In this document: piece after piece, positions 1 to 64,000 of the stretch
Numbering within the stretch: the first letter of the stretch is position 1
Layout: each line of letters begins with the position of its first letter
Assembly: GCA_021463465.1 (NCBI GenBank)
Contig: JAJTYH010000003.1
Location: 351,942 to 415,941, forward strand
Direction of reading: 5' to 3'
Source: a bacterium
GTDB taxonomy: Bacteria; Patescibacteriota; Dojkabacteria; SC72
Length of the DNA: 64,000 nt
Program-made: the position numbers and the translations under genes
Notes under the pieces: model-generated
What the model was told of the DNA's origin: nothing
Database searches by the model: none
Seen by the model: the letters and a program-made list of their open reading frames with translations, nothing else

Positions 1-683
1 TGATTTAAGGGTAAATTCCATATAGGGAATGTTTCATATTTTGCGTATCCCGAACTTAAACCTTTTGTGTATTCTTGATATATCTGTCCTAAGCAGGTAC
101 TCATCTTACCTGAATTGGAAGCCGCACCAGTAACGAGTACCAAATTTTTTGAAACTGGAACGTACTCATCCTGTCCATACCCTTGTAAAGTTAAAACTCT
201 TTCGGATTTAGGGTAACCCGGAATCTTATATCTAAAGTACGCTCTAATACCCAGTTTAGCCATATACTCTTTGTACTCCATTGCGAATGTAAAGTTCTCT
301 TTGTCAATAAGGTTTATAGCTACGAGGATTTCGGATTTGAAGGTCTTTTTAAAGGTTTGGATTAAGTTTACAGTAGAGCGTATGTAGCCTTCGTTAAAAT
401 TGTAAAGTCTCCGGTTATTTTCTATATCGTCAGAGTTTACGCAGAATAGAATCTCCATATCTTTTTCAAATTTCTTGAAGAGCGTGATTTTGGTTTCTGG
501 ATCAAATCCCGGAAGTACGCGTGCGCCATGGGCATCGTAAAGGAACTTACCTCCAACTTCTAGATAAAGTCTGCCTTTGGAAAACTTTTCAACTCTTTTC
601 TGTATCGCTTTACCTTGTAATTCAAGGTACTTTCTTTGGTCAAACCCCACAGTTTTGTATTTAATTATTTCGTTACTATTCAT
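1..683 (-). CDS. DUF1846/UPF0371 family protein (3' end truncated by window edge)
   Basis: Reverse-strand translation from ATG at 683 gives [30 protein letters not shown]...[47 protein letters not shown]. This matches the signature block of UPF0371 proteins (APGPGSGKLATCLSQLY...GYAKFETFPVWNLPLKH). It is absent from the ORF track because it runs off the window. Confidence 0.7.
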   Translation of the reverse strand, partial: [227 protein letters not shown]

Positions 684-751
684 CCATACTATCGTATACG
701 AAAACAGCCACCCGATAAAGGGGGGCTGTTATACAGGTTAAAAATAAGTTT

Positions 752-1468
752 TTAAGCCTGTGCTCTTTGTGCAGGAGCTCCACTCTTAGGAGTGATTTTA
801 CCCCAAGCTAAATAGCCTATGAATATGTAATTCACAAGCGGAATTAATATGAGCAGACCGAGCATCTTATCAAGACCTCTCTTCTCACTCATCTTCATTG
901 CAGCTAGCACCATCAGTACCAACATATACAAACCATTGACTCCTGGAATTATTATCAACAGTACTGTCCAAGGGTTGATTTCAGCTACTCTGCAAAGGAA
1001 TACTAAGTTTAAGATTGGCACCCATGCCCACCATGAATCTTTGATTCCAATCTTGTTACCTATAACCATAAGTGCCCATGAAGAATATATGTAAAGGATT
1101 AGACCTACAACTACGGCAACCCCGAGTACTGCAAACATGGCACCTCCCCACACAGCAAAAAGGCCAGCAAGAGCTGCTTGCTCGTCTGGGCTGAGGTTCT
1201 CGTAGGAATAATCATAGTTGTAATCGTAATTATCAGAGGCGTCACCAAATGAATCGTAGAGATTCTGATAATAGTCTTGTGGAGTTGCTGTGTCTTCTTG
1301 AGTCTGATAAAGCTGTTCATTTTCAGCCGGGGGGGTAGTATTTTCTTCAGTTTGGTAAAGTCGCTTGTACTCTTCCAGTGTTATTTCTTCAGTCTCGGCT
1401 CTCACTGGCATGAATGAAACGGCCAGTATTGCGAACATAGCGACTGGAATTAGTAATTTTTTAAACAT
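752..1468 (-). CDS. membrane protein with signal peptide, Tyr/Asp-rich low-complexity linker and C-terminal multi-TM domain
   Basis: The track ORF is 752..1639. The credible start is MFKKLLIPVAMFAILAVSFMPVRA (ATG at 1468), which reads as a signal peptide. It is followed by an acidic DNYDYNYDYSYE repeat-like segment and 3-4 hydrophobic helices (WWAWVPILNLVFL..., LLIIIPGVNGLYMLVLMVL...). Confidence 0.55.
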   Translation of the reverse strand: MFKKLLIPVAMFAILAVSFMPVRAETEEITLEEYKRLYQTEENTTPPAENEQLYQTQEDTATPQDYYQNLYDSFGDASDNYDYNYDYSYENLSPDEQAALAGLFAVWGGAMFAVLGVAVVVGLILYIYSSWALMVIGNKIGIKDSWWAWVPILNLVFLCRVAEINPWTVLLIIIPGVNGLYMLVLMVLAAMKMSEKRGLDKMLGLLILIPLVNYIFIGYLAWGKITPKSGAPAQRAQA

Positions 1469-1564
1469 ATCGCAAAAAGTAAATTTATACCCATAATTAT
1501 TAACGTATTCGTAATGATATTGCAATATATGGAAGGAATTTAAGGTATATGTTAATCTGAATAC

Positions 1565-2155
1565 ATGGATTCCTCTGTTTACACTTTGATTGATGGTAGT
1601 GCGCCTGTATTGCTTTCTGCACCGCATAGCTTTGCGCATAAGAGACCAAGCATGAGGGGAGTATTAAAACACGGAGAGCCAGGTACTGATTATATTGTGA
1701 AAAAAGTCTGCGAGGAGACTGGTGCTTTTGGGGTGTATCTGAATGAACCGTCAGTTGAATTCGACCCTAATTTCAACAAAATTGAGTCAAATGAGTATAA
1801 AGGAGCAATTAAAGACCTTTTTGAAACTAAAAAAATTGAAGCAGTTATTGATTTACATGGGTTAAATGAAAAGATTGAATATGATTTTCAAATCTTTTAT
1901 TGTGTTCGGTTTTCGAGGTCAAGAAAATTAGCTATGCAGTTGATGGGCGAAATGGGCAAGCAAAAAGAACTTAAAGGGTGCTCTTACCATGTCGGATATA
2001 CGCCAAGAAATTCTCAGGAGACCATTACTGAATATGTGTGTGAAGGTCTAAGATATCCTGCGATTCAAGTAGAAATTGCTAGATATATCCGGGAAGACCC
2101 AGTTTTGCTAAGTGCTGTTGTTGCTGGTTTAACTGCTTTTGTGAAGTCAATCTAA
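1565..2155 (+). CDS. putative zinc hydrolase, N-formylglutamate amidohydrolase-like fold (tentative)
   Basis: 196 aa. The motifs LLSAPHSFAH and VIDLHG are reminiscent of the FGase (PF05013) metal-binding blocks. The assignment is from memory of motifs only. Confidence 0.3.
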   Translation: MDSSVYTLIDGSAPVLLSAPHSFAHKRPSMRGVLKHGEPGTDYIVKKVCEETGAFGVYLNEPSVEFDPNFNKIESNEYKGAIKDLFETKKIEAVIDLHGLNEKIEYDFQIFYCVRFSRSRKLAMQLMGEMGKQKELKGCSYHVGYTPRNSQETITEYVCEGLRYPAIQVEIARYIREDPVLLSAVVAGLTAFVKSI

Positions 2156-2243
2156 TTATTTCATTAACAGGGTACTTAGTATACATTGATTATACATACC
2201 CTCTGTGGTATGTTTAATCATCTAAAATTTTTCAAAGTTCAGG

Positions 2244-3269
2244 ATGTCACCTAAAAATATTAATCAAGATAATGAGAAGGCTACCCCTAAAGAAGCTCGT
2301 AGTAAAGCTATTGAACTGGCGATCTCTCAGATTGAAAAACAGTTCGGCCAGGGTTCGATTATGAGATTGGGAAGTAGAGAAAAGATAAACATTGCAGCTA
2401 TACCCACTGGGGCATTGTCGCTTGATATTGCGCTTGGTATAGGAGGAATTCCAAGAGGAAGAATCATTGAGATTTATGGACCCGAATCTTCTGGTAAGAC
2501 TACTCTTGCTCAGCATATTTTAGCTGAAGCTCAAAAACTTGGTGAGAATGTAGCCTTTATCGATGCTGAGCATGCTTTTGATCCTACGTATGCTAAGTCA
2601 ATTGGTGTTGATATTGATAATCTTTTCATATCTCAGCCTGATTTTGGTGAACAAGCATTAGAAATTTTAGAGACATTGGTAAGATCAGCAGGTTTTGGTG
2701 TTATTGTTGTTGACTCAGTTGCTGCACTTACCCCAAGAGCTGAGATAGAAGGGGAAATGGGAGATAGTCATATGGGACTTCAAGCTCGTTTGATGTCGCA
2801 AGCTCTGCGTAAGGTTACTGCTATCGCCAGCAAGACTAATACTACAGTTATATTTCTTAACCAGTTGCGTATGAAGATTGGAATTATGTTTGGTAATCCA
2901 GAGACCACTACTGGTGGAAATGCGTTAAAGTTTTATGCTTCGGTTCGAATGGATATTCGTCAGAAAGAAAAAATTATGAAGGGAGATGAGGTGATTGGCC
3001 ATATTCGTGTCGTTAAGATTGTGAAGAATAAGGTTGCTCCTCCTTTTAGAGAAGCTTCTTTTAGTATCATTTATCCATTTGGAATTGATAAAGAAAGTAG
3101 TATCTTGGATGCCGCTCTCGCCAAAGGAATTCTTACCAAATCAGGGGCTTGGATTAGACATGGTGAAACACAGTTAGCACAAGGTCGTGAGTCTGCGATT
3201 GAGATGTTGAAAAATGACAAGGATTTAGCAAGAAAATTAGAAAAAGAAGTTAGAGCAACGATTAAGTAG
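2244..3269 (+). CDS. recA: recombinase RecA
   Basis: 341 aa. Walker [12 protein letters not shown], the block [25 protein letters not shown], and the L2 region [30 protein letters not shown] are all RecA hallmarks. Confidence 0.97.
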
Positions 3270-3925
3270 TGAAGATAACTAAAATTGAGTTACAGCAGAA
3301 GAGGCGGAGATTCAATCTCGAAATTGAAGGTAAGTTTGTCTGCTCTGTTTCTGCAACAACACTGACTCATTATAATCTGTATAAGGGTAAAGAGATTACA
3401 GAGGACGAAATTCAACAGATTGTTGATAAGGAGGTTGAAAATCGTTTCTTTGATAGGGCGGTTGCTCTACTTAGCGCACGTCTTAAAAGTCGTTGGCAAG
3501 TCACGCAATATTTGAACACTCTTTTTATTAAGAAGAAAGGGTTATGGTTTGGTAAAGATTTTCCTAATCAAGTAGGTGTAACTGAAAGTGTTTTGTCCAG
3601 ACTTGAAAAATTAGGATTAATAAATGACCATGAGTTTGCCAGAGCATTTGTTGAAGGTAGAATCAGAAGTAGACCCAGAGGAGGCTCGCAAATTATTGCT
3701 GAGCTTCTATCTAAAGGTATATCTAAAGAAATAGCTAAGACTGTTGTGTACGAAATATTGCCAGATAATGATGATATGATATTTAGAGTATTTAGAAAAA
3801 AGTATCCAAATCAAACTCTGGATTTAAAGAATCGTAAACAAATAGATTTTCTTTTAAGAAAAGGATTTGATTGGGATGATATATCTAAACTATCCAAACA
3901 ACTTAAAGATGACTCTCAAGAGTAA
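3269..3925 (+). CDS. recX: RecA regulator RecX
   Basis: 218 aa immediately after recA. The GTG start overlaps the recA stop (TAGTG). Three-repeat helical composition with LGLINDHEFARAFVEGRIRSRPRGGSQIIAELLSKGIS is typical of RecX. Confidence 0.7.
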   Translation: MKITKIELQQKRRRFNLEIEGKFVCSVSATTLTHYNLYKGKEITEDEIQQIVDKEVENRFFDRAVALLSARLKSRWQVTQYLNTLFIKKKGLWFGKDFPNQVGVTESVLSRLEKLGLINDHEFARAFVEGRIRSRPRGGSQIIAELLSKGISKEIAKTVVYEILPDNDDMIFRVFRKKYPNQTLDLKNRKQIDFLLRKGFDWDDISKLSKQLKDDSQE

Positions 3926-5624
3926 TAAAGTATGGAAAGTTGGAGCTGACCTTGATGCTACTAATCATGAAAAGATCATTACTGCATTACTTGAAAGTAG
4001 AGGAATAAAAGGCAAAAAAGCTGTCAATAATTTCTTAGACCCTAGTTTAGATCAAGTACCTGATGCTTCACTTCTTTTTGGTTGTGAGCAAGCAGCACAG
4101 CAAATACTTGAAGCTATTAAATCGTCGAAAAGTGTTTGCATACATGGAGATTTTGATTGTGATGGAGTTTGTGCAACAGCAATACTCTGGGACTTTTTAT
4201 ACAGAGAACTTGCTGATTTCTTGAAGGTTAAAATAAACGTTACTCCATATATTCCAAGTAGGGTAGATGAGGGGTACGGTTTGTCCGAGTCTTCGATTCA
4301 GGCTATGAAATCACAAGGTGCTCAGTTAGTGATAACAGTTGATTGTGGAATTCGAGATAGGAAATTAATTGAAAAACATACCTCAAAGGATTTCACTGTG
4401 ATAGTAACAGACCATCATGAACCTCCAGATGATGTGACAAAATTCGAATCTGTAGTTGTTCACCCGATGTATCCTGGAAGCGAATATCTCTATCCCAAAA
4501 TATGTGGAAGTGCGGTAGCTTTTTTGTTGACTCAATCGATACGTAAGGCTGCGGGTATGGAGTACGAATTGAAAGAGAGTGTAAAAGGTTTGGATTTAGT
4601 AGGTTTAGCTACTGTTACTGACATGATGCCCCTAGTAGAAGTTAACAGAGTTTTTGTTGTTTGGGGATTAAAACAGATGAAGCAAGATACTCGTTTGGGT
4701 TTGGATGCACTTTTAAGGTTGGCAACAGTAGATAAAACTAAATTGGATAGTTATCACTTCGGTTTTGTTATTGGCTCTAAGATCAATGCTGCGGGTAGGA
4801 TAGGGCATGCTATGGATGCCTTGCGCTTACTTTTAGCGCCTAATCCTAAGAGTGCAATGGAATACAGTAGTAATTTGCATAACCTGAATCTTAAAAGGCA
4901 GGTAAGTACAGAGGAAATATTGAAAGAGGTAGAAGGACAACTTAAAGAATTTGAAGATAAAAAGTTGGTATTTTTAACTGGAAAAAACTGGCATGAAGGT
5001 GTTATTGGCCTAGTGGCTGGACGTATTTTTGAGCGTACTGGTAAACCAACGATTGTAGTTACTTTATCGGGTAAGGAAGTTAAAGCTTCTGCCCGTAGCG
5101 GAAGTCAATTAAATATTACACAATTACTCAAGAAGCATTCTAAATATCTTGAGAAATATGGAGGGCATGCACAAGCGGCAGGGATGTCCATTAAACCCGA
5201 ATTACTTGAAGAATTTAAAACTAAACTCACAAAATACTGTGAGTTGAAACTTTCAAAGGATGATTTGAAATCTGAACTTGAAATTGATTTACGCATAGAG
5301 CCCCAAGATATAACTCAAGAGCTTTTTTCCACGCTAGAGAAGTTAAAGCCATATGGATTTGGAAATGCAAAACCAACTATTCTAATAGAAGACTTAAGTA
5401 TTATTGCAAAGCAAATTTTGAGTGGAGGTAAGCATATGAAGCTAAGCGTTGAAAAGGAAGGAAACCAAACTAATCTCTTAATGTTTAACTGTGATGAAGA
5501 TATCCCTTTATTATCCAATAATGACAGAATTTCGGTTGTTGGAAATATCTCATCAAGCGAATGGAACGGTAAAATGAATTTGGAATTTCAAGTCAGAGAG
5601 TATAAGTTGGGGGGTATGCAGTGA
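3909..5624 (+). CDS. recJ: single-stranded-DNA-specific exonuclease RecJ
   Basis: DHH-family motifs IHGDFDCDGVCATAILW and VTDHHEPP, DHHA1 motif GGHAQAAGMS, and a C-terminal OB region. The start is chosen at ATG 3909 (MTLKSNKVWKV), overlapping the recX end. The track ORF starts at 3867. Confidence 0.88.
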   Translation: MTLKSNKVWKVGADLDATNHEKIITALLESRGIKGKKAVNNFLDPSLDQVPDASLLFGCEQAAQQILEAIKSSKSVCIHGDFDCDGVCATAILWDFLYRELADFLKVKINVTPYIPSRVDEGYGLSESSIQAMKSQGAQLVITVDCGIRDRKLIEKHTSKDFTVIVTDHHEPPDDVTKFESVVVHPMYPGSEYLYPKICGSAVAFLLTQSIRKAAGMEYELKESVKGLDLVGLATVTDMMPLVEVNRVFVVWGLKQMKQDTRLGLDALLRLATVDKTKLDSYHFGFVIGSKINAAGRIGHAMDALRLLLAPNPKSAMEYSSNLHNLNLKRQVSTEEILKEVEGQLKEFEDKKLVFLTGKNWHEGVIGLVAGRIFERTGKPTIVVTLSGKEVKASARSGSQLNITQLLKKHSKYLEKYGGHAQAAGMSIKPELLEEFKTKLTKYCELKLSKDDLKSELEIDLRIEPQDITQELFSTLEKLKPYGFGNAKPTILIEDLSIIAKQILSGGKHMKLSVEKEGNQTNLLMFNCDEDIPLLSNNDRISVVGNISSSEWNGKMNLEFQVREYKLGGMQ

Positions 5625-5760
5625 AGCGCTCGATCGAGTTGATCAGAGAATGCTTCACCGCATAAAACCCTTCACAGGTGAGACGGCAATAAACTTCCGT
5701 CAAAAAACTTTCTCCCAGGGCGGGGGAAAGGCGCCACTCTCGCCTGTGAAGGGCAAGGGA
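5621..5760. ncRNA. candidate structured RNA of unknown class (GC-rich island between convergent genes)
   Basis: An imperfect hairpin at 5621-5658 (GTGAAGC...GCTTCAC arms, loop containing the self-complementary CTCGATCGAG, with several bulges) begins at the recJ stop. An 11-bp perfect helix CCCTTCACAGG (5668-5678)/CCTGTGAAGGG (5743-5753) then encloses about 64 nt containing the nested hairpins GACGG...CCGTC and GGCG-GGGGAAAGG-CGCC. The local GC is far above the surroundings. Confidence 0.3.
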
Positions 5761-5875
5761 CTATAACATTGATTTGATAAGGAATCAAGGGCTTTTAGTA
5801 CAATTAAACCGAGAAGTTGTATTAAAATCCAAGACTTTTCTAGTTTAGATCTAGTATTGGAAGTATAGGATTAAC

Positions 5876-6424
5876 CTATTTAGCAAAGTCTACCATCGCC
5901 TCAAATTCCATCCCTTCCGCTCTTTGGGCAAAGGAGTTCATGCTTGAAAGTAGTTTGTCATTTTCTTCAAGATTCAAAAAAGCTTTTAAATCAATCCTTA
6001 GTGTATCTAAATCTATCTTTTGAATCAGATCTGAGTGTCCACCTTTAGCAAAAAGTTTTATTAAGAAATTGGAAAATACTGGATTAGTTTTAGATTCTAG
6101 TGAGTTTATCTTTTCTCTATCAAGCACATTTGTTTCTAAAAGATATTTTCTTAATTTATACACTCCAAAAGCAAGAACCTTGATTGCCTCCATAGGGCCT
6201 ATATGTCCTGGAGAGATTTTCCCGCCAGGCGCAAAATCTCCATTAATCTGATAACTATCACCATTACCCCTAAAATTGACGACTATTCCGGTATTACCAA
6301 CTTCAACTCCTATGTTGGAATCTGTTTTGATTAGAGCAATATCACCATTAATAGTTGCCTTTTGTCTTTTTTGGATTCTAACGAACTCCAAATCTAACTC
6401 TCTTAGATTGTCAACCATGTCCAA
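5876..6424 (-). CDS. hypothetical protein
   Basis: 182-aa ORF with good coding composition and no recognisable motif. Confidence 0.5.
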   Translation of the reverse strand: MDMVDNLRELDLEFVRIQKRQKATINGDIALIKTDSNIGVEVGNTGIVVNFRGNGDSYQINGDFAPGGKISPGHIGPMEAIKVLAFGVYKLRKYLLETNVLDREKINSLESKTNPVFSNFLIKLFAKGGHSDLIQKIDLDTLRIDLKAFLNLEENDKLLSSMNSFAQRAEGMEFEAMVDFAK

Positions 6425-6614
6425 AATATATCATATATAACGCCTTTGTATTCTATTTAACTAACCGTTGCACTTCTAATCGGTTTAACATTGATCTGTT
6501 TCGTAATCAATGTTACACAACTATTAGAGAATATATCGTTGCAGACTAGGATTTGGTTGATAAGTTACTTATTTAAGCGTAAAATACAGACTATAAGATA
6601 TAAAGGGTTTTCAA

Positions 6615-7103
6615 ATGACAATTACTGACAGTGGCATGCCTGGTCGTTCGGATTTACTGGGTATTAATAAAGTATTTTTGACTGAACTTATTGAGATGGA
6701 TGTTCGCAATGCCAATTTTAATATTGGAATAAAAGCGATAAACGAGCTTTCGTCATTGTTTTTCAATAAGGATGCCTCTGAATTAGAGTGTGAAATTGAT
6801 GAGGAAGAATCATGTTTACCAGGCTATTGTCTTATATCTATTCGTAGTGTTCCAAAAGGTAGTGATGGAATTACGTACTCAATCAGAGTTAATCAGGGTC
6901 AAGGGGTAAATGTGATAAAGTCGGCAGGGGATGTTTGTGAAACAGTTGTACTGGATTCCGAATCATTAAAAGTTTTGCTAAAAGGTGTGGCATCACAGAT
7001 GTACCAGCTAACCGATTTCAACTATTGGCATAGATTCAGTTATATTCTGGACAAGTTGGCAAAAATAGATTTAAATAGTGAGGGTAGTAATTCACCTATT
7101 TAA
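6615..7103 (+). CDS. hypothetical protein
   Basis: 162-aa ORF with no recognisable motif. Confidence 0.45.
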   Translation: MTITDSGMPGRSDLLGINKVFLTELIEMDVRNANFNIGIKAINELSSLFFNKDASELECEIDEEESCLPGYCLISIRSVPKGSDGITYSIRVNQGQGVNVIKSAGDVCETVVLDSESLKVLLKGVASQMYQLTDFNYWHRFSYILDKLAKIDLNSEGSNSPI

Positions 7104-7257
7104 TGATATGATACAGATAAGCGACCAAGGGTAGTGAAAGCTTGGAAAACATATGTGACTCAAACAATTGAAAACCAAGTGGTTGTACGAATGTACAGCA
7201 ACTGGGGTGGCACCGCGATAATAATCGTCCCCTTGTAAGTAGGGGATTTTTTATTTT
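7104..7257 (+). promoter_or_regulatory. T-box riboswitch leader of aspS (extended -10 promoter, stem I, T-box sequence, intrinsic terminator)
   Basis: An extended -10 TGaTATGAT lies at 7104-7112. The T-box sequence ACTGGGGTGGCACCGCG at 7201-7217 fits the consensus AnnnGGGUGGnACCGCG; its UGGC bulge would pair with the NCCA end of a tRNA whose discriminator is G, as in tRNA-Asp. The terminator is TCCCC-ttgtaagta-GGGGA plus a T-run at 7228-7257, only about 12 nt before the aspS start. A GAC (Asp) triplet sits in the upstream hairpin loop at 7157-7159. Confidence 0.75.
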
Positions 7258-7268
7258 AATTTATTTGT

Positions 7269-9161
7269 GTGAAAAACATGGAACGTATATATACAACACA
7301 GACGTTAGAGAAAGTTGGAGAAAACGTTAAGCTGGCTGGTTGGGCTGAAACTGTCCGAAACCACGGCAAAATTGTCTTTATTATGCTTCAAGATATTAAA
7401 AGTGTTATTCAATGTGTCGGTGGCGAAGAGTTGCAGGATGTTTCGGAAGGATATGTTATTGAGATTGAAGGTAAAGTTAAAGAACGTCCTGAAAAAATGG
7501 TAAATAAAGGGATTGAGACAGGTACAGTTGAGGTTGAAGTCACCTCGTGTAAAATTTTAGCCAAAAGCAAAGAATCACCAATTCCACTAAACACAACTGG
7601 TTATGAAATAAACGAGGAAATGCGTCTTAAGTATAGGTACCTCGACCTTAGAAGAAATAGGATGCGGAAGATTATTAAATTGCGCTCTGAATTCGCACAT
7701 GTTGTTAGGAATGAGTTTGTGAAGCATAATTTCATAGAAGTTGAAACTCCTATGTTAGCTAAAGCTACAAAAGAAGGTGCACGCGACTTTATTGTTCCAT
7801 CAAGATACAACCCTGGAAAGTTTTATGCCTTACCTCAAAGTCCACAACAGTATAAGCAGATTCTTATGACAGCTGGTGTTGAGAGATACTTCCAGTTAGC
7901 AAGATGTGTCAGAGATGAAGATCTCCGCTCAGACCGTGGTTATGAATTTACTCAGATCGACTTAGAGATGAGCTTTGTTAATCGAGAAATGGTAATGAAC
8001 ACAACAGAATCAATCATCAAAGCCGCAGTAAATGCTGTTGGAGGAAAGATAAAGGCAGATCCATTCCCTGTAATTGACTACAAGGATGCAATGAAGAAAT
8101 ATGGTGGTGATAAGTTTGACTTAAGGACTGACAAAGAGAAAGAAGAAGGGGTTCTAGCTTTTGCATGGGTAATAAATTTTCCATTTTTTAAGAAGGTAAA
8201 CAAGGAGGACAGTGCAGAGGTTGATGACGGCAAGAGTGGTTGGGTTTTCACGCATAATCCATTCAGTAGACCCACACCAGAATTTGAACAACAGCACTTG
8301 AAGGGCGAAAATCCTGGGGAAATTTTAACTACGCAGTACGACTTGGTTTGTAACGGATACGAAGTAGGTGGAGGTAGTATTAGAGCGCATGAACCAGAGA
8401 TGCTTCGTGCTACTTACGAGATTATGGGTTACAGTGAGCAAGAAATTGAAGATGGTATCGGTCATATGCTTAGAGCTTTCGAACTTGGTACACCACCTCA
8501 CGGAGGTATAGCTTTCGGATTGGACCGTTTGGTTATGTTATTGGCAAACGAAAGTTCGCTTAAAGAGGTAATAGCATTTCCAATGACTTCTAAAGGTTCA
8601 ACTGCAGTTATGGATGCTCCTTCCATTGTCCAGCAAAAAGATTTAGCTGCATTACATTTAGATGTCACTGACAAAGGTGACTGGGCGGTTAAAAGTATTA
8701 AAGCAAAGTTGGACAATTTGGAAATTAAGTATGACTATTTGGAGCATGCGGAAGTTAGAACTTCAGAAGAAGCTGCAAAGGTTAGAAATGTTCCTTTAGA
8801 ATACGGTGCAAAAGCTATGGTTTTAGCTTCAAAGGAGTATGAGAATAAGCTTGCAATGGTGGTTATACCTGGTGACAAACTATTGGATTTAGAGAAGGTT
8901 AAAAAGGCTTTGGGTGAAGAGTTTGATGTAGCGCCAAAAGAGTTAGTTGAAAAGCGAACTGGAATTAAAATGGGTGGAGTTCCACCATTCGGTAGACTGT
9001 TTGGGATTGAAGTTTACATGGATGGAAGCTTTTGGAGCAAAGAGAAATCAGCCTTCAATTGTGGAAGACGTGATGCTTCAATTATAATGAACGCTAATGA
9101 CCTTATTAAAGCCGTACAACCCAACAAGATTTCGGAAGGCTCAAGCTTCACCAAAGAATAA
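7269..9161 (+). CDS. aspS: aspartate--tRNA ligase (GAD-less, archaeal-like core) with C-terminal YbaK/ProX-type aminoacyl-tRNA deacylase domain
   Basis: Class II motif 2 is FQLARCVRDEDLRSDRGYEFTQIDLEMSF and motif 3 is GGGSIRAHEPEMLRA...PPHGGIAFGLDRLVMLL. Only about 160 aa separate them, so there is no GAD insertion. The C-terminal roughly 160 aa (about 8676-9161) carry KAMVLASKEYENKLAMVVIPGDKLLDLEKVKKALG...RTGIKMGGVPPFG, close to YbaK (KTLLVAVNGD...LAVAVTPV...LDLKKVAKALG...GYLVGGISPLG). The track start GTG 7269 has an alternative at ATG 7278. Confidence 0.92.
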   Translation: MKNMERIYTTQTLEKVGENVKLAGWAETVRNHGKIVFIMLQDIKSVIQCVGGEELQDVSEGYVIEIEGKVKERPEKMVNKGIETGTVEVEVTSCKILAKSKESPIPLNTTGYEINEEMRLKYRYLDLRRNRMRKIIKLRSEFAHVVRNEFVKHNFIEVETPMLAKATKEGARDFIVPSRYNPGKFYALPQSPQQYKQILMTAGVERYFQLARCVRDEDLRSDRGYEFTQIDLEMSFVNREMVMNTTESIIKAAVNAVGGKIKADPFPVIDYKDAMKKYGGDKFDLRTDKEKEEGVLAFAWVINFPFFKKVNKEDSAEVDDGKSGWVFTHNPFSRPTPEFEQQHLKGENPGEILTTQYDLVCNGYEVGGGSIRAHEPEMLRATYEIMGYSEQEIEDGIGHMLRAFELGTPPHGGIAFGLDRLVMLLANESSLKEVIAFPMTSKGSTAVMDAPSIVQQKDLAALHLDVTDKGDWAVKSIKAKLDNLEIKYDYLEHAEVRTSEEAAKVRNVPLEYGAKAMVLASKEYENKLAMVVIPGDKLLDLEKVKKALGEEFDVAPKELVEKRTGIKMGGVPPFGRLFGIEVYMDGSFWSKEKSAFNCGRRDASIIMNANDLIKAVQPNKISEGSSFTKE

Positions 9162-10086
9162 AATTATACCAGGCGTTATTACAGGGATTCTTGCTCTTGC
9201 CTTGCTTATGTTTGGGTACGTGCTATATGAGCCAAAGCCGCAAGTGAGCTTTGAAACCCTTTCGTACATTGAACCAATTGCCCAGAGCCAATCAATGCAT
9301 GATTTGGGAGAAATTTCTAAATTCAAAACGCAAATCGGTCGAGTAAACTGGAAGAAAGTGAAGGCCGATTCAGTGTATGCGTTCAACCCTATTACTGGAC
9401 AGATATATTTTGCACGTAAGGAGCATACGCGACGCCCAATTGCGAGCATCACAAAGTTAGTGACGGCACTGACAGCATCGAATGTTTACAAATTGAATGA
9501 AACTCTTAAAATTGTTAAACCTATGCCAAGCATGGATAGGGCTATTGGGTTGAAGTTCGGAGATGAAATCGAGGTTGAAGATTTGATAAAGTGTGGACTC
9601 ATTGGCTCCCACAACGATTGCTCGAATACTTTAGCCTACCAATTCCCTTCAGGTTATGACAGGTTCATTAAAGAAATGAATCTTGTAGCAAAAGACTTAG
9701 GAATGGAGAATAGTCGGTTTAATAATCCCACAGGGTTTATTGATGACGGAAACTACTCAACAGCAAGTGATGTAGGCAGGTTGGCTTCAGCATTTGTAAG
9801 GAATGAAAAACTTTTGAAAATTACAGATAAAACCAAAGCTACAGTAAGTATTAATGGTGTTGATCCCAGAAAGGTGAATATCACTTCTACCAATATTTTA
9901 CTTTCTGAAATCAAAGAATTGAGTGGTCTGAAAACAGGTTTTACATATAAAGCAGGTGAGTGCCTGGTACTCTATTATGATTTCAACGGTGATAACAAGC
10001 TTATTACCGTGGTACTAAACTCTCCCGACAGGTTCGCTGATTCCAAGGTTTTAATGGAACTTGTTCAAGAAGCTTTTAGGAATTAA
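9097..10086 (+). CDS. D-alanyl-D-alanine carboxypeptidase (serine peptidase S11 / PBP5-like), membrane-anchored
   Basis: SxxK motif SITK (RRPIASITKLVTALTA), an SxN-like SHN, and KTG in GLKTGFT. The N-terminal positive patch plus TM is IIPGVITGILALALLMFGYVLY. The ATG at 9097 overlaps the aspS 3' end by 65 nt, so the true start is uncertain. Confidence 0.8.
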   Translation: MTLLKPYNPTRFRKAQASPKNKIIPGVITGILALALLMFGYVLYEPKPQVSFETLSYIEPIAQSQSMHDLGEISKFKTQIGRVNWKKVKADSVYAFNPITGQIYFARKEHTRRPIASITKLVTALTASNVYKLNETLKIVKPMPSMDRAIGLKFGDEIEVEDLIKCGLIGSHNDCSNTLAYQFPSGYDRFIKEMNLVAKDLGMENSRFNNPTGFIDDGNYSTASDVGRLASAFVRNEKLLKITDKTKATVSINGVDPRKVNITSTNILLSEIKELSGLKTGFTYKAGECLVLYYDFNGDNKLITVVLNSPDRFADSKVLMELVQEAFRN

Positions 10087-11405
10087 AAGAATCCAATCCC
10101 AGTATCTTCCTTAGGGACTTCTTGTTCCGCAATCTTGTTTTTCACTAGATTGTAATCTATCGCTGGTACATAGTAGTGGAAAATTCCTACGACTCCAGTA
10201 CTTAATGTAGCCTCACCTGAAATAATATATACAGGTTGCAAGAACTTGGCTTCGGTTTGCGGTTCATAATAACCTAAGGTTATGTTATATATTCTGAAAC
10301 TGCTGACCTTACGAGGTATGTATGTAGCAACATCGTCCCCATTTTTCTCATTGAGATATATCAAACTACCCTTACCTTGTTGCACGGTTTCTAGTGCAGT
10401 TTGGGGAGGAATCAGTTGATAAGTGCCACAAGCTTGTGGGTCGATAGGCCAGTAGGTAAAGTCAGCTCCGTAAACGTACCTGGCGTTGGTATCTTGGGTT
10501 TTGTCTCTGTCATTTTTAGGGCCAATGTAGACTGAGATATTGGGATGGTTTGGGTCTTGGAATGCAACGATAGTATCGAAATTGTATATATCGATTCGTC
10601 CTTTATCTGAAAGAATTGAGTCAGTAGTACTTTTGAATAGCTTCTTTTCCAAACTGTCTCGAATACGTTTAGCATCCTGCAGGTCACTTCTGACGGAAAT
10701 TAAAGGCTTCTGCCGATAAAAGTCTACTCTGAGTAATTCTGCATCTGCTCTGGATCTGGCCTGAGTGTAGGTGCCGTTTGGTTGGATATTTATGTTAACG
10801 ACTTTTGGGGTGATTTTGAAATAATCTTCAAATAACAATCCTTTGCCTCTTAGATAGTTAGAAGCTAAGTTGATAGCTTCGTTTTCGTTAGGAAGAGCAC
10901 TACTGTTATCGATTGCACCAATACGTGTGAAATCAGTTCGTAGTTGGAAGTTTAAATTACGGGCTTGAACAACTAGGGTTCTAAAGTTCTTAGAGTCATA
11001 CCATATGTACTCTGCACTACCTCTGCGCTGAAGTAGGTTTGGGTTGAACCCCAGTTTCTCTGCAATGATTTTTGATTCTCCTTGTGCATTAAGTGATTGC
11101 CCAGGGATACTAAATTTGTGTGTATTAACAACTCTGGGTAATGAGTCAACTTGACCTGATTGTGTTTCTAGTTCAAAGACTAAGTCCGAACCAGCGGCAA
11201 GTGAAAGAGAAGGGATTTCAAGTTTATTTTTCAAGAAATCATCGCGGAGTTCAGTACATGCGTAGTTAGGAGTGAGGAAGTCTCCTGGATCCTGTGTAGC
11301 ATTGAGTGCCAATATTACAGTCACAGCAATGATCATGATTACCAGACCGATACCTCCAATCACTCCGAAACGTTTTGTCCAGTGGGCTGCCTCAGTTAAA
11401 GTCAT
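10083..11405 (-). CDS. hypothetical N-terminally membrane-anchored extracytoplasmic protein
   Basis: 440 aa. The N-terminal TM is FGVIGGIGLVIMIIAVTVILAL. There are no recognisable catalytic motifs. Confidence 0.5.
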   Translation of the reverse strand: MTLTEAAHWTKRFGVIGGIGLVIMIIAVTVILALNATQDPGDFLTPNYACTELRDDFLKNKLEIPSLSLAAGSDLVFELETQSGQVDSLPRVVNTHKFSIPGQSLNAQGESKIIAEKLGFNPNLLQRRGSAEYIWYDSKNFRTLVVQARNLNFQLRTDFTRIGAIDNSSALPNENEAINLASNYLRGKGLLFEDYFKITPKVVNINIQPNGTYTQARSRADAELLRVDFYRQKPLISVRSDLQDAKRIRDSLEKKLFKSTTDSILSDKGRIDIYNFDTIVAFQDPNHPNISVYIGPKNDRDKTQDTNARYVYGADFTYWPIDPQACGTYQLIPPQTALETVQQGKGSLIYLNEKNGDDVATYIPRKVSSFRIYNITLGYYEPQTEAKFLQPVYIISGEATLSTGVVGIFHYYVPAIDYNLVKNKIAEQEVPKEDTGIGFF

Positions 11406-11447
11406 GGTATAATCATAGCAACTGATTACTTAGTCTTCAATCGACTT

Positions 11448-13004
11448 ATGCAACAAAGATTTAGGGCCGCACCAAGCCCTACAGGTAAGGTTCATATTGG
11501 TACTATTCGAGCATATTTACCTAACTTTTTGTTGGCCAAAAAGTATGGGGGAAAAAATATATTGAGAATTGAGGATACTGATCAGACTAGGCTAGTACCA
11601 AATGGAGTTGAAGCTATGATTGAAGCCTACGAAGAGGTGGGTATTTCCTTTGATGAAGGTCCCCACAAAGAGGGAGATTTTGGCCCGTATATACAATCTC
11701 AAAGACTCGATATTTATAAGAAATATGCTCAAGAGCTTTTGGATAATGATTATGCTTATTACTGTTTCTGTACTAAAGAACGCCTTGAAGAATTAAGGGA
11801 AACCCAAAAAGCAAATAAACAGAAACCAAGATACGATGGATTTTGTAGGAATATAGACAAGAGTGAGGCATTGAAACGGGTTAATGATGGGGAAGCACAT
11901 GTTATTCGAATGAAGTTTCCCCAGGAAGGTGGAACTGTTTGTCATGATCTTATATTTGGTAAAGTGAGCGTAAAAAATAGTGATGTAGAGGATCAGGTAT
12001 TAATGAAGGCCGATGGTTTTCCAACTTATCATCTAGCAGTTGTTGTAGACGATCATTTAATGGGAATAACCACTGCAATTCGAGGAGTAGATTGGCTCCC
12101 AAGTTTCCCTAAGCATGTAAAACTTTATGAATTCTTTGGATGGGAACTTCCCAAATTTGCACATTTGCCATTAATACTTAATCCAGACGGTAGAAAGAAA
12201 CTAAGTAAAAGGCATGGAGCTTTTCCAGTCAGTCAGATCTTGAGAAAAGGATATTTAAAAGAGGCTGTAATGAACTATGCCATGTTGTGTGGGTGGTCTC
12301 CAAAACCGGAGCTTGCGCATCAGGATGAGATTTACACTGTAGAAGAATTAATAAAACTGTTTGATTTGGATAGAGTTCATAAAACGGCTGCTCGATACGA
12401 TCAGGCTAAATTTGATTATATTAACTCTAAACATATTAGACGTCTTACCATTGATCAGTTTTCAGAAAGGATTATTGATTGGGCAAAGAGATATGTGATG
12501 CGAAGATTTATTAGCGATGAGTACACCGAAGCAGCGGAGTGGGAAGCAGAAGTAAAAAGTTTTGTAGAGAAGTATCTACCTTTATGGGAGAAAGACTTGG
12601 AGTATTTCAAGCGAGCTTTAGCACTCGAGCATGAAAGGATAACGGTTTTATCCGAGGTTCCTTCTGCTTTAGACTTTTTCTATGAGAAAGAATTAAGTTG
12701 GGAGGATAGTGATTGGAATACCAAGAATCATACTAAGTCAGAATTGGCTGATGCTTTAGAAAAGCTGCTTCCAAGATTAGAAGAAATTTTCAAAGGAAAT
12801 CAGTTTGACCATGAAGCATGGGAGAAAGTTGTCAGAGGATTAGCGGATGAATTAAACTGGAAACATGGAGATATGTTCATGGCGGTAAGGTCGGCTACAA
12901 CTGGTCGTTTACAGAGTCCTCCACTACTTGAAAGTTTTGAAATTATGGGTTGGGAGAAAGTAAAAGCTTTTGTAGAGCAAGCCATTGTTTGGTTGAGAAA
13001 ATAG
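11448..13004 (+). CDS. gltX: glutamate--tRNA ligase
   Basis: HIGH-type motif PSPTGKVHIGTIRAY and KMSKS-type motif KLSKRHG, with class I GluRS architecture. An extended -10 TGgTATAAT lies at 11404-11413. Confidence 0.92.
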   Translation: MQQRFRAAPSPTGKVHIGTIRAYLPNFLLAKKYGGKNILRIEDTDQTRLVPNGVEAMIEAYEEVGISFDEGPHKEGDFGPYIQSQRLDIYKKYAQELLDNDYAYYCFCTKERLEELRETQKANKQKPRYDGFCRNIDKSEALKRVNDGEAHVIRMKFPQEGGTVCHDLIFGKVSVKNSDVEDQVLMKADGFPTYHLAVVVDDHLMGITTAIRGVDWLPSFPKHVKLYEFFGWELPKFAHLPLILNPDGRKKLSKRHGAFPVSQILRKGYLKEAVMNYAMLCGWSPKPELAHQDEIYTVEELIKLFDLDRVHKTAARYDQAKFDYINSKHIRRLTIDQFSERIIDWAKRYVMRRFISDEYTEAAEWEAEVKSFVEKYLPLWEKDLEYFKRALALEHERITVLSEVPSALDFFYEKELSWEDSDWNTKNHTKSELADALEKLLPRLEEIFKGNQFDHEAWEKVVRGLADELNWKHGDMFMAVRSATTGRLQSPPLLESFEIMGWEKVKAFVEQAIVWLRK

Positions 13005-13033
13005 TTTGAAGATAATATAATTCTCGTTGCTAT

Positions 13034-13104
13034 TGCCAGGTCGTCTAATGGTAGGACTACGCTCTCTGGAAGCGTGTATCTTAGTTCGAATCTAAGCCTG
13101 GCAA
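13034..13104 (+). tRNA. tRNA-Gln (anticodon CUG)
   Basis: The cloverleaf was folded by hand. Acceptor is TGCCAGG/CCTGGCA (U1:A72, as is typical of bacterial tRNA-Gln). D arm is GTCT-AATGGTA-GGAC. Anticodon arm is ACGCT-CTCTGGA-AGCGT, giving anticodon CTG. T arm is CTTAG-TTCGAAT-CTAAG. Discriminator is A. Confidence 0.85.
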
Positions 13105-13126
13105 GATGTTTTAACGTTTAAAACAC

Positions 13127-14038
13127 ATGGCCAATTTACTGCTCGCAATAGTGTTTTTGCTGGTACTTATCAAGTCGTGTGATATCCTCGTCAATCAAGC
13201 AACATCATTAGCTAAAAGATTTAAGGTAAGTAATTTTATCATTGGGTTTGTATTTGTAGCCCTGGGGACCTCCCTCCCTGAGTTAATTGCTAGTGGGCAT
13301 TCAATGTTATTTGGACATCCATCGCTTGCAATATCTAGTATCATTGGAAGTAATGTGGTGAATTTATGTCTAATTCTAGGTGCTGTAGCTTGCTATAAAG
13401 GTTTCAAACTCTCTACCATTGATGCGCACTATAATTTGCCTCTAAATTTTATTGCAACATTACTCTTTATTTTCATTGCTTTCTTGGGTAATCAAACCAT
13501 TACTTGGATATCAGGAGTGATAATGTTGACTGTATACTTTGCTTTAACCGTATTTGTTAATGACCATAATCATGTGGTGAGTCAGATTAAATATCATAAA
13601 CTTAATTGGCTAACGCTGGGGTTATCACTGGTGGTAATAGTGTTTGCAGGTAAATTTGCTGTAGAGAATCTGCTAGCTTTTGCAACGGAATTTGGCGTGG
13701 GAGAAACCGTTGTGGGCGCTATTATTGCCGCTCTGATAACCTCACTGCCAGAATTTATCACTGCAATGGTTGCTGTACGCAAAGGAAATGCCGAACTTGG
13801 GGTAGGGAGTATCATTGGGTCGAACATTTTCAACCTCTTCTTTGTCATTGCGATCTGCTCATTCATAAATCCGATTAATTTGGTCGGTTTTGGTGATGAA
13901 TTACTTTTGCTTGCAGTAGCTACACTTAGCTCAGTTATATTAGCTTTAAGTGGGAAACGATACTACTTTAGTCGTAATGAAGGTTTAGTTTTATTACTAT
14001 TTTATCTAGTTTTTCTATACCTACAGGTTCACATTTAA
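13127..14038 (+). CDS. Ca2+:cation antiporter (CaCA / YrbG family)
   Basis: Two alpha-repeat signatures, GTSLPELIAS and ITSLPEFITAM, in a 303-aa polytopic membrane protein. Confidence 0.75.
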   Translation: MANLLLAIVFLLVLIKSCDILVNQATSLAKRFKVSNFIIGFVFVALGTSLPELIASGHSMLFGHPSLAISSIIGSNVVNLCLILGAVACYKGFKLSTIDAHYNLPLNFIATLLFIFIAFLGNQTITWISGVIMLTVYFALTVFVNDHNHVVSQIKYHKLNWLTLGLSLVVIVFAGKFAVENLLAFATEFGVGETVVGAIIAALITSLPEFITAMVAVRKGNAELGVGSIIGSNIFNLFFVIAICSFINPINLVGFGDELLLLAVATLSSVILALSGKRYYFSRNEGLVLLLFYLVFLYLQVHI

Positions 14039-14090
14039 AGTATGATGCTATATAATCGACTCATAATAATGTCACATTCGCACTATATAC

Positions 14091-15605
14091 ATGTCAGTTA
14101 GCGATAAACCTAAAGTTCTTGTTGATCTCTCTCTTGCAATCCTTGAAAATTCTGGAATACCTCTTGATACTAAATGGCTTTTTCGCCAGCTTGCGACAAG
14201 TAAAAAGATTGATCTTTCGGGCTTGATATATTCAATAGATCGACAAAACATAGACTTCTCGCTTAAGAATGGAGTCGACAGACACAAGCTTTTGAGATAC
14301 TCCCAGTACATTGCTTTACTTAGTTCTTTTGATGAGGAAACCAATCAATTACTCTCAAAAGTTTTTCCTTTAAGGCTATTAAAAAGACTAAGACACATTT
14401 ACAAAATATATTTTAAGCGCACCTTTAAGTTGTGGGAGAAAGAGAGTCCCATGTTTAATGATGCAATTTTCAACATTTTTTTTGAAAGTGGTTTGGCATC
14501 AAGTGATAGAGATTTGATTTTGCAGAGTAAATTTTATTTCACTGACTTCTTCAAACACGCTCTTATGACCCGAGTAAATAGCCCATTTCCTGCCATGTTG
14601 CCTAAGGTAGACACTAGGGGTTTTGATATAGTTATTCACCAAGATTCTACCCCAGTGGAACTTTCAAAGGGAACTTTAAAAGTGATTCGATACCACGACC
14701 CAATTCCACTTACAAGTCCAGATATGTTTAAAAATCCCCATGGTAACGCTACTTTGCACTACAAGTCGGTGAGTTTATGTGCTAAACAAGGGGCTGTATA
14801 TGTGTGTAATAGCGGTCCAGTAGAAGAAGAATTACTTGAACTTTTCCCGCAATTAGAGGGAAGAACTACAACTATTCCTTACACAATTTCTCCAATTTAT
14901 GACAAAAAGGTAAAGGACTACCAAACTCTTTTTGATATCTTAGAAATGCGACAATCTCCGAAATTCGAAAAAACACATCCAATGTGGAGTTCATATTTTA
15001 ATAAGATGCGTAAAACGCCTAAGAAGTTCCGGTATATTGCCGAAGTGGCGACTGTTGAACCAAGAAAGAATCACTTGAGAGCACTTAGGGCCTTTACGAT
15101 TGCAAAATCGCGACTCAAGAAAAAAGGAATTGATTTGAAATTTGTAATAGTAGGAGGTTTAGGGTGGAAATATGATCGAATATTAAAAGAGTTGCAGCCT
15201 CTCATAACAAGAGGTGATGTTGTACTAATGGAGAATATGCACCCTAGAGAACTTAAATATCTTTTCAGTCACGCTGATGCGTTTCTCTTTCCAACTCTAA
15301 AAGAGGGTTTTGGACTACCACCTGTAGAGGCGATGCTGTGTGAGACGCCAGTAATTTCTTCAGATATTAAAGTGCACAGGTGGGTTCAGGGTGAAGCTGC
15401 TCATTATGTAAATCCTTATGATTTCGAGGATATTGCAGATAAGATTGAATATGTTGTGGCTAACAAGAGTAAGAAGGATGTTCAGGATAAGATTGCGAAA
15501 GGGAAGGTGCGTGCGAGGAGGTATTCTTCTTCCGAAAATGAAAAAAGATGGGATGAATTTTTTGATGATTACAAAGCAGGAAGATACGATAAGCCTCTCA
15601 ATTAG
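14091..15605 (+). CDS. glycosyltransferase family 4 (GT-B, retaining) with N-terminal extension
   Basis: C-terminal GT4 signature FPTLKEGFGLPPVEAMLCETPVISSD (E-x7-E region). Confidence 0.7.
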   Translation: MSVSDKPKVLVDLSLAILENSGIPLDTKWLFRQLATSKKIDLSGLIYSIDRQNIDFSLKNGVDRHKLLRYSQYIALLSSFDEETNQLLSKVFPLRLLKRLRHIYKIYFKRTFKLWEKESPMFNDAIFNIFFESGLASSDRDLILQSKFYFTDFFKHALMTRVNSPFPAMLPKVDTRGFDIVIHQDSTPVELSKGTLKVIRYHDPIPLTSPDMFKNPHGNATLHYKSVSLCAKQGAVYVCNSGPVEEELLELFPQLEGRTTTIPYTISPIYDKKVKDYQTLFDILEMRQSPKFEKTHPMWSSYFNKMRKTPKKFRYIAEVATVEPRKNHLRALRAFTIAKSRLKKKGIDLKFVIVGGLGWKYDRILKELQPLITRGDVVLMENMHPRELKYLFSHADAFLFPTLKEGFGLPPVEAMLCETPVISSDIKVHRWVQGEAAHYVNPYDFEDIADKIEYVVANKSKKDVQDKIAKGKVRARRYSSSENEKRWDEFFDDYKAGRYDKPLN

Positions 15606-16333
15606 CTTCTCGAATAGTAGGCAAGGACTTCTTTAGGTTTACCTTCTTTGATTATCTCTCCGTCTTCGATTAGAATTGCTCTGTCACAAAAGCTTTCCAC
15701 TAGGTCAGGGGCATGAGATACAAAGATGAATGTTTTCCCCTCTGCTTTGAGTTTGGCGAAAACGGCACGGCATTTCTGTTGAAAGTGAATGTCTCCTACA
15801 GCAAATACTTCATCTAAGACATAGATGTCTGCAGACGACATGAATGCAATCGAAAATGCAAGTCGGACTTGCATCCCTGAGGAGAAGTTCTTCAATGGTA
15901 AATTTAGAAACTCTCTGATTTCAGCAAAGTCTACAATTTCATCAAACTTCTTTTTTATGAATTCTTTTGTCATTCCAAGGATAATGCCGTTTAGAAAAAT
16001 GTTTTCATATGCTGTCAGTTCAGGATGGAACCCTACTCCTAGCTCTAAGAAAGGTACAAGTACACCATGAATAGAGACTGTTCCTTTGTCAGGCTGATAG
16101 ATTCCTGCAAGTACTTTTAGTAGAGTTGATTTACCCGAGCCATTATTTCCTAGTATTGCTAGGTTTTCCCCTTCATTAACCTTTAAATTTATGTTCTTTA
16201 ATGCCCGGAACTTTTTTGTCCTTGTAGCATCAAGTGGATTACGTAAATACTCTATTAAAGTATTCCTTTTCTCTGTTGGAATTTTGAAGGTTTTTTCTAA
16301 CCCTTTTACTTCGACAGCAAGTTTTCTTTCCAT
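15602..16333 (-). CDS. ABC transporter ATP-binding protein (polysaccharide/teichoic-acid exporter type, Wzt/TagH-like)
   Basis: Walker A GNNGSGKSTLL, signature LSSGMQVRLAFS, and Walker B IYVLDE. It is paired with an ABC-2 permease. Confidence 0.88.
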   Translation of the reverse strand: MERKLAVEVKGLEKTFKIPTEKRNTLIEYLRNPLDATRTKKFRALKNINLKVNEGENLAILGNNGSGKSTLLKVLAGIYQPDKGTVSIHGVLVPFLELGVGFHPELTAYENIFLNGIILGMTKEFIKKKFDEIVDFAEIREFLNLPLKNFSSGMQVRLAFSIAFMSSADIYVLDEVFAVGDIHFQQKCRAVFAKLKAEGKTFIFVSHAPDLVESFCDRAILIEDGEIIKEGKPKEVLAYYSRS

Positions 16334-16335
16334 GA

Positions 16336-17112
16336 TTAAATGTATTCGGCTATCTTACGTATCTTATTATTAAAAAAGAGATGTCCAATGAAAGTCAAAA
16401 GTAGGGAGGCAAAGAGTAGTATTATTGCTTTTTCCCACATCTCAGGTGTGATGTGTGAAGCATTGAGGATACCTGTACGAAGCAAGGAAAGGACATGGGT
16501 TAAAGGGTTTAGCAGTACAAGGTTTCTCATTGTTTCGGGAAGTACTTCAAGTTGATAAATTACCGGACTAGACCAGAATACAAGCTGAAGTAGTAACTCT
16601 ACTAAATGCCGAATGTCGTGGAACTTTACAGCCTGGATGCTTAAAAAAAGTGAAATACCTAATATAATGAGTAATAACGAAAGTAGGCTTACAAATGCTA
16701 GTAACAAACCTTCGAAGTTAGTATGCAAGGACCCAAATGCTGCAAATACGGTGAAGATTCCTAGGTTAATTATGAAGTTTATAACGGCGATCGATACGGA
16801 GCTAAATACGACTACCTCCCTCGGAAAGTTAATCTTCATTATGATATGTGCTTTGTTAAATAATGCCTGCAATCCGAAATTAATTCCCTCGTTAAAGAAG
16901 TTAATTGTAATCACACCTAAAAGCAGATAGAGGGCAAACTCGGGCCCAGTTTTGAATAATGAAGACCATACAAAGTAGAGTACGGTAAACAGAGCCAAAG
17001 GTTTGAAAATCACCCAGAGTAAACCTAAGGTAGAATGTTTGTAACGTAGTTTGAAGTCAGTGACAAAAAACTCTTTCCAAAGATCAATATTGTTTCCGTG
17101 TCGATTCATCAA
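16336..17112 (-). CDS. ABC-2 type transport permease (Wzm/TagG-like)
   Basis: 258-aa six-TM protein immediately upstream of, and translationally coupled to, the ATPase. Confidence 0.75.
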   Translation of the reverse strand: MMNRHGNNIDLWKEFFVTDFKLRYKHSTLGLLWVIFKPLALFTVLYFVWSSLFKTGPEFALYLLLGVITINFFNEGINFGLQALFNKAHIIMKINFPREVVVFSSVSIAVINFIINLGIFTVFAAFGSLHTNFEGLLLAFVSLLSLLLIILGISLFLSIQAVKFHDIRHLVELLLQLVFWSSPVIYQLEVLPETMRNLVLLNPLTHVLSLLRTGILNASHITPEMWEKAIILLFASLLLTFIGHLFFNNKIRKIAEYI

Positions 17113-18134
17113 ACCAAATCCTTAAATAATTTCTTGTTGGCCTTAATCCATTCAAAGAGTTTACCAACCCCTTCTTTAACACCGATTTCAGGTTTCCATC
17201 CAAAGCTTTGATGTGCTTTAGTAATATCGCACACAAAAACTTTCTGGTCACCAGGTCTCCACTCGCCAAAATTATACCTTATCTTCTTGTTAAAGAAGCC
17301 TTCTAAGAAGGAAATCAATTCAAGGAGAGACATCTGATTTTGCGATCCCCCTCCTACGTTGTAAATCTGACCGTTAGTACTATTACTTTCGAAGGCCATC
17401 TCATACGCTCGGACCAAGTCATCGATAAAAAGAACATCTCGTGTTTGTTTACCATCACCATAGATAGTAATTGCCTTGTTATGCATGGTAGCAATTGTAA
17501 ACCAAGCTACCCAGCCTTGATCTTCCACTCCGAATTGTCGATAACCGTAAATGCATGATTGTCTGAAAACTACTGTTTTCAATCCATAAATTCGACTATA
17601 ATCCCTTACATATTGATCTCCTGCACCTTTTGAGCATCCGTACGGAGAGTGAAAGTCCAAAAAACGATTCTCAGGAATACCTAAAGGCAAATTTTTGTAC
17701 TCGTATCTACCGTTAGTTTCAAACTCTTCTACATCTTCCATCCCTCCGTAGACCTTATTGGTTGAGGCATAGATTAATTTGGCATCTTTAGCAAAGTTTC
17801 TCATAGCCTCGAGCACGTTGAAAGTACCTTGAGCATTAATTTCAAAATCGTTACGAGGATCAGTAACAGAGAGAGTCACCGTGGTTTGCGCTGCAAGGTG
17901 AAGTATATGAGTGATAGGGTTTGGTTTGAAAGCTTTTTCTAAATCAGAGTATTTACGAATATCCCCTTTTACAAATTTAATATCGTAATTGTCTTGTAAC
18001 CACTTTAGGTTATCTTTTGAGCCTTTACGTGAAAGATTATCGAAAACAACTACGTTCCAGCCTTTATCTTTGAAATATCTAGCGCTGTTGCTACCTATAA
18101 AACCCGCTCCGCCAGTGATTAAGAGTGTATTCAT
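17109..18134 (-). CDS. NAD-dependent sugar-nucleotide epimerase/dehydratase (extended SDR)
   Basis: N-terminal Rossmann TGGAGFIGSN and a YxxxK catalytic dyad in YGCSK. 341 aa. Confidence 0.85.
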   Translation of the reverse strand: MNTLLITGGAGFIGSNSARYFKDKGWNVVVFDNLSRKGSKDNLKWLQDNYDIKFVKGDIRKYSDLEKAFKPNPITHILHLAAQTTVTLSVTDPRNDFEINAQGTFNVLEAMRNFAKDAKLIYASTNKVYGGMEDVEEFETNGRYEYKNLPLGIPENRFLDFHSPYGCSKGAGDQYVRDYSRIYGLKTVVFRQSCIYGYRQFGVEDQGWVAWFTIATMHNKAITIYGDGKQTRDVLFIDDLVRAYEMAFESNSTNGQIYNVGGGSQNQMSLLELISFLEGFFNKKIRYNFGEWRPGDQKVFVCDITKAHQSFGWKPEIGVKEGVGKLFEWIKANKKLFKDLV

Positions 18135-18223
18135 TTACTGTGCTGTGTGATTAAGAATTAATAAACAGTTTCCATTATAAACATAATTAACTAAGACTGT
18201 AAATTATAGGTTTGGAAATACTG

Positions 18224-18886
18224 TTACCATTTAATTGGTTTAATCCCGTTAGCTTGAAGGTAATAATTAGTTTTACTAAACGGCTTACTTCCGAAAAAAC
18301 CTTTATCAGCGGAAAAGGGTGATGGATGAGGTGACTGAATAATATGGTGTTTGAAAGGATCAATTATTTCACCTTTTCTTTGAGCATATGATCCCCAAAG
18401 TATGAAAACTAAGTTTTCTTTCTCTTCCGATAGGACTCGAATTACGCTGTCTGTGAATTCCTCCCATCCTTTGTTTTGGTGACTGCCTGGATTGTTAGCT
18501 TCAACCGTGAGTGTTGCATTTAGTAGAAGCACTCCTTGTTGAGCCCATCTCTCAAGATTACCAGTTTTAGGAGGTTGTGTACCAAGATCTGATTTTAGCT
18601 CTTTATAAATGTTAGTAAGGGAAGGAGGAATAGTTACTTCATCACTTACTGAAAAAGCTAATCCGTTGGCTTGATTGTAGCCATGATAAGGATCCTGGCC
18701 AATGATAACTACTTTTACACTGCCAAAAGGGCATAGTGCAAAAGCGCTAAATATTTTGCTTGGTGGTGGGTAGACATTGTGTGTTTGATATTGCTGTTTT
18801 GCGAAAGCCACCAGTTGTTTAAAATATTCTTTCTCGAACTCACCTTGTAACTTTTCTTTCCACGATTGTTCGATTTTGACATCCAT
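18224..18886 (-). CDS. ung: uracil-DNA glycosylase (family 1)
   Basis: Catalytic water-activating GQDPYHG, plus LLLNATLTV and the leucine-loop region HPSPFSA. Confidence 0.9.
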   Translation of the reverse strand: MDVKIEQSWKEKLQGEFEKEYFKQLVAFAKQQYQTHNVYPPPSKIFSAFALCPFGSVKVVIIGQDPYHGYNQANGLAFSVSDEVTIPPSLTNIYKELKSDLGTQPPKTGNLERWAQQGVLLLNATLTVEANNPGSHQNKGWEEFTDSVIRVLSEEKENLVFILWGSYAQRKGEIIDPFKHHIIQSPHPSPFSADKGFFGSKPFSKTNYYLQANGIKPIKW

Positions 18887-18889
18887 TTT

Positions 18890-20758
18890 TTAGATTTTGC
18901 CTAATTTCTTAGCAAGCGCTTCTAATTGGGTAAGTTTCTTTGAAATCTCACTTAATCCGTCGCTCCAGAAGCTTGGGTCAGTAATATCAATTCCTAGATC
19001 AGCAAAGATAACCTTTGGTGATTTAGATGAGCCAGCACTCAAAAATAGTTTAACGTCGTTAATGAAGCTTGGGTTAGCCTTAATTTTACTTTGCAATGCT
19101 TTGGAAATAAGCAAACCACTCGCATATGAGTATACGTAAAAAGAGTTTCGGATGTGCGACCAGTAAACCCACCAGTTTTCGTGTCCTGGCTGAAACTTCA
19201 CTGTTGGACCTAGGTATGCTGACATGTGTTTTACGAACATCTCGCCAATCTCTTTTTTACTCAGATATCCTTTGGTTTTGGCCTGTTCGTGGAGTTCAAG
19301 TTCGAAGTTGTAGCATGCTACTTGTCGAAATATAGTTGATACATCGTCTTGGATTTTCTTTAGAAGTAGAGCAAATCGTTCTTCTTCACTACATTGTGCT
19401 AGTAGCTCTTCAGATACGAAGTCTTCAAAAAATGTTGATGCTACTTCAGCTGTTGATAAAGGTGTGTCGGAATTTATCGGGAGTTGTTTTTGTGCGATTA
19501 GCTTAGAGTTGATTCCATGGCCTAACTCGTGAGCCAGGGTCATGGTGTCTTGTAGTTTGTCATTATGATTTAAAAGAATGTAGATAGGAAGGTCAATTCC
19601 TTCGTGAATGCAGAATGCTCCTCCTCGTTTGCCTTTTCTGGGTAACACATCAATTAAGCCTTGAGAATTAAACTCCTCCACAATTTTTCCAAGACTGGGG
19701 TCTAGTTTTGTATATACTTGGTTTACTAACGCTAGCGCATCAGAGAAAGGGAACTTCTTATTTCTGGCCTCATAATCTATTGCCCTCTCGTGATAACCTA
19801 AAGTGTCTTGGTTAACAAGCTTAGCTAAGAGGTTGTAAAATCTAGCTGGGATTTGGAAATTCTTCGTTACAGTACGAATCATAGAGTACACAACATCTTT
19901 GTCGAGGTCATCCGAGAGCAACCTGGCTTGATCTGGCTCCTTAATCCCTCTCACTTTACGTAAGTTCCTTCCGACCTCAAGTATAGAGTTAATTTCGTGT
20001 TCGGAGACATCTACCCACTTATTTAGAATCTGATTTATGGCTTGCCCTGCTTGATTTCTGGTAGATGTGTCTAGACTGTGTGTATCTGACATTAACTGCT
20101 CAAATGTTCGTATTTGCTTTTTTACTACACCTACTTCTTTTGAAACAAATTCTGATATCATTGTGGCCCAGTTGCCAGAACTAGTTTTGCCCATGAGGTT
20201 CACAATATTTTCTTCTTTTTCACTTAGTTGATATTTAGCCAGCTCAAATTTCTTTTCGAGGAAATGTTTGTACTCTTTTAGTTGAGATGAGCGTAGAAAT
20301 TTAGGTTGATTTATTTTTGATATCTTTCCTATGTTCAGACCAAAAAACTGAAGCTTATTAGCTAGTTCTGTCTCTTTCTCATTAATCAGGTTCATCCGAG
20401 CTTTAAGTTTGGCGTTATCTTGCTCAAGAGCAAGTCGTAGGTAAAAGTAGTATAGGGGTTTGGCGAGAATATCAATGCCTTTGGAAATCTCATCAGATTC
20501 GGTTAAAGCTTCAAGCAGGATCCTGGGGTCTACCATGTACCTATTGTTGTTGCGCCATTTTTTTTCAAATGCTAAGACTTTTTTTGTGATTTGGTTGATA
20601 TCTTTCTCTATTTGTGGGTCTTCATCCGAAGTGTAAAGATGATTAAGATTCCAGCTCTGATTTGTTTGAATTTTCACCTTAAAATCATACATCAGAGGGT
20701 GTTTTCTTACAATATTTCTGGTGGTATAATTGGCGTATATAAACTTGCTATGAGACAT
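18890..20758 (-). CDS. pepF: oligoendopeptidase F (M3 family)
   Basis: HEXXH in TLAHELGHGINS. The 622-aa size and architecture match M3B. Confidence 0.85.
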   Translation of the reverse strand: MSHSKFIYANYTTRNIVRKHPLMYDFKVKIQTNQSWNLNHLYTSDEDPQIEKDINQITKKVLAFEKKWRNNNRYMVDPRILLEALTESDEISKGIDILAKPLYYFYLRLALEQDNAKLKARMNLINEKETELANKLQFFGLNIGKISKINQPKFLRSSQLKEYKHFLEKKFELAKYQLSEKEENIVNLMGKTSSGNWATMISEFVSKEVGVVKKQIRTFEQLMSDTHSLDTSTRNQAGQAINQILNKWVDVSEHEINSILEVGRNLRKVRGIKEPDQARLLSDDLDKDVVYSMIRTVTKNFQIPARFYNLLAKLVNQDTLGYHERAIDYEARNKKFPFSDALALVNQVYTKLDPSLGKIVEEFNSQGLIDVLPRKGKRGGAFCIHEGIDLPIYILLNHNDKLQDTMTLAHELGHGINSKLIAQKQLPINSDTPLSTAEVASTFFEDFVSEELLAQCSEEERFALLLKKIQDDVSTIFRQVACYNFELELHEQAKTKGYLSKKEIGEMFVKHMSAYLGPTVKFQPGHENWWVYWSHIRNSFYVYSYASGLLISKALQSKIKANPSFINDVKLFLSAGSSKSPKVIFADLGIDITDPSFWSDGLSEISKKLTQLEALAKKLGKI

Positions 20759-21304
20759 ATGCGAAAGGCAGATAGTTCTAGGAAGGAGATTGAGTTAAAA
20801 GTGCCCGAAGAGTATATAGGTACCTTGGGGGTTTCAATGTTTGTTATAAATCCTGAAGTTCCTCCAATTGTCATACAGCCAAATCGCTTAAAAGACAATG
20901 TTTTAACTGATAGCGATCTTCAAGAGTATAGTGCAATATTTCGAGGTCTTAAACCAGATGGTTTTTATTCTAAAACAGGTGTTGCTGTTAATATTCACGG
21001 GCTGGATGATTCTTCAGTTACTCGCGTCACCTCTCAAGCTATAAGTGATTTTCAGGAAAGTGGATACGATGTCGAAGTTGTAGATGTCCGTAAAATGAAT
21101 GATATTTCAGAAGGGCAATTAGAGGCTGTTGGAAAATTCACTGATGCAGAAAATAAGGGAAGAATGAAAGCGACTGTTATCCTTAGCGATGGAGAATTAG
21201 GATTCGAGGGCAGTGGGGCTTTTAAACTTAGAAATTCTTGTAAGCAAATACGAGTTAAAGAGTATCATGATGATGATATGGAACGGCTTTTTCATGCGTT
21301 TTAG
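20759..21304 (+). CDS. hypothetical protein
   Basis: The track ORF starts at 20591 inside pepF. The first non-overlapping ATG is used (MRKADSSRK...). There are no recognisable motifs. Confidence 0.4.
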   Translation: MRKADSSRKEIELKVPEEYIGTLGVSMFVINPEVPPIVIQPNRLKDNVLTDSDLQEYSAIFRGLKPDGFYSKTGVAVNIHGLDDSSVTRVTSQAISDFQESGYDVEVVDVRKMNDISEGQLEAVGKFTDAENKGRMKATVILSDGELGFEGSGAFKLRNSCKQIRVKEYHDDDMERLFHAF

Positions 21305-21315
21305 AGAAATTTACA

Positions 21316-22278
21316 ATGAACGAGCAAAGGTTACTTGAGGCCGCAGTTATTGCATCAGTTGTCCCATCGTACTGGACAGGTTGGTCGGTGGATGAGATTA
21401 GAAAGATAATTCATGGCGATATTGCACCAGATGGAGGGCATAGCGGTATTGAATATTTCCATGATGAAGGACATTTGGCTGCAAAGGGAATTTCAGGTTA
21501 TATGCCTATTGGAGGCTCAAGGATTTATCCAGAAGTTGCTGCAATTTTAAGATTGTACGCAGATCGAGAGATGCCTGAGTTAATTAGAGGAGCCGAATCT
21601 GTGGTTGAATTCGTTAAACGAAAGTTTATGAGGGACATGTCTATTGCCAGGTTCTCTCCTGCATTTAGTGGTCACAGCTACAACACACGAGACCCTTGGT
21701 TTGTTGATATTTATAACCTCTTGATGTGTAAGCCTGAGGTGGATACTGGTGAGAAATCCATTGTAACAGATTTTCTTGAAGGTTACTTTGCCTATATGAA
21801 GTTGCAAGGGGCTCATTATCCGTATAACTCAGAAATAAAAAATTATGCATTAGTACGCTGTCTAATGAATAGGTATGGTAGTAAAGTAAGGGTTTTGGGT
21901 AAAGATCGTTTAGATCGTCCAATTAAGGTAAGAATTGGGAATGGTAAAGCCTTTAATGTTGTTGAAAAAGATGTTAACTATCTTGAGACAGCTTTTTATG
22001 GGGCAGTTTTTTTAGCAGGGTATTTGGGAGGTGATAACTCCTCAGAGCTGGAGAATCTAACTGAGGAGAAACAAAGGTTTGCGTTTGAATTAGGTTTGAA
22101 GTTGACGGAGATGATGGCAGATAACTATAGAGGGAATGAGCGACAAAGGAGACCTGATATTTATGCTTTAGGAAAGTATATTCGAGAGCGTTTATCGAGG
22201 AGCTCTGGGTATGAAGTTGATTGGAATGGTATGAATAGATATGCCCGTATTCACATGAACTTGTTAGAGAACAAGTAA
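21316..22278 (+). CDS. hypothetical protein
   Basis: 320-aa ORF with good coding composition and no motif recognised. Confidence 0.5.
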   Translation: MNEQRLLEAAVIASVVPSYWTGWSVDEIRKIIHGDIAPDGGHSGIEYFHDEGHLAAKGISGYMPIGGSRIYPEVAAILRLYADREMPELIRGAESVVEFVKRKFMRDMSIARFSPAFSGHSYNTRDPWFVDIYNLLMCKPEVDTGEKSIVTDFLEGYFAYMKLQGAHYPYNSEIKNYALVRCLMNRYGSKVRVLGKDRLDRPIKVRIGNGKAFNVVEKDVNYLETAFYGAVFLAGYLGGDNSSELENLTEEKQRFAFELGLKLTEMMADNYRGNERQRRPDIYALGKYIRERLSRSSGYEVDWNGMNRYARIHMNLLENK

Positions 22279-22299
22279 CATTAGATTTAATTACATCGT

Positions 22300-22540
22300 A
22301 GTGGTGTGATATAATGTCTGGCAATACTTTGACCCAGCTATCACTGGTGAGTATCAGGAAGAAATCTAAAAGAGAGTAAAACCTGACGGAGAGCTTCCGA
22401 AACCACAAGCGAAAACCATACAAATGTGTGGTTAAGTGAAAAGTGAGGGTGGTACCGTGTACTACTTCAATGAATTTGAAATTACACCCCTCCATACTGT
22501 ATAGATTTAGTATCTATGCAATACGGAGGGGTTTTGTTTT
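22300..22540 (+). promoter_or_regulatory. T-box riboswitch leader of ileS (extended -10 promoter, T-box sequence, intrinsic terminator)
   Basis: An extended -10 TGaTATAAT lies at 22307-22315. The T-box sequence GTGAGGGTGGTACCGTG is at 22443-22459; its UGGU bulge would pair with an ACCA 3' end, as in tRNA-Ile (discriminator A). The terminator is CCCCTCC (22487-22493)...GGAGGGG (22525-22531) plus TTTTGTTTT (22532-22540). An ATC (Ile) triplet is present in the stem I region (GAGTATCAGG). Confidence 0.75.
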
Positions 22541-22558
22541 AACTTTACAATTACAAAT

Positions 22559-25438
22559 ATGTCCAAATTACAAAATGTAGATCCAAAGCATGATTTTGTA
22601 GCTATGGAAAATCGTCTACTTAAATGGTGGGAGGAGCAAGGGATACTGACTCAGTACATGGAAAAGAATCGAAAATCGAAAAAGAAGTTCGGTTTTATTG
22701 ATGGACCAATCACCGCTAATAATGAGATGGGACTTCACCACGCTTGGGGTAGAACCTACAAAGACTTAGTAAGTCGTTATAAAAACATGCAGGGCTTCGA
22801 GCAGCGTTTCCAGATGGGTTTTGACTGTCAGGGACTTTGGGTTGAGGTAGAAGTTGAGAAAGCACTTGGGTTTAACAGTAAGAAAGACATTTTCGATTAC
22901 GGTATGGATAAGTTTGTGAATGCTTGTAAAGACAGAGTATACAAATATTCAAAAATACAGACAGACCAATCAGTTAGATTGGGAATGTTCATGGATTGGG
23001 AGAACTCATACTACACAATGTCAGAGGAAAACAATCTTTACATCTGGAACTTCTTAAAGGTATGTCAACAAAAAGGATTGTTGTATAAGAGCCACTCATC
23101 GACCACTTGGTGTCCACGTTGTGAGACAGGTTTGTCTGAGCATGAAAAAGCTGATGGATACGCTGATATTGTTGATACTTCGGTCTACGTGAAATTCAAG
23201 GTAAAAGGTAAGGAGAATGAGTACCTTTTAGCTTGGACTACCACACCTTGGACTCTATCAGCAAATGTGTTGTTAGCTGTACATCCTGAACTTGAGTATG
23301 TCAAAGCCAAAGATGGAAATAGTACATACTATCTTGCGGCTAAACCTGCGGGAAAATTAGGTTTTAAAGATGTAGAGAGTGTAGATGTCAAAACCTTGGT
23401 TGGTATGAAATTTGAATCCCTTTATGATATCCCAGCACAGGAAGGCGTTGACCACTATGTAGTTGAGTGGGATTTAGTATCTGAGAATGATGGGTCAGGA
23501 ATTGTTCATATCGCACCAGGGTGTGGTCAGGAAGATTATGAGTTGGGTATGGAATTAAAAGTCCCTGCATTGTCACCGTTGGATGAAACTGGTCACTATA
23601 TGAATGGGTATGGTGATTTAACAGGTAAGTACGCCCATGACGTGAAAGATGAAGTCATATCCTATCTTAAGTCCGAAGGTTTATTGTTTAAGACCGAGGA
23701 TTACAAGCATACCTACCCTCACTGTTGGAGGTGCAAGACAAAGTGTTTGTTCCGGTTAGAAAACAATTGGTTTATTAATATTAGTAAGATAAGAGAAGAT
23801 TTAAAGAAAGCCGCTAATGAAGCTAAATGGACCCCAGAATTTGGAGGAAAACGAATGCAAGATTGGCTGAGGAATATGGGTGATTGGATGATAAGTAGAA
23901 AGCGTTTTTACGGCCTTGCCCTTCCATTTTATGAGTGTGAATGCGGTGAGGTTACAGTAGTTAGCGGTAAGGAAGAATTGAAGCAATTAGCAACAGATCC
24001 AGGAAAGGTTGATAAGTTGGAAAGCATACATCGACCTTGGATTGATGAGGTCACTATCAAATGCCCGAAGTGCAGCAAAGAAGTTAAGCGTGTTGCAGAT
24101 GTAGGTGACTGTTGGCTAGATGCCGGAGTGGTCCCATTTTCGACCTTAAAGTATCTTGAAGATAAGAAATATTGGAAGAAATGGTTCCCAGGCGATTTCA
24201 TAACTGAAATGGTTGAGCAGGTACGTTTATGGTTCTACTCAATGTTGGTTTTTGGTGTAGTTATGGAAGATAAGGTTCCTTATAGAGTGGTGGTAACCTA
24301 CGCTGAAATGAGGGATGAGAATAACAATAAAATGAGCAAGACAAAGAAGAACTATGTGCCGTTTAATGAAGCTGCGGACAAGGTTGGGGCAGATTTAATC
24401 CGTTGGAACTTCTGTCTTTCACCGTTTGGTAAGAATGTAAGATTTGGTTGGAATGTAGTTGAAGATGCTAGGCGTCAATTCTTATTGCCATTCTGGAACA
24501 GCTATTCATATTTTGTGACTTATGCAAATATGCACAGTTGGAAGTTTGATCCTAAATTTGATGCTAGCAAACTGACGAATATAATGGATCGATGGATTGT
24601 AGCCAGATTAGGTAAACTAGTAGAAGAAGTCACCAATGACATGGACCAATACAGTTTCTACGGTAGCGCAAATAAGATGCAAGCGTTTGTTGTGGACCTT
24701 TCCACTTGGTATATTCGACGTAGTCGAGATCGATTTAAAGTAGGCAATAAGGATGCCCTTAATACTCTCTATTTTGTTCTTGTAGAGCTTAACAAGATGC
24801 TTGCGCCTTTTGTTCCATTTGTGACCGAGGAGATGTATCAAAATCTAGTGGTCAATGGTGGAAATAAGGATGCTAAGATGTCTGTACATTTGGAAAGTTT
24901 TCCTGAGGTAAAGGAAGTTGATGAGAAGGTGCTTGAAGATATGGAGGTGGCAAGGGGAGTGGCATCACTTGGTCTTAAGGTTCGAGATGAGAAGCGATTA
25001 AAATTACGACAACCTTTGGCTAAAGCTTATGTTAATCTTAATTCAGAAGAGCTTAAAGAACTTGTAAGATTGGAGCTGAATGTGAAAGAAGTGGAGAGTA
25101 GCGAGAAAGCTCAGCAAGGAGAAGGAATGGTGATGATGGAAGGCAATGGATACTTTGTCACTCTGGATACTAATTTGACTGAAGAGCTAAAACAGGAGGG
25201 TTTGTACCGTGAATTGGTAAGGCAACTACAGGATTTGAGAAAACGTAATGGATTACAGGTAGGACAGCAGGTAGCAGCATTAATGTACAGTGAAAGTAAG
25301 GAAGTCGAGAATTTGGTAGGTAAATTTGATTCAGAATTAAGGCAGGATGTAAGCCTTTCTGATATAAAATTTGCCAAAAACGATGGTGAAAGTGTAAACT
25401 TTGACTCGTTTGATGTTAATGTTACTTTTGAAAAATAA
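22559..25438 (+). CDS. ileS: isoleucine--tRNA ligase
   Basis: HIGH-type motif MGLHHAWG and KMSKS motif NNKMSKTKKN. The CP1 editing domain and anticodon-binding region are present. 959 aa. Confidence 0.96.
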   Translation: MSKLQNVDPKHDFVAMENRLLKWWEEQGILTQYMEKNRKSKKKFGFIDGPITANNEMGLHHAWGRTYKDLVSRYKNMQGFEQRFQMGFDCQGLWVEVEVEKALGFNSKKDIFDYGMDKFVNACKDRVYKYSKIQTDQSVRLGMFMDWENSYYTMSEENNLYIWNFLKVCQQKGLLYKSHSSTTWCPRCETGLSEHEKADGYADIVDTSVYVKFKVKGKENEYLLAWTTTPWTLSANVLLAVHPELEYVKAKDGNSTYYLAAKPAGKLGFKDVESVDVKTLVGMKFESLYDIPAQEGVDHYVVEWDLVSENDGSGIVHIAPGCGQEDYELGMELKVPALSPLDETGHYMNGYGDLTGKYAHDVKDEVISYLKSEGLLFKTEDYKHTYPHCWRCKTKCLFRLENNWFINISKIREDLKKAANEAKWTPEFGGKRMQDWLRNMGDWMISRKRFYGLALPFYECECGEVTVVSGKEELKQLATDPGKVDKLESIHRPWIDEVTIKCPKCSKEVKRVADVGDCWLDAGVVPFSTLKYLEDKKYWKKWFPGDFITEMVEQVRLWFYSMLVFGVVMEDKVPYRVVVTYAEMRDENNNKMSKTKKNYVPFNEAADKVGADLIRWNFCLSPFGKNVRFGWNVVEDARRQFLLPFWNSYSYFVTYANMHSWKFDPKFDASKLTNIMDRWIVARLGKLVEEVTNDMDQYSFYGSANKMQAFVVDLSTWYIRRSRDRFKVGNKDALNTLYFVLVELNKMLAPFVPFVTEEMYQNLVVNGGNKDAKMSVHLESFPEVKEVDEKVLEDMEVARGVASLGLKVRDEKRLKLRQPLAKAYVNLNSEELKELVRLELNVKEVESSEKAQQGEGMVMMEGNGYFVTLDTNLTEELKQEGLYRELVRQLQDLRKRNGLQVGQQVAALMYSESKEVENLVGKFDSELRQDVSLSDIKFAKNDGESVNFDSFDVNVTFEK

Positions 25439-25684
25439 ATGCTTCGAGGTCTAGTACAACTTAGTAAATCACAGGTATTACAGCTTTTTGCCAGCCTAAA
25501 TCAATCTCTTCTTGGTGATACCCCACTGTGGGCAAAGATGCAGGCTGCTGTTAGTCAGACAAATGATTTAGTATCGGTTGAATTATCAGAAGACGAAATT
25601 GAAACCCTTTTGGATCAACTTGATGCTAGTTACAATGATGTGAGGCAAGTATTAAGTGACGCAGTGCTTAGCTGGCGGTCTTGA
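25439..25684 (+). CDS. small hypothetical protein (81 aa)
   Basis: The ATG directly abuts the ileS stop (TAAATG). It reads as acidic and helical. Confidence 0.35.
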   Translation: MLRGLVQLSKSQVLQLFASLNQSLLGDTPLWAKMQAAVSQTNDLVSVELSEDEIETLLDQLDASYNDVRQVLSDAVLSWRS

Positions 25685-26021
25685 TACCCATTAGACTTTG
25701 AACGTCAAGAAGCGCTTTCGAAAAATCAATTCCTGCGGATACAGCTAGTTCACCAGCAATCTGTTCAATTGCATTTTTTTGACTCTTTTCTATGCTGCTA
25801 GGAACAAGTCTTCCATCTTTTTCTCTCTCGCGTTTAACGAAATTACAATACTGAATGATTTCAAGGAAGGCTTCAATTCCTCCCAAACCTTCTAAATCAC
25901 GAATGATATTTGAAAGAGAGTTGAAGTCTGTGAACTTTGGTTTTTTAATCTTGTTTTTCTTTAAGGCTGATACCGTCTTCTTGATAACCTGAGGCTTTAT
26001 CACTTCACGAATAGAAAGCAT
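25668..26021 (-). CDS. hypothetical protein (possible N-terminal extension to about 26200)
   Basis: 117 aa from the ATG at 26021. The same frame is open for a further 60 codons upstream (SIKNNPSSKSITLKINSKIFYPSHGAGWVKAQKEIEFGGVKKQYFEFEFVNNPLTVSVPIENVD) with protein-like composition, but no ATG/GTG/TTG start. Confidence 0.4.
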   Translation of the reverse strand: MLSIREVIKPQVIKKTVSALKKNKIKKPKFTDFNSLSNIIRDLEGLGGIEAFLEIIQYCNFVKREREKDGRLVPSSIEKSQKNAIEQIAGELAVSAGIDFSKALLDVQSLMGIKTAS

Positions 26022-26315
26022 ATCGACATTTTCAATAGGAACTGAGACTGTAAGAGGATTATTAACAAATTCAAACTCGAAATACTGCTTCTTAACTCCG
26101 CCAAATTCTATCTCTTTTTGAGCTTTAACCCAGCCAGCGCCATGCGAAGGATAAAAAATCTTTGAGTTGATTTTTAATGTGATAGATTTTGAGGAGGGAT
26201 TGTTCTTTATACTTTAATTATAACATAATTACCTGCATTAAGATATCGTGTAAAAGGGTTGTAGGGTGAGCTATATAGGTTTAGAATTAAAAAGAAATTC
26301 TTAATATTTATCCTT

Positions 26316-26972
26316 TTGAAAATGTTACCAAAAAGTATTCCTGGAGTAGATAAAACCTTAGTTATGATTGATTATGCAAACCTTAGAAGTTCAGCAAGGT
26401 TTTTGGGTAAATCAACTAATCTACGGATTTTGTACGAGTATTTGAAAGCGTTGAGCTATGTTGAAAATATTTCAATTTATTACGGCACTGATCCAGAAAA
26501 TCCTAAATCTGCTGGATTTATATCGTGGCTAAGAAAAGAAGGCTTTATTGTTGTCACAAAAGACGTGAAATACATCAAGGTAAAGCTCTCTGAATTACTG
26601 AAAAGTAAGAATAATCAGGCTATGTTAGAGGCTATGGAAGGTAAGTTTGCAAAACAGATCCTGAATAAAGCTGAGGAATTAGAGTCAAAAGGGCATTTCA
26701 TTAGGTCTCCGAAATGTAATATGGATGTTGAAATGGCAATTGATATGTATAAATCTTTTGATAAATATGATGGTTATATCCTATTTACTGGAGATGGCGA
26801 TTTTAGCTATGCCGCTCAACTCGCTCGATCTGAAGGTAAAAAGATTATCACAGTTTCCTTGAGAAAGTATTTGGCGGGTGAGTTATTTAAGAGTAGTGAT
26901 ATTTTTGTGAATTTGGATGGGTTTCTAAAACTAGAAGGTTTTCTTTATGATCAAGAAACCCAAGGTGAGTAA
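26316..26972 (+). CDS. NYN-domain (LabA/DUF88-like, PIN-related) putative RNase
   Basis: N-terminal VMIDYANL and C-terminal ILFTGDGDF acidic motifs are characteristic of NYN/LabA domains. Confidence 0.6.
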   Translation: MKMLPKSIPGVDKTLVMIDYANLRSSARFLGKSTNLRILYEYLKALSYVENISIYYGTDPENPKSAGFISWLRKEGFIVVTKDVKYIKVKLSELLKSKNNQAMLEAMEGKFAKQILNKAEELESKGHFIRSPKCNMDVEMAIDMYKSFDKYDGYILFTGDGDFSYAAQLARSEGKKIITVSLRKYLAGELFKSSDIFVNLDGFLKLEGFLYDQETQGE

Positions 26973-27106
26973 AAAACAAGAACCCCCCGTTAGGAGAGTT
27001 CTTGAAGAAATATACAAAATTATACTTCTGTGTCCCCATTGTGTCAAGTTCGTTTAGCTAAGAAAAGCCTGTAAATAAGGATAAACTAGTGAAAGGATAG
27101 AGTAGA

Positions 27107-28195
27107 TTACTTATCCCACTTGAACATTCTGGATGTGACTACGTATACCACTATTGCCCAAATGAGAAGTACAAGTAAGTGAGTCCCTACTTCACTGAAA
27201 CTTGCCCCTTCGAAGGCAATCTTTCTCATAGCTTCATTGAGATGTGTGAGAGGCATTAGGTGACCAATTGGTTGTAACCAGGTTGGGAATACATCTACTG
27301 GAAAGAAAACTCCACCAAGAAGAAATTGGGGAAGTGTAAATAGGTTGGCGATTGGTGCGACCGAATTTTCATCTCTGGATATGCTTGAAATCATTAAACC
27401 CATTCCCAAGAATACGATTAATCCAGCCATTGCAATAATTATCATTTCTATTGCTGTCCAGACACCGTGCACCAGTGTGAAATCAAAGAAGAAGTAGCCT
27501 ATCGCAATTATTAGTATAGCTTGGAATGTTGAGAAGATAAGTCGTGATAATCCTTCGGCCAGAAGGATGTTAATTCTTTTGATAGGGGTTGCAAAGAAAC
27601 GTTTCAATACTAAAGTTTCTTTGAGGGATAGTAACACGAAGGCACTCCCGAAAATTCCTGAGTTTAGTAGTGCGAAACCTAGCTGTCCTGGGAGTATGAA
27701 ATCAATTTGTTTGTACTCTCTACCTGCAATTGACGTGGTTTGTAATGTTGCACTTTCTGTTATTTCATTTGTGGCCAGGTTTACATCTGTTACCAGACTT
27801 TTGAGAATTGAGGTGACGATTGAACCATTAGTCACGGAAGCTTCAGATGTAGTGAGGTCTATTTCAGATTTGCCATTAGTTTGTGTGATTTTCACTATCG
27901 CATCTATCTGTCCACTCTCCAAAGCTTCGTATGCCTCGTTATAGTTTTCGTAATCAACTTGTTTAAGTGGTTTGATTTGTTCGAATAGAGAATAAATGGG
28001 TGCGGATTTATTGGTTGAAGAATCTAGATAGATATCATAGGTACTTCCTCCGTTGCCAAGTAGTCCGAAAATGGCGATGAAGATAACTGGAAATATAATG
28101 CTGAATACCACTGCAGAAGGGTTGTGGATTAATGAGATAAGACTGGCTTTAGTGATTGCAAGCATAGCTTTTATTTGGCTGTACCTTTTACTCAT
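27107..28195 (-). CDS. ABC-2 family transporter permease
   Basis: 362 aa, with an N-terminal TM, a large extracytoplasmic loop and five C-terminal TMs. It overlaps the upstream ATPase gene. Confidence 0.75.
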   Translation of the reverse strand: MSKRYSQIKAMLAITKASLISLIHNPSAVVFSIIFPVIFIAIFGLLGNGGSTYDIYLDSSTNKSAPIYSLFEQIKPLKQVDYENYNEAYEALESGQIDAIVKITQTNGKSEIDLTTSEASVTNGSIVTSILKSLVTDVNLATNEITESATLQTTSIAGREYKQIDFILPGQLGFALLNSGIFGSAFVLLSLKETLVLKRFFATPIKRINILLAEGLSRLIFSTFQAILIIAIGYFFFDFTLVHGVWTAIEMIIIAMAGLIVFLGMGLMISSISRDENSVAPIANLFTLPQFLLGGVFFPVDVFPTWLQPIGHLMPLTHLNEAMRKIAFEGASFSEVGTHLLVLLIWAIVVYVVTSRMFKWDK

Positions 28196-28952
28196 CTCTT
28201 AGTTCCCGACCTGTTAACTTAATAAATACATCTTCGAGGTTCGCCTCACGTACTTTTATTTCCTTTTTAAATCCAGATTTAATGAGTTTATCGATCAGTT
28301 TGTCAGGTGTATCGAGCGCAATAATCTTTCCTTCGTCCATGATTCCAACGCGGTCGCACAAATATTGTGCTTCATCCATGTAATGAGTTGTAAGAACTAT
28401 TGTAATACCTGAATCTCTAAGCTCTTTGACAAGCTCCCATAGATTTCGTCTAGCTTGAGGATCAAGACCAGTAGTTGGTTCGTCTAAGAAAATAATCAAT
28501 GGTTTGTTGACCAGAGTAGTGGCAATTGAGAATCTTTGCTTCTGACCACCTGAGAGTTTTTTATAAACTGAAGTAGCTTTGTCACCTAATCCGACTTTTT
28601 TAAGTAGTTTGAGAGGGTCTGATGTTACGTCGTAAAGCCCGTTAAATAGTTCAATGATTTGTTTCAGATTCAAGTTGGGGTAAAAGCCCGATTCTTGGAG
28701 CTGAATACCAATAATCTCTTTGATTTTCTCTGGCTCCTTATTGATTGAAAAACCTTTAACTATAACATCTCCCTCGGTTTCATCTCGAAGTGTCTCAATA
28801 ATCTCAAGGGTTGTTGTTTTTCCGGCTCCGTTTGGACCTAACAATCCAAAAATTTCTCCTTCGTAAACTTGGAATGAAACACCTTTTACCGCGGTAAAAT
28901 CGTTGTATTTCTTGATTATATTTTTAACTTCAATGATAGTTTTCCTTGCCAT
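28188..28952 (-). CDS. ABC transporter ATP-binding protein
   Basis: Walker A GPNGAGKTTTL, signature LSGGQKQRFSIA, and Walker B IIFLDEPTTGLD. Confidence 0.9.
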   Translation of the reverse strand: MARKTIIEVKNIIKKYNDFTAVKGVSFQVYEGEIFGLLGPNGAGKTTTLEIIETLRDETEGDVIVKGFSINKEPEKIKEIIGIQLQESGFYPNLNLKQIIELFNGLYDVTSDPLKLLKKVGLGDKATSVYKKLSGGQKQRFSIATTLVNKPLIIFLDEPTTGLDPQARRNLWELVKELRDSGITIVLTTHYMDEAQYLCDRVGIMDEGKIIALDTPDKLIDKLIKSGFKKEIKVREANLEDVFIKLTGRELRDE

Positions 28953-29013
28953 GCGCCTGGGAATGTTAGCTCAAAATCCGCCCACTGGCAATCGGTATTC
29001 TGTATAATTGTGT

Positions 29014-29880
29014 ATGGATTTGAAATTTACACAGAACTTTCTGACAAATGAGCCTTTAGTTAAAAGGTTGGTTGAAACTTCAAATATTGCGCAAGGGGAT
29101 ATTGTTGTGGAGATTGGAGGTGGGAAAGGTGCCATAACCAAGCATTTGGTTGAAAAGGTTGGTGGCACTGGGAAAGTTATTGTTGTGGAATTAGATGCTC
29201 AATTGGCTAAGCAACTGCGTGAAAAGTTCAACAATGTTGAAATATTACAACAAGATGTTAGGGACTTTGAGTGGCCAAATAAATACTTCAAGGTATTTTC
29301 AAATATTCCTTTTAATATTACTTCGAACATCTTCAATTCATTGTTAAACCCTGAATTAGAACTTCATACCGCTTATTTAATTATGCAAGAAGAAGCTGCT
29401 TTGATGTATGGAGGTAGGGCAATTGGATCTTCAGTAGAAACTCTGAAGTCTTTCTTAGGTGCGCCTTTCTATGACTTTACAGTCGTTCATAAGTTTATTG
29501 CATCTGATTTCTCTCCCAGACCCAACGTTGATGTTGTTTGTTTAAAAGTTGAACGAAAGACTTCACCGCTTGTTTCTTTAGAGAGATTTGAAAAATATTG
29601 TGACTTTTTAGCTTTTGTGATCTCAAGCCCTTACGGTAGAGGTAATTGGGAGAAACTTTTTACTTCTAAACAACTGCAATACATGTCAAAGCTGTATAAA
29701 CTTAAGTTTGGTGTAGGCATGAGTGGACAACCTCAGGATGCAGTAATAGGGTCCTTTCTGTCTTTTTTGGAGAAGGTGTCAGAGTTAAATAAGAAAAAAG
29801 TTGATGGAGCATTTTCTACTCTTCAATATCAACAAATGAAACTGTCAAAGATTAATAGGACTCGCGCTACAGGATATTGA
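29014..29880 (+). CDS. rRNA adenine N6-methyltransferase, Erm/KsgA family with Erm-like motifs
   Basis: FTQNFLTNE (QNFL box), motif I VEIGGGKGAIT (GxGKG as in ErmC FEIGSGKGHFT, versus GPGLGALT in KsgA), motif IV FSNIPFNITS (Erm GNIPYNIST), and FSPRPNVDVVCLKV (Erm FHPKPKVNSSLIRL). The track ORF starts two codons earlier, at 29008. Confidence 0.75.
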   Translation: MDLKFTQNFLTNEPLVKRLVETSNIAQGDIVVEIGGGKGAITKHLVEKVGGTGKVIVVELDAQLAKQLREKFNNVEILQQDVRDFEWPNKYFKVFSNIPFNITSNIFNSLLNPELELHTAYLIMQEEAALMYGGRAIGSSVETLKSFLGAPFYDFTVVHKFIASDFSPRPNVDVVCLKVERKTSPLVSLERFEKYCDFLAFVISSPYGRGNWEKLFTSKQLQYMSKLYKLKFGVGMSGQPQDAVIGSFLSFLEKVSELNKKKVDGAFSTLQYQQMKLSKINRTRATGY

Positions 29881-29933
29881 AGTTTCTTGCCAGTTGGTAT
29901 ACGCTGTATACTAGTAATATATCCGATTTAAAT

Positions 29934-30284
29934 ATGGCTAAACCCTCAGTCAACTTTCTACGATCAGAAAACCTCGAATTTAATACTGGAATTGACCTGA
30001 ATCGTGAATTGGTGAATCATCCTCTCTCTACATTTTTTCTCAGAGTCGCTGATGAAATCCCTGGAGAAGATTCAATTATAAGAGGTGATGTATTGGTAGT
30101 TGACCGTTCTGAAGTCTTAGTTGAGGGTAAAAACTTAGTTTATTCTGACGGTGATAGATTGCTTTGGGGGCAAGTAATCAAAAAGGTCGACGGTTTTTGG
30201 ATTAGGAGAGGTGAACAGTATTTCAAATTGAATGAAGAAACTGAAGTGTGGGGTAATATAACTTATATTATTCGCAAAGTATGA
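29934..30284 (+). CDS. UmuD'-like protein (S24 peptidase fold, apparently lacking catalytic Ser and cleavable N-terminus)
   Basis: GIDLNRELVNHPLSTFFLRVADEIPGEDSIIRGDVLVVD...QVIKKV aligns with E. coli UmuD [39 protein letters not shown]...TVKKL. The Ser of GDSM aligns to Ile, while the Lys is conserved. Only 19 aa precede the IDLN block, against about 41 in UmuD, with no Cys-Gly/Ala-Gly site. The track start is TTG 29877 and ATG 29934 is preferred. The stop overlaps the next gene (ATGA). Confidence 0.65.
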   Translation: MAKPSVNFLRSENLEFNTGIDLNRELVNHPLSTFFLRVADEIPGEDSIIRGDVLVVDRSEVLVEGKNLVYSDGDRLLWGQVIKKVDGFWIRRGEQYFKLNEETEVWGNITYIIRKV

Positions 30285-31513
30285 AAAAAGTCTTTATGTT
30301 AGTTGATTGCAATAATTTTTTTGTGTCATGTGAGCGGGTTTTCAATCCGAAATTGCGAAGTGTCCCCACAGTAGTACTTTCAAATAATGAAGCCTGTGTT
30401 ATTGCCAGATCTAATGAAGCGAAGGATATAGGGATAAAGATGGCTGAGCCAGTCTTTAAGTGCCGCGATATCCTGAATTTCTTTGATGTGAAATGTTTTT
30501 CTACTAATTTCGCTCTTTATGGAGATTTATCTTCTAGGGTTATGAGGATTTTGGAAAGTTTTTCACCTAAAGTTGAAAGCTACTCTGTCGACGAAGCCTT
30601 CTTAGATATCACGGATTTAGAAGAGGCTAACTACTTCGATTTTGGTAAAGCTGTAGGGGATCGGGTTTACAAATATGTCGGCATACCCGTTTCCGTAGGT
30701 ATTGCGCCTACTAAAACCCTAGCCAAGATTGCATCCAAACAAGCCAAAAGAAGTGGAGGAGTTTGTGTCCTTTTAGAAGGGGTCAATACAGTTTTGAAAG
30801 CTACACCTGTAGGGGAAGTGTGGGGTATTGGTTGGGCTTCAACCAAGAAGCTAAGGCAAAATAGCGTTCATACCGCTTATGATTTCGTCAATCAAAAACC
30901 TTCATGGATTGTAAATCGGTTTGGTGTGGGAGGAGCTCGGACTTACTGGGAACTTAAAGGCAAGAGTGTCTCTGAAGTAAATAATGCTAAAGCTTTGCCT
31001 AAATCTATGGCTCACACGCGCTCTTTTAAGAATCCAATTACCGAGAAATCTGAAATGCGCAAACGTCTAGTTAATTTTGCGAGTAGCGTAGCTGCGGCCT
31101 TGAGGGCAGACAATCTTTTATGCCATGAGGTTATTGTTTTTCTTAAAGGAGATAAAAACCGTGACGTCTACTATTCTAACGGCGTCACCTTGCCGTTGGA
31201 AAATTACAGTAACCTGCGAACTGACATTGTGAAGTTGGTTGGGAAAGGATTGGATCGTTTGTTCAAATCCGGTGAAAGGTATAAAAGAGCTGGGATTGTA
31301 GCGATTAATATCATCTCATCTAAAGATAATAATTCGCTCTTTGAGAACAATACAAAACGAAAGGAAGTTGCAGAACGTGCGGTCGATCTCTTAAATGCTA
31401 AATGGGGGCGAACAATTACGGTGGCTTCAGATATGTTGGTGAAACCAGAGAAAACGTTTAGCAGGAGTCCTGAGTTCACTACTAAGTGGCAGGAGTTGGC
31501 TTTAGTTTTTTGA
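30281..31513 (+). CDS. Y-family translesion DNA polymerase (UmuC/DinB-like)
   Basis: N-terminal catalytic blocks LVDCNNFFVSCE and SVDEAFLDIT (acidic triad), with palm/fingers/little-finger length of 410 aa. Confidence 0.85.
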   Translation: MKKVFMLVDCNNFFVSCERVFNPKLRSVPTVVLSNNEACVIARSNEAKDIGIKMAEPVFKCRDILNFFDVKCFSTNFALYGDLSSRVMRILESFSPKVESYSVDEAFLDITDLEEANYFDFGKAVGDRVYKYVGIPVSVGIAPTKTLAKIASKQAKRSGGVCVLLEGVNTVLKATPVGEVWGIGWASTKKLRQNSVHTAYDFVNQKPSWIVNRFGVGGARTYWELKGKSVSEVNNAKALPKSMAHTRSFKNPITEKSEMRKRLVNFASSVAAALRADNLLCHEVIVFLKGDKNRDVYYSNGVTLPLENYSNLRTDIVKLVGKGLDRLFKSGERYKRAGIVAINIISSKDNNSLFENNTKRKEVAERAVDLLNAKWGRTITVASDMLVKPEKTFSRSPEFTTKWQELALVF

Positions 31514-32522
31514 ACGATCGAAAAACAAATAGACCAAGTAGTGCTGGTAACCATAAAGTCATTATTCGATATGAAAGAATTGCGACCACAGCATGTTCTG
31601 AGGGTACCCCTATTGATACGGCTGTAATCTGAGCTAATCCTTCGACTATACCAACACCTTGGGGAGTTGGTGAGACTGAAGAGAATAAGACAATAGTCCC
31701 ATAAATAGCTATTACAATCTCGATTGCTGGTGAATCCCCATAAGCCTTGAAAGCGATAGCTAGGATTAGGATATTGAGTAAGTGATAGAGCAAAGACAAA
31801 GGAAGTGAACCTAAGAACTTTGAAAGTGAGTGACTGAAGTTTCCTGAAGCCTTTTGTACCTCATGAATGTATCCGGATAGTTTGGTTGTATTGATAAGTG
31901 ATTTCCGAAGTACTGGTTTGAAAAGAATGTTTGAAAAGTTACCTGCAAAAGTTGCGGCTTTAATGCTGAATTGCGGAAGAAGAAGTATAAAAGAAATTAC
32001 CCCGATTATTACCAGATTGATGATTAAAAGCACTTGAGAGGCTATTATTTGATAGTCATTTAAGTGATTGGTTAAGTTAAGATACCAGAGTGTTGTTCCA
32101 AGCACTGGGGAAAATGCAATACTGATTGAAAGCTGTGCTGCAAAGATAGAGAAGATACTACGCATGTAATTGTTGCCTTGATCGACAAGGCGTTTGACCA
32201 TATAGGCTGTAGCTCCCGTTGCTCCTAAAGGGTTAGATATTGTTACAAAAGAGTTGATAATGATTTCTGGTAGTAATTTCCCCAGGTTCACTGTTTGTGC
32301 AAAAATCGCGAAGTTTGATCTAAAAATCATTGTTGTAACACTGAGGTTTCCCATCGCTAATAGGACTCCCCAACCTAACAGGACATAATCCGCCTCCCTT
32401 ATCGTATTTAAAATCTTCTGGTAATCACCTGCACTGCGATAAAGTAACCAGAGGAAGAATAGTATGACTCCCCATGAAATAGCAGTTTTTAATACCTTTT
32501 TGATTAAAACGGAAATTTTCAT
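31482..32522 (-). CDS. UPF0104 / lysylphosphatidylglycerol-synthase-TM-like (flippase-like) membrane protein
   Basis: 346-aa polytopic protein with a topology and sequence style matching the PF03706 family, which often accompanies glycosyltransferases. Confidence 0.5.
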   Translation of the reverse strand: MKISVLIKKVLKTAISWGVILFFLWLLYRSAGDYQKILNTIREADYVLLGWGVLLAMGNLSVTTMIFRSNFAIFAQTVNLGKLLPEIIINSFVTISNPLGATGATAYMVKRLVDQGNNYMRSIFSIFAAQLSISIAFSPVLGTTLWYLNLTNHLNDYQIIASQVLLIINLVIIGVISFILLLPQFSIKAATFAGNFSNILFKPVLRKSLINTTKLSGYIHEVQKASGNFSHSLSKFLGSLPLSLLYHLLNILILAIAFKAYGDSPAIEIVIAIYGTIVLFSSVSPTPQGVGIVEGLAQITAVSIGVPSEHAVVAILSYRIMTLWLPALLGLFVFRSFKKLKPTPAT

Positions 32523-32559
32523 TTTTTCAGTATAGCGATAAAAGAGAGGTGAGTAAAAG

Positions 32560-33243
32560 TTAGCGGGTACCTCGGATTACAAGTAATTTTTTGGTGTCAG
32601 GATTTAAAACCGGCTTGCCGTCTTGAATATAATTTAGTTTGAAACCCGATGTTTTAAGTAGGCGCTCAAGTTTTGTGAAATTAGTTCCGGGGTGATACTC
32701 CACGGCAATATTTTTGATTAAAGAGAGTTTCGAAGAAACTTCGTTGAGCACATTTAATTCATTGCCCTCTATATCAAGCTTCAGAATATCGAATTCTGTT
32801 TCAATGTATTTTGATAAGGGCTCCGTCACAATTTTTATCGGAGATGTTAATGTGTTCGCATTCCACCCTCCGTGTTTGAGGCCACCTGTTGAGAGCCAAG
32901 CGTCTTCTGTCGGATCAGTATGAAAGTCTTTTTCGCCTGGGGTGCTGTCGACTCCAATATTTAATAGGGTAACGCCTTCAATCTTGTTTACGAATATGTT
33001 CTCTTCAAGGATGGAAAAGAGTTTTGGATTGGGTTCAAAGGCTGTTATTTGTGAATCGGGAAATTCTCGTTTGAAAAAGAGTGTAGCCAAACCTACATGT
33101 GCACCGACGTCCAAAATTTTCGGTGTTGAACTTTGGATTGGAAAATCATAGATACGATTATTAAAAATTTCGTTCTTTAAGATATGATACTCCTGTGAGT
33201 TGGTCGATGTGATGTGATATTTATATAGGTTCGTTGTGAACAT
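32560..33243 (-). CDS. FkbM-family SAM-dependent methyltransferase
   Basis: ILDVGAHVGLATLFFKREFPDSQITAFEPNPKLFSIL matches the FkbM motif (fDvGAn.G...~~~v.afEPnp). Confidence 0.7.
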   Translation of the reverse strand: MFTTNLYKYHITSTNSQEYHILKNEIFNNRIYDFPIQSSTPKILDVGAHVGLATLFFKREFPDSQITAFEPNPKLFSILEENIFVNKIEGVTLLNIGVDSTPGEKDFHTDPTEDAWLSTGGLKHGGWNANTLTSPIKIVTEPLSKYIETEFDILKLDIEGNELNVLNEVSSKLSLIKNIAVEYHPGTNFTKLERLLKTSGFKLNYIQDGKPVLNPDTKKLLVIRGTR

Positions 33244-33286
33244 ACCGTATTTTATTGTATTGTTCTAGATATGTAAAAAAGAAATT

Positions 33287-34924
33287 ATGCGGATTAGTTA
33301 CACGGATACAACCAAACCAGAAGAAAAACCAAAGAGTCAAGTCAAGCTTAGGCACTTTCTTGTGGTCTTTGCTTCTGCGTTTTTAATAACTTTCCTTTGG
33401 TTAGGAGGAAGCGAAGCTTTAAAAACTCCTAGATTTGTTAAACCTTATGAGACTTTCTCTTTGGAACTTCCGTCTGACTTACCAGCAGAAATTAAAACAA
33501 AATTGGAGGAAGATCTGAGTAAGATTGCACTTGAGGGTAAACCTAGGTTCAGTTTTAGCAAGGAGGGTGAATTTGAATTAGGATTCTCTGCTGGGTCAGG
33601 CATTTTGAATTATTATGTTGTGCCAGTGGCACATTTGTACGCAATTGTTGATGATTTTAATCCTGCAAAGCAAAAGATGGTGTTTAGCTCATCTTTACCG
33701 ACTCAAGTAAAGCACTTGCTCTTAGAAGACTATCCTCAAGCTAAAGAAGTCGAAGATATAGATAAGGTTTTAGATGAAGCTGGGAAGACCGTGGCTTTAG
33801 TGGAAGTTAAGACACTCAAGGCTACAAACAAATTGCTTAAATTTGAGGGTAAGTATTTTTTGGATGATAACAACGGATCTCTGGTTTACAGCTTAGGTAT
33901 TAAATCTGGTAACACTTTTGTGTCGGATTTAATTAGGCGTAATGTTGTTGGGCTTAAAGAGTTCGCTTTTGACACAAGTACCATCTCAAAAGTTAATCAA
34001 ACGGGAGTAACTGCAATTACCAGGGCTTTAGCAAAAAAGATTGATGCAAGCGGAGATTTCGCATATCCGGCTAAAAAGATTTCGGAGTTTTTAAAAGATG
34101 TGGATATTACTCATGTGAGTAATGAGATTTCATCGGTACCAGGGTGCGTTCCTACTGATGGGTTAAGGTTTTGTGCCAAACCAGAATATTTGAAGGTTTT
34201 AGAAGAGAGTGGTGTGGATGTAGTTGAGCTAACAGGGAATCACAATAACGATTATGGTGCCAGTTTTAACTTATCAACGATAAAGTCCTACGAAAAAATG
34301 GGTCTTAAGTATTTTGGTGGTGGAAAAGATAAGGAGGATGCAGCCAAAATTCTCTACCTTGAAAATAAGGGTACTAAATTAGCATTCATTGGTTATAACT
34401 ATTATGACACTATTTTAGGAACAGGGGCTTTGGCAGGTGAAGATAGAGCGGGGGCAAATATATACTCTGACAGGAAAATGGAGAAAGATATCCAGAAGGC
34501 CAGGAGCGAAGCAGATGTAGTGATTGTCGACTTCCAATTCCAAGAATGTTACTCGTACCCATCTTCGGATGTGATTTACCCTATCTGTTACAAGCCATTG
34601 GCTTCACCAGATCAGAAAGGTTTGTTTCGTAAAGCAGTTGATTATGGTGCTGATATTGTAGTAGGCACCCAGGCGCACCAGCCACAAACCTTTGAAGCAT
34701 ACAAAGGTAAATTGATATTTTACGGTTTAGGGAATCTGTTCTTCGATCAGATTAATTGGATTGGCACCCGACACGGTTTGATTCTCACCCATTATTTTTC
34801 AAAAGGTAAGTTGATACAAACCAAGTTAACAACTACCAATTACGACGGTGATATGCAGACATATGTTACAAAGGGGGCTCAAAGGGTTCAACTACTTAAT
34901 CTTATAAAAGTAGCTAGGGATTGA
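33287..34924 (+). CDS. CapA/PGA_cap-family metallophosphatase-like capsule/exopolymer biosynthesis protein, membrane-anchored
   Basis: N-terminal TM. C-terminal blocks GNHNNDYG, ADVVIVDFQFQE, GTQAHQPQ and FYGLGNLFFDQ are characteristic of CapA (PF09587). Confidence 0.7.
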   Translation: MRISYTDTTKPEEKPKSQVKLRHFLVVFASAFLITFLWLGGSEALKTPRFVKPYETFSLELPSDLPAEIKTKLEEDLSKIALEGKPRFSFSKEGEFELGFSAGSGILNYYVVPVAHLYAIVDDFNPAKQKMVFSSSLPTQVKHLLLEDYPQAKEVEDIDKVLDEAGKTVALVEVKTLKATNKLLKFEGKYFLDDNNGSLVYSLGIKSGNTFVSDLIRRNVVGLKEFAFDTSTISKVNQTGVTAITRALAKKIDASGDFAYPAKKISEFLKDVDITHVSNEISSVPGCVPTDGLRFCAKPEYLKVLEESGVDVVELTGNHNNDYGASFNLSTIKSYEKMGLKYFGGGKDKEDAAKILYLENKGTKLAFIGYNYYDTILGTGALAGEDRAGANIYSDRKMEKDIQKARSEADVVIVDFQFQECYSYPSSDVIYPICYKPLASPDQKGLFRKAVDYGADIVVGTQAHQPQTFEAYKGKLIFYGLGNLFFDQINWIGTRHGLILTHYFSKGKLIQTKLTTTNYDGDMQTYVTKGAQRVQLLNLIKVARD

Positions 34925-35175
34925 TACTGATATCCTGGATTGTGCCTTCACTTTCCCATGATTTTGTTGTAAAATCGTCGACTTCCCTAATTTGTTATTA
35001 ATACATTAATTGGTTGAGTTCTTACAAGGATTAAATCTAGATATTGCTCCGATGTATAAGTATTTAATCACGCTTTACTCTGGATTTTTGATTCTTGTTG
35101 TATTAACGAATATAACTGCTTTTTCTATGTACTATATATATAAATTTATTCCAATTCGACCTACGGTAAGAAGAA

Positions 35176-35805
35176 ATGGTAAAAAAGTCCCAAATCAAAA
35201 AAAGTATTAGTATTAGCTTTGAAACAGTTATATTAATTATAATTGGCCTGTTCTCGCTGCTGTTTACAATTTATATCATTCTGAATGCCTATGAGCAGGT
35301 GTTTTTTCAAGATATAAGATACCTGCAGACCCTTAGGCGATTCAGAAACAACTTTGTATTGGAATTGATTGAACAGAAGATTTTTACAGCGGGTAGTGAT
35401 GTGAGTTTGCATGAAATAACCAAGGACAATTTCAGGTATATAAGTTTTCCATCTATCAATAGTAGTATTGAGGTTACTGCTTCTTTAAAAAAAGGTGATC
35501 AGTATTACATCAGGGGGAATAAAGCCCATGTGATTAGGAGGGAAAATAGTAATGACACACTTGTATATTTTGATGAGAAATGGAGAACAACATTAAGCAT
35601 GGATGAGCTTGATATAAATAGCCTTATTTTTCTATCATCAAATGATGTAAATTACCTCTTTAAAATTTCTAATATCGCAATTAAGACAGATGAATTTAAA
35701 ACTGATAGTGAGGAAAATCTAGTCCCTAAGCTTTTTATTGTTTGCGAGAATAGTAATAGGGTAAAAATAATTACTGCTGAATTAGTAAATGCAACAAGAA
35801 AATAA
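35176..35805 (+). CDS. hypothetical single-pass membrane protein
   Basis: 209 aa. The N-terminus is KK-rich then a TM (VILIIIGLFSLLFTIYIIL). It lies directly upstream of the GT2 synthase. A 66-aa overlapping ORF at 35010..35210 is also possible. Confidence 0.4.
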   Translation: MVKKSQIKKSISISFETVILIIIGLFSLLFTIYIILNAYEQVFFQDIRYLQTLRRFRNNFVLELIEQKIFTAGSDVSLHEITKDNFRYISFPSINSSIEVTASLKKGDQYYIRGNKAHVIRRENSNDTLVYFDEKWRTTLSMDELDINSLIFLSSNDVNYLFKISNIAIKTDEFKTDSEENLVPKLFIVCENSNRVKIITAELVNATRK

Positions 35806-35807
35806 CT

Positions 35808-37067
35808 ATGACAGGCGAATGGTTCGGAATATTTAGGAATTTAGCTCTCATCTTCGCAAATTTAATGCTTGTTAAGTACTTTATTTTCTTACTACTTGCA
35901 CCAATCTATAGAATACAAGAATTGATTAGGAGAAGGAGAACAGAATCCAACGCTCCCTCAAAACCTTACCTAGTATCAGTAGTTATACCTGCCTGGAATG
36001 AAGAAGTTGGAGTTTTAAAAACTGTTAGGACTGTTTTAAACAATACTTACGAAAATGTTGAGATTGTAATTATAAATGATGGATCAACTGATGACACCTC
36101 GGGAAAAGTTCGCGCATTTATTAAGCTTTTTAGGAGACTTAAAGTATTCCATCCATGGAGGAGAAAAAGAATCAAGTTCATAGATTACAAGCGCAACGGT
36201 GGAAAAGGAAAGGCATTAAATAAAGGAATAGAAAACTCAACTGGTGAAATTGTGCTGACTATTGATGCGGACTCAGTTTTAGAAAGAAATGCAATTGAAA
36301 ATTTAGTAAGGTATTACTACGATGATAAGATTGATGGAGTTGTTGGTAATGTAGTAGTCGCCAATTCCAGGTCAATTATCGGTATAACACAGAAGCTTGA
36401 GTACATGTTTGGGTTCTACTTTAAAAGATCTCATGCTGTCATGGGTGCGGAGTATATTTTTGGTGGAGCTTGTGCATCTTTTAGGCGTAAGGTATTTAAA
36501 AAAATCGGATTATATGATGAGAAAAATAAAACTGAAGATATTGAGATGACAATGAGATTTCGTTTCCATGGGTATAATTGTACATATGCAGAGGATGTGG
36601 TTTGTTTTACTGAAGGTGCTTCAGATGTAGTTGGTCTCATAAGACAAAGAGAAAGGTGGAAAAAAGGACGAATGGATACTTTTATAAAATATAGAAATAT
36701 GTTCTTTAGCACTGACAAAAAACATAATAAACCTCTAACCTTCTTTGTTCTCCCGTTTGCATTATTGTCTGAATTTCAACTGTTACTTGAACCAATATCT
36801 ATTGCACTGTTAATAACTTATTCTTTTGTGGCGCTAGACTTTCTTTCTTTAGCCTTCGGGATTCTGTTTACTTTTGTACTTTACTTAGTGAATGGCATTT
36901 TTAGTGGCAAGGGAATAAATTTAAAGTTACTGATACTATTCCCTTTTACATGGCCTTTCTTTTATTTTCTTATATGGATAGAATTTGTAGCGCTGATTGG
37001 AAGCGTTACTATGGTCTTAAAGGGACAAGAGATTGTGTGGCAAAAGTGGGATAGAAAAGGGATTTAA
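35808..37067 (+). CDS. processive family-2 glycosyltransferase (polysaccharide synthase with QxxRW)
   Basis: GT-A core VVIPAWNEE...IINDGSTDDT, DxD in TIDADSV, and the processive-synthase motif QRERW (QRERWKKGR). TM helices flank both ends. Confidence 0.85.
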   Translation: MTGEWFGIFRNLALIFANLMLVKYFIFLLLAPIYRIQELIRRRRTESNAPSKPYLVSVVIPAWNEEVGVLKTVRTVLNNTYENVEIVIINDGSTDDTSGKVRAFIKLFRRLKVFHPWRRKRIKFIDYKRNGGKGKALNKGIENSTGEIVLTIDADSVLERNAIENLVRYYYDDKIDGVVGNVVVANSRSIIGITQKLEYMFGFYFKRSHAVMGAEYIFGGACASFRRKVFKKIGLYDEKNKTEDIEMTMRFRFHGYNCTYAEDVVCFTEGASDVVGLIRQRERWKKGRMDTFIKYRNMFFSTDKKHNKPLTFFVLPFALLSEFQLLLEPISIALLITYSFVALDFLSLAFGILFTFVLYLVNGIFSGKGINLKLLILFPFTWPFFYFLIWIEFVALIGSVTMVLKGQEIVWQKWDRKGI

Positions 37068-37069
37068 AA

Positions 37070-38332
37070 ATGAATCAACATACCAAAAAAATTAAAAATA
37101 GTTCGATAATATTTATCTTACTTATAACCATAGGCGTTTTTGTTACATTAGGAAGCCTAAGTGGTAATTACGGCTATTTAACTAATGTTCAAAAAACATT
37201 TAGCTCAACTACTTTGAGCCTACTACATCGTCTATTACCTTTTTTAAATAAACAGGCAAATGACCCTAGTATTTTAGAGCCTATTGCTTCAACGCCAGAA
37301 GTGAAATGTAGTAGCAAAAAGCCTATCTTAGGACTAAATGAATCCAAAGACTCAACTTTAAAACGACTTGGAGAGCTCCAGCAAATTTGTGAATCGTTCG
37401 CGACAGACACACAGATGATATTTACAAATATGCCCAATAGTGAAATTAATGCGAGTCGACTTGGGTTAGCCGTTGCAACTAAACTCAAAGAGTTTAGTAA
37501 GTTTGGTGTCCGGCCCCTGGTAATAGTCGAACCAGTGACCGAATGGGGGCCAATTGATTTTGAAGAGTTTAATAGTGGATTTTATAATAAATGGATAGAG
37601 TCATTCTTTGTTAAGCTTAAGAATGAAGGGGTTGGTCAGGGCGATATGGGTATATGGGTACCTTTTCCTGAAGCTAACCTCCCTTATTGGAATAGAGGGT
37701 CATCAAAACCAGAGTTGTTTGGAGAGAATGTGATGATATATTTTAAACTCTTAAGAAAGTACTATCCAACTACTGAAAGGTCTATCCTTCTAAATTCAGT
37801 TTCTTATGCTGCGGATGACGAAAATTGGGAGGATGGTCGTTATACTAGTCTTCTTCCGTATGTCAAAACGTTAAAGCCTGGTAGTGTTGATAGTTTCGGT
37901 ATACAGGGATTCCCGTGGAGATCTCCAAAGAGTGAGAAAAATCCCGTCTATATTTATGATCCGCTTGAGTTTATCAACCCTAGTTTAGCTGTAGAGGCGG
38001 CAAAGTTCTTACATGTTAAAAAAATATGGATAAATACTGGAACATTTAGGGCAAAGTTTACAAATGACCCTGGTGAGTTGGTAACTGAGCCTCCAAATTT
38101 GCGTGCGGAGATATTAAATGAGATTCTAAACCAAGCTGACATTTTGAAAAAAGATGGGTTTGATGTTGCAATCAATATCTTTGCTGAAAATAAAACTGAA
38201 ACAAATGAAGCCACTGACTGGTCGTATTGGGGCAAAAAAGTAACGGAAGCAGATAAACATTCGGAGATATTCAAAGATTTTATCAGCAAATTAAGTGAAA
38301 AAGAAATAGGCTTTTGGTTTTTTGATAGATAA
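37070..38332 (+). CDS. exported hypothetical protein, possibly a TIM-barrel glycoside-hydrolase-like partner of the synthase
   Basis: N-terminal TM/signal, 420 aa. The functional guess rests only on context and weak motifs (e.g. NIFAEN). Confidence 0.35.
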   Translation: MNQHTKKIKNSSIIFILLITIGVFVTLGSLSGNYGYLTNVQKTFSSTTLSLLHRLLPFLNKQANDPSILEPIASTPEVKCSSKKPILGLNESKDSTLKRLGELQQICESFATDTQMIFTNMPNSEINASRLGLAVATKLKEFSKFGVRPLVIVEPVTEWGPIDFEEFNSGFYNKWIESFFVKLKNEGVGQGDMGIWVPFPEANLPYWNRGSSKPELFGENVMIYFKLLRKYYPTTERSILLNSVSYAADDENWEDGRYTSLLPYVKTLKPGSVDSFGIQGFPWRSPKSEKNPVYIYDPLEFINPSLAVEAAKFLHVKKIWINTGTFRAKFTNDPGELVTEPPNLRAEILNEILNQADILKKDGFDVAINIFAENKTETNEATDWSYWGKKVTEADKHSEIFKDFISKLSEKEIGFWFFDR

Positions 38333-38434
38333 CCTTCTACTGCGATTTGAACCTATAATAATTGTTATAGGTCTTTTAGTAGGCCCTTATAAGTATTAAA
38401 ATTCATTAACAATTTAAATTTTAGCAACCGGTCA

Positions 38435-41400
38435 ATGCTAAGAAAGTTATTTAAACTCCCCAAGAGATATTTTTCTCGATTTATTTCTATTTATCTTGCA
38501 CTTTATCTTACAGTAAGTCCTGCATTAGCCTTCGCAACTACGGAAGGGCTTTTGGTGGATGAAGGCGCTCAAAGTACACCTGTAGTAGCGGAAGAAGAGA
38601 CGGTGCAGACTCCTGAGCCCACAGTCGAAGAAGAATCATCAGAAGTTACGCCTGAACCAGAAGTTGAACCTGAGGTTGTACCGGAGCCAAAGGTAGATGA
38701 ACCTGAAAATGATGAGGTTGATGTAGACGTAGTTAAGTCAGCGGATGGCGAACTTGAAGTTGGTGTGATTGAAACTACACAGTGTTTGGAAAACTCTCTC
38801 AACCCTTGTATTGGAACAGATAAGGAAGATTACGCACCGCATGAGGTAGTTACGTTGAGAGGCCATGGTTACTTACCAGAAAGTCGATACCTACTCATTA
38901 TTACTTCAGCTAATCAACCTCCTGTACGTTTTGAAGCTGAAATTATTACAAACAGCATTGGTGGTTTTAATTACAGTTATCAATTGGATGGTAGATATCG
39001 TCCTGATTACGCAGTAGAGGTTAGGAGTTTGCTCGGTGATATTATTGCAACAGATACATTTACTGATAGTCGTACTATCAATTCTGCTACAGTGAACGGC
39101 GTTGCGAGTATAACCGTCGCTCAGGGTACAACAATATTAGGTGGGGTTAACGTTTCTACAAATGGAAGTGGAAATAATGATGATTGGGCAAGTACGGGAT
39201 GGAGAATCTCTACAAGTGCTCCTGGTGGAGTTAGTTGTGATAATTTCGAGCCCGACATTACCGACGATGTAATGGGTGCTACTAAAGCCTTTAATATGAC
39301 AGCTCCTAATACACCAGGTATTTATAATGCATACTTTATTGCTTACAACAACGATAGTTGTAGCGGTGGAGCAAGTGCAGTCTACGTTCTTGAAAATGCT
39401 GTTACAGTGACAGGACCTGATCTTACAATTTCAAAAAGCAATGATGTAGGAGGTGTTGTAAATGTTGGAGGCTCATTTAACTGGATTATTACGGTTAAAA
39501 ATGAAGGGACTTCATCTGCCATCTTTAACAATGAAGATATTTTGTCGGACTCATTACCAAATGATGGGGTATCGTTTGTTGATACAAGTGATTTGGTAGT
39601 AACAACTGCGGGGGGAGTAACTGGTTCTATTGATTGCGATATTAACAGTAGTACACTTGTTTGCGACGATAACAGCGGTGGCTCTACAGTTGTAATTCCT
39701 GCTGGCGGTTCGTTTACTGTTACAGTCGAAGTGATTGCAAATGAAATTAGAACTTTATCTAACCCAAGAAAAGGTGGAAAGTGTGAAGTTGACCCAAATG
39801 AAGAAGTCGCTGAACAAAATGAGCATAATAATAAGTGTAATGACTCAGTGAAAGTTAACCCAGATACTGGAGTTACTAATCCACCGTTAGGACAATTTTG
39901 TGGCTTAGACATTGCTCTTGTTCTTGATAATTCTACAAGTATAAGCTCAGGAGAGTTGACTCAGATGAAAGCTGCAATGACTGCGTTTACATCCGCATTC
40001 AATGGTACACCTACCGAGTTTTCCGTCTCAAGATTCGCCACTACTGCATCGGTCGTTCAATCATTTACTTCCAATATAACTGCAGTTAACGCTGCAATTA
40101 ATGGAATTCCTTCAGGCGGAGGGTATACAAACTGGGAAGATGGTTTATTTAAAGGTCAAAGTACTTTGACAAATAGACCTACATACCCTGATTTGATGAT
40201 TTTTGCTTCCGATGGTAATCCAAATAGGGTTGATAACGGTACAGATGCAAGTGAGTCGCAAGCAGTAAGCGAAGCTAAAATCATTGCAAATAACATAAAA
40301 ACTGCAGGGGTGAGGATACTTGCACTTGGGATAGGTGATGAGCTGGATACACCTAATCTACAGACTATCTCTGGTAATAATGTTAATACTGGTATTAGTT
40401 CTGATGTTATAACTTCGGACTTCGCGACCCTTGCTGCCGATTTAGCTGATTACGCTATTCAACTTTGTGGAGGAACTATTAATGTAAAAAAATTGGTTGA
40501 CGGTAATCCTGCTGCTAACTGGGTATTTACTATTGATGGTGATCAGCATATTACAGGAGCTGATGGCTTTATCCCTTCAGTTGAAGTAGATAATGGTACT
40601 TACAGTGTAGTTGAGACTCCAAAGAATGGATTTACATTCCAATCTGCCGTTTGTACGATCAACAATCAGTCAGTAGGTTCACCGATTACTAATGGCGTAG
40701 GAGCAATCTCAGTAGATTCAAACGATATTGTGACCTGTACATTTAACAATATTACGAACGCATTCTGTGGCGATGGAGTTGTGAACCAGCAGTCCGAGCA
40801 GTGTGACAGTGGAGCTTCCAATGGTATTGCTTGTACTCCAACTTATGCTAACAGCTGTAATTACTGTAGTAACACCTGTCAAACCGTGAATATTCATGGG
40901 CCATACTGTGGTGATGGAATCAAGAATGGTCCTGAGCAGTGTGATGGCTCAGATGGTGTATCTGGGTCTGATTTCGCATGTACACAGAGTTGTGAGTTGG
41001 ATTTGGTTGAAAAGAAAGTAATGATCTGTCATGCGACAAGTAGTAATACTAATCCTTATGTCTCTAATGAACCTGCTAAATCAGCTGATGTAGCGGGTCA
41101 TGATGGCCATAATGGACCAGTTTGGTCTGCAGGAATTGATGGCGATTGGGGAGATATTATACCTCCGTTTAATTATGTAGGAGGTTCATATCCAGGCAAG
41201 AACTGGACAGCTGAGGGTCAAGCGATTTGGAATAATCAATGCGAAATTGAAAAGGGAACTATTGTTGTACAAAAGACCACTGTACCAGCAGGCAATCAAA
41301 CCAACTTTGATGTTTCTATAACTGGGGATGGATATATTTTTGAAAATGATAAAGGTACTGTAAGTGATTCACAGGATCACTCATTTATCGTTGAACCAGG

Positions 41401-44400
41401 AACTTATTCAGTTGAAGAGGATGCGGTTTCAGGCTGGGAAATTACGGGCAATACCTGTGATGATGTTACAGTTGCAAACGGAGAGACTAAGTATTGCCAG
41501 ATTACTAACACTAAAGTAACTGATGTGTCAATCACAAAATCGGACACACCTGATCCAGTATTAACTGGTGGTTTGTTGACTTATATTGTGACGATTGAGA
41601 ATGAAAGTGATACTAATGCAGAGAATGTTGTAGTAACCGATAACCTTCCTGCCGCATTTATGGCCATTTTCTCGGTAATACCAAGTCAGGGTTCATGTTC
41701 AGATACAACCCTTCCTTCTCCTGTGGTTTGTGAACTTGGAACTTTAGCTGCAGATGCCAGTGCCACAATTGAAATTAAAGGCTTAGCTTTTGGCATAGGA
41801 AGTATTGAGAATAATGCTTCAGTTACAACTTCGACTTACGAGATTGATTTGAAAGATAACACTACCGTTGAGGATACGACTATTGTAGATCAACCATCAG
41901 CGTGTGTTGAAGGCCAGAGATGGGCTAGTAGTGTAGTGAGTGCTTCGCAAGGTTTGCAAAAAGATGGATCGACCGTACTTTTGTCCCGCAGTGTACCTGC
42001 GAGTGCGATTGGTTTACCTGATGCTGCCACTAATCCTGATACAGGCTTTTATAGTTTAGGTAAGGGTGGTTCTATCGTGGTGGCGTTCACCTCACCAGTT
42101 GTTAACGGTGAAGGTACAGACATTTCAATTCATGAAGTGACTAATGGAAGAGAGAATTACCCTGAAGAAACCGCAAGTGTAGAGGTCAGTACGGACAATG
42201 GAGGAAGCTGGCACAATGTAGGTAGTGCATCAAGTTTGTCCACTAATGGTGTGACTTTGATTGATATAGCACCTTACACAGGTGTAACGCATGTTAGAGT
42301 GACTGATACTACTAACTTTAACCTCAATCCAAATTCGAATGCTGATGGATTTGATTTGGACGCAGTTGATGTCGACTGTAAGGCTTCTATAACCGTGATT
42401 AAAGATGTTGATATCAATGGTGATGGACAAGTTGATAAGACTAATTCTACTGATTGGGCTTGGGATATCAATGGAAGTGGTAATTATGAGACTGGAAGCA
42501 AAGTAGATGTCCAACCTGGATCATATGTGATTTCTGAAAGCCAGAAGCCTTCATACCATGTAGTTTCCTTAGTTTGTGGTCAGACTAACTACGGTGCAGT
42601 TGAGAGTCAGCAGATAAGCGTCTCGGAAGGTGAAGAACTTACTTGTACTTTTACTAACAGTGTCGATACTGGTTCTGTGAAAGTTAACAAGAGAGTTGAT
42701 CTAAATGGTGATGGAGTGTGGGGAGGTGGAAATGAGAATAGTAAGGCATATATCAGCTCCCTTGGATTTAGCTGGACTTTAGATGCAGTTGGTTCAATTA
42801 ACTTCGGCGATACCGTTACTCCTGTAATCACAGGTGCTCATCAAGTGAATGAGAATAGTCTCGAAGGCTACCACTTTGTTGCATGGTATGTAACGGGTGA
42901 AGAGGGACGTTCATGCACAAATCCTAATGGAACAACCGTACCTGTTGATATTAATGTCGTGAAGAACTCAACAGCTGAAATCACTTTGTGTAATGCAAGG
43001 GATATGGGTCAAATTACTATTGTTAAGGATTCAGTTAACAATGATGGAAAAGACTTTAACTTTTCAACTAGTACTTTGGGGTCATTTATATTAGATGATG
43101 ATGGTAATAATGGAAATCAGCACTCAAATACCAAAGTGTTCAATGTACCTTCGGGAGCATATTGGGTACGTGAGAATAGTGCCTCGGGCTGGAAACTGAC
43201 TGATTTGGTTTGTATCGGAGATGACAATTCTGTTGTTGATATCGAAAATCGAAGAGCTGATTTAGACCTAGATTTGAATGAAAATATTACCTGTACCTTT
43301 ACCAATACTAAGTTAGCAGAGATCAAGGGAACGAAGTTCAACGATCGAAACGGTGATAATCACCAAAGCTTACTCTCAGGAGAGACTTGGATGAACGGCT
43401 GGAAGATTTTTATTGATGAAAATCACAATAGCAGTTATGACACTGGAGAACTTACAGATACAACCAGTGGTTGGTTCTTTATGGATTTAGGAAAGTATGA
43501 TTTCGAGGGTTTGTTACCGGGAACTTATACGGTTTGTGAACAAATGCAAGAAGGTTGGTATGCCTCAGGTCCAGTCTGTCGTGAGATATTACTTGAGCCA
43601 GGTGATAGGAAAGAGGTGAATTTCGGTAATCACCAATCGCTAAGAATTATCGCTTCAAAGATTGTCTGTAACAGTGAAGATGACTTACCTAACTGGGGAA
43701 GTGGAGCAGGTAATATCAATTCAAATACTGCAACCAATTTCGTTGCGAATAACCCAGATTGTCAGTTAGTTTCTGACTGGCAGTTCCAGTGGGGATATGA
43801 TGGTGAAGTAGATAAGTACGGTAATGGAGACCAGTTAGGTTTGGCTCCGGAACCATGGCAGATTCTTGGATCGACGGATGCTAGTGGTGTAGCTGACATT
43901 GAGATTATGACAACTCCTGAAGGAAAAGGACTTAGTAACTTGTGGGTACGTGAGAGTTTAATGCCAGGGTATGTGGCATTCAGTTATCCACCAGCACAAC
44001 CTGAAGAAAATCCATACTCGGCTGAAATGTATTGTCACAAAGATGTCCTTTATTATGACAATTTTGATCGAATTGAAGAGGTAAAGTTTGGTGAGACCTA
44101 TTACTGTGTAGCCTTCAATGCTCTAAAGACTGGTGATATCACCGTTACTAAAGAGGTTGTAGATCCAGATGGTAATCCAGTTGAAGATACATCTACTCTC
44201 TTTACAGTGAATCTTAATGAAAGCAATCCACAACAGCTTACTGATGGTCAGTCAGTGGTTTACGGTGACTTGCCAATCGGTACATATACCGTGACTGAGG
44301 ATCCATCCGGAAACTATACTTTTGATAGTTTCGAAGGGGATGAAAATAGCGAAATAGAAGGAGCGCAGGTTACGGTTACTGAGGAAGGTAATACTAATGT

Positions 44401-46369
44401 GAAGGTAATCAATAAGCAGATTAAGGGTAAAGTCATTGTGCACAAAGATGTAGTAGATGCTAACTTTGACTCCGAAGCTACTAGCGACGATCTTTTTGAA
44501 GTAGTACTTGGTGGTGAAGGGTTAGAAGGCGCAGTGAAGTTTATTTCTGATGCACAGAGTGAACCAGTGGTTGCCGAATATGAGCTTAATCCCGGTGAAT
44601 ATAGCTTTACTGAGAATAATCTTCCCGGTTATAACTTCTTGGGTTGTTACATTGAAGAAGTTGAAGCAAGACAAGTTGGAATCGAAGAAAATGTCGCGAT
44701 TTATGATACGCAGGTCGAAGTAGAACTTGGTAGCAATCAAACCAAGGAATATACCTGCGTCAACCAGGCAGTGGGGGCACAGTTGCAACTGGAAAAAACT
44801 AACAATGTCCTTGGAGTTGATCAAATTGCAGGTAATGTTGTTCAGTATACTTTGACAGTAACTGCACCAACTGATGACGAAGTTCCAGAGGATGTGGTAT
44901 TAACAGGATTAAGTGATAACCCTTATGTCTTAGAAGATGTGAAGGTGGTAGATTTGACTCCAGAGGGTTTCACCTACGTTAACGGTACCTGGACAGCAAG
45001 TTCCGATATTAGAGGTGATATCAAAGCTTCAAATGTAACTACAGAGCCTACTTACGCTTCACCTGGTACATGGAACTTAGGTGATATGGTGGAAGGTGAG
45101 GTAGTAACACTTACGTACCTTGCTACGATTTCTAACGCTCAAGATGCAGGTTTATACAAAGACTTAGCATGGACTCAAGGAACTAATGTATTGGGAAATA
45201 GCATTTATGGCACTGCAGCCTTCGGCCTCTTTGCTGGTACACAAGTTAATGTGATTGATGATTTGGAAGAGGGTCAAGCTGAGGTGCTTGGTGTGTCATT
45301 GCCAAACACAGGTGCTAATATAATCTGGGCAATATTTGCTTTGGCTTCCTTCTCATTGGGTGTAATCCTAGTTGGATATGGACTTGGTAAGAAGAGTCGC
45401 AAGATTTCCATCTTGGTGGCCGTCTTGATACTGTTGGGATTGGTTGGATTTTCACGACCTGAAGATGTATACGCGGCTTCTAGCCTTGCCGTACGAATCG
45501 AACAGCCAGAAGCTTTGTCAAATGACAATACAATTAAGGTAGGGTTTGTAGCACTTGATTTAGAAGGTAGGGATGTGAGCGTACAATGTCTTAAGAAAGG
45601 ACCTGGAGACGGTAGTTTCGTAGACTTTGGGACAACTATCAACTTAGGAAGTGGTGGAAATAGCGGTGATTGTAACGTAGGCAGCGCTATACTAAATGCA
45701 GATGGTACTTACGAATTCAAAGTTGAGGCCACAGCAGAAGAGGAAGTAATTGAGTCAGAAGCAGCGTCAATGACATTGGACACAGTAGGTCCTGATATGA
45801 TTACTGGGTATGAGAAGAGTAAGAATGCTTGTGAATATACTTTGAACTTAACAACAGCAAGTGACGGACAGACCTCAGCAGTACAGATTTTCAGATCGAC
45901 TGAGCGAACCTTTGTAGCTAACAGTTCAACACTTGTGGTTGAGCTTCCTGCCACACCTGGCCAGGTAATTGAATATGTTGATAATGTATCTAATTGTAAT
46001 CTTGAGTATTTCTATGCCATTAGAGCTTTGGATAATGCTGACAATAGCTCAGACTTTGTAGCTGACTCACTTGTTGAGGTCACTCCAGGAGTTGTCGATG
46101 AAGATAGACAAGAAGGAGAAGATGGAGAAGTTGCTGGTAGTGAGACTGAATCAGACGACGGTGCGGTAAAGGGTGAAGCAGATAACGAAGAGGATGAAAA
46201 TCAAGGAAATACCCCGGGAGAAGAGACCAAAGTGACTTCAACTGGAGGAGACAATAATGTAATGTGGATTGTAGGAATTATTTTAGGCGGAGCAGTTGTA
46301 TGGCTATTGACCCGACTCGGGATTATACAATCAATCTTCCAGTGGATAATGATGAAGCTAAGAAAGTAA
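38435..46369 (+). CDS. giant multi-domain cell-surface protein (signal peptide, EP-rich acidic linker, DUF11 repeats, vWA domain, Cys-rich CGDG repeats, Cna-B/prealbumin-like repeats, internal LPNTG sorting signal, C-terminal TM)
   Basis: 2,644-aa single ORF. Signal peptide MLRKLFKLPKRYFSRFISIYLALYLTVSPALA. vWA block LDIALVLDNSTSIS...IFASDGNPN. DUF11-like blocks LTISKSNDVGGVVNVGGSFNWIITVKNEG and VSITKSDTPDPVLTGGLLTYIVTIENES. Repeats CGDGVVNQQSEQCD and CGDGIKNGPEQCD. The sorting signal LPNTG is at 45299-45313, followed by a TM and KKSRK. A further 351 aa follow, ending in a second TM plus KLRK. Confidence 0.85.
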   Translation: MLRKLFKLPKRYFSRFISIYLALYLTVSPALAFATTEGLLVDEGAQSTPVVAEEETVQTPEPTVEEESSEVTPEPEVEPEVVPEPKVDEPENDEVDVDVVKSADGELEVGVIETTQCLENSLNPCIGTDKEDYAPHEVVTLRGHGYLPESRYLLIITSANQPPVRFEAEIITNSIGGFNYSYQLDGRYRPDYAVEVRSLLGDIIATDTFTDSRTINSATVNGVASITVAQGTTILGGVNVSTNGSGNNDDWASTGWRISTSAPGGVSCDNFEPDITDDVMGATKAFNMTAPNTPGIYNAYFIAYNNDSCSGGASAVYVLENAVTVTGPDLTISKSNDVGGVVNVGGSFNWIITVKNEGTSSAIFNNEDILSDSLPNDGVSFVDTSDLVVTTAGGVTGSIDCDINSSTLVCDDNSGGSTVVIPAGGSFTVTVEVIANEIRTLSNPRKGGKCEVDPNEEVAEQNEHNNKCNDSVKVNPDTGVTNPPLGQFCGLDIALVLDNSTSISSGELTQMKAAMTAFTSAFNGTPTEFSVSRFATTASVVQSFTSNITAVNAAINGIPSGGGYTNWEDGLFKGQSTLTNRPTYPDLMIFASDGNPNRVDNGTDASESQAVSEAKIIANNIKTAGVRILALGIGDELDTPNLQTISGNNVNTGISSDVITSDFATLAADLADYAIQLCGGTINVKKLVDGNPAANWVFTIDGDQHITGADGFIPSVEVDNGTYSVVETPKNGFTFQSAVCTINNQSVGSPITNGVGAISVDSNDIVTCTFNNITNAFCGDGVVNQQSEQCDSGASNGIACTPTYANSCNYCSNTCQTVNIHGPYCGDGIKNGPEQCDGSDGVSGSDFACTQSCELDLVEKKVMICHATSSNTNPYVSNEPAKSADVAGHDGHNGPVWSAGIDGDWGDIIPPFNYVGGSYPGKNWTAEGQAIWNNQCEIEKGTIVVQKTTVPAGNQTNFDVSITGDGYIFENDKGTVSDSQDHSFIVEPGTYSVEEDAVSGWEITGNTCDDVTVANGETKYCQITNTKVTDVSITKSDTPDPVLTGGLLTYIVTIENESDTNAENVVVTDNLPAAFMAIFSVIPSQGSCSDTTLPSPVVCELGTLAADASATIEIKGLAFGIGSIENNASVTTSTYEIDLKDNTTVEDTTIVDQPSACVEGQRWASSVVSASQGLQKDGSTVLLSRSVPASAIGLPDAATNPDTGFYSLGKGGSIVVAFTSPVVNGEGTDISIHEVTNGRENYPEETASVEVSTDNGGSWHNVGSASSLSTNGVTLIDIAPYTGVTHVRVTDTTNFNLNPNSNADGFDLDAVDVDCKASITVIKDVDINGDGQVDKTNSTDWAWDINGSGNYETGSKVDVQPGSYVISESQKPSYHVVSLVCGQTNYGAVESQQISVSEGEELTCTFTNSVDTGSVKVNKRVDLNGDGVWGGGNENSKAYISSLGFSWTLDAVGSINFGDTVTPVITGAHQVNENSLEGYHFVAWYVTGEEGRSCTNPNGTTVPVDINVVKNSTAEITLCNARDMGQITIVKDSVNNDGKDFNFSTSTLGSFILDDDGNNGNQHSNTKVFNVPSGAYWVRENSASGWKLTDLVCIGDDNSVVDIENRRADLDLDLNENITCTFTNTKLAEIKGTKFNDRNGDNHQSLLSGETWMNGWKIFIDENHNSSYDTGELTDTTSGWFFMDLGKYDFEGLLPGTYTVCEQMQEGWYASGPVCREILLEPGDRKEVNFGNHQSLRIIASKIVCNSEDDLPNWGSGAGNINSNTATNFVANNPDCQLVSDWQFQWGYDGEVDKYGNGDQLGLAPEPWQILGSTDASGVADIEIMTTPEGKGLSNLWVRESLMPGYVAFSYPPAQPEENPYSAEMYCHKDVLYYDNFDRIEEVKFGETYYCVAFNALKTGDITVTKEVVDPDGNPVEDTSTLFTVNLNESNPQQLTDGQSVVYGDLPIGTYTVTEDPSGNYTFDSFEGDENSEIEGAQVTVTEEGNTNVKVINKQIKGKVIVHKDVVDANFDSEATSDDLFEVVLGGEGLEGAVKFISDAQSEPVVAEYELNPGEYSFTENNLPGYNFLGCYIEEVEARQVGIEENVAIYDTQVEVELGSNQTKEYTCVNQAVGAQLQLEKTNNVLGVDQIAGNVVQYTLTVTAPTDDEVPEDVVLTGLSDNPYVLEDVKVVDLTPEGFTYVNGTWTASSDIRGDIKASNVTTEPTYASPGTWNLGDMVEGEVVTLTYLATISNAQDAGLYKDLAWTQGTNVLGNSIYGTAAFGLFAGTQVNVIDDLEEGQAEVLGVSLPNTGANIIWAIFALASFSLGVILVGYGLGKKSRKISILVAVLILLGLVGFSRPEDVYAASSLAVRIEQPEALSNDNTIKVGFVALDLEGRDVSVQCLKKGPGDGSFVDFGTTINLGSGGNSGDCNVGSAILNADGTYEFKVEATAEEEVIESEAASMTLDTVGPDMITGYEKSKNACEYTLNLTTASDGQTSAVQIFRSTERTFVANSSTLVVELPATPGQVIEYVDNVSNCNLEYFYAIRALDNADNSSDFVADSLVEVTPGVVDEDRQEGEDGEVAGSETESDDGAVKGEADNEEDENQGNTPGEETKVTSTGGDNNVMWIVGIILGGAVVWLLTRLGIIQSIFQWIMMKLRK

Positions 46370-46989
46370 TGCCTTGGTCTTTGAAAGCAGGGATTGCTCT
46401 GATAGTTATTGGAGCAGTCCTAGCCTTTCTGAACTTTCACACGATTCTATTTAATGAAGTTAATTATCTGGTGAATCAGCCTCAACCTGATTATGCTGAT
46501 GTCGAAATTAGTGAAAGTGACAATACAGAGGTTAAAGACAATATCGCATTCTTAAGTCCAAACTTTGGAATTGCAATCCCTAAGATTGGAGCTAATGCTA
46601 ATGTAATTTTAGACGTTGACCCTTTTAGTTATAATCAGTACACAGAGGCATTAAAAGGAGGCGTAGCACATGCTAAAGGTACCCCCGTGCCAGGTCAGAG
46701 TGGAAATATTTTTATGTTTGCCCATTCTGCAGTAAATTTTTACGAATCGGGGAAGTATAATGTTAATTTCTATCTGCTACCTAAGCTGATAGAGGGTGAT
46801 AAGATTTATGTCTCTTATCGAAAAAAGATTTATACATACGAGGTTGAAAAGGTAAAGATTGTTAGTCGGACAGATGTACACTATTTATCTAAACTTGAAG
46901 AGTACAACACCTTAACACTTATGACATGCTGGCCAGCTGGTTTGAATATAAACAGGGTTATAGTTATTGCAAAACAACTCAACCTTTAG
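46369..46989 (+). CDS. sortase (transpeptidase)
   Basis: Catalytic TLxTC motif TLMTCWPAG, His in NIFMFAHSAV, and N-terminal TM anchor. The ATG overlaps the stop of the giant gene (TAATG). The track ORF 46264 start lies inside the upstream gene. Confidence 0.8.
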   Translation: MPWSLKAGIALIVIGAVLAFLNFHTILFNEVNYLVNQPQPDYADVEISESDNTEVKDNIAFLSPNFGIAIPKIGANANVILDVDPFSYNQYTEALKGGVAHAKGTPVPGQSGNIFMFAHSAVNFYESGKYNVNFYLLPKLIEGDKIYVSYRKKIYTYEVEKVKIVSRTDVHYLSKLEEYNTLTLMTCWPAGLNINRVIVIAKQLNL

Positions 46990-48367
46990 TTATACGTTGA
47001 AATGCTTTGGTTTTTTCCACTACAGCTTTTACCTTGTTGATTTCTAAATTAGTATCTATCCAAAGCATATAAGAGTCTTTGAAAGTATTTGCGGCCAAAG
47101 CTTTTCGCAATGTGTCGATTGTTAAGTCTTTTACAAAAGTTCTAGCTTTTTCAAAGTGGTAAAGTTCAAAACCTCTGAGAATCGCTGTAGCTTTTGAGTC
47201 GGTATAGTCAGGGTCAAAAGCAGCGGTGTGAGGAAAGAGATAGTTGCTAATTTCATTTTCTAGCCAGCGGTGACCATCTTTACTCTCTAGGAACTCTTCG
47301 ACTTTAAAGTTAATTGAATCATCAATGCTATTAATAACTTTGCGTAAGTTTTTAAAGTCCGAGGTTACTTTAAACGCCTTCTCATCGTAAAACCACGTAG
47401 CGTTTGAATTAACATAGCTCACGCTTCCATAAATCAAACCTTTATTTTGTCTTAACTCCCGATTTACATAAAAGTTTATAATCCATCTTATGAAGTTGTT
47501 AACGATCTCATACGAGTAGTCATATTCAGGTCCTCTGATTTTCTCAAATCTTAATAAGTGAGTTGTGATCGCCTGGCTTTCGGTATTATGGAAGTAACCT
47601 GCTTGAACTTTCGTATTAATACTTTCGTCAAAAAGATGAGCTTTTTGATTATTATTTTTACTAAGAGATGAATCGATTGTTTTGATATATTTAATGGTTC
47701 TTGGACTGAGTTCGTTAGGAGATTGGATTGCAATAATAGTATTTTTAGGTGTGTAGGTGTTTGTGTAAAAGTCAATTAAGTTTTCTGTTGTAATTGCCTT
47801 TATGTTTGATTCTTTCTCACCCAAAATAGAAAAATTGGTGTTATATACTTCTCCATTACCAAGTGCGAAGCGTCGGAAAAGCAGATTTTGATTTTTTTCA
47901 GGCTTGAGATCTGTACCAAGTTCAGCTAATATTACTTTCCGTTGTTTTTCAACATTTGCTTCGAATTGATCCAATGGTTTGAATGATGTCTGGGAGAGAA
48001 CTTTTATTAAGTCTTCTTCTCTGTTTGCATGACAGTATCCCCAATATGAACAATACTTGAATGATGTTGATGCATTCATAACAAGTTCGGGGGTGTTTCT
48101 ACCTCCAAAAGAGTATCGTGTAAAGGCCTTTTCAGTCTTGAATAGCTTATTAGGGGGCGTAGAAATAGTATGTTCTAAAAAATGAGCAGTGCCATTCGGA
48201 ACATTAAATGCCTTTTCGAAGTATGTTCCCGCCATTAAAATTATTGATGCGTAAGAGTCCAATGATTGCTTGTTAAGGGTATGAAGAATTTGTAAGCCTG
48301 AATCCAATATGTAGTGTCGATTTCTAACGTTGTATCTGGTATCAAACCATTCATTTAGAAGTTTCAT
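46979..48367 (-). CDS. M16 (pitrilysin/insulinase)-family zinc peptidase-like protein
   Basis: Inverted zinc motif HxxEH in NGTAHFLEHTIS. 462 aa. Confidence 0.5.
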   Translation of the reverse strand: MKLLNEWFDTRYNVRNRHYILDSGLQILHTLNKQSLDSYASIILMAGTYFEKAFNVPNGTAHFLEHTISTPPNKLFKTEKAFTRYSFGGRNTPELVMNASTSFKYCSYWGYCHANREEDLIKVLSQTSFKPLDQFEANVEKQRKVILAELGTDLKPEKNQNLLFRRFALGNGEVYNTNFSILGEKESNIKAITTENLIDFYTNTYTPKNTIIAIQSPNELSPRTIKYIKTIDSSLSKNNNQKAHLFDESINTKVQAGYFHNTESQAITTHLLRFEKIRGPEYDYSYEIVNNFIRWIINFYVNRELRQNKGLIYGSVSYVNSNATWFYDEKAFKVTSDFKNLRKVINSIDDSINFKVEEFLESKDGHRWLENEISNYLFPHTAAFDPDYTDSKATAILRGFELYHFEKARTFVKDLTIDTLRKALAANTFKDSYMLWIDTNLEINKVKAVVEKTKAFQRITKG

Positions 48368-48608
48368 CGGCCTATTTTATTAGATTTCTTGAAATAAAGC
48401 TATTTAAAGGTCTTTAATAGAGCTTTTAGTTGATTAGAAGGAAATCAATGTCATTAACAATAAATAAATTTATGATAGTGAAAGTTGCTATCTCAATGCC
48501 AATAAACCTCTTTAAGAAAGTTTTCATTACTCTGTAACTGCAACGCCAATCTCTTCTTCTTCAAGAATTGTGTTTGAAGAGTGATTGTAATGTACAACTA
48601 TCTTTGGG

Positions 48609-48923
48609 TTAAAAAATGCTCCACAAAGAAACTTCAAGATCAACTCTGTTTGGGGTCTTAAATTTTATCCCTTCTTGTTTTAATTTTTCTATCTTGGTTT
48701 TAATGCCTTCGCCTGCTGAGTAACCGTGCATACTTCCATCGCTTCCTACTACTCTGTGACAGGGTATAGATGTTATGTCTGGGTTTTGAGCCATAGCACT
48801 TCCAACTGCTCTGTACGCACCAGGACTGCCTGCCAATTTAGCAAGTAATTTATATGTTATTACTTTACCTTTCGGTATGTCTTTAGCAACAGCGTAAACC
48901 TTTTGAAAAAAATAGTTTTTCAT
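48609..48923 (-). CDS. methylated-DNA--protein-cysteine methyltransferase (MGMT/Ogt C-terminal domain only)
   Basis: Active-site PCHRVV and HTH-like region in a 104-aa protein. No N-terminal domain. Confidence 0.8.
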   Translation of the reverse strand: MKNYFFQKVYAVAKDIPKGKVITYKLLAKLAGSPGAYRAVGSAMAQNPDITSIPCHRVVGSDGSMHGYSAGEGIKTKIEKLKQEGIKFKTPNRVDLEVSLWSIF

Positions 48924-49477
48924 TTCTCAAGTCCCAAAAGCTTATTTAAGAGAAGATATCGGAGCTTTTCGCCCCAACTGTAACTTACAGTATAGCTCTT
49001 GAAGTGAATCCAGTACTCTTGGCAGAACTTTCCAATCACTAAAGGTACTAATATATACATTGAGTACACGTCAATTTTGAGACTGAACTTTTCAATTGTA
49101 AAATATATTAATGCTACATACTCTCCAAAATTTGGGAAAAAGAGATATGTTTTAGTTGTACGAAGTTTCAATGAAAGAAGATACCCTATTGTTCGCCATC
49201 CAAGTAGGAGTAGGTATACCTTGAAAATAGGGGTGTGGAAAAGTATTGGTATAAGAAAGACGTATTGAAGGTAATCAAGAGGTTTATCTATTTCGTGATA
49301 CTTTTTAAGTGGTAATTTACCAAAACTTAGTATAAACCAGTCAAGAATGTCAAAAAGTATGGAAATCAGCATCCCCTCGAAAGGACGGTACAGCATGTAT
49401 ATGTATCCAGACACACGTAGGATTACTACAACAACAACATATTTATTTGTCCAAAGTTTTCTGTTAATGCTCCTCAT
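48920..49477 (-). CDS. hypothetical polytopic membrane protein
   Basis: 185 aa with about 5 hydrophobic helices. It overlaps the MGMT start (operon). Confidence 0.5.
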   Translation of the reverse strand: MRSINRKLWTNKYVVVVVILRVSGYIYMLYRPFEGMLISILFDILDWFILSFGKLPLKKYHEIDKPLDYLQYVFLIPILFHTPIFKVYLLLLGWRTIGYLLSLKLRTTKTYLFFPNFGEYVALIYFTIEKFSLKIDVYSMYILVPLVIGKFCQEYWIHFKSYTVSYSWGEKLRYLLLNKLLGLEK

Positions 49478-49517
49478 CGAACTAATTTTTCATCTATAAG
49501 AGACTGTTTACACAAGA

Positions 49518-50324
49518 TCAAATGTCTTTGCAAAGGTTTTGAATAAAGGTTTTTGAAATATGTTCCGATTTAAACAATGATTTCAAATTATTTTGCATGT
49601 TGACATCAAAGTATTGGAAAGGACATACCGCGAACTGATATTTGTCTGAAGTTTTTACAATAGGGTCATTTTTGTACTTGGGGTGAGTAACCAAATCGGT
49701 TTTTGGGGCTGTTGTGTTAATTACGCCCATGTCAAAACGCCCCCTTCCTGCTCGGTTGGTGTATCCAACCAGTTCACCTGCCTTCACACTTATTCGATCG
49801 ACTTTAATGCTCTTAGTATCATTTTGAGCCTTCGGGGGAAATGCGTTCATAATTTTATCAGGCACATTAATTATGTGATCTAACCAGTATCCAACTTCGC
49901 AACTTGCTTCAAAATGAAGAATGTATTGAACTTCTTCAACTGGATCCTCTCCCATGCGTTCTATGTAGTTCGCTCCGCTTACTAATGTAGAATCAACAGG
50001 TGCATACACTGGAGAACTTTTTTCTACCTCAATAAAAGCATGAGTTTTAATATCCTGGCCGCTCAGTATTCTAATCGGATTTTCAATGACAGTAATACTA
50101 CTGATATCAGTGGGATAGTGTGTAAATACTGGTGCTGGATTTGAAACGCATAAGGAATTAGGATTGTTTTGATTTGAAGGTGGTTGAAAGTTTGTTTCAA
50201 TGTCTTGAGATTGATTTGAAGTAATGATTACGCTATTTTTACCGTTATTTCTAAGGATTGTCGCAAAGGCTACAAAAACAATTAAAAGTAGGGCAACAAT
50301 AACAGCGGATTTAAACTTTCCCAT
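49518..50324 (-). CDS. exported hypothetical protein
   Basis: Start chosen at MGKFKSAVIVALLLIVFVAFA (signal/anchor). The track ORF begins 14 codons earlier. Confidence 0.5.
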   Translation of the reverse strand: MGKFKSAVIVALLLIVFVAFATILRNNGKNSVIITSNQSQDIETNFQPPSNQNNPNSLCVSNPAPVFTHYPTDISSITVIENPIRILSGQDIKTHAFIEVEKSSPVYAPVDSTLVSGANYIERMGEDPVEEVQYILHFEASCEVGYWLDHIINVPDKIMNAFPPKAQNDTKSIKVDRISVKAGELVGYTNRAGRGRFDMGVINTTAPKTDLVTHPKYKNDPIVKTSDKYQFAVCPFQYFDVNMQNNLKSLFKSEHISKTFIQNLCKDI

Positions 50325-50375
50325 GTTGAATAATTTACATGTAATGGGACAAGAGTTCAATGACAAAAAATGGAG

Positions 50376-50500
50376 CCATTTAGCTTCTTAGGAATGGACG
50401 GGAGAGAGGGTTACCCCAAACTCCAGTACTCGCAGAACGCATCCTATGTTAACCTGCGAGGTTGCCCGCTAACTGACTCCATTTATGATGATACTCTCCA
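50376..50500 (-). promoter_or_regulatory. candidate cis-regulatory structured RNA / attenuator in 5' leader of the exported-protein gene
   Basis: A GC-rich (about 50%) 120-nt segment in a 37% GC genome. The outer helix AAATGGAG (50376-83)/CTCCATTT (50487-94) encloses nested hairpins. On the minus strand the structure ends in a T-run (AAAAAA at 50368-50373 on plus) about 40 nt before the ATG. Confidence 0.3.
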
Positions 50501-50611
50501 TATAGGGTAATGTCAACACTTTTACAAAGAATTATTTAACAGGGTATTATCTTGCCGTGATAAGGTTTGTGATATATTTATTTACTGCAGATAAAATAAA
50601 TACACAATATT

Positions 50612-51028
50612 TTGGGAGTGGAAATAAGTAAGATAGTTGAAAGAGATATTGAATCTACTGCTAAAGTAATGGTAGAAGCTTTTAATTTTGTTAATCAGGG
50701 ATGGACTGAAGAGGACGGTTTGAAAAATATTGAGATGATCTTGAATTATGATTATTCCATTAAAGCAACTGTTGAGGGAAAGATTGTTGGTTTTCTGGCT
50801 TCATATATTAAAGATGACCACTTGTACATTGATGAGATTGCAGTTTTACCTAAACATATGGGTAAAGGTATAGGTAAAGAACTGTGGAAAAACGCATTGG
50901 AATTTGCTAGAGAAATGAAATTGGATTACGTTAAGTTGATAGCAGATCCTAAATCAGATGCTTATAAATGGTATTCACAAATAGGTTTTAAGGAAACAGG
51001 ATGGGTTGAGATGAGTTTGGAAGCCTAA
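50612..51028 (+). CDS. GNAT-family N-acetyltransferase
   Basis: 138 aa. GNAT motif A-like IDEIAVLPKHMGKGIGKELW. TTG start in the track. Confidence 0.6.
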   Translation: MGVEISKIVERDIESTAKVMVEAFNFVNQGWTEEDGLKNIEMILNYDYSIKATVEGKIVGFLASYIKDDHLYIDEIAVLPKHMGKGIGKELWKNALEFAREMKLDYVKLIADPKSDAYKWYSQIGFKETGWVEMSLEA

Positions 51029-51972
51029 TGTATGTTTCCTAGGATTTCAACTGCCAAAAATGTCAGATAGAGTAAGAGAAGTATGAAACCTTCTAATCTT
51101 GATATCGTGTTTTTTGTCCTTGCAAAATAGTAGAAAAGCAGGAGCCCAACAGTTAGAAACAGTAAACTAATGGAATAGTTATTGCTTAAAAGTATTGGTT
51201 TACCATAGTAGAAAGTTAAGGCTCCAAGCAAAAAAGTATTGAAGGCTGCTGAACCGACATAATCTCCGAAAGCAATTTGATGATTTCGCATAAATGCTGA
51301 TCTCACAACAAGCGAAAGCTCAGGTACATTAGTTCCTACGCTAATTAAGAGTAAGCTAATTAGAAATGGTGATATTTGTAAGAGATTTGAGAAGTAAAGA
51401 GTCTCTTCTACAACAAAGTGGCTCGCTGTAAATATAACGGCTATTCCAAATAGAATTTTCAAAAGTTCCTTTCCAGTTTTAATTCTATTCCTCTGTATAT
51501 TTTGAAATTTTTCAATCAAACCTTTTTTAGATTGGATGCATATTACAAGAAATCCAAAGAGAGCTAGAGAAATGAGGCTATCTTGGGCTGTAACAATCCC
51601 ATCCATGACCAGAATTACTGGTGAGGCAATAACTACAAGTGAAGCGGGTAAATTGAAACCTTGAAATTCGGGAGTTATTCGAATTGAGTTACCCACGAGT
51701 GCTAGCAAAGGAACTATTAGCATACAAAGGACAATAGATGCTCCTATAACGTTACCAACAAAAATTTCTGGATCGTTCTCTATAATAGAATTATATCCTA
51801 CTGAAAGTTCTGTGATAGAAGTAAAAAAACCCAAGACTAAAAAAGAAATGAGGAAAGAGGACACTTTGAGTGATTTAGCAATGTTTTCAACTGATTTAAC
51901 GGCAAGTCCCGATCCAATCCAAATTCCTACAAACGAAAATAGAAATATTGAGAGATGTATAATTAAGGGCAT
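51025..51972 (-). CDS. Ca2+:cation antiporter (CaCA family), second copy
   Basis: Alpha-repeats FTSITELSVG and GTNVPELSLVV. 315-aa polytopic protein. Confidence 0.7.
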   Translation of the reverse strand: MPLIIHLSIFLFSFVGIWIGSGLAVKSVENIAKSLKVSSFLISFLVLGFFTSITELSVGYNSIIENDPEIFVGNVIGASIVLCMLIVPLLALVGNSIRITPEFQGFNLPASLVVIASPVILVMDGIVTAQDSLISLALFGFLVICIQSKKGLIEKFQNIQRNRIKTGKELLKILFGIAVIFTASHFVVEETLYFSNLLQISPFLISLLLISVGTNVPELSLVVRSAFMRNHQIAFGDYVGSAAFNTFLLGALTFYYGKPILLSNNYSISLLFLTVGLLLFYYFARTKNTISRLEGFILLLLYLTFLAVEILGNIH

Positions 51973-52061
51973 TTAACTCAAAAGTGTAATTTTAAAGTAA
52001 ACAATTCATTTAAGATACCTTTTTTGAGTAGAAATAATCAAGGCAATACAGGTTCAACCCG

Positions 52062-52391
52062 TCATCGGATAACCCTCGAAAGGTAGAGAACAATAATGGT
52101 TAAGGGGAAAATTGCAAAGATAAGGATTGTGGTCACAAAAAGAGTAAGTGCTTCTTCCTTTTTTCCGTCCAAATACAGTCTTAATGGTTGAAGACAAAAT
52201 ATGTATCCCATTACAGCCGCTGAAAGCGTGAAGAGGGATAGAAATAAGATTGGCATTAATAGGGAGGTCTCCAAAATTTCAATATTTGATATCGAATGAA
52301 TCACAATAACAATGATGATAATGTAACTTAGTGCTGCCAGCGCATTGTAGAAAGGATTTTTACTCACACCTAACTTTACTTTTGGTTTCAA
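52062..52391 (-). CDS. small hypothetical membrane protein (109 aa)
   Basis: Three hydrophobic helices and nothing else. Confidence 0.4.
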   Translation of the reverse strand: MKPKVKLGVSKNPFYNALAALSYIIIIVIVIHSISNIEILETSLLMPILFLSLFTLSAAVMGYIFCLQPLRLYLDGKKEEALTLFVTTILIFAIFPLTIIVLYLSRVIR

Positions 52392-52782
52392 AGTAAGTCA
52401 AGGTAAGATTCTAATCAGACTTTGAACTACTTTTAGAATGAATTCGTCTGCTCTAGTTACAAATGAGTGGCTAAGAAAATTCAAAGAATAATTTGGCAAC
52501 TTAGTAAAAGAGATGAACTACCGGTCTTACACTAGATGAGTAAAAGTTAGACTATAACTTGATAAAGCCATTTAACATAATACTTAAATCAGAGGATAAT
52601 CATAACTTGCTCCGCAGAGGTAATTTTGCTCTAACTTGTTAAAGATATAAATGATAGCGATAGTTGATAAGCTTAGATGTATATTCAGATATTAAAATAC
52701 ATAAGTTTGTTACACGCTAAATAGTGAGTTTAATAACAGTCGAGGTACTTAGAATACAGCTCTGTATAGGATTGGGACTTAG

Positions 52783-53334
52783 TTGTATAATATAGGATAT
52801 AAAGTAAGGGCAATTACTATGATTATTATAACTAATACAAGTACAGATCAAACCGTTGTTTTGGGAAAAGATAAAACTTTGGATACCCTTTTAATTATAT
52901 CACTGTTTGATATCTCTGAAGGTATTGATATAACAAGACTAGAAGATGGAGCAATTGACGCTGATTCTCTATTAAAACTTTGTGAAGCTGGTATTGTTAA
53001 ATCTGGTAGATTAAGTAATAAAATCTATTGTGAAGAGCCAGATTCTACAAGGTATTTCATTAACCCATTGATTGCTTACTTTCTACATCAAGAATTCTCT
53101 CCAGATAAAGAGTTTATTACTCGGGAATTAAGTGTAGAAGCAACTATGCATCCTCTAACTTTTTACAATGAAAGCTATAGGCAATTCTGGGAACTTGATG
53201 ACTTGAGATTACCAGAAATCCATAGCAGTGGAGTAGAAGAGTATAATAGTGGTATTGAAGCCGTGTCAGTGCAAATTAATGAGTACCTCAGAAAAAACCA
53301 AAGATTCCACATTGAAAGTATTGAGGAATATTAA
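52783..53334 (+). CDS. hypothetical protein with possible winged-helix segment
   Basis: Sits in an AT-rich island. LLKLCEAGIVKSGRLSNKIYCEEPDS is wHTH-like. The start may be M13 (52819). Confidence 0.4.
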   Translation: MYNIGYKVRAITMIIITNTSTDQTVVLGKDKTLDTLLIISLFDISEGIDITRLEDGAIDADSLLKLCEAGIVKSGRLSNKIYCEEPDSTRYFINPLIAYFLHQEFSPDKEFITRELSVEATMHPLTFYNESYRQFWELDDLRLPEIHSSGVEEYNSGIEAVSVQINEYLRKNQRFHIESIEEY

Positions 53335-53345
53335 CGTGAATTATT

Positions 53346-53924
53346 TTAGTCGACCTCAACCGTTTGAGGTGGAAAACTCTGGAGCATAATGCTTATATTA
53401 TCCTCATATTTACAAAGATCTTTAGCAGATTTATATAAAGCTATAGCAATTAGTTTTCTAGAAATTGAACTTTCAGTTTCCAAATTTTCCCATTGATAAC
53501 CCTCTGTTCCAATCAATGCTACAGACCCAAACTTAGGTGATCCTTTACCTGTATATTTTCTTACTTTAAAGCCAGGATCGAGTTGCATAAATGTATCGCC
53601 AGATTTCGCGAAGAATACCTGGAATGTTGCTTCGTCAGTACTTACTTCACACCAAAATTCTTCAAGTTCGGGAACATCATTGTGAGATCCTGTTACAAGT
53701 TTTGTTATTTTTGTACTGTAACGTTCTAGTTCTTGATTTTTAATTGCGGGATAAGTATCTTCAATATCTTTTCTTGATTTGATAATTCTTTGCGCCCAAT
53801 TCTTTAGAGTTTGGATTGTTAAAGCAAGCTCATGATTGAGTTCGCTTGTAAATATCTTTGCGGATTCGCCAGTAATTCCTAGATCTTCAAGTTTTAAATC
53901 TGTTTTTATAGGTTTCTTGTTCAC
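53346..53924 (-). CDS. hypothetical protein
   Basis: 192 aa, convergent with the previous gene. No recognisable motif. Confidence 0.4.
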   Translation of the reverse strand: MNKKPIKTDLKLEDLGITGESAKIFTSELNHELALTIQTLKNWAQRIIKSRKDIEDTYPAIKNQELERYSTKITKLVTGSHNDVPELEEFWCEVSTDEATFQVFFAKSGDTFMQLDPGFKVRKYTGKGSPKFGSVALIGTEGYQWENLETESSISRKLIAIALYKSAKDLCKYEDNISIMLQSFPPQTVEVD

Positions 53925-54252
53925 TTAAGTTTTACTAAAGTAATATCGACATTATAGCGGAGTACTACGGGATAGCAAGGTTTGAGATATACGTAAGTAG
54001 TTAGATTGTGGAAGAATCTCCTTACTTACAGAACTATACTCTTAGGTATTCAATTTACTTGATTAGTTAATGATAGTTTTATACATACGAGCATAAAGCC
54101 ACGAGTGTAAGGTTATGGAAGTTTTCATTACTAATTGAATCTCTAGAAAAGAAGATATCAGATAACCTCCCCGTATATGACATATTCCTGAACCTGAAGT
54201 TTAACTTCAACTTGGATATGTTCAAAATCAATAATCTGCTGAAACTAGAAAT

Positions 54253-54675
54253 TTAGACCTTAATTATTCGGTCTTCCGATGGAATTAACCCCTCAAGATA
54301 CTCCTTTACCTTTGGGAATAAGGTTGGCATATAGGTCGGCAATTCTTTAATGTCAACCCAAACTAGAGTATCAATGTCATTATTTTCACTTGATGCCGTT
54401 GTTTCTACCCCTGAAATCCTTTTGCAATGGAAGTATTCTATTTCTTTTAGTGTTTTAGGATGAACTCTCTCTCCAATCTTCTCAACAATAACAGTGTCTA
54501 GTCCAGATTCTTCTTTAATTTCTCTAATAACTGCATTTGTGCTTGTTTCTCCATCTTCTATTTTGCCACCAGGAAAAACATACTCAATTCCCCCAAATGC
54601 CTCCAACTGCTCCTTTTTCAGTTTACCAATTAGTATCTTATTGTTATCAGTTATTATTCCTAAAACGGTTTTCAT
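54253..54675 (-). CDS. NUDIX hydrolase
   Basis: Nudix box GGKIEDGETSTNAVIREIKEESGL (GX5EX7REUXEEXGU). Confidence 0.82.
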   Translation of the reverse strand: MKTVLGIITDNNKILIGKLKKEQLEAFGGIEYVFPGGKIEDGETSTNAVIREIKEESGLDTVIVEKIGERVHPKTLKEIEYFHCKRISGVETTASSENNDIDTLVWVDIKELPTYMPTLFPKVKEYLEGLIPSEDRIIKV

Positions 54676-54731
54676 TTTTTTATTTGGTTATGTATTGGAA
54701 TTATTGTATCTCAATAAGAGGAAATTGACTC

Positions 54732-54803
54732 CTCCGCGACCAGGATTCGAACCTGGAACCAACCGGTTAACAGCCGGTCGCTCTACCGTTGAGCTATCGC
54801 GGA
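54732..54803 (-). tRNA. tRNA-Asn (anticodon GUU)
   Basis: The reverse complement folds by hand. Acceptor TCCGCGA/TCGCGGA. D arm GCTC-AACGGTA-GAGC. Anticodon arm ACCGG-CTGTTAA-CCGGT, giving GTT. T arm CCAGG-TTCGAAT-CCTGG. Discriminator G. Confidence 0.88.
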
Positions 54804-54898
54804 ATATCAGCAATCATTATACTTATCGCCTCCCATTTACGCAATATTTACATATCTGGTAATATATATGTAGATTCTAATTTCAAATCAATATTCAA

Positions 54899-55359
54899 TT
54901 GAAAAAACTACTTTTAGCCTTGCTTATGTCCCTTCTTTTCCCTATGTTTGTGAATGCCCAAGAAGTTGGTGATAAACCAATACTTTTTGTCCGTAAAGGT
55001 TGTCCGCATTGTGCAAAAGTGGAAGCTTTTTTGGATAAATATAACTTGAGGGAAACTGTTGAATTTAAAGAAACATTTAATAACGAAGCCAATACAAAAG
55101 AGATGGGTGATTGGTTTACTAAATTAAATGTGACCGATCCTAATCAGCGCGGAGTTCCTTTTTGGTAGTTGATGACAAGACTTATTATGTTGGAGATATC
55201 CCTATTATCGAGTATTTGGCAGAAAAAAATAATATTGAAGTTGACGTTTCTGAATACCAATCTTCAATGGCAGATACTATCTTCCTTGTTGTAGGAGGTT
55301 TAGTACTTTTTGGAGTTGTTGGTTATGGATTATATTCCTCGTTCGCAAAGAAAAAATAA
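54899..55359 (+). pseudogene. thioredoxin/glutaredoxin-fold membrane-anchored protein split by a +1/-1 frameshift in a T5 homopolymer (or assembly error)
   Basis: ORF A (54899-55168) has a signal peptide, CPHC and ...NQRGVPFW*. ORF B (55162-55359) reads (L)VVDDKTYYVGDIPIIEYL plus a C-terminal TM. One extra T in TTTTT (55159-55163) would give the contiguous thioredoxin-fold reading ...GVPFLVVDDKTYYVGD... Confidence 0.55.
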
Positions 55360-55376
55360 ATTTATTCTTTACTACG

Positions 55377-55958
55377 ATGAAGGTACAAACCTCCTTTAAC
55401 GGCATGGCTGTTTCAGAAGCCTTGCGTAATTATCTCGAAGAGAAACTTAATAGGCATGAGAGTATCTTAAATCATGCAACATCTATCTCTGGAGAATTTA
55501 ATGACCATGTTGCTTCCAGAGGCGTTAAAGCAGATTTCCGTTTGGATTTGAATGTTGTATTACCTAAGGCGGTTGTTAGGGTAGAGGAAGAGGGAGAGGA
55601 TATGTACAGTGTTGTTGATAAGGCGGTAGATACACTTATCAGAAGGGTAAAAAGATATAACGACAAGAAAGTTAATTGGGATGGAGTGACTCCTTGGAAA
55701 GACATCGAAGCAATGTCCGAGACGGAAGAAGTAGCTGAAGAAGCCATTGATAATTACATCAATTATGTTCCCAAGATTAAGCACAGAATCAAACTTGAGA
55801 ACATAGCACCAATGGGTGAAGCTGAAGCAATTGAGAGAATGGAGCTACAAGGTCAGGATCAAATCTTGTTTAAAAATGTTCAAACCGGTGAATTCTCAAT
55901 GATATACCGAAATGGCAGAGGTGAATACTGCCTTGTCATACCTAAAAATTCCGTTTAG
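55377..55958 (+). CDS. hpf: ribosome hibernation promoting factor, long form
   Basis: S30AE/RaiA N-domain with EDMYSVVDKAVDTLIRRVKRYNDKK. The C-terminal dimerisation domain ILFKNVQTGEFSMIYRNGRGEYCLVIP is typical of long HPF. Confidence 0.8.
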   Translation: MKVQTSFNGMAVSEALRNYLEEKLNRHESILNHATSISGEFNDHVASRGVKADFRLDLNVVLPKAVVRVEEEGEDMYSVVDKAVDTLIRRVKRYNDKKVNWDGVTPWKDIEAMSETEEVAEEAIDNYINYVPKIKHRIKLENIAPMGEAEAIERMELQGQDQILFKNVQTGEFSMIYRNGRGEYCLVIPKNSV

Positions 55959-56743
55959 TTGGATTTCAACTGGTTTGAAATCTCGGTATAAAGGTTTTTA
56001 ACTATGGTTGTGCTGGTTTTCAAGAAACCATACTTAGGTACATTTGCGACGTTGTTTTGAACCTTAGCAGCAGCTTCCAATTCGGCTAACCAACCTTCCT
56101 TGAGATCTTGGACACTTTTGTTTACATAATACTCAACAATTTCAGCCTTCTTGTCTTCAAACTTCACCTTTTCAGTACCGTATAACACATCCTTATATTG
56201 TTTAAAGAAATCCTCAAGCTCCTTGTCCGTGTAGGACACTCTCTTGGCAAGAACCTTCTCCATCAAAAGACCTATTTTAATCTGCTCTCTGACATCTTGC
56301 TCTGTAAAATTGTTGGCTTTTAGCGTGGCAAGTACTGCGTCTCGTCCTCCATTTTCATTGTAATAGTCGTTTAGACGTTTCTGTATATCATCTTCAGTAA
56401 CTGCGACGCCTTCTTTTGCGGCTCCTTGTGTTACGAGCTCTTCTTGTATCAAGCTTTTGGTAGTGCTAAGCCCGTAAGTCTTCTCAAGTCGATTGTAGAA
56501 GTCACCTCTGGTGATTCTTACACCATTAACAATAGCCACACTGTAGGAGTTATTTAGGTATTGCACAAGTAAATCAACAAGTGCAAATGAAAAAACAAGA
56601 ATTAAAGCCAGGACAATCGTCTTAACAACTTTGTCTGTATTGAATTTCTCTCTTAGCTTATTCAAATCAATCTTTGGAAGTGTTAACTTCTTAGGAATTG
56701 CAATTTTAGCAGGTGTAGCAACTTTCTTTTCGGTCTTAGCCAT
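55955..56743 (-). CDS. SurA-N-terminal-domain-like / PrsA-like membrane-anchored chaperone lacking an obvious PPIase domain
   Basis: Start chosen at MAKTEKK (ATG 56743). It has a TM anchor and then a helical domain resembling the SurA N-terminal chaperone module. Weak assignment. Confidence 0.4.
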   Translation of the reverse strand: MAKTEKKVATPAKIAIPKKLTLPKIDLNKLREKFNTDKVVKTIVLALILVFSFALVDLLVQYLNNSYSVAIVNGVRITRGDFYNRLEKTYGLSTTKSLIQEELVTQGAAKEGVAVTEDDIQKRLNDYYNENGGRDAVLATLKANNFTEQDVREQIKIGLLMEKVLAKRVSYTDKELEDFFKQYKDVLYGTEKVKFEDKKAEIVEYYVNKSVQDLKEGWLAELEAAAKVQNNVANVPKYGFLKTSTTIVKNLYTEISNQLKSN

Positions 56744-57470
56744 ATTTAAGAATGTACAAGTTATATTTACGTACAAGAATAGCAGAAATTACCCCTATCA
56801 GCAAAATAATTAACAATGGGAACAATGAGTCACCTGTCTGTGGCAGACCTTCTTGAGCAATTCCACCAATATTCTCAGCGCCAGGGGTAGGGGTAGCGTA
56901 GACTAGAAAGTCTGTATAAGAGTTGTTGGTATCTGTGAACTCATGGCGTCCAAGGCTTTCACCAGATGCACCGACTATTGCAGTCTGATTGTCTGGCACC
57001 ATATTGTTGCCGAAGTCCCAAAGAGAGTTAGAATTAGGTTGATCGTAAAAGATCTGGTCCACGTGCACTCCTTCTGTTGTCACAATAGAAATTGCGTCGG
57101 TAGCGGTCCCACCGTTTTGTAATCCGAGCCTAGGTGTAGGCATATTGCAATTGGGGACGCCTACATCGCAGATTAAAAAGTATGAATGTGCCGGGATAGT
57201 TGCTGAAAAGGTTAACTGCTCTTGGAAGGTTGTACCAGCAATGAGAATCTTCCAATTGTTTAATACAACAGTGTTGGCAGAAACATTGAATAATTCAATC
57301 CATTCCTTGCCAGTATCTTCTCCTTCAGGGTCAAAAAGTACTTCATTGATAATCACAGGGTTAGGAGTCTCGCCAGCCAGGACACTTTGGTCTAGCCAAA
57401 TAAGGCTAAACAAAAGTAGAAGTAAAATAAAAATAGGTTTAAAAGGTTTTAAAAAGTTTTTCATACTCAA
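56736..57470 (-). CDS. LPXTG-anchored lamin-tail-domain (LTD) surface protein
   Basis: Signal peptide, LTD signature VIINEVLFDPEGEDTGKEWIELFNVS, and the C-terminal sorting signal LPQTGDS plus TM plus RK. Confidence 0.7.
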   Translation of the reverse strand: MSMKNFLKPFKPIFILLLLLFSLIWLDQSVLAGETPNPVIINEVLFDPEGEDTGKEWIELFNVSANTVVLNNWKILIAGTTFQEQLTFSATIPAHSYFLICDVGVPNCNMPTPRLGLQNGGTATDAISIVTTEGVHVDQIFYDQPNSNSLWDFGNNMVPDNQTAIVGASGESLGRHEFTDTNNSYTDFLVYATPTPGAENIGGIAQEGLPQTGDSLFPLLIILLIGVISAILVRKYNLYILKYG

Positions 57471-57502
57471 TTATCAAACGTGAGTATGAAAAGAGTCTGA
57501 AT

Positions 57503-58786
57503 TTAACGCAGGTGGAGATACATAGAGGTTAAACCATTGCCGTAATCGACTATAACAGCCTTACCGCCGCAAGCATCTGTGAACACCTTACTGACTTTAC
57601 CGTTACGAATAGCTCTAAGAGGGGCTCCTTCTCCGTTAAGATTGTAATAGCCTGCGGGAACTCTATAACCGTAGCAACTAACTCCTTTAGTGTAATATTT
57701 ATCTCCTCGTTGATACAAATAGTCGCTACCACTTACCATATCGATGGCCGAGTATCCGCTGTGAGGGAATTGAGTGATGATGGCATTGTCTTCAGGAAAT
57801 CGGGATGAACCGCTGCCATTTGACCAGACAAAATGTCCTGAAGAATAAGGATTGATTACAGCACCGTTCTTTCGAAGTTCAAAGTGTAGGTGTGAACCGA
57901 AAGCTAAACCTGTGTGACCCTGAAACCCAACGATATCACCTTTATTAACAGGTGTATTTGTAGGTAGTTGACCCTTACTATACAGATTGAAGATAAGGTT
58001 GCTGATTTGCGCCGTGATCTTGTCTTCCTGCTTTTTGAGGGTAGCTAATTTAGCGTTGTAGTCAGCCTCTTTTTGTTGTGATAATGAGAGAAGGTATGAT
58101 TTCTCGTCTCGTTGTTTAGTAAGACTCTCTTTTTCGGCAAAAAGTTCCGTCTTATCCTCTTCTACCTCATTTCGTTTCATTTCAACTGAAACTTTTTTTT
58201 CTGCTAAAACGGTCTCCTCCTGTTTCAAAATCTCTGCCTTTTGTGAAAGTTCTTCTAGTAGTTCTTTATCCTTCTTTCGAGTTTCAACAAGATATTTGAA
58301 CCTTCGTAGCAGCGATTCGAAATTAGAAGATTCTAAGAAGATTTCAAGGGGCGTAATGAAAGAGTATTTATAAGTTAGGGACATTCGCTTTTGGATGGCG
58401 CTATCGAGTTTATGCACCTCTTGCGAAACCGTATCAATATTATTTTGAAGCTCTACTATATATCTTCCTAAGATTCTGATTTCCACGTTCTTGGTTTCGA
58501 TTTCGAGCTCGAGTTTTTTGATTTGGGCTTCAGAAGATGCAATTTGTGAATCGATGTAATTGATTTTCTCATGAAGTGAGAGCTGATTGTACTGTTCAAT
58601 ACCTATCTTACTGTTTAAATTTGATTTCTGATTCTGTAGAGCTTGTGACTGCTGTTGTAGGTATGCTAGGCACTGTGCATCGGACATATGTGACGGGCAT
58701 GTAGTATCCACAGCCATTACAGGAAAAACTAGCAAGTTGGTTAACACTACAATTAATGTTGTAAAGACATTTATGAAGATTTTCAT
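57503..58786 (-). CDS. coiled-coil M23/LytM-domain murein hydrolase activator (EnvC/PcsB-like)
   Basis: Signal/TM, about 250 aa of coiled coil, and a C-terminal M23 motif GFQGHTGLAFGSHLHFELRKNG. It is the last gene of the ftsE-ftsX operon. Confidence 0.8.
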   Translation of the reverse strand: MKIFINVFTTLIVVLTNLLVFPVMAVDTTCPSHMSDAQCLAYLQQQSQALQNQKSNLNSKIGIEQYNQLSLHEKINYIDSQIASSEAQIKKLELEIETKNVEIRILGRYIVELQNNIDTVSQEVHKLDSAIQKRMSLTYKYSFITPLEIFLESSNFESLLRRFKYLVETRKKDKELLEELSQKAEILKQEETVLAEKKVSVEMKRNEVEEDKTELFAEKESLTKQRDEKSYLLSLSQQKEADYNAKLATLKKQEDKITAQISNLIFNLYSKGQLPTNTPVNKGDIVGFQGHTGLAFGSHLHFELRKNGAVINPYSSGHFVWSNGSGSSRFPEDNAIITQFPHSGYSAIDMVSGSDYLYQRGDKYYTKGVSCYGYRVPAGYYNLNGEGAPLRAIRNGKVSKVFTDACGGKAVIVDYGNGLTSMYLHLR

Positions 58787-59725
58787 CTATTTCTGCTTAA
58801 GTTCTAAATATCGCAGTACCGCTATGTAACTACTTATGACTCCAAAAATGAGTCCAGAAGCCATTAGGACGGCGTAAAAGATTAAAGTAAATTTCAAATC
58901 GAACGAGGAGAGGAAGCCAAGCGACAGCTCATTTAAAAGTGACGAAATCCAGAAGTGGAAGTCACTGCCTGATGAAACATGCATTACGGTATACCATGGG
59001 AAGAGAATTAATGACGAGGCTAAAAAAGAACCGGTAAGACCGTAAATAGCTCCCTCTATCAGAAATGGTACTTTTATGAACGGTGCTGGACTTCCAACAA
59101 GATCCATAATCTCTATTTCATCTTTGTGAGCCAAGATATTAAATCCAATTCCAATCATAATGAGTGCAAAAGTGATACCTCCAAGTCCCAAAATCAAGGC
59201 CGCAACCCCAATATTAAACCCTTTTGAGAGAGCTGAAAGTATTGAAAGTACATCCCTGAAGTACATCACATCATCAATATAGGCATTTTTCTCACGTTCT
59301 TCGTTTATGGTCTTAACCACCGTTTCCAAATCTTGTGCAGACTTAGCACGAATTCCAAGGCTTGGTGGAAGAGTATCTGTAGAGAGTGTGTCTACCAAAT
59401 CGGGATCATTTATGAAATCAGCTTTATACTGTTCTAAAGCCTTTTCTTTTGAAATGTATTCAATGTTATCAACAGTACTGGTATCGTTGATTTTATCCCT
59501 GAATTTGAAGATTTCCTCTTCAGGAGTTTCTTGCTTGAAGAACACAATCACTTGAGCTTTCTTTTCATAGTATTTAACTGCCTTTTGCGCAATTATTCCG
59601 GTGCCAATAAAAAAGGCAGAGAGTGTGAAGACAATCGATACCACAAGAATCGTGGAGATTGAAAGCCATCGGTTTCGTGTGATGTTATCTTTAGTTGTTT
59701 TAAGTAATCTTGAAAATGTTTCCAT
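58787..59725 (-). CDS. ftsX: cell division permease FtsX-like
   Basis: 312 aa with an N-terminal TM, a large extracytoplasmic loop and three C-terminal TMs. It sits directly downstream of ftsE with overlapping stop/start. Confidence 0.8.
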   Translation of the reverse strand: METFSRLLKTTKDNITRNRWLSISTILVVSIVFTLSAFFIGTGIIAQKAVKYYEKKAQVIVFFKQETPEEEIFKFRDKINDTSTVDNIEYISKEKALEQYKADFINDPDLVDTLSTDTLPPSLGIRAKSAQDLETVVKTINEEREKNAYIDDVMYFRDVLSILSALSKGFNIGVAALILGLGGITFALIMIGIGFNILAHKDEIEIMDLVGSPAPFIKVPFLIEGAIYGLTGSFLASSLILFPWYTVMHVSSGSDFHFWISSLLNELSLGFLSSFDLKFTLIFYAVLMASGLIFGVISSYIAVLRYLELKQK

Positions 59726-60591
59726 TATTTATGGGCAATTAAATAATTCTGAATTTTCTCATTTAGCATCTTCAGTTGATGATCGGTAAGGCCTACCTTC
59801 TCCAAACTGTCTTCAGATTGTGAGAGTAATTCTTCTAAGCTATCTATACCATGCATTCTCAGTTTCTTGCGTACGGGTCTTTCAATCTGCGCAAACAATG
59901 AATTGTGGGCACTTTTAGATTTCTCTTTCTTGCCTTCATCCTTGAGAATTTTACCTTCTTTCAATGTAATTGTTCGAGTCTTAAGGTTGCTGGTTAAGGT
60001 AGGGTCATGGGTAATAACAATAACGGTAGTTCCCCAGTTATTGATGGCCTTAAGTATTTCTAATATCTCAAAAGAGGTGTCAGTATCCAAGTTACCTGTG
60101 GGTTCGTCTGCAACTACCAGTTTGGGGTCATTAGCTAAGGCTCTGGCGATTGCCACTTTCTGACGCTCACCTCCTGATAGCTCATGTGGAAATAGGTGAG
60201 AACGGCCTTTAAGGTTCACCACGTCCATCAAATATTGAGTGGTTTCTGAGACCTCTTTTTCAGACTTACCTGCAATTTCCAAAGCGAACTCGATGTTTTC
60301 GAGTACTGTTTTGGTGGGGATTAGTTTCAAGTCTTGAAAAACGATTCCCAGCTTCTGGCGGTAAATCGAAAGTAGTTTATTTGGAATTGTAGGTACTTCT
60401 ACGTCTTCAAAAAAGATTGTCCCATTACTTGGTAATTCTTGTCTGACCAAGAGTCTGATTAAAGTTGACTTACCGGCTCCTGATGGACCAATGATAAAAG
60501 TAAACTCACCCTCATCAATCTGAAAGGATATGTTACTCAACGCCACGATATTTCCAGGATATACTTTTTTTACGTCAATGTATCTAATCAT
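59725..60591 (-). CDS. ftsE: cell division ATP-binding protein FtsE with about 60-aa C-terminal HhH-like extension
   Basis: Walker A GPSGAGKSTLIRLL, signature LSGGERQKVAIARAL, and Walker B LVVADEPTGNLD. The extra C-terminus is RMHGIDSLEELLSQSEDSLEKVGLTDHQLKMLNEKI. Confidence 0.88.
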   Translation of the reverse strand: MIRYIDVKKVYPGNIVALSNISFQIDEGEFTFIIGPSGAGKSTLIRLLVRQELPSNGTIFFEDVEVPTIPNKLLSIYRQKLGIVFQDLKLIPTKTVLENIEFALEIAGKSEKEVSETTQYLMDVVNLKGRSHLFPHELSGGERQKVAIARALANDPKLVVADEPTGNLDTDTSFEILEILKAINNWGTTVIVITHDPTLTSNLKTRTITLKEGKILKDEGKKEKSKSAHNSLFAQIERPVRKKLRMHGIDSLEELLSQSEDSLEKVGLTDHQLKMLNEKIQNYLIAHK

Positions 60592-60606
60592 GACAGTCCT
60601 TATATA

Positions 60607-61689
60607 CTACCCGATTCTGATCTGGGCGTCTATAAATGGTTCGAGGTTACCATCAAGGACCTCAGTGGGGTTGCTAGATTCCACATCTGTTCTTAAGTCT
60701 TTAACAAGTTTGTAGGGGTGGAGAACATAATTGCGGATTTGATTGCCCCAACCAGCAATTTTATGTTCGCCTTTGATGCTTTTAAGCTCCTGTTCACGTT
60801 TGGCTTCTTCGATCTGCCACAATTTTGCCTTTAAAATCTGCATTGCGGCTTGCCGGTTCTGAAATTGGTCTCTGCGCTCCGTCGAATGGACAGTTATGCC
60901 TGTAGGCAAATGTTTAATCTGTACAGCTGATGAGGTTTTATTCACTTTTTGTCCTCCGGCACCACCAGCTCTGACAGCCTTAAATTCTATATCTTCATCT
61001 TTAATTAAAATGTCACTATCTTGATCGGTTATAAGTGGTATGACTTCCACGCCAGCAAAAGAAGTCTGGCGCAAATTCTGAGCATTAAAAGGGGAGATTC
61101 TAACTAGTCTGTGTGTACCAGCTTCGCGTTTAAGCCTGCCAAATGCGTATGGTCCTTCAATTTCTAATGTAGCACTGCTGATACCAGTTTCAGTACCAGA
61201 GACCATATGTATGATTTCTGCCTTAAAGCCTTCTCGTTCTGCAAATCGGGTGTACATACGAAGTAGCATTGAAGTCCAATCATTAGCTTCAGTTCCTCCT
61301 TGTCCCGCGTGAAGGGTGAGAATCGCTCCGGCTTTATCGTATTTCCCTGACATGAATTTTAATGTTTGAAATCCTAATAATTTCTGTTCAATGTTTCCTA
61401 TATCTTCACGTAGACTCTCGTACTGGTCTTCATCGCTTTGGTTGAAAAGTTCTAGTATAGCTTGGATATCTGATTGTAGTGAATTAGCCGTTTCGATTTC
61501 ATTCTTAAGTTGTTCAATATCGCTCATTATCTGTTTGGCGACGTTTTGATCTTGCCAGAAATCCGGTTCCAAAGCTTTGGTTTCCAGCTCTCCTAATCGT
61601 TGTTGCTTGTTCTTAAGATCTAAAGTTTCAACCGTCTGCTCGATTTCAGCTTGAAGGCTTTCAAGGTTGCTTTTACTTATAATTTCCAT
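60607..61689 (-). CDS. prfB: peptide chain release factor 2
   Basis: GGQ in RAGGAGGQKVNKTSSAV. The RF2-specific SPF tripeptide is in HRLVRISPFNAQ. It is a continuous 360-aa ORF with no frameshift site. Confidence 0.93.
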   Translation of the reverse strand: MEIISKSNLESLQAEIEQTVETLDLKNKQQRLGELETKALEPDFWQDQNVAKQIMSDIEQLKNEIETANSLQSDIQAILELFNQSDEDQYESLREDIGNIEQKLLGFQTLKFMSGKYDKAGAILTLHAGQGGTEANDWTSMLLRMYTRFAEREGFKAEIIHMVSGTETGISSATLEIEGPYAFGRLKREAGTHRLVRISPFNAQNLRQTSFAGVEVIPLITDQDSDILIKDEDIEFKAVRAGGAGGQKVNKTSSAVQIKHLPTGITVHSTERRDQFQNRQAAMQILKAKLWQIEEAKREQELKSIKGEHKIAGWGNQIRNYVLHPYKLVKDLRTDVESSNPTEVLDGNLEPFIDAQIRIG

Positions 61690-61735
61690 ATTCTGGTATT
61701 ATACTTATATTGTATGAATTGTAAAAATACTCTCG

Positions 61736-63394
61736 GTGTCTATCTTTGATTTCTTTTTTGAGAAAAATCAGAAAACCCCTGTATCTCAGACGCCTTATGA
61801 CTTAAAGTCTCGTTTGGTTACATTAATTATTTTGGATGGTTTTGGAGTACATCCTGACCCATTGGGAAACTCAGTGCTTCAAGCCAAAACACCGTTTCTG
61901 GATAAAGCATGGACTTATGGAACCTCTACATTACTGCACGCCTCGGGAACGCATGTTGGTCTACCACCTGAAGAACCTGGGAATTCGGAGGTAGGGCATC
62001 TTAATATTGGAACAGGTCAGGTAGTCTACCAATCTTTGCCTCGAATTAACGATGCTATCGCGTCAGGTGATTTTGCCGAGATTGAAGAGGTGAGACTGGC
62101 CTTTGAAGAGGCGCAGAATCGTAAGGTAAATGTCCATCTCATGGGTATTTTGACTACAGCTGGTGTTCACGGTCATATTGATCACCTTTATGCTTTGATG
62201 GATGTAGCGAAGAGCTACGGAATAAGCCCTTTTTTACATTTGATGATGGATGGGCGGGATACTCCAGCTACTGATGGTTATTTCTTCCTTTCCAAGCTTG
62301 TACAAAAGATTAAAGAAACCCATTCGGGAAAGATTGCAAGTGTTATGGGAAGAATTTACGGTATGGATCGGGATAATCGTTCTGAAAGAACCGAAAAAGC
62401 ATATAACGCTATGGTTGGTTTGGGTGAGCGCAAATCTAACGATGTGTTTGCGCTAATCCAAGAGTGTTACAAGAATAATGAGACCGATCAGTTCATAATC
62501 CCTACAACTATAGTTGATGCAGAAAATAATGCGGTTGGTCCTATTAAAGATAACGATATTGTAATTTTTTTTAACTTTCGAGAAGATCGTGCGCGACAAA
62601 TTACTAAAGCTTTTGTAATACAAGATTTCGATAGTTTTAAAAGGTTGAATTATCCTCAAAATCTCTACTTTGTAACAATGACCGGTTATTCAGAAGATCT
62701 TCAGACACACGTTATTTTCCCACCTAAGAAGGTTTATGACACACTGTCATCCACAATTTCGAGCGCTGGGCTACGACAGCTGCATATCTCGGAGACAGAA
62801 AAGTTTATGCACATCAGCTATTTCTTTAATGGTGGAATTGAAAAACCACATCCAGGAGAGGATTTCTTTAATGTGCCTTCTCCTAAAGTATTTGATTACG
62901 CACAGGTACCTGAGATGAGTTCTTACATCATTCGTGATGAGGTGTTGTATCGACTTGATCATATCAATGAGAAACCTTACTCTTTTATTGTCATCAATTT
63001 TGCTAACCCAGATATGATTGGTCATACTGGAAATCTTGATGCTGCTGTTCGAGCATGCGAGGTTGCAGATGAGTGTGCAAGAGATATTGTTAAAAAAACC
63101 GTAGAAAAAAATGGGGTGGCTATAATCATTGCTGATCATGGTAATTGTGAGACAATGATTGATCGTATCACTAAAAAGCCTGATACGATGCACACTAATA
63201 ACCCCATTCCTTTTATTTTAGTATCTGATTTACGCCAAATAAGTGAGAGTAAGGTGGAAGCGATCAAGATAGGGACGGGTAAGCGTGCAACTTCAACAGG
63301 TATTTTGGCAGATGTCGCACCTACAATCCTATCTATTCTTGGTTTGAAGGCTGGCAATGATATGACAGGTGTTAATTTGTTGGAAGTAATTTAA
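61736..63394 (+). CDS. gpmI: 2,3-bisphosphoglycerate-independent phosphoglycerate mutase
   Basis: iPGM motifs SEVGHLNIGTGQVVYQ and IIADHGNCETM. 552 aa. Confidence 0.93.
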   Translation: MSIFDFFFEKNQKTPVSQTPYDLKSRLVTLIILDGFGVHPDPLGNSVLQAKTPFLDKAWTYGTSTLLHASGTHVGLPPEEPGNSEVGHLNIGTGQVVYQSLPRINDAIASGDFAEIEEVRLAFEEAQNRKVNVHLMGILTTAGVHGHIDHLYALMDVAKSYGISPFLHLMMDGRDTPATDGYFFLSKLVQKIKETHSGKIASVMGRIYGMDRDNRSERTEKAYNAMVGLGERKSNDVFALIQECYKNNETDQFIIPTTIVDAENNAVGPIKDNDIVIFFNFREDRARQITKAFVIQDFDSFKRLNYPQNLYFVTMTGYSEDLQTHVIFPPKKVYDTLSSTISSAGLRQLHISETEKFMHISYFFNGGIEKPHPGEDFFNVPSPKVFDYAQVPEMSSYIIRDEVLYRLDHINEKPYSFIVINFANPDMIGHTGNLDAAVRACEVADECARDIVKKTVEKNGVAIIIADHGNCETMIDRITKKPDTMHTNNPIPFILVSDLRQISESKVEAIKIGTGKRATSTGILADVAPTILSILGLKAGNDMTGVNLLEVI

Positions 63395-63405
63395 GGATAT
63401 TCATA

Positions 63406-64000
63406 ATGAAAGGCTTTTATCCAGCCACAACGCCATTAATCATGCATAAAGGGAATGCGGAAAATGTTTACCGACTTGATTGTCTTGATCATTGTATTAG
63501 ATTTATGAAAAGATGGAAGTCCAACTTTGAAGTTGTCGATATCAAATATAATGGAAGGAGTCGGAGTGAATCCATCGAATTGGTCAAGACTGTTCATAAT
63601 GCTAATTTCATTTCATGCTTTCAATCTGGTACCCCAAAGGAGTTCTTTGATTCAATGGGTATTCAGTGGCAGCCTAAACTCTTTGACTTCGTTATGGAAC
63701 AATCGATAACCTCTAAGGAAGTTGTCGATGAAGTTATGTTATATGACAGGGCAGTTGCAATCACTGGTGGGGGACATCACTCTGAAACGGATAAACCTTA
63801 TGGGTTCGGTCCCATTAACACTATGTCTATCTCAGCGATTGAAGCATTGAAGCGTAAACTTAAGGTTGCCGTTATTGATTTAGATACTCATTACAGCAAT
63901 GGGTGTATGGAGATTTTGAAGGGTAGGGATGGAGTAAAATTTTATAGCTTGTGGAATCAGAAATTGGATAAATGGTCAGTAACCGAATCGGGTGGAAATA
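63406..64000 (+). CDS. histone-deacetylase/acetoin-utilisation (HDAC/AcuC) superfamily protein, 3' end beyond window
   Basis: Open frame from ATG 63406 to the window end. AITGGGHHSE and VIDLDTHYSNG resemble the HDAC GGGxHHA and DxDxHHGxG blocks. Not in the ORF track because no stop falls within the window. Confidence 0.5.
   Translation, partial: MKGFYPATTPLIMHKGNAENVYRLDCLDHCIRFMKRWKSNFEVVDIKYNGRSRSESIELVKTVHNANFISCFQSGTPKEFFDSMGIQWQPKLFDFVMEQSITSKEVVDEVMLYDRAVAITGGGHHSETDKPYGFGPINTMSISAIEALKRKLKVAVIDLDTHYSNGCMEILKGRDGVKFYSLWNQKLDKWSVTESGGN

Follow-up and report, generated by a model that had tools for sequence, protein, structure and literature searches.

T-boxes are the textbook example of an RNA which recognises a whole tRNA, and their long Stem I is regarded as a molecular ruler reaching from the anticodon to the elbow. 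A direct test of this view would be a natural T-box in which elbow platform and codon are retained without a helix to connect them. The leader of aspS in a genome of the Dojkabacteria, a lineage of the CPR, raises the question of whether such an RNA exists. It lies within a stretch of 64 kb, here called the window, in which an earlier note had proposed a T-box in front of aspS. In the analysis described below, the leader is probably an Asp-specific, transcription-attenuating T-box riboswitch in a reduced form: the RNA seems to start at the module which docks the tRNA elbow, and the remainder of the tRNA-measuring stem appears to be absent. A full-text literature search, outside which most subscription journals lie, returned no paper linking T-boxes with the CPR or Patescibacteria. 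The features of the locus are collected in Table 1.

Table 1. Features of the aspS leader and of the leader in front of ileS (positions in the window)
Feature	Position	Strand	Remarks and evidence
Extended -10 promoter element TGaTATGAT	7104-7112	+	-10 box position conserved in relatives
AGCGA, AG-bulge motif	7120-7124	+	First T-loop of putative IDTM; at the very 5′ end of the leader
Helix P1 and 11-nt distal loop	7125-7145	+	P1 7125-7129/7141-7145, loop 7130-7140; predicted tRNA-elbow docking module
A-rich linker, P1 to specifier	7146-7156	+	11 nt; no partner strand
Specifier codon GAC (Asp)	7157-7159	+	Inside invariant GUGAY
Conserved single-stranded block (…ACAAYUAAAUA…ACC)	7160-7176	+	ACAA 7164-7167 nearly invariant
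AAGUG, Stem III and AA	7177-7201	+	Compensatory changes in 7/7 Stem III pairs
T-box sequence and antiterminator	7202-7232	+	RF00230 alignment at high posterior probability, covariation, energy
Intrinsic terminator	7227-7258	+	Stem 7227-7233/7241-7247, loop 7234-7240, then U-run; terminator scan, energy, RNAalifold
aspS	7278-9161	+	GAD-less bacterial-type AspRS with C-terminal YbaK/ProX-like editing domain (residues 490-611)
Cryptic T-box, ultrashort Stem I without elbow platform	22320-22540		Precedes ileS; RF00230, core match, folding

The discriminator end of the leader

The earlier note had read ACTGGGGTGGCACCGCG at 7201-7217 as a T-box sequence, and both the position and the reading hold. 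The core, GGGTGGCACCGCG at 7205-7217, is the one exact match to the pattern GGGTGGNACCRCG in 64 kb, and allowing up to one mismatch adds a single further site, at 22447. This is far above chance, shuffled sequence giving a mean of 0.05 core matches, with two matches in none of 100 shuffles. The antiterminator (7204-7232) consists of helix A1 (7204-7207/7229-7232) and helix A2 (7215-7219/7224-7228), with the 7-nt bulge UGGCACC at 7208-7214. A terminator scan places a hairpin at 7227-7247, followed by TTTTTTATTTT. The 5′ half of this terminator, 7227-7232, is common to the 3′ strand of the antiterminator and the two structures are mutually exclusive; the earlier note would have given up its T-box had no antiterminator been able to sequester that strand, and precisely such an overlap is found. 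By computed energy the terminator, at -10.8 kcal/mol, is more stable than the antiterminator, at -9.3 kcal/mol, and termination would therefore be the default, as in known T-boxes. The proposal that the T-box controls aspS through termination and antitermination is supported, with the overlapping structures and the AspRS gene downstream in its favour.

The bulge reads UGGC at 7208-7211, as had been claimed, and tRNA-Asp has G73 as its discriminator. UGGC, present in 11 of the 13 leaders compared below, would fit this base, and the UGGU of the other two could pair with it via G-U. No tRNA-Asp gene was found in the window or in 55 loci scanned. Upstream of the T-box sequence lie AAGUG (7177-7181), Stem III (7182-7188/7193-7199) and the flanking AA (7200-7201), AAGUG corresponding to the RRRNG motif described beside Stem III (PMC7778990).

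The gene itself has Pfam matches to PF01336, PF00152 and PF04073, a set of domains found in its homologues too. No insertion interrupts the match to the class II core domain, which bears out the earlier description of the enzyme as GAD-less, and among solved structures 3op6 and YbaK 1dbu come closest to the C-terminal domain. The start codon is the ATG at 7278 (MERIY…, as in all homologues) and not the GTG at 7269. This puts ~20 nt between the end of the U-run and the start codon, where 12 nt had been given.

At its gathering score (93) the Rfam T-box model RF00230 has no match within the window, and at the gathering threshold it finds no T-box upstream of aspS in nine CPR loci. When the model was run in E-value mode on 401 nt it matched 7061-7235 with 45.7 bits (E = 4.5e-9). 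The check that the earlier note had recommended thus gave a significant match, albeit one which scores below the gathering value. Stem III and the antiterminator are the well-aligned part, whilst the Stem I half aligns with low posterior probability and many non-canonical pairs; it is the poor fit of the Stem I region that keeps the score so low. In sum, the discriminator domain, an IDTM-like module and a specifier, the latter two described below, are present in the leader, whilst a proximal Stem I (K-turn and specifier internal loop) and a score above the Rfam threshold are lacking.

Relatives and covariation

The proteins closest to this AspRS are named as belonging to Candidatus Dojkabacteria, candidate division WS6 or Patescibacteria. 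The DNA around twelve aspS orthologues with 58-74% protein identity was examined, giving 13 leaders together with that of the window. A recognisable version of the leader is present at all twelve orthologue loci, with the elements in a shared order: a -10 box, AGCGA, P1 with its 11-nt loop, AAA and a few nucleotides, GUGAY, an A/U-rich block, AAGUG, Stem III, AA, the T-box bulge and the terminator. The sequence of Stem III is highly variable amongst the 13, and every one of them has an intrinsic terminator. Two covariance models built from the leaders, R1 and R2, match all 13 with 46-152 bits. R1 finds exactly one copy in the window, and the only further match of R2 there is the leader of ileS (13.7 bits, E = 1.2). 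The leader is missing from three other Dojkabacteria-like loci (L001, L003 and L004); it is thus confined to one clade, from which all of the leaders were sampled. A genome scan based on the AspRS alignment, with patterns that were overly general, returned four Dojkabacteria-like loci, none of which has the leader. The metagenome pattern AGCGA-N67-97-GGGTGGNACC yielded no new member among the matches listed, which were mostly random GC-rich sequence and included the canonical T-boxes L098, L126, L169 and L183.

Covariation supports every helix of the leader. In the 13-sequence alignment, which was fitted to the model and is hence biased toward the structure, standard pairs fill 98.1% of the pair cells; moving the 3′ partners by 1-3 columns lowers this to 31-48%. 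Two-sided changes occur in 13 of 21 pairs, namely in 4/5 of P1, 7/7 of Stem III, 1/4 of A1 and 1/5 of A2, and no shuffle reached the observed pair values. All cells of P1 are paired, as are all those of A1 and A2, where one- and two-sided changes are both seen. P1, Stem III, A2 and the terminator also come out of an independent RNAalifold run. A single-sequence minimum free energy fold of the window leader instead pairs CUUGG with a downstream CCAAG, and the 5′ end with the T-box; it was rejected because compensatory changes in three relatives (L087, L210 and L214) support P1 and break this alternative.

The 5′ end of the leader

The promoter element proposed in the earlier note was found as TGATATGAT, of the form TGnTATGAT, immediately 3′ of the stop codon of the upstream ORF (7101-7103), and its position is conserved in relatives. 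In all 12 leaders tested, a -10 hexamer with five or more of its six positions matched ends 7-14 nt upstream of AGCGA, against a background of 6.4%, and the TGn extension is present in nine of the 12, against 2.5%, both rates having been measured in the same loci as the leaders. The box ends 7 nt upstream of AGCGA in the window, whilst L214 has TATAAT 8 nt upstream of the equivalent motif. Transcription would be expected to start at about 7117-7120, at AGCGA or a few nucleotides from it. No terminator separates the upstream ORF (end 7103) from the leader, and some read-through from one into the other may occur.

AGCGA is invariant in 12 of the 13 leaders (L214 has AGCAA), and the Rfam consensus at the position of the AG bulge is AGAGA. 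The bulge belongs to the interdigitated double T-loop (IDTM), the platform of canonical T-boxes for the tRNA elbow. For comparison, two T-boxes of the class I glyQS type without Stem II, L169 and L098 (RF00230 70-71 bits), and an Asp-specific T-box from a Bacilli MAG, L071 (113 bits; specifier GAA-GAC-A), were used. The window leader reads AGCGA-CCAAG-GGUAGUGAAAG-CUUGG, GGUAGUGAAAG being the distal loop. The Rfam consensus of the distal Stem I is AGAGA-gcuggc-GgUUGGUGaaA-gccagc, and the glyQS-type comparators read AGCGA-GCCGC-GGCGGUGUAAG-GCGGC (L169) and AGCGA-UUCCGG-GAGGGUGUAAG-CCGGAU (L098). The loop pattern G-R-N-R-GUG-W-R-A-G is common to the aspS leaders, GGCGGUGUAAG and GAGGGUGUAAG. Furthermore, when R2, built from Dojkabacteria leaders only, was searched against the canonical T-boxes, its positions 1-28 aligned with high posterior probability to the AG bulge, distal helix and distal loop of L169, L098 and L071, and the rest of the model to their Stem III and antiterminator. 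Judged by its sequence, the 5′ module of the aspS leader is the distal platform of Stem I, and an IDTM-like fold is predicted for it.

The specifier and its surroundings

Downstream of P1 the leader is largely single-stranded. The linker, with 8-12 nt in the relatives, is predicted by RNAalifold to contain no helix (7146-7156), and it leads to a codon which is GAC in nine of the 13 leaders and GAU in four, so that the variation is synonymous only. The GAY of GUGAY is the sole Asp codon conserved in position. The base after it is A in nine leaders, like the conserved purine of canonical specifier loops, and U in four, including the window, instead of the usual purine. The partition function gives the window GAC an unpaired probability of 0.99-1.00. 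The earlier note had placed a GAC triplet in a Stem I loop: the Asp codon as specifier stands, whilst the conserved GAC at 7157-7159 lies in an apparently unpaired stretch rather than in such a loop. No covarying helix was detected in the leader alignment for the block at 7160-7176. The distance from the codon to AAGUG is 17-30 nt, mostly unpaired, and RF00230 aligns neither Stem II nor IIA/B there.

Two other triplets were considered as the specifier and rejected. The GAC within AGCGAC (7123-7125) belongs to the AG-bulge/P1 module, which is shared with Gly-specific T-boxes. In GUGAY only Y varies, and either base there still gives an Asp codon, which speaks against the GUG (Val) frame, as does the mismatch of UGGC with A73, the discriminator of tRNA-Val.

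In the canonical comparators (L169, L071 and L098), the strand matching the linker is 13-18 nt long and base-paired. By a geometric argument, an extended strand of 8-12 nt can reach about as far as a helix of 13-18 nt, and simultaneous contact with the elbow and the anticodon may therefore be possible.

A second, cryptic T-box in front of ileS

The second core match in the window, GGGTGGTACCGTG at 22447-22459, has one mismatch and reads UGGU, as expected for the A73 of tRNA-Ile. It sits in a 280-nt spacer before ileS (ATG 22559; Pfam IleRS). RF00230 matches 22320-22494 with 26.8 bits (E = 2.6e-4, 301 nt searched), and folding of the region is much more favourable than that of shuffled sequence (z = -5.3). 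The leader has a short Stem I with a K-turn-like UUUGA/UGA and a helix CCAG/CUGG, the terminal loop of which, CUAUCA, presents AUC followed by A at 22340-22343. Stem II-like and IIA/B-like elements come next, then the antiterminator and a terminator-like CCCCUCC…GGAGGGG (22487-22531) with a U-run. The genome thus appears to carry two complementary reductions of Stem I, the aspS leader having the IDTM only, and the ileS leader the K-turn and specifier hairpin together with Stem II.

Alternative explanations

The Stem I that the earlier note had assumed in the aspS leader could not be recovered in canonical form: the leader starts with the AG-bulge/distal-loop module, and no 5′ strand, K-turn, specifier internal loop or Stem II was found in the 13 Dojkabacteria aspS leaders. 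The missing strand might nevertheless lie upstream, in a canonical T-box with a long Stem I starting inside the ORF at 6615-7103, its 5′ strand, K-turn and specifier loop being too diverged to recognise. The RF00230 alignment does begin at 7061, pairing AUAG with CUAU around a hairpin at 7073-7101, and the lack of a terminator between ORF and leader would allow such a transcript. That part of the alignment, however, has low posterior probability, and the upstream sequences are unrelated among the 13 relatives except for the -10 box at its fixed distance; several relatives, moreover, have a long intergenic spacer of different content there. In none of the 12 leaders did the best duplex joining the upstream 60 nt to the P1-codon interval surpass those obtained with shuffled upstream sequence, on which ground an upstream 5′ strand was rejected, and the long-stem reading as a whole is considered very improbable. 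A permuted, two-hairpin Stem I is also conceivable, in which the IDTM is a separate 5′ domain and the specifier lies in the terminal loop of a small hairpin, as in an ultrashort Stem I. The ileS leader of the window has a terminal-loop specifier, and eight of 12 aspS leaders allow a 3-5-bp AU-rich stem with GAY at the 3′ end of a 6-10-nt loop, for example GUAA[UGUGAC]UUAC in L210 and UGUAU[UGGUGAU]AUACA in L081. Against this, the mean stem is 3.0 bp, compared with 2.8 when flanks of different leaders are combined (permutation p = 0.23), the window yields just 1 bp in this register, and neither RNAalifold nor the partition function gives a consistent helix. The hairpin was set aside as its stems are no better than those of permuted flanks, and the permuted arrangement is judged unlikely.

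The earlier note had also suggested that, if the organism lacks AsnRS and its GAD-less AspRS is non-discriminating, the T-box could sense the charging of tRNA-Asn as well. The window does encode a tRNA-Asn (54731-54804, minus strand; anticodon GUU), the G discriminator of which could pair with UGGC, and GAC would form two Watson-Crick pairs and one G-U with GUU. This tRNA carries U1-A72, a pair which promotes amidation by GatCAB (PMC1635274), and a Pfam scan of 17 window ORFs turned up no asnS and no gatCAB. The discriminator, U1-A72, the GAD-less enzyme and the lack of asnS and gatCAB among these ORFs are permissive only. Four of the 13 relatives use GAU, which would require two wobble pairs with GUU, and an AAY specifier occurs in none of the 13 leaders, all of which have GAC or GAU; dual sensing is unlikely, and the analysis grants it scarcely any weight. 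A decayed T-box, finally, might leave the terminator as a constitutive or otherwise regulated attenuator without tRNA sensing, as the sub-threshold RF00230 score and the loss of most of Stem I could suggest. However, AGCGA with the distal loop, GUGAY, AAGUG, the UGGN bulge and the helices are all kept, with compensatory changes, down to 58% AspRS identity. Such conservation indicates purifying selection on precisely the elements which contact the tRNA, and a relic is regarded as highly improbable. A reduced T-box specific for tRNA-Asp is thus the preferred reading.

Proposed mechanism

For a reduced T-box the following mechanism can be proposed. The extended -10 promoter would start the RNA at AGCGA (7120) or within a few nucleotides of it, so that the transcript would open with the AG bulge, P1 and distal loop, which in canonical T-boxes form the platform that stacks on the elbow. 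There would be no 5′ strand for the proximal Stem I and therefore no K-turn, no specifier internal loop or S-turn, no Stem II and no IIA/B. The GAC codon, 11 nt 3′ of P1 in an unpaired A-rich stretch, would pair with the anticodon GUC of tRNA-Asp, and the standard discriminator domain of AAGUG, Stem III, AA and antiterminator would follow. The 3′-GCCA of uncharged tRNA-Asp would pair with UGGC and stabilise the antiterminator, allowing RNA polymerase to read into aspS. With charged tRNA, the more stable terminator (7227-7247 and the U-run) would form instead.

Such an RNA would be a natural ‘unzipped’ T-box, in which a 5′-terminal IDTM hairpin is linked to the codon merely by a flexible strand of 8-12 nt. 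This description is given about even chances of being correct. In published accounts (PMC7583486, PMC11404447), T-boxes that act on transcription generally depend on a long Stem I with an IDTM, and the function of a tethered IDTM is therefore put forward as a proposal.

Comparison with known systems

In its manner of working, the aspS leader is best likened to a class I transcriptional T-box of the glyQS type. Like these, and like L071, it has an AG bulge (AGCGA/AGAGA), a distal helix of 5-6 bp and an 11-nt distal loop, followed by RRRNG, Stem III and AA. It shares with them a codon which matches the regulated aminoacyl-tRNA synthetase gene, the 7-nt UGGNACC bulge and a two-helix antiterminator overlapping a terminator with a U-run. 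What would be new is structural, namely a T-box variant which keeps the IDTM and has no proximal Stem I. Class I elements possess a 5′ strand of ~40 nt, with the K-turn, the AGUA half of the S-turn and the ‘ruler’ helices, whereas the aspS leader lacks this strand and has the promoter in its place. The codon is preceded by RGU/UGU instead of the canonical GAA, and it lies 8-12 unpaired nucleotides past the distal helix, as opposed to 13-18 paired nucleotides in L169, L071 and L098.

The T-boxes of class II, with the ultrashort Stem I of actinobacterial ileS genes (for example in Mycobacterium; PMC7583486), resemble the aspS leader in that Stem I is drastically reduced and in being missed or poorly scored by RF00230. 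They have no IDTM, depend on Stem II and the IIA/B pseudoknot, and are mostly translational (PMC7583486). In the aspS leader, by contrast, the IDTM is retained, Stem II and IIA/B are missing, and a terminator closes the leader. Compared with the features of class II, it carries an IDTM-like module where Stem I should be free of one, its candidate specifier hairpin does not rise above chance, and neither a Stem II with S-turn nor the IIA/B pseudoknot is present. On the strength of the IDTM and the missing Stem II, the aspS leader is not assigned to class II. The ileS leader of the window resembles class II, yet it ends in a terminator.

Parallels can also be drawn outside the T-boxes. RNase P and the ribosomal L1 stalk recognise the tRNA elbow with an interdigitated T-loop platform, and, as is proposed for the aspS leader, they have a self-contained elbow-docking platform without a helical ruler to the anticodon. 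Unlike the proposed leader, however, they read neither the anticodon nor the 3′ end in the fashion of a riboswitch. In Clostridium acetobutylicum, an Asn-specific T-box controls an operon of a non-discriminating AspRS and gatCAB. This element resembles the scenario of the earlier note, with a T-box upstream of aspS and an indirect Asn-tRNA pathway, but it carries an Asn codon, whereas the aspS leaders studied here have Asp codons only.

Implications

If the unzipped T-box works as proposed, the rigid Stem I ‘ruler’, the K-turn and the S-turn would be dispensable for a co-transcriptional T-box, and the aspS leader would define a minimal transcriptional tRNA sensor of ~115 nt. Together, the aspS and ileS leaders would then serve as minimal natural scaffolds for engineering. 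The two leaders further indicate that T-boxes exist in Patescibacteria/CPR in forms whose scores (45.7 and 26.8 bits) fall well short of the Rfam threshold, and standard annotation is therefore likely to miss them. Were that so, tRNA-based regulation in reduced CPR genomes would be undercounted. Finally, if both leaders are what they seem, they would be evidence that Stem I consists of separable tRNA-contacting modules, which can be lost independently of one another in the reduced genomes of the CPR.

Sequences in and around the aspS leader

Between the specifier and the AAGUG motif 5' of Stem III, the aspS leader carries a conserved block, (U/A)ACAAYUAAAUA…ACC, with an equivalent in the loci of Dojkabacteria relatives (L081-L214). 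Neither a pairing partner nor a known T-box counterpart was found for this block. In the RNAalifold prediction, the ACC of the block pairs with some bases of the GGG run in the T-box, but this pairing is broken in several sequences.

A hairpin, AAAUAGUGA[GGGUAGUAAU]UCACCUAUUU, lies just upstream of the leader, and its loop is similar to the distal loop of the leader (GGGUAGUGAAAG), 50 nt further downstream. The hairpin is not conserved in the relatives, whose upstream sequences are unrelated, and the likeness of the loops is probably a coincidence or the remnant of a local duplication.

Other T-box-like leaders

A second cryptic T-box-like leader is present in the window, 5' of ileS. It scores only 26.8 bits with the Rfam T-box model RF00230, and the region has a fold z-score of -5.3. 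The leader resembles the Actinobacterial ultrashort-Stem-I class, but differs from it in having a terminator at its 3' end. The minus-strand ORF which overlaps it is probably spurious.

T-box-like leaders with differing, non-canonical 5' domains also occur at loci of other CPR genomes. The L002 leader contains GGAGGUGGCACCGC and a terminator, possibly with GAU in a terminal loop; an RF00230 search gave no match to it at E <= 1. The L009 leader (38 bits) looks like the ultrashort-Stem-I/Stem II type. In L029 the match is confined to the antiterminator, and in L021 UGGCAC falls within the terminator loop.

Features of the window and of other CPR loci
Feature	Locus	Position	Strand	Detail
Hairpin	window	7073-7101	+	end of ORF 6615-7103
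Conserved block	window	7160-7176	+	
AspRS gene	window	7278-9161	+	
GluRS-type gene	window	11448-13105	+	PF00749, PF19269
Minus-strand ORF	window	21974-22495	-	
ileS leader	window	22307-22545	+	
Extended -10	window	22307-22315	+	TGATATAAT; ileS leader
Stem I	window		+	short, K-turn-like UUUGA/UGA; ileS leader
Stem I terminal loop CUAUCA	window	22340-22342 (AUC)	+	ileS leader
Stem II-like and IIA/B-like elements	window		+	ileS leader
T-box	window	22447-22459	+	GGGTGGTACCGTG with UGGU; ileS leader
Terminator-like element	window	22487-22531	+	CCCCUCC/GGAGGGG, then U-run; ileS leader
ileS	window	22559-25438	+	downstream of second T-box-like leader
tRNA-Asn(GUU)	window	54731-54804	-	U1-A72, discriminator G, CCA not encoded
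T-box-like leader	L002	2735-2853		directly 5' of aspS
T-box-like leader	L021	about 2750-3000		directly 5' of aspS
T-box-like leader	L029	776-874		directly 5' of aspS
T-box-like leader	L009	670-875		about 2.1 kb 5' of aspS

AspRS and possible indirect aminoacylation

AspRS lacks the GAD insertion and ends in a YbaK/ProX-type aminoacyl-tRNA editing domain (residues 490-611; PF04073, E = 9.5e-25), to which the closest solved structures are 3op6 and YbaK 1dbu. This three-domain architecture is common to 120/120 homologues among the matches listed, and no account of a fusion between AspRS and YbaK turned up in one search of the literature.

Amidation by GatCAB is promoted by the U1-A72 element (PMC1635274). 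The U1-A72 pair of tRNA-Asn(GUU) is compatible with an indirect Asn pathway, without proving it. The GluRS-type gene has no room for a leader in the 43 nt upstream of it, and a tRNA-Gln(CUG) with a U1-A72 acceptor end follows 29 nt 3' of the gene. Together, the GluRS-type gene and this tRNA are suggestive of an indirect pathway with a non-discriminating GluRS and tRNA-Gln.

Follow-up and report, generated by a model that had tools for sequence, protein, structure and literature searches.

An INS-fold deacylase joined to a class II synthetase is so far known from ProRS, either as the ProRS INS domain, which sits between motifs 2 and 3, or as ProXp-ala–ProRS fusions, with an N-terminal placement in the protist protein. 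The INS superfamily is defined by two catalytic elements, a lysine and a GxxxP loop (PMC11286415). A 2024 review treats non-ProRS INS members as single-domain proteins and names no AspRS–INS fusion (PMC11295145), the Leishmania paper reports only ProRS–YbaK fusions (PMC3532385), and only 10 of the 23 aaRSs are known to edit (PMC7373986). Our full-text search of the literature likewise found no description of an AspRS–INS fusion. To our knowledge, AspRS is regarded as a synthetase without need for proofreading. Genome reduction, as in Mycoplasma and microsporidia, usually costs an organism its editing domains, and the gain of one in the ultra-small Patescibacteria would run counter to this trend. 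A precedent for appending a tRNA-metabolism module to the C-terminus of a bacterial AspRS exists in the AspRS–GatC model (NF009460), yet the appended module there is GatC. Here we describe an AspRS that appends a deacylase, encoded in a 64,000-nucleotide stretch of a Dojkabacteria contig (JAJTYH010000003.1; hereafter the window). Relative to the literature, the architecture is as unusual as the initial annotation had supposed: a fusion to a proofreading-type module is a combination so far undescribed for AspRS.

The gene lies in an open frame of 630 aa (7269..9161, forward strand) with zero internal stops. The mechanically called frame begins at a GTG at 7269, and the ATG at 7278 is likely the start codon, giving a protein of the same length as the identical public protein P0001. 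The encoded domains follow in the order OB anticodon-binding domain, class II AspRS core lacking the GAD insertion, flexible linker and tRNA_edit deacylase (Table 1). The linker represents the AspRS's own bacterial C-terminal tail continuing into the deacylase, and is collinear with a split gene pair found at a related locus, L020. In the full-length AlphaFold model (pTM 0.63), the deacylase is folded at residues 467-627, which together with the stop codon correspond to the segment (8676-9161) initially singled out as the appended domain. The downstream Peptidase_S11 gene is a conserved syntenic neighbour of the fusion gene.

Table 1. Features of the aspS–deacylase fusion gene and its downstream neighbour (window coordinates; aa, residues of the 627-aa protein)
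Feature	Position	Strand	Remarks
aspS-edit fusion gene	7278..9161	+	627 aa from ATG at 7278; 100% identity to public P0001
OB-fold anticodon-binding domain (PF01336, tRNA_anti-codon)	7326..7559	+	Pfam, aa 20-97, E 1.8e-09
Class II (IIb) AspRS catalytic core, bacterial-type	7611..8588	+	Pfam tRNA-synt_2, aa 115-440, E 1.3e-107
QSPQQYKQ in AspRS core	7836-7859	+	QSPQ Asp-binding motif
Motif 2, RCVRDEDL	7902-7925	+	aa 209-216
Site of missing bacterial GAD insertion (~120 aa)	8124..8162	+	Alignment to 4rmf; PF02938 unmatched
THNPFS in AspRS core	8250-8267	+	
Motif 3, GLDR	8517-8528	+	aa 414-417
Flexible linker, ~20 residues	8604..8666	+	pLDDT < 50, low-confidence segments 443-452 and 455-463
INS-superfamily tRNA_edit deacylase domain, YeaK/ProXp-ST1-like clade	8676..9158	+	
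Predicted catalytic Lys K512	8811..8813	+	Aligned with K46 of H. influenzae YbaK
GxxxP substrate-binding loop GGVPPFG	8973..8993	+	Aligned with GGISPLG of H. influenzae YbaK
Peptidase_S11 (D-Ala-D-Ala carboxypeptidase-like) gene downstream	9097..10086	+	65-nt overlap with fusion gene

The AspRS core is orthologous to the canonical bacterial AspRS (E. coli 1c0a, M. smegmatis 4rmf), which carries a GAD insertion between motifs 2 and 3 that the window's protein lacks. GAD absence, already noticed in the initial annotation, is borne out by the Pfam search, in which PF02938 was unmatched even at E<=1. The same annotation concluded that the core is archaeal/eukaryal-type, because GAD presence is the field's usual criterion for calling an AspRS bacterial-type (PMC4206432). 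This assignment does not hold: the core clears the curated thresholds for bacterial AspRS (equivalogs NF001750, 571.3 bits against 443; TIGR00459, 501.8 against 373.85) and fails those of the archaeal/eukaryal ones (NF003483, 212.1 against 353; TIGR00458, 183.8 against 368.4), and it aligns to solved structures of bacterial AspRS with 347-373 bits as compared with ~135 bits for archaeal AspRS. The alignment to bacterial AspRS falls into two blocks, with only the GAD insertion (~120 aa) left out between them, query 16-290 matching residues 15-290 and query 294-457 matching residues 412-574 of 4rmf (skipped, ~291-411), and solved bacterial AspRS have ~120 residues more between the two blocks than the window's core. 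At the deletion site, DKFDLR is followed by a short connector, TDKEKEEGVL, and then by AFAWVINFPFF. Motifs 2 and 3 are ~200 aa apart, not the ~160 aa first estimated. By these profile scores and alignments, the core is a bacterial-type AspRS with a precise GAD deletion. The GAD insertion is also missing from 43 Patescibacteria-type loci, and a GAD-less bacterial-type AspRS is the general, widespread state in Patescibacteria, of which our full-text search found no description. Such enzymes break the common rule by which AspRS are sorted into bacterial and archaeal types, and they can be misclassified by automated and manual means alike.

The appended domain belongs to the YbaK/ProX (INS) superfamily, as proposed at the outset: within residues 470-630, for which YbaK homology had been predicted, Pfam places tRNA_edit (PF04073) at aa 493-614 (E 9.6e-25; 87.5 bits, gathering threshold 25.5; positions 1-122 of the 123-position profile covered). 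The domain-only model is confident (pLDDT 93.7, pTM 0.87), and the top 37 Foldseek matches in the PDB are all INS-superfamily structures, with E-values down to 1e-13 and TM scores up to 0.89. The pairing of GGVPPFG with the GGISPLG loop of H. influenzae YbaK, read from the sequence alone in the initial annotation, is reproduced in the alignment, and the predicted catalytic lysine aligns with a YbaK residue, K46, for which mutagenesis is cited in PMC3532385. The label YbaK, however, is right for the superfamily and wrong for the subfamily. YbaK, a Cys-tRNAPro deacylase, has a similar fold (TM 0.74-0.85) and the same catalytic Lys and GxxxP loop, yet the window's domain scores far below the YbaK-proper equivalogs (TIGR00011, 55.6 against 153.25; NF007951, 33.3 against 243), and in the tree the YbaK branch excludes it, whereas YeaK nests inside its clade. 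With one common family HMM at equal database size, YeaK/ProXp-ST1 scores 120 bits and 3op6 97-99, ahead of ProXp-x (60), YbaK (56-59), ProXp-ala (46) and ProRS-INS (42); YbaK, ProXp-x and APE2540 all fall within 56-62 bits. ProRS-INS and ProXp-ala are only distantly related to the window's domain, which also differs from the ProRS fusions in its C-terminal position, flexible linker and AspRS partner.

The closest characterised relative by profile comparison is therefore E. coli YeaK/ProXp-ST1, a Ser/Thr-tRNA deacylase (hhalign probability 99.8% over 154 columns, 25% identity); the protein matched none of the curated models as a ProXp-ST1. The substrates of ProXp-ST1 are Ser- and Thr-tRNAs, among them products of the class IIb enzyme LysRS (PMC11295145, PMC7373986). 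YeaK has H, R, K, GxxPPF, D, FNxG, S and D motifs in common with the window's domain, but is single-domain and free-standing rather than covalently joined to AspRS, and has K-C where the window's subfamily has a conserved T-S pair; because of this substitution and the 25% identity, the Ser/Thr specificity may not transfer. The nearest solved structure by sequence, PDB 3op6 (lpg1207 of Legionella pneumophila; 98.8 bits, E 2.8e-27), is a free-standing, uncharacterised protein that shares the H...K...GxxPPFG...FNAG motifs and has A and H in place of S496 and R503.

Across 48 AspRS-linked copies and 105 free-standing representatives of the deacylase subfamily, K512, G566 and P570 vary little or not at all. 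K512 and the GxxxP loop are invariant in the AspRS-linked copies and nearly invariant in the free-standing ones, P569 is present in 100% and 88% of the two sets, respectively, and H490, S496, R503, D582, F593-N594 and S601 are strongly conserved in both. The catalytic signature is under purifying selection, and the domain is probably catalytically active.

The fusion is evident in the window as a single, stop-free open frame spanning three domains, and it recurs in relatives, as the initial annotation had suggested one should look for: the best-scoring 120 public protein clusters (54-100% identity, 613-703 aa, from several independent sources, namely NCBI, JGI, ENA and Logan) all show the same three-domain architecture. 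An artefact in which a sequencing error joined two genes at the junction can be set aside with near certainty. One relative (L020) does have the two parts as separate genes, but the window's frame has no stop or frame change at the junction, whose continuity is judged by conservation; more than 120 independent clusters carry the fusion to a GAD-less bacterial AspRS as one continuous protein; and a further 62 fusions occur on archaeal-type cores, one of them in a complete chromosome (CP129475.1). We also considered TGA recoding in L020 and rejected it, since with table 11 its long ORFs remain uninterrupted and TGA serves as a stop.

The deacylase subfamily is linked to AspRS in several ways. 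Besides the GAD-less fusions, it is fused to GAD-containing bacterial AspRS, among them P0122, which lies in the same synteny as the window's gene. At a different locus in Dojkabacteria, it is found on archaeal-type AspRS, where 62 of 119 relatives are fused and 57 unfused; unlike the window's core, P0129, P0170, P0177 and P0182 pass the archaeal-type AspRS cutoffs (445-508 bits). Where it is not fused, the deacylase may still adjoin aspS, as a separate gene 6 nt downstream in L020 or next to an inverted aspS in L082. On this sequence survey, the fusion is common in Candidatus Dojkabacteria, and the pairing of AspRS with the deacylase appears to have been selected rather than to be accidental, because the same module occurs on two unrelated versions of AspRS. 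Among the best 150 representative clusters of the subfamily, no synthetase partner other than AspRS-type cores was seen.

The same survey shows that the association is far from obligatory. Of the 150 best-scoring representatives, some 20 are linked to AspRS and 105 stand alone; some free-standing copies lie on contigs of 3.3-3.4 Mb. In some relatives the deacylase is joined to the neighbouring Peptidase_S11 gene, not to AspRS. The free-standing copy of L084 was rejected as a deacylase beside aspS, its 463-aa neighbour not being an AspRS. Five unfused sequences fall inside a 98%-supported fused clade, and no core residues co-vary with fusion state in either AspRS background. A deacylase-only alignment was too variable for search patterns, and a full-length alignment was used instead; among the best 80 loci of the resulting genome scan none is fused, and only L020 is split. 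Scanning genome contigs with one deacylase sequence by itself yielded no relatives. The deacylase-domain NJ tree (152 columns) is of low resolution, and the number of fusion events was not derived from it.

How might such a domain work? The proposal that we rank first, at about even odds, is that of a working deacylase, tethered and coupled to AspRS, that proofreads after transfer. The AspRS dimer would bind and aminoacylate tRNA; as the 3′ end quits the synthetic site, the tethered deacylase would sample the aminoacyl-CCA at high local concentration, hydrolysing non-cognate esters through the conserved Lys/GxxxP machinery and sparing Asp-tRNAAsp. This mode would be that of a tethered trans-factor rather than of a rigid cis-editing site. 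Judged by homology, the most plausible substrate would be tRNAAsp bearing a small neutral polar residue (Ser- or Thr-like, perhaps Asn), with Asp on tRNAAsn as the second candidate. Consistent with the proposal, the domain is intact and confidently folded, its catalytic signature is conserved with YeaK/ProXp-ST1 as nearest characterised relative, the low linker pLDDT and the full-length pTM point to a flexible tether, and the association with AspRS is recurrent and specific across five arrangements. Several observations weigh against it, namely that AspRS is not known to need editing, that the subfamily is mostly free-standing with the L084 copy apart from aspS, that close relatives lack the domain while the core shows no co-varying residue, and that the domain survives on a peptidase instead.

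The free-standing majority, the unfused kin, the missing covariation and the peptidase fusion are equally compatible with a generic trans-editing factor. According to this rival account, which we think less likely, the domain is a broad ProXp-ST1-like Ser/Thr-tRNA deacylase that clears errors of AlaRS, ThrRS, ValRS, IleRS or LysRS and merely rides on AspRS, the fusion having arisen by loss of a stop codon between neighbours and bringing only co-expression in a compact genome. It would explain why fused and free copies bear the same catalytic signature, including those of large genomes, and why close relatives may be fused or unfused without compensatory change in the core; L020 offers a simple adjacent-gene precursor, and the tRNA specificity of ProXp-ST1 is broad (PMC11295145). 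It fits poorly with a pairing restricted to AspRS-type cores, repeated on two non-orthologous AspRS types at two loci and still visible where the unfused module adjoins aspS (L020, L082), since chance recurrence with the same one of ~20 synthetases is unlikely.

The initial annotation had linked the fusion either to Asp/Asn-tRNA metabolism or to economy in a reduced genome, and the repeated pairing with AspRS, on the arrangements seen, leans towards a specific link. A stronger form of the proofreading proposal, which we put forward tentatively and at somewhat less than even confidence, is that the Dojkabacteria AspRS is a genuine editing synthetase whose domain proofreads a specific error of AspRS itself (for example Ser/Thr/Asn-tRNAAsp or Asp-tRNAAsn). 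If so, AspRS would count among the enzymes that edit after transfer, and poor fidelity at Asp/Asn codons would have been a pressure sufficient to produce this fusion on both of the non-orthologous AspRS types. Occurrence on bacterial-type AspRS, with or without GAD, and on archaeal-type AspRS within one candidate lineage points either to a fidelity problem in Asp/Asn decoding that has gone unrecognised or to a new deployment of a Ser/Thr-tRNA deacylase.

A narrower version, distinctly unlikely in our view, makes the module an Asp-tRNAAsn deacylase: the AspRS would be non-discriminating, and the module would remove Asp-tRNAAsn that escapes or is unserved by GatCAB, telling tRNAAsn (U1-A72) apart from tRNAAsp. 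The archaeal-type fused partners do match an ‘aspartate--tRNA(Asn) ligase’ equivalog, INS members can read acceptor-stem identity (PMC11295145), and the GAD has been proposed to aid in retaining Asp-tRNAAsn, so that its loss could raise leakage (PMC3367201). The window's tRNAAsn has U1-A72 and G73, but U1-A72, found here on both tRNAAsn and tRNAGln, is not diagnostic, being present in 77 of 89 genera with AsnRS and GlnRS only. Moreover, a domain beside the site that makes Asp-tRNAAsp must spare Asp esters generally, the nearest characterised relatives act on Ser/Thr rather than on acidic residues, and GAD-containing fusions exist. In one organism with the fusion, gatC-gatA lie 3.3 kb downstream, arguing that the module is not a simple substitute for missing GatCAB. 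In the window itself, gatCAB, asnS, dtd, proS and thrS were not found among the 21 larger ORFs scanned, nor in ~8 kb past its right end.

Finally, a role other than catalysis, in which the domain would stand in for the lost GAD by adding to tRNA binding, dimerisation or structure, seems highly improbable. It would suit the GAD-less state of the window's protein, and domains appended to trans-editing factors, such as the CTD of plant ProXp-ala, can strengthen tRNA binding or dimerisation (PMC11295145). The invariance of the Lys and GxxxP loop across fused copies speaks against it, however, as do the many GAD-less Patescibacteria AspRS that function without a deacylase; replacement of the GAD was rejected outright on the strength of the fusions that retain it.

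The fusion gene aspS-edit is a single open frame encoding 630 aa from a GTG, with zero internal stops. Its start most likely lies at a downstream ATG, since an identical public protein, P0001 ('aspartate--tRNA ligase [bacterium]', encoded on a 453-kb contig), has 627 aa; residue numbers follow this 627-aa version. Pfam assigns the frame an OB anticodon-binding domain, a class II D/K/N catalytic core and a tRNA_edit domain, bearing out the AspRS–deacylase fusion proposed in the initial annotation, and the segment proposed there as the deacylase coincides with the folded domain (residues 467-627). As also proposed, GAD (the bacterial AspRS insertion domain, PF02938) is missing: the Pfam search detected none in the window AspRS, and alignments to bacterial AspRS skip the insertion. 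Motifs 2 and 3 are separated by ~200 aa, against the ~160 aa claimed. In the full-length structure model (pLDDT 83.9, pTM 0.63), both halves are confident, and residues 443-463, which correspond to the usual bacterial AspRS C-terminal tail in alignment to solved AspRS, have pLDDT below 50. In L020, a relative's locus on a contig using the standard genetic code, AspRS and deacylase are two genes in the same frame, with one TGA between them and an ATG two codons later. The L020 and fused junctions are collinear, indicating that the fusion is equivalent to stop-codon loss between adjacent genes, or that L020 represents a fission. The downstream Peptidase_S11 gene (ATG, +1 frame) overlaps the end of the fusion gene by 65 nt, its start falling where the final helices of the deacylase are encoded.

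Coordinates of features in the window and in loci of relatives
Feature	Location	Position	Strand	Detail
aspS-edit open frame	window	7269-9161	+	630 aa from GTG
Most likely start (ATG)	window	7278
OB anticodon-binding domain	aspS-edit		+	Pfam E 1.8e-09
Class II D/K/N catalytic core	aspS-edit		+	Pfam E 1.3e-107
tRNA_edit (PF04073), full-length	aspS-edit		+	Pfam E 9.6e-25, 87.5 bits vs gathering score 25.5
Folded deacylase domain	aspS-edit	8676-9161
GAD-insertion site	window aspS	8124-8162	+
Histidine loop THNPFS	window aspS	8250-8267
Peptidase_S11 overlap with aspS-edit	window	9097-9161		ATG at 9097
Bacterial GluRS gene	window	11448-13004
tRNA-Gln(CTG)	window	13034-13104
RecA	window	2244-3269
RecJ	window	3867-5624
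Class I (IleRS-like) synthetase	window	22559-25438		959 aa, DUF5915 C-terminus
UmuC/DinB-like Y-family polymerase	window	30281-31513
Giant ORF	window	38435-46369		2644 aa
tRNA_edit–Peptidase_S11 gene	L082	5001-6461
tRNA_edit–Peptidase_S11 gene	L083	1986-3446
AsnRS gene	L022	1153-2523
AsnRS gene	L023	3978-5393
Class IIb synthetase paralog	L028	8143-10158		672 aa
Genes noted with P0273	L089	2288-2857, 7014-7751, 8416-9804

Judged by profile scores and sequence alignment, the window core is a bacterial-type AspRS with GAD deleted. The protein passes both bacterial AspRS equivalogs (571 against a cutoff of 443; 502 against 374), each in two stretches, and fails both archaeal/non-discriminating-type models (212 against 353; 184 against 368). 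Solved bacterial AspRS from M. smegmatis, T. thermophilus (AspRS1), E. coli and P. aeruginosa score 347-373 bits and archaeal AspRS structures ~135 bits, and alignments to the bacterial enzymes always cover query residues 16-290 and 294-457, skipping target residues ~291-411, the GAD insertion. The archaeal-type core of the initial annotation therefore does not hold; that call arose because GAD presence is the conventional criterion separating bacterial from archaeal AspRS types (PMC4206432). A scan of species-representative genomes (loci L001-L043) found GAD-less bacterial-type AspRS of 456-537 aa to be widespread in Patescibacteria, in Saccharibacteria, Paceibacteria and Shapiro-, Kaiser-, Lipton-, Morani-, Harrison-, Roizman-, Uhr-, Wildermuth-, Nomura- and Berkelbacteria; from ordinary bacteria, the same patterns retrieved GAD-containing AspRS of ~600 aa. 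The GAD-less bacterial type is the general state in many Patescibacteria, breaking the rule that GAD marks the bacterial type, and a full-text literature search found no description of it in this group or of an AspRS fused to an INS-superfamily domain.

The histidine loop, HHPF in bacterial AspRS (HHAF in mycobacterial 4rmf), reads THNPFS in the window; this replacement of the second His by Asn is invariant throughout the fused family, and the motif also lies within the pattern that retrieved unfused Patescibacteria AspRS. CPR-like GAD-less bacterial-type aspS genes also occur on archaea-labelled MAG contigs, namely L020 and L037 (both labelled Woesearchaeota) and L039 and L041 (both labelled Methanosarcinales). 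A deacylase gene lies next to the one in L020, and L039 encodes an AsnRS. The presence of these genes is due to mis-binning or to horizontal transfer into DPANN-type archaea. In a Parcubacteria genome (L028), a class IIb synthetase paralog with an unassigned ~325-aa N-terminal extension lies ~700 nt downstream of aspS, and its C-terminal ~350 aa resemble archaeal-type AspRS/AsnRS, below cutoffs.

The top 37 Foldseek PDB matches of the AlphaFold model of the deacylase domain alone (pLDDT 93.7, pTM 0.87) are in every case INS-superfamily members, comprising YbaK, ProX/ProXp-x, APE2540, lpg1207, Atu3699, ProXp-ala and ProRS INS. With a family HMM built from 25 fused domains, E. coli YeaK/ProXp-ST1 scores 120 bits (matched database size), 3op6 (lpg1207, uncharacterised) 98.8, APE2540 62, ProXp-x 60, YbaK 57-59, ProXp-ala 46 and ProRS INS 42 bits. 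The YeaK sequence used is that of gene b1787 in E. coli K-12, which carries the annotation 'mischarged aminoacyl-tRNA deacylase'; its score falls in the range of free-standing relatives (110-208 bits), and hhalign matches it to the family over 154 columns at 99.8% probability. Neighbour-joining places YeaK and lpg1207 inside the clade of the window domain and YbaK and APE2540 outside it. The proposed YbaK/ProX assignment thus stands at the superfamily level and falls for YbaK proper, since the domain lies far below the cutoff of YbaK equivalog models and YeaK scores higher. On these sequence comparisons, the characterised protein nearest to the domain is ProXp-ST1, a Ser/Thr-tRNA deacylase (PMC11295145), at only 25% identity.

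The catalytic centre of the INS superfamily is defined by a Lys and a GxxxP loop (PMC11286415). In the window domain, the loop is G566-G-V-P-P570, and K512 occupies the aligned position of K46 in YbaK from H. influenzae, reported as critical by mutagenesis in work cited in PMC3532385. One signature, in which H490, T495-S496, R503, K512, GxxPPFG, D582, F593-N-x-G, S601 and D608 are invariant or nearly so, is common to 48 AspRS-linked and 105 free-standing representatives, arguing that the domain is not a relic. YeaK has this whole signature except T-S, where it has K-C. The free-standing subfamily that includes the window domain is widespread, and its members carry clashing automated names (Cys-tRNAPro versus Ala-tRNAPro deacylase), indicating that the subfamily is uncharacterised. 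Two public proteins with three tandem tRNA_edit domains each, P0124 (448 aa) and P0141 (491 aa), lack the S496 and R503 signature and so belong to a different subfamily. Another, P0185 (286 aa, 1-kb contig), joins GmrSD_N, a restriction endonuclease N-terminal domain, to tRNA_edit, and may be a real defence-related architecture or a short-contig artefact.

The GAD-less bacterial-type fusion recurs in 120 of the 120 best protein matches (54-100% identity), whose named organisms are Candidatus Dojkabacteria/WS6 or Patescibacteria and whose public names are generic ('aspartate--tRNA ligase', 'YbaK/EbsC family protein', 'amino acid--tRNA ligase-related protein'). A clade of bacterial-type cores with 98% support contains 34 fused and 5 unfused sequences. 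GAD-containing fusions of ~745 aa also exist (P0122 and P0173), and P0122 has the window's gene order of aspS-edit, Peptidase_S11, a minus-strand ORF (45% identical) and GluRS (65% identical), indicating that fusion is independent of GAD loss. The same order is kept in L086. A second fused clade (P0129, P0170, P0177 and P0182; bootstrap 100%) has an archaeal-type core, reaching 445-508 bits, against a cutoff of 353, on the 'aspartate--tRNA(Asn) ligase' equivalog, with T. kodakarensis AspRS and T. thermophilus AspRS2 as best PDB matches. The deacylase is present in 62 of the 119 archaeal-type relatives listed and absent from the other 57; where fused sequences have a named source, it is once more Dojkabacteria, with a single case from Doudnabacteria. 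In the complete 1.17-Mb chromosome CP129475.1, the archaeal-type fusion has a SPOUT methyltransferase gene on one side and the MraZ/cell-division cluster on the other, a locus different from the window's, with upstream neighbours common to L087. The bacterial-type and archaeal-type fusion lists have no large contig in common, hinting that the two probably do not occur in one genome. Of the best 150 representative deacylase clusters, ~20 have a tRNA-synt_2 (AspRS-type) core, or the truncated C-terminus of one, attached, and no other synthetase partner was found among them. The aspS core of L082 and L083 (57% identity to that of the window) is unfused and inverted, and the deacylase stays in place, joined to the downstream Peptidase_S11 (D-Ala-D-Ala carboxypeptidase) via a hydrophobic segment predicted from the sequence to span the membrane. 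This architecture, with tRNA_edit at the N-terminus and the gene divergent from the inverted aspS, is noted for L082, L083 and proteins P0146 and P0189; the predicted product would seem to place a cytoplasmic, membrane-anchored deacylase on a cell-wall enzyme.

AspRS is not known to be among the synthetases with described editing. Editing is on record for 10 of 23 synthetases, and editing domains are usually lost in reduced genomes (PMC7373986). Here, two known components, a deacylase family and a synthetase, form an undescribed, recurrent combination that has apparently been selected. The best-supported reading, to which we give about an even chance, is that the domain is an active, flexibly tethered post-transfer proofreading module, functionally coupled to AspRS. 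Specific coupling is suggested because AspRS recurs as the partner in non-orthologous types and at different loci, and because the module stays beside aspS even when unfused. Both observations count against a generic trans-editing factor whose fusion to AspRS is incidental, which we consider rather unlikely, although the subfamily is mostly free-standing, with some members in multi-megabase genomes, the fusion is polymorphic between close relatives, no catalytic-core residue co-varies with it, and the module survives on a peptidase too. For a coupled proofreading module, the leading substrate candidates, by homology, would be Ser/Thr-like neutral residues, a specificity that would automatically spare the cognate Asp-tRNAAsp made next door. 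LysRS, the sister class IIb enzyme, mischarges Ser, Thr and Ala (PMC4173786; PMC7373986). Action on Asp-tRNAAsn appears improbable, being weakened by the GAD-containing fusions and by a gatC-gatA pair 3.3 kb downstream of one fused aspS. The tRNAAsn and tRNAGln of the window both have U1-A72, a pair compatible with GatCAB use and not diagnostic of it, and AsnRS occurs adjacent to aspS in some other Patescibacteria.

In Uhrbacteria-type genomes (L022 and L023), a bona fide AsnRS gene, above NCBIfam cutoffs, lies immediately upstream of a GAD-less aspS, so that the two form an asnS-aspS pair. An unusual mix of genes accompanies the GAD-containing fusion P0273 on contig L089: gatC and, after it, gatA, together with genes for a TrmB-like regulator and a Translin-family protein. 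In the window, the bacterial GluRS gene is directly followed by tRNA-Gln(CTG), with a U1-A72 pair and A73, and no GlnRS was found among the ORFs scanned, consistent with an indirect Gln-tRNAGln pathway. The product of the giant ORF, which combines VWA and DUF11 domains with SpaA-type prealbumin-fold domains, is probably a surface adhesin or pilus-like protein.

Follow-up and report, generated by a model that had tools for sequence, protein, structure and literature searches.

The described systems closest to the locus reported here are the leaders of actinobacterial ileS genes, which are reportedly the subject of work by Sherwood from 2015 on Nocardia farcinica and Mycobacterium tuberculosis/smegmatis. 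What first drew attention to the ileS T-boxes of Actinobacteria was precisely that they have no terminators (PMC1262725). Four T-box classes are distinguished by Suddala et al. (2023). In Classes I and II, which generally control transcription, Stem I is long and bears the elbow-binding IDTM. Class III, exemplified by N. farcinica ileS, lacks the IDTM; its Stem I is short, its specifier loop is apical and measures 5-6 nt, and its Stem II is obligatory. Members of Classes III and IV are described as "mostly" controlling translation, a wording that leaves room for known exceptions (PMC10482949). In N. farcinica ileS, the duplex of the codon A16-U17-C18-A19 with the anticodon is clamped by the S-turn purines G37-A38-A39 and G67-U-A69-G70-A71 (PMC7583486, section 4.1). 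Zhang's review holds that T-boxes acting on transcription "generally require" the IDTM if they are to capture the tRNA fast enough (PMC7583486, section 6.2). The underlying idea is kinetic: a co-transcriptional switch needs the elbow platform to catch the tRNA before the polymerase reaches the terminator (PMC7583486).

T-boxes have been reported from Firmicutes, Actinobacteria, Chloroflexi, Deinococcus-Thermus and a few delta-proteobacteria (PMC2494555). The short-Stem-I model of TBDB was run only on Actinobacteria and on class I matches with a truncated Stem I (PMC7778990). A full-text search combining T-box with Candidate Phyla Radiation (CPR) or Patescibacteria returned nothing; the earlier primary T-box literature may mention such cases or a terminator-type Class III.

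The leader described here lies upstream of ileS in a stretch of 64,000 nucleotides of bacterial DNA, referred to as the window. Judged from its sequence and that of its relatives, it is very probably a tRNA-Ile-sensing T-box riboswitch that combines a Class III decoder with an intrinsic terminator and acts by transcription attenuation. It is a real and conserved T-box and is almost certainly functional.

Organization of the ileS locus

The region 22307-22540 on the plus strand comprises an extended -10 promoter, a T-box leader of 170 nt and an intrinsic terminator, and ileS starts 18 nt further downstream. The following features were assigned, with the basis of each assignment in brackets.

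22307..22315, plus strand: extended -10 promoter TGATATAAT (sequence read; positional conservation in relatives)
22324..22354, plus strand: short Stem I, 31 nt in total (anchored parse of 22 leaders)
22340..22343, plus strand: specifier codon AUC (Ile) and purine A in the apical loop (parse of 22 leaders)
22355..22385, plus strand: Stem II (covariation; stem seen in the unconstrained folds of most leaders)
22387..22410, plus strand: Stem IIA hairpin CGG(22387-89)-AGAGCUU-CCG(22397-99) with a candidate IIB pseudoknot (pairing tested against shuffles)
22414..22433, plus strand: hairpin AACCAUAC-AAAU-GUGUGGUU at the Stem III position (in every fold of the leader)
22445..22492, plus strand: discriminator, i.e., antiterminator (high-confidence part of the RF00230 alignment; covariation)
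22487..22540, plus strand: predicted intrinsic terminator, consisting of a 45-nt hairpin at 22487-22531 and the U-tract UUUUGUUUU at 22532-22540 (folding, relatives)
22559..25438, plus strand: ileS, the regulated gene, 959 aa, type-2-like IleRS (TIGR00392)

The elements listed in the first-pass annotation, namely GTGAGGGTGGTACCGTG (22443-22459), the CCCCTCC...GGAGGGG terminator, TTTTGTTTT (22532-22540) and TGATATAAT (22307-22315), were all recovered where it had placed them. The ATC triplet, which it had located in the 5' hairpin region, occupies 22340-22342 and belongs to the loop of hairpin one.

In 18 of 22 related leaders, the extended -10 box is situated 4-9 nt 5' of the C-helix of Stem I; a conserved -35 element is lacking. 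With 6 occurrences against 4.1 +/- 2.0 expected, the promoter motif TGNTATAAT is not above chance in the window, which is AT-rich; the significance of the box thus comes from its conserved position in the relatives and not from the motif count. Due to this position next to Stem I, the RNA should start essentially at Stem I, with transcription predicted to begin at about 22321-22323.

The ileS ORF matches TIGR00392 with 724.9 bits (cutoff 621.4). The best solved relatives of the encoded protein are 8c8w (626 bits) and the T. thermophilus enzyme 1ile (547 bits), with 301 bits for S. aureus 1ffy. By this sequence comparison the IleRS of the window is type-2-like, being closer to 8c8w and T. thermophilus 1ile than to S. 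aureus 1ffy. An ORF of 173 aa on the minus strand (21974-22495), which overlaps the leader, was rejected as a gene due to the lack of a family match and of conservation of the open frame. Neither the window nor 27 fetched loci yielded a tRNA-Ile gene when searched.

Distribution of the leader among IleRS relatives

A scan of genomes with the IleRS protein yielded 78 loci. The closest of these (60-75% identity) belong to metagenome-assembled genomes (MAGs) of Candidatus Dojkabacteria and candidate division WS6, followed by Shapirobacteria, WWE3, Staskawiczbacteria and DPANN archaea. On the basis of these relatives, the host is placed in the CPR/Patescibacteria and is most likely Dojkabacteria-like. 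The first-pass annotation had pointed out that the finding would deserve attention in an organism outside the Firmicutes and Actinobacteria, and this is where the IleRS relatives, near Dojkabacteria/WS6, locate it.

In total, 22 leaders, that of the window and those of 21 loci, were found alike by an exact-motif scan, an nhmmer profile and a covariance model. Where the leader-bearing loci are named, they belong to Dojkabacteria/WS6 and, in one case, to WWE3 (L075); the others carry generic labels such as "uncultured Candidatus Saccharibacteria". The leader was not found in the Shapirobacteria, Staskawiczbacteria, Nealsonbacteria and archaeal loci that were scanned. It is also missing from some Dojkabacteria-like ileS loci (L003, L008, L077) and hence appears to be dispensable in some lineages.

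Decoding half of the leader

Stem I of the window consists of the C-helix AUAC(22324-27)/GUAU(22351-54), a 3-nt bulge (UUU) and a tandem G.A (GA 22331-32 / GA 22349-50), which together give a K-turn pattern, and of a 4-bp upper stem, CCAG(22334-37)/CUGG(22344-47), closed by the 6-nt apical loop CUAUCA(22338-43). All 22 leaders show the K-turn pattern: a C-helix of 3-4 bp, a bulge of 3 nt and tandem GA. Pairing is maintained through compensatory changes both in the C-helix (UAC/GUA, CAC/GUG, AGC/GCU) and in Stem I above it (CCAG/CUGG, CCGG/CCGG, GGAG/CUCC, AGAG/CUCU). The two helices of Stem I are 82.5% and 98.8% paired, respectively, and 6 of their 8 pairs are changed on both sides. The apical loop measures 5-6 nt and contains AUC in all 22 leaders; the base that follows is A in 21 of them and U in L009.

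The base helix of Stem II, CAGG(22355-58)/CCUG(22382-85), is 98.8% paired across the family, with covariation at 3 of 4 pairs. It is followed by an internal loop of the S-turn type, AAGAAA(22359-64) opposite GUAAAA(22376-81), and by a short upper stem UCU/AGA. In the family this loop reads AAGAAA opposite (A)GUA(G/A)A, and the G-A-A and U-A-x-A positions are invariant in the 20 distinct rows of the alignment.

In the candidate IIB pairing, GCUU(22393-96) in the loop of the IIA hairpin faces AAGC(22407-10). For the window this pairing of 4 bp is not significant by itself, as it is matched or beaten by 24% of shuffles. Summed over the family, a value of 81 was obtained against 64.5 +/- 3.4 for shuffles, none of which (0/500) reached it. 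Among the ACGR-type leaders the partners covary (UGUA/UACA, GGCA/UGCU, UAGUAA/UUACUA, AAUCUU/AAGAUU), and the WWE3 leader has a IIB pairing, GCUU/AAGC, identical to that of the window. The pairing finds no support in one subclade (L004-type), and the per-sequence values for L002 and L064 are not meaningful, since the automatic picking took the wrong IIA hairpin there. The K-turn, the S-turn and the pseudoknot are putative three-dimensional motifs, recognized by their sequence patterns.

The hairpin at the Stem III position is separated from helix A1 by an 11-nt purine-rich linker, AAGUGAAAAGU, a wider spacing than other subclades have. Covarying homologues of this hairpin occur in L034, L002, L009 and L012. 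Across the subclades, one, two or no hairpins precede the T-box (none in L064 and L014). Its equivalence to the canonical Stem III is uncertain, because other subclades have a different or second hairpin nearer to the T-box.

Comparison with described T-box classes

The decoding half shares many features with the Class III ileS leaders of Actinobacteria. Common to both are the regulated gene, the codon AUC followed by a purine in an apical loop of 5-6 nt, the short Stem I without IDTM, the K-turn, the S-turn purines (GAA / GUA-R-A), the IIA hairpin with candidate IIB pairing, UGGU and an insertion in A2. The S-turn residues of N. farcinica are the same ones that are invariant at equivalent positions in the CPR leaders. 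The two groups differ in the host, which is a Dojkabacteria-like CPR bacterium here, and the likeness is one of architecture rather than of sequence alignment. They further differ in the 3' part, where the actinobacterial leaders have a sequestrator of the Shine-Dalgarno sequence (SD) and the leader of the window has an intrinsic terminator with a U-tract and no SD near the start codon. Of the Class III traits, the short Stem I without IDTM, the 5-6-nt specifier loop and the Stem II with K-turn and S-turn were found, and the usual Class III mode, SD sequestration, is not matched.

With the Class I T-boxes of Firmicutes (B. subtilis tyrS type; RF00230), the leader has in common the attenuation logic with a terminator that is stabler than the antiterminator, the T-box core, the K-turn, Stem II with its S-turn, the IIA/B region and the regulation of an aminoacyl-tRNA synthetase (aaRS) gene. 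It differs from them in that the long Stem I, the specifier internal loop, the AG bulge and the distal-loop elbow platform are lacking, the 31-nt Stem I ending in an apical loop instead of the IDTM of Classes I and II, and in that the terminator hairpin is unusually long (45 nt).

With the class set by the published descriptions, the ileS leader reads as a decoder of Class III combined with a terminator platform of the Class I type. Its co-transcriptional function is not self-evident, because the IDTM that the reviews deem necessary for it is missing.

Discriminator, terminator and mode of control

The discriminator is composed of helix A1, GAGGG(22445-49)/CCCUC(22488-92), the 7-nt T-box bulge UGGUACC(22450-56) and helix A2, GUGUA(22457-61)/UACAC(22483-87), which holds an insertion of 21 nt. 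A1 is 89% paired and A2 100%, and both covary (A1: AGGG/CCCU, AAGG/CCUU; A2: GUG/CAC, GCG/CGC, ACG/CGU). UGGU is present in the bulge of 22/22 leaders and would pair with the 3' end ACCA of the tRNA. The sequence AGGGUGGUACCGUG at 22446-22459 agrees with the 14-nt T-box consensus AGGGUGGNACCGCG (PMC11297988) at 13 of 14 positions, and the single mismatch is compensated, since GUG/CAC covaries with GCG/CGC in A2.

The outer stem of the terminator hairpin is formed by CCCCUCC (22487-22493) and GGAGGGG (22525-22531). As the hairpin takes the whole 3' strand of A1 (CCCUC), terminator and antiterminator are mutually exclusive, and the alternative antiterminator fold presupposed in the first-pass annotation does exist, with a dG of -11.5 kcal/mol under constraint against -24.7 kcal/mol for the terminator hairpin. 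The MFE fold of the full leader includes the terminator hairpin (z = -4.98). A simple terminator scanner did not report the hairpin of the window, because its stem is long and imperfect. All 22 leaders have a terminator hairpin that overlaps the 3' strand of A1, with a U-rich tract directly after it. The dG of this hairpin ranges from -22 to -33 kcal/mol, with the exception of the WWE3 leader (-9), and that of the constrained antiterminators from -5.6 to -12.5 kcal/mol; the terminator is 2-4 times stabler in 21 of the 22. The hairpins measure 41-70 nt in 21 of the 22 leaders.

The 3' hairpin could also be read as a sequestrator that blocks ribosome binding, which would make the leader a translational Class III T-box as in Actinobacteria. 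The decoding half is indeed built like that of the translational actinobacterial ileS T-boxes (PMC10482949, PMC7583486), in which A2 insertions such as that of 21 nt found here are frequent, the literature deems T-boxes without IDTM suited to translational control, and the 3' arm GGAGGGG of the hairpin looks like an SD. However, the G-richness of this arm is forced by its complementarity to the conserved CCCCU, and the arm ends 27 nt before the ATG (22-68 nt in the relatives), which is too distant for an SD. Of the 19 spacers checked, 18 are AU-rich and devoid of an SD-like motif, as is the one of 27 nt in the window, and the start codon is never located within the hairpin. A small ORF of its own separates hairpin and ileS in L015 and L072, and in L075 a gap of 389 nt is found there. 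Together with the U-rich tract in every leader, these observations render a translational mode improbable. The predicted hairpin with its U-tract and without a sequestrable SD is the signature of transcription attenuation and not of SD sequestration.

Covariance models and covariation

The first-pass annotation had implied that a standard T-box could be confirmed with the Rfam model RF00230. This was not borne out: at gathering thresholds, Rfam reports only two tRNAs and no T-box in the window. Read to the letter, a failed covariance-model search, which the first-pass annotation had named as counting against its reading, is what this threshold gives. In permissive mode, RF00230 matches 22320-22494; the score of 26.8 bits (gathering score 93) corresponds to an E-value of 3.5e-4 on 401 nt and of 0.056 on the whole window. 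The alignment spans model positions 1-219, and its discriminator half has a high posterior probability. The low score results from the replacement of 76 Stem I model positions, including the tRNA-elbow platform, by 6 nt, and the canonical Stem I is absent. By the Rfam criterion, the ileS leader is thus outside RF00230; in biological terms, it is a T-box, but its class is one that the model does not cover.

For this reason, the outcome of a covariance-model search depends on the model. The model R1, which was built from 15 relatives with the window left out, matches 22323-22492 with 98.6 bits (E about 3e-20), the sole strong match in the 64 kb, followed by the aspS leader with 21.8 bits. Over 87 sources, R1 detects exactly 22 leaders, each lying a short distance before ileS or before a small ORF that ileS follows. 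The search therefore succeeds decisively once the model represents the short-Stem-I architecture.

For the analysis of covariation, the helix registers were set by flanking conserved motifs and not by best pairing. Whole-leader MAFFT alignments proved dependable only at the two ends, so anchor-defined and Infernal alignments were used. In the anchor-defined alignment, which is gapless and comprises 73 columns and 20 distinct leaders, 93.3% of the cells pair and 13 of 20 pairs show double changes, values reached by 0 of 500 shuffles; slid registers give only 26-55% paired. The Infernal alignment is 97.2% paired, with double changes at 14 of 18 pairs. The T-box leader on ileS that had been proposed, with its AUC specifier, its UGGU bulge and a terminator competing with the antiterminator, is supported.

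These data also bear on the idea that the leader is a decaying or non-functional T-box remnant in a reduced genome, or a constitutive terminator or attenuator that no longer senses tRNA. Such decay would be in line with the score below the family threshold, with the absence of the elbow contact considered essential for transcriptional function, with the related ileS loci that lack the leader and with the reduced genomes of CPR bacteria. On the other hand, the family is conserved down to about 47% IleRS identity and in two candidate phyla, every helix is kept by compensatory changes, and AUC, UGGU and the S-turn purines are invariant. Moreover, a strong terminator that is never relieved would be lethal in front of an essential gene. 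Decay or loss of sensing is consequently regarded as very improbable.

A canonical Class I T-box whose long Stem I scores poorly through sequence divergence alone, as RF00230 being the sole relevant Rfam match (model positions 1-219) might suggest, is extremely improbable, since there are only 8 nt between the -10 box and the C-helix and a Stem I of 31 nt has no room for a specifier internal loop, an AG bulge and a distal loop, the Rfam alignment deletes the 76 model positions mentioned above, the specifier occupies a 5-6-nt apical loop in every leader, and no conserved sequence is found upstream of the promoter box in the relatives.

A second T-box upstream of aspS

The 64-kb window holds two copies of the T-box core GGGTGGNACCGNG, one in front of ileS and one in front of aspS, compared to 0.02 copies expected from shuffles. 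The core that had been noticed in front of aspS is located at 7204-7234, with the bulge UGGC, in a leader (7104-7258) that matches RF00230 with 45.7 bits, again below the gathering score. Like the ileS leader, it has an extended -10-like box (TGATATGAT), a T-box core, a terminator and a reduced 5' domain. Unlike the ileS leader, it carries UGGC in the bulge and a short terminator of 17 nt, and it is barely detected by the covariance model of the ileS leaders. The promoters of the two leaders had been described as matching. Both are good extended -10 boxes, but a special link between them does not follow, since the motif is a generic consensus.

In bacteria, the discriminator base is A73 in tRNA-Ile and G73 in tRNA-Asp. 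The bulges UGGU (ileS) and UGGC (aspS) fit these expected discriminators. A metagenome scan for aspS relatives yielded 8 loci with one further aspS T-box (L080), which has a tiny hairpin with GAC-A in its loop. The window has a third aaRS gene, gltX, which leaves no space for a leader and gave no T-box match. Within the 64-kb window, two of three aaRS genes (aspS and ileS, not gltX) therefore carry the core.

Proposed mechanism

From the sequence features, we infer tRNA binding, a charge-dependent switch and termination in vivo, which could proceed as follows. Transcription would begin a few nt past the extended -10 box, at the predicted start site. The nascent RNA would fold into the K-turn-based mini Stem I and display AUC-A in its apical loop. 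The K-turn would set Stem II alongside, and the S-turn purines would clamp the duplex of the codon with the tRNA-Ile anticodon, GAU; a IIA/B pseudoknot is likely to stack on this decoding unit. If the tRNA is uncharged, its 3' ACCA would pair with UGGU of the bulge, stack on A1 and hold the weak antiterminator, resulting in readthrough into ileS. With a charged tRNA, or none at all, the stronger terminator would capture the 3' strand of A1 and transcription would stop at the U-tract, 18 nt before ileS. Speculatively, the long terminator hairpins might buy time for tRNA capture.

Implications

A tentative but real possibility is that Dojkabacteria and WWE3 hold an undescribed lineage of T-boxes, in which a Class III decoder free of elbow contacts drives genuine co-transcriptional attenuation. 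If this is true, the IDTM would be no requirement for transcriptional T-box function, and the kinetic window might instead be provided by the long terminator hairpins, by a slow or pausing RNA polymerase or by a higher affinity of the Class III anticodon groove. The combination of a short decoder with a terminator, a pairing that the reviews call disfavoured, would be a natural test of the kinetic explanation for the split between transcriptional T-boxes with a long Stem I and translational ones with a short Stem I. With its approximately 170 nt, the ileS leader may also serve as a compact template for engineering.

RF00230 at its gathering score under-reports T-boxes in candidate phyla, and standard Rfam thresholds would miss the ileS leader. 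On the above reading, the range of T-boxes would also reach into the CPR, which would agree with their origin in an early Terrabacteria-like ancestor or with a joint transfer with type-2 ileS, and tRNA-sensing attenuation would be present in CPR bacteria, whose gene regulation is little known.

A second T-box leader in the window

A second T-box lies upstream of aspS in the window, with an RF00230 score of 45.7 bits that remains below the threshold for this family. Its elements and the gene that follows are:

7104-7258, + strand, aspS T-box leader
immediately 3′ of the preceding ORF's stop codon, + strand, promoter-like box TGATATGAT
within 7104-7258, + strand, T-box core GGGG-UGGCACC-GCGAU...AUCGU-CCCC
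+ strand, short terminator CCCCU-UGUAAGU-AGGGG with a U-tract on its 3′ side
7278, + strand, aspS start codon ATG
7278-9161, + strand, aspS, encoding AspRS (627 aa)

In the 5′ domain, CCAAG (7125-29), CUUGG (7141-45) and CCAAG (7175-79) permit two alternative pairings, and two GAC triplets are present (7122-24 and 7157-59). The only further aspS T-box found is located upstream of an aspS relative on the metagenome contig Ga0210057_1000824 (L080, 1290-1470) and carries a UGGC bulge. Its Stem I is tiny (GUCUG-CUGACAA-CGGAC), and the apical loop presents the Asp codon GAC with an A as the next base. This suggests that the short-Stem-I design in these bacteria extends beyond the ileS leaders.

Terminators and downstream genes

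The terminator hairpins of the ileS T-boxes are unusually long, with 41-70 nt in 21 of the 22 leaders (the window hairpin at 22487-22531 and those of 21 related loci), whereas the aspS terminator of the same window comprises 17 nt. Speculatively, the long hairpins may extend the time for tRNA capture. In two Dojkabacteria loci (L015, 2660-3000, and L072, 2650-3000), a small ORF is located between the T-box terminator and ileS, so that the T-box would govern a unit of two genes. This ORF likely encodes a membrane protein and contains the motif DLIPEA(I/L)LP(V/L)IG.

Neighboring genes and reading frames

A tRNA-Gln gene is found 3′ of gltX in the window:

11405-11413, TGGTATAAT box before gltX, inside the 42-nt intergenic gap
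11448-13004, gltX
13033-13105, tRNA-Gln(CUG)

In 11 related loci, a tRNA-Gln(CUG) gene is also found upstream of ileS, at a distance of 1-2.8 kb, which suggests that the local synteny is conserved. On the minus strand, an ORF of 173 aa (21974-22495) overlaps both the ileS leader and the gene upstream. This frame has probably arisen by chance, since the family search gave no match and the open frame is not kept in relatives. Elsewhere, a single ORF of 2644 aa occupies 38435-46369 (+).

AspRS and IleRS

At its C-terminus, AspRS has a YbaK/EbsC-like deacylase domain that covers residues 483-619 (TIGR00011, E = 4.8e-15). The match to its metagenome relatives is confined to residues 1-466, and judged from these sequences the fusion may therefore be lineage-specific. 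The IleRS of the window (22559-25438) is type-2-like. Among loci L042-L071, its relatives from DPANN archaea (Nanoarchaeota, Woesearchaeota and Aenigmatarchaeota) share 41-50% identity and are interleaved with CPR sequences, which hints at an inter-domain transfer of the type-2-like ileS.

Follow-up and report, generated by a model that had tools for sequence, protein, structure and literature searches.

The main mutator polymerase of the SOS response is Pol V, and textbooks present the RecA*-mediated cleavage of its UmuD subunit as the key post-translational gate. A locus on a contig of Candidatus Dojkabacteria (WS6, Patescibacteria/CPR; JAJTYH010000003.1), located in the 64,000-nucleotide stretch of DNA that was analysed as a whole (the window), raises the question of whether a Pol V operon can operate with an accessory subunit that is never cleaved. 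The small protein encoded there resembles UmuD but seems to lack the means of self-cleavage. We estimate a probability of roughly two in three that the locus is a Pol V (umuDC-type) translesion synthesis operon whose accessory subunit evolved from a self-cleaving UmuD into a hard-wired, non-proteolytic UmuD'-like protein.

A umuD'-like gene coupled to a umuC-type polymerase gene

The locus contains two ORFs on the forward strand, 29877(TTG)/29934(ATG)..30284 and 30281..31513. The first-pass annotation had described the first as stop-start coupled through ATGA to a Y-family polymerase gene, and both ORFs and a 4-nt overlap were found (Table 1). The upstream ORF, annotated by NCBI as a hypothetical protein, directly precedes the gene for the UmuC-subfamily polymerase, and this order is kept in the orthologous loci L001, L003, L015, L016 and L014. 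The overlap couples the two genes translationally and points to their co-transcription. The TTG codon at 29877 was rejected as a longer start of the umuD'-like gene. It is not conserved as a start, and it falls inside the −35-like hexamer of the putative promoter, where it also runs into the stop codon of the preceding gene. Moreover, an in-frame stop precedes the ATG of L001 by two codons, and L003 contains no alternative start. A longer upstream start would have counted against the first-pass reading, and the orthologue comparison shows no conserved one.

Table 1. Positions of the features in the window
Feature	Position	Strand	Description
umuD'-like gene	29934..30284	+	116 aa; predicted S24 fold; without Ser/Lys dyad or cleavage site
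N-terminal arm codons	29934..29990	+	aa 1-19, MAKPSVNFLRSENLEFNTG; predicted disordered; V-N-F-L-R-S-E replaces C-G-F-P-S-P-A
Ile42 codon ATC	30057..30059	+	at UmuD Ser60 position
Gly79 codon GGG	30168..30170	+	at UmuD Lys97 position (three MAFFT alignments)
ATGA stop-start overlap, umuD'-like gene/umuC	30281..30284	+	junction common to L003, L016 and L014
umuC-type Y-family DNA polymerase gene	30281..31513	+	410 aa; Pfam IMS, IMS_C, weak DUF4113 match
−35-like hexamer TTGAAG, putative umuD'C promoter	29877..29882	+	overlaps stop of upstream Erm-like gene
Operator/SOS-box-like site GTATAC-GCT-GTATAC	29897..29911	.	palindrome and 9-bp direct repeat
Related site GGGTAC-TTA-GTATAC, recA promoter	2170..2184	.	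same motif family; deviates at 2 of 12 specified positions
recA-recX-recJ cluster	2244..5624	+	recA 2244-3269, recX 3269-3925, recJ 3867-5624

The UmuD homology and S24 fold proposed for the small protein stand up to comparison. The NCBIfam model of the Pol V UmuD subfamily matches the umuD'-like protein with an E value of 5.6e-10 and a clade member with one of 2.6e-15. The scores of the umuD'-like protein lie well under the curated cut-offs (NF007621, 39.3 versus 110 bits; Pfam PF00717, 14.9 versus a GA threshold of 23.3), which counts against the hard-wired UmuD' reading. In BLASTP, the protein is 30% identical to the syntenic canonical UmuD of L014 (E 2e-16). An AlphaFold2 model (pLDDT 80) adopts the S24/LexA-type C-terminal-domain fold. 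Its best Foldseek match in the PDB is UmuD' (TM 0.69/0.74, E 7.5e-6), with the UmuD' entries 1ay9, 1umu and 8gmt on top and the LexA and lambda cI C-terminal domains following; the alignment behind the model included UmuD homologues, so that the model is not a fully independent line of evidence. Together, these comparisons establish the umuD'-like protein as a homologue of UmuD whose fold is predicted to be S24. It keeps the IDLN helix, the GD-hLVVD strand and the C-terminal W-G-x-V-T-Y-[IV] strand. The helix and the C-terminal strand, both highly conserved, are what we take to be the dimer-interface elements of UmuD'.

The polymerase gene product is best matched by the UmuC model of NCBIfam (298 bits versus 169 bits for the DinB models), below the UmuC subfamily cut-off of 431 bits. 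Over its full length, the protein shares 36% identity with E. coli UmuC and keeps D6, D101 and E102, with Phe in place of Y11 and NNSLF at the clamp-motif position. Conservation extends to its C-terminal S..TT motif, to the D378/N381 region and to the S408..T413 tail. In E. coli UmuC, the R367, S370 and Q372 residues cross-link to RecA. The helix-strand region of the window UmuC that aligns to this stretch is conserved, and RecA dependence is therefore probably not abolished altogether. The catalytic Asp/Asp/Glu residues, the little-finger domain and a C-terminal tail that corresponds to the RecA-contact region and the UmuD'-binding end place the polymerase, by alignment, in the UmuC subfamily. 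The extreme C-terminus differs: the window UmuC ends in ..ALVF versus ..MRVH in L014, and the last residue is basic (K, R or H) in E. coli, L014, L020 and L022-L024 versus F or S in the derived clade.

Loss of the serine-lysine dyad and the cleavage site

The first-pass annotation had stated that the umuD'-like protein lacks a catalytic Ser and a Cys-Gly or Ala-Gly bond, and both statements are upheld. In a phmmer comparison with the UmuD and UmuD' sequences of the PDB, residues 19-68 align without gaps to UmuD residues 37-85, which superimposes Ile42 on Ser60, and in none of the alignments does a Ser fall on the catalytic site. Across the clade, the Ser60 position is occupied by I, L, D or P or is removed by an 8-aa deletion; in L015 (protein P0035), the deletion takes out 8 aa of the former Ser loop. 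Gly79, at the position of Lys97, is invariant across the clade (G-Q/K/E). The alignments thus indicate that neither member of the Ser60-Lys97 dyad is present. Lys83 and Lys84 (IKKV) were considered as a shifted catalytic Lys and rejected, given that no clade member contains a nucleophile at or near position 42. L015 has a Ser at position 83.

Neither an Ala-Gly nor a Cys-Gly bond occurs in residues 1-20 of the umuD'-like protein. The V6-N7 pair aligns with C24-G25 of UmuD, and VNFLRSE stands in the place of CG/FPSPA. A scissile bond preceded by a pro-peptide is absent; only six residues lie upstream. The IDLN helix is preceded by 19 residues, as had been estimated, versus 13 in UmuD' and 37 in UmuD. 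The N-terminus is thus 6 residues longer than that of UmuD' and 18 shorter than that of UmuD. The earlier description of an N-terminus already at UmuD' length holds in that the N-terminus is short; it does not hold for the six additional residues or for the arm motif, which is the protein's own and not GFPSPA.

The N-terminal arm (MAKPSVNFLRSE) has only the Phe in common with the GFPSPA arm of UmuD', which the protein lacks. In the AlphaFold2 model, the pLDDT of arm residues 6-16 is below 50. The three closest clade members (P0001-P0003) all carry V6, N7, F8, L9, R10 and S11, and the motif [VI]-x-F-[LM]-[KR]-[ST]-E recurs with conservative changes across nine clade sequences.

The L014 locus (JGI 3300037810 Ga0376277_0000042), also from Dojkabacteria, encodes a canonical UmuD with SAG/FP, GDSM, VKR and a 14-residue pro-peptide. 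In both L014 and the window the genes run umuD-umuC-LPG_synthase_TM-Methyltransf_21-PGA_cap, and both have an identical TATAC-N3-GTATAC box. By position, the umuD'-like protein is thereby shown to be orthologous to a UmuD that is canonical and cleavable. Because the syntenic L014 protein is still canonical, the form found in the window represents a derived loss.

The gene is also shown by its substitution pattern to be under strong purifying selection and not to be decaying. Between L003 and L016, the umuD'-like protein is 87% identical with a pN of 0.074 and a pS of 0.68, and UmuC is 69% identical in the same pair. The length, start, ATGA coupling and motifs are kept across umuD'-like sequences that are only 45% identical. 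A pseudogene reading is rejected on the pN/pS ratio. Searches with clade-derived patterns found no relative in the scanned genome contigs, and a UmuC scan of these contigs returned only distant loci (30-42% identity), which were used as comparison operons.

The GTATAC box and the recA promoter

All six orthologous upstream regions keep the TTG of the −35-like hexamer, 17 nt upstream of TAC(G/T/C)(C/A)T. We infer the umuD'C promoter from this conservation; a scan for consensus promoters and terminators did not call it and found no terminator. The GTATAC-GCT-GTATAC site overlaps the putative −10 element TACGCT (29900-29905) and has no second exact match in the 64 kb. Its core, TATAC-N3-GTATAC, does not vary among the window, L001, L003, L016, L015 and L014, where the flanks have diverged. 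In a scan with a position weight matrix, the umuD box is the top match at 21 bits, above all 20 shuffles; the matrix was trained on 11 sites that include the umuD box, so that the score is inflated and the scan partly circular.

A related site lies in the promoter of recA, the first gene of a recA-recX-recJ cluster (Pfam: RecA, E 3.6e-132; RecX; DHH/DHHA1/RecJ_OB) whose order is kept in four Dojkabacteria loci. Orthologous recA promoters carry GTATAG-CGA-GTATAC (L031), GTGTAC-TGC-GTATAC (L032) and GTATAT-ATT-GTATAC (L033), and variants with one or two mismatches occur in four of the five recA promoters. The site in the window's recA promoter probably marks a second member of the regulon, and core SOS promoters, those of recA and umuDC, appear to share an operator of one motif family. 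The dyad had earlier been suggested as an operator on the basis of its position; its invariance in six diverged upstream regions and the related site at recA strengthen that suggestion. Because the box is invariant upstream of umuD and has a relative in recA promoters, GTATAC-N3-GTATAC is most likely the SOS box of this lineage and older than the loss of cleavage. An S24 HMM scan of all six-frame ORFs in the 64 kb recovered only the umuD-like gene and no LexA gene. A conserved 196-aa gene upstream of recA (1565-2155) was considered as the repressor and set aside, with no HTH or S24 signal.

The first-pass annotation had suggested that the cleavage checkpoint would be bypassed or replaced, for example by transcriptional control. 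The first half of this claim is supported and the second is not: the same box is present in the genome with the cleavable UmuD (L014/L031), and transcriptional control therefore did not take the place of the checkpoint. The comparison supports a simpler course, in which the cleavage layer was dropped and ancestral SOS-type control was kept.

Mode of action, alternative readings and known relatives

In the proposed mechanism, an SOS repressor, most likely LexA, would bind the box and keep the operon off. Upon DNA damage, the operon would be derepressed and the small protein would be competent as made. It would presumably dimerise via the conserved IDLN helix and C-terminal strand and bind UmuC's C-terminal tail, with its conserved N-terminal arm inserting into UmuC as proposed for UmuD'. 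The delay that RecA*-mediated cleavage imposes in E. coli would be absent, and LexA-type control and, probably, RecA binding by the conserved UmuC region that aligns to the RecA-contact stretch of E. coli would remain. The protein would thereby act as an activator in the manner of UmuD'.

In the published Pol V model, the UmuD' arm is located in UmuC, the UmuC C-terminus lies on UmuD', and S60, T95 and K97 contact the UmuC C-terminal carboxylate (PMC11791011). The umuD'-like protein has I42, a Leu and G79 at these three positions, and its interface with the UmuC tail must therefore differ. Mutagenesis in E. coli responds even to changes of one residue at the N-terminus of UmuD' (PMC11791011). 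An arm that exceeds that of UmuD' by six residues and lacks GFPSPA weighs, on alignment, against the activating reading.

The same six residues, which are conserved in length, would fit a protein that permanently restrains UmuC in the manner of uncleavable full-length UmuD, or serves as a checkpoint or polymerase manager, without activating translesion synthesis. The absence of both dyad and cleavage site agrees with such a brake, and the uncleavable UmuD-S60A variant strongly lowers UV mutagenesis (review PMC3901139). However, only six of the 24 pro-peptide residues have counterparts, and UmuD residues 1-18, which fold over the C-terminal domain and carry partner and degradation motifs, are missing. 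A dedicated inhibitor would make less sense here than an obligate subunit, since the protein is translated together with an intact polymerase under an SOS-box promoter and is better conserved than that polymerase. The phage protein HumD is likewise made without a pro-peptide, and its annotation credits it with complementing UmuD'. We regard a brake as unlikely.

The S24-derived domain could alternatively have been repurposed into a purely structural or stabilising partner, for instance one that shields the UmuC tail against proteolysis, possibly as a monomer with a remodelled interface. YolD and YqjX, the partners of the YqjW/UvrX polymerases of Firmicutes, provide a precedent: they are small non-proteolytic subunits with an SH3-like β core and without protease residues, and they have been modelled as monomers (PMC12926913, PMC6511836). 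The YolD-type N-terminal arm is proposed to insert into the Y-family polymerase (PMC6511836, PMC12926913), and an accessory subunit of this kind needs no cleavage. The change of all three proposed carboxylate-contacting residues and the shift of the last UmuC residue from basic to F or S in the derived clade are in keeping with this alternative. Unlike YolD, the window protein has no YolD Pfam match; it belongs to a different family, derives from UmuD and accompanies a polymerase of the UmuC subfamily. The high conservation of the IDLN helix and the W-G-x-V-T-Y-[IV] strand, presumably the dimer interface, and the retained arm with its conserved Phe at the F26 position speak against this alternative, which deviates from the hard-wired UmuD' reading mostly in detail. 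We consider it improbable.

UmuD is capable of intermolecular cleavage in E. coli, and the six extra residues end at the V6-N7 pair that aligns with C24-G25, as would fit trimming in trans by LexA, a second UmuD or a housekeeping protease. However, no Ala-Gly or Cys-Gly bond is present, conservation is low at residues 2-5 but covers V6 to E12 as a single block, the 64 kb contain no second S24 gene, and no recognisable site is suggested, which makes trimming very improbable. Least credible of all is a decaying umuD relic beside a UmuC that works alone, since the loss of catalytic residues and the weak matches to curated UmuD models are outweighed by a pN/pS of about 0.1 or less, an identity above that of UmuC in the same genome pair and the features conserved at 45% identity.

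Among known systems, the hard-wired UmuD' reading aligns the window protein with E. coli UmuD/UmuD' (MEROPS S24; NF007621) in the homologous fold, the gene position immediately upstream of and overlapping umuC, and the promoter-overlapping operator. It further shares with UmuD' the IDLN helix, the GD-hLVVD and WGxVTY strands and a disordered arm with a Phe at the F26 position. Unlike E. coli UmuD, it has Ile for Ser60, Gly for Lys97, no Cys/Ala-Gly bond, no 24-residue pro-peptide and an NFLRSE arm, and RecA*-mediated self-cleavage cannot activate it.

The closest known case is HumD of phage P1 (with N15 gp26 and phiKO2 Gp23; NF051876), which is likewise encoded 'pre-activated', without a pro-peptide and at UmuD' size. 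Its annotation adds that HumD is LexA-regulated through an upstream LexA site. P1 HumD starts exactly at Gly25 (MGFPSPAADY), keeps the Ser (ADSH) and Lys (IKR), and is phage-borne without a cognate umuC. In contrast, the window protein has lost the dyad, has its own umuC and scores 29 bits versus the 120-bit cut-off of NF051876, which places it outside the HumD family by sequence; its gene sits on the chromosome, has been inherited vertically and keeps a syntenic position across Dojkabacteria. No description of pre-cleaved or Ser-less UmuD operons was found in the literature searched, a limited library.

Bacteroidota-like, spirochaete and gammaproteobacterial MAGs likewise contain short UmuD partners without Ser60, each adjoining umuC. 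Besides the Dojkabacteria clade, the candidate lineages are a gut clade that is probably Bacteroidota (proteins starting MAFPSPAQDY), spirochaetes (starting MAGETGFPSPAQ) and a gammaproteobacterial MAG. We tentatively suggest, at somewhat less than even odds, that at least four lineages independently evolved hard-wired, protease-dead UmuD'-like subunits beside umuC and that the loss of UmuD self-cleavage is a recurrent evolutionary route. Pol V could then do without its RecA*-cleavage checkpoint in nature, and in the Dojkabacteria clade the cleft of the former active site would have evolved together with the C-terminus of UmuC, whose basic last residue became Phe or Ser.

The locus would represent a chromosomal umuDC operon of the free-living type that discarded the gate and kept the subunit under strong selection, and the sister genome that retains the gate forms a natural before-and-after pair. 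The pair allows one to ask what cleavage adds beyond timing, whether Ser60 and Lys97 are needed for UmuC binding as current models suggest, and how mutagenesis is controlled in small CPR genomes. Proteins of this kind do not reach the cut-offs of the UmuD models and carry the label hypothetical, which implies that Pol V is under-counted in metagenomes.

The UmuD'-like protein and its derivation within Dojkabacteria

Judged by alignment and fold prediction, the small protein encoded directly 5' of umuC is a UmuD homologue with a predicted S24 fold and no protease chemistry. It gives a significant, if weak, match to the NCBIfam Pol V UmuD subfamily model (E 5.6e-10, 39 bits; model cut-off 110 bits), E 8.7e-7 with the HumD family model and only 14.9 bits with Pfam Peptidase_S24; members of its clade reach up to E 2.6e-15 with the Pol V UmuD model. 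In a phmmer search against the PDB, residues 19–68 align gap-free with UmuD residues 37–85, which places Ile42 at the catalytic Ser60. When the protein is aligned by MAFFT with E. coli UmuD, P1 HumD and a large set of homologues, Gly79 falls at Lys97 and V6-N7 at the Cys24-Gly25 bond. The AlphaFold2 model (pLDDT 80) has a β-rich core and disordered residues 6–16; its best PDB matches are the UmuD' structures 1ay9, 8gmt and 1umu (TM 0.67–0.78), followed by the C-terminal domains of LexA and lambda cI. The UmuD alignment and the absence of both catalytic Ser and cleavage site, as described in the first-pass annotation, are borne out, and the predicted fold is of the S24 type.

The 116-residue ATG form is identical to the NCBI MAG entry 'hypothetical protein IT417_03085 [bacterium]', and the clade shares the N-terminus M-x-x-x-x-[VI]-N-F-L-[RK]-S-E counted from this ATG. 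The longer TTG start, already noted to add just 19 residues and no cleavage motif, was rejected: the extension is unconserved, with an in-frame stop two codons 5' of the ATG in the orthologous locus L001 and no alternative start in another, L003. The ATGA coupling to the Y-family polymerase gene also stands. The proposed UmuD' length of the N-terminus holds only in part. The 24-residue pro-peptide is missing, but 19 residues precede IDLN, compared with 13 in UmuD' and 37 in UmuD, and the sequence of this arm differs from that of UmuD'.

Window RecA is 75–83% identical to proteins named Candidatus Dojkabacteria or candidate division WS6, and Dojkabacteria are also the nearest named relatives of window UmuC; the G+C content is 38%. 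Relatives of the small protein at 45–47% identity share one chromosomal context, an ABC transporter (−), the small gene, umuC and LPG_synthase_TM (−). The locus L014, on a 792-kb Dojkabacteria contig, has the same downstream genes as the window (LPG_synthase_TM, Methyltransf_21 and PGA_cap), and its upstream gene encodes a canonical 128-residue UmuD with SAG|FP, GDSM and VKR that matches the window protein with a BLASTP E value of 2e-16. This comparison is decisive at the level of sequence and gene order: the dyad-less form is a derived state within Dojkabacteria. A further member, the 108-residue protein at L015 (P0035), additionally carries an eight-residue deletion in what was the Ser loop. 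When 1.84 billion representatives were searched exhaustively by HMM, just three clusters at 50% identity were of exactly the window type.

Coordinates of the features discussed (window unless a locus is named)
Feature	Positions	Strand	Remark
umuD'-like gene	TTG 29877 or ATG 29934 to TGA 30282–30284	+	
umuC	ATG 30281 to 31513	+	gene pair 29934–31513
Dyad GTATAC-GCT-GTATAC	29897–29911		sole exact match in 64 kb
Site GGGTAC-TTA-GTATAC	2170–2184		60 nt 5' of recA
recA	2244–3269		
196-aa protein gene	1565–2155	+	L031:1826–2422, L033:1824–2414, L034:1817–2407
AspRS gene	7269–9161	+	
Erm-like gene	29008–29880	+	
2644-aa ORF	38435–46369	+	
Sortase gene	46264–46989	+	
Two perfect boxes, derived clade	L001:3444–3458, 3488–3502		44 nt apart, 5' of umuD'
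MAFPSPAQDY genes	L008:6001–6312, L009:5971–6273		
TAAGCA-N3-TGCTTA, two copies	L027:2520–2660, L028:2500–2642		5' of umuD'-like genes

The GTATAC box and the predicted SOS regulon

The dyad, previously suggested as an operator, has an invariant TATAC-N3-GTATAC core within diverged flanks in six of six orthologous upstream regions, including that of L014, whose UmuD is cleavable. TTGA is conserved 17 nt 5' of TAC(N)3, an inferred −35/−10 assignment that would place the box across the −10 element; a consensus promoter scanner made no call at the putative umuD' promoter. The window also encodes recA-recX-recJ, and TAC-N3-GTATAC occurs in it only at the umuD' and recA sites (0.36 matches expected). 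Related sites are found in the recA promoters of other Dojkabacteria: GTATAG-CGA-GTATAC in L031, on the same contig as L014, GTGTAC-TGC-GTATAC in L032 and GTATAT-ATT-GTATAC in L033, each abutted by a conserved TTGCAT. A PWM scan singled out just the umuD' and recA sites, a partly circular result as the window sites are part of the matrix. The box common to recA and umuDC forms an SOS-regulon signature, and LexA is presumably the repressor at the predicted box; no LexA gene is encoded in the 64 kb scanned. Work on a Patescibacteria LexA network figures among the examples of direct-repeat LexA motifs cited in PMC7739468.

The operator proposal is thereby supported and refined to an ancestral element shared with recA. 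Because the box accompanies cleavable and non-cleavable subunits alike, transcriptional control appears ancestral and no replacement. Of the earlier suggestion that the cleavage checkpoint was bypassed or replaced, for example by transcription, the loss of cleavage chemistry stands but the replacement does not.

L001 carries two perfect boxes and L014 a single one with one mismatch (ATATAC), a difference that could point to stronger repression in genomes that have lost cleavage, in a sample too small to judge. Directly 5' of the umuD' promoter, the window species alone has an Erm-like 23S rRNA methyltransferase gene (NCBIfam Erm23S_rRNA_broad 177 bits, KsgA 117), which L001, L015 and L016 lack there; its stop codon shares nucleotides with the −35-like hexamer. 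In Dojkabacteria, the recA SOS box is always immediately preceded by the gene for a conserved 196-residue protein, in which no Pfam or NCBIfam match and no HTH or S24 signal was found.

UmuC and the mode of action

By its sequence, the UmuC partner is intact. IMS and IMS_C are present in the 410-residue protein, along with a weak match to DUF4113; it scores best with the NCBIfam UmuC model (298 bits; best DinB model 169) and shares 36% identity with E. coli UmuC over the full length. D6, D101 and E102 are conserved, Phe replaces the steric-gate Tyr, and NNSLF occupies the position of the E. coli clamp motif QLNLF. The helix-strand segment aligned to the stretch with E. coli R367/S370/Q372, which cross-link to RecA (PMC11791011), and the S408..T413 tail are both conserved, D378 and N381 of the former being invariant.

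In the Pol V model, the last residues of UmuC add a strand to UmuD', and the terminal carboxylate touches UmuD' S36, T71 and K73, equivalent to UmuD S60, T95 and K97 (PMC11791011). All three positions are changed in the derived clade, whose UmuCs end in F or S (..ALVF, ..YLVS, ..CSVF and ..PFVS); K, R or H is the last residue in E. coli, in L014 and in a number of further canonical operons. This pattern hints at co-variation between the UmuC C-terminus and the UmuD' cleft, with few independent events and with counterexamples in the CPR loci L018 and L019, where UmuCs partnering canonical UmuD also lack a basic terminal residue.

We favor, at a probability of roughly two-thirds, a mechanism in which the SOS box keeps the operon repressed and derepression yields the small protein directly in its final form. 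The protein would then assemble with UmuC as UmuD' does, by dimerizing, binding the tail and inserting its arm. There would be no RecA*-cleavage delay; transcriptional control would stay, as probably would RecA binding by UmuC. The steps beyond synthesis of the small protein are drawn from homology. That the protein acts as a permanent UmuD-like brake is unlikely, and a remodelled, YolD-like stabilizing role is equally so. Trimming in trans by another protease is considerably less probable. A decaying relic is the least probable reading and is in effect ruled out since the small protein is more constrained than the polymerase: between L003 and L016, pN is 0.074 and pS 0.68 (87% amino-acid identity) for the small gene, versus 0.215 and 0.70 (69%) for the adjacent umuC.

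Related forms in other lineages and further window genes

Short Ser-less UmuD partners appear to have arisen independently in other phyla. An abundant gut-metagenome clade (L008–L012; members include P0012, of 103 residues, and P0014, listed in 569 blocks), probably Bacteroidota by gene context, starts with MAFPSPAQDY, essentially the mature UmuD' N-terminus, and has Ala at Ser60 and an internal deletion of ∼25 residues. Its genes lie directly 5' of a gene for a 443–449-residue UmuC-like Y-family polymerase; the 90-residue call for P0014 is too short, and an in-frame upstream ATG restores MAFPSPAQDY. The spirochaete MAGs L027 and L028 encode a 116-residue protein (MAGETGFPSPAQ...) with GRHL replacing GDSM, and the gammaproteobacterial MAG L025 a 107-residue form with GNAH, each gene abutting or overlapping umuC. 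Saccharibacteria and Peregrinibacteria (L018 and L019) keep canonical UmuD. About half of the top clade-profile matches lack Ser60 and/or Lys97, in a list biased by its query, in which both are missing. Ahead of the spirochaete genes stand two copies of a palindrome unlike the GTATAC box, TAAGCA-N3-TGCTTA, presumably the operator of that lineage.

Pol V, non-peptidase S24 homologues and a natural UmuD' are known. P1 HumD, the precedent for a gene-encoded UmuD', begins at Gly25 and retains both catalytic residues, Ser and Lys; a LexA site is annotated for it, and it has no umuC. The literature searched, with incomplete coverage, contained no description of dyad-less UmuD partners. What appears new is the combination of a chromosomal gene, a cognate umuC, a fully lost dyad, its own arm motif, a cleavable sister orthologue and independent parallels in other phyla. 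On sequence and predicted fold, it would allow the role of UmuD cleavage to be studied in a clean natural experiment.

The proteins P0036–P0041 (220–285 residues) contain two tandem UmuD-like S24 domains in a single chain, with the AG|FPSPA arm on the first only; P0038 and P0040 have no Ser in that domain and keep GDS in the second. These proteins resemble UmuD dimers joined covalently, in keeping with Pol V models that use the two subunits asymmetrically.

Elsewhere in the window, an aspartyl-tRNA synthetase (NF001750, 571 bits) has at its C-terminus an aminoacyl-tRNA editing domain of the YbaK/EbsC type (residues ∼483–619), a fusion that looks unusual for AspRS. The 2644-residue ORF, followed by a sortase gene, likely encodes a sortase-anchored giant surface protein, of a kind typical of CPR episymbionts.
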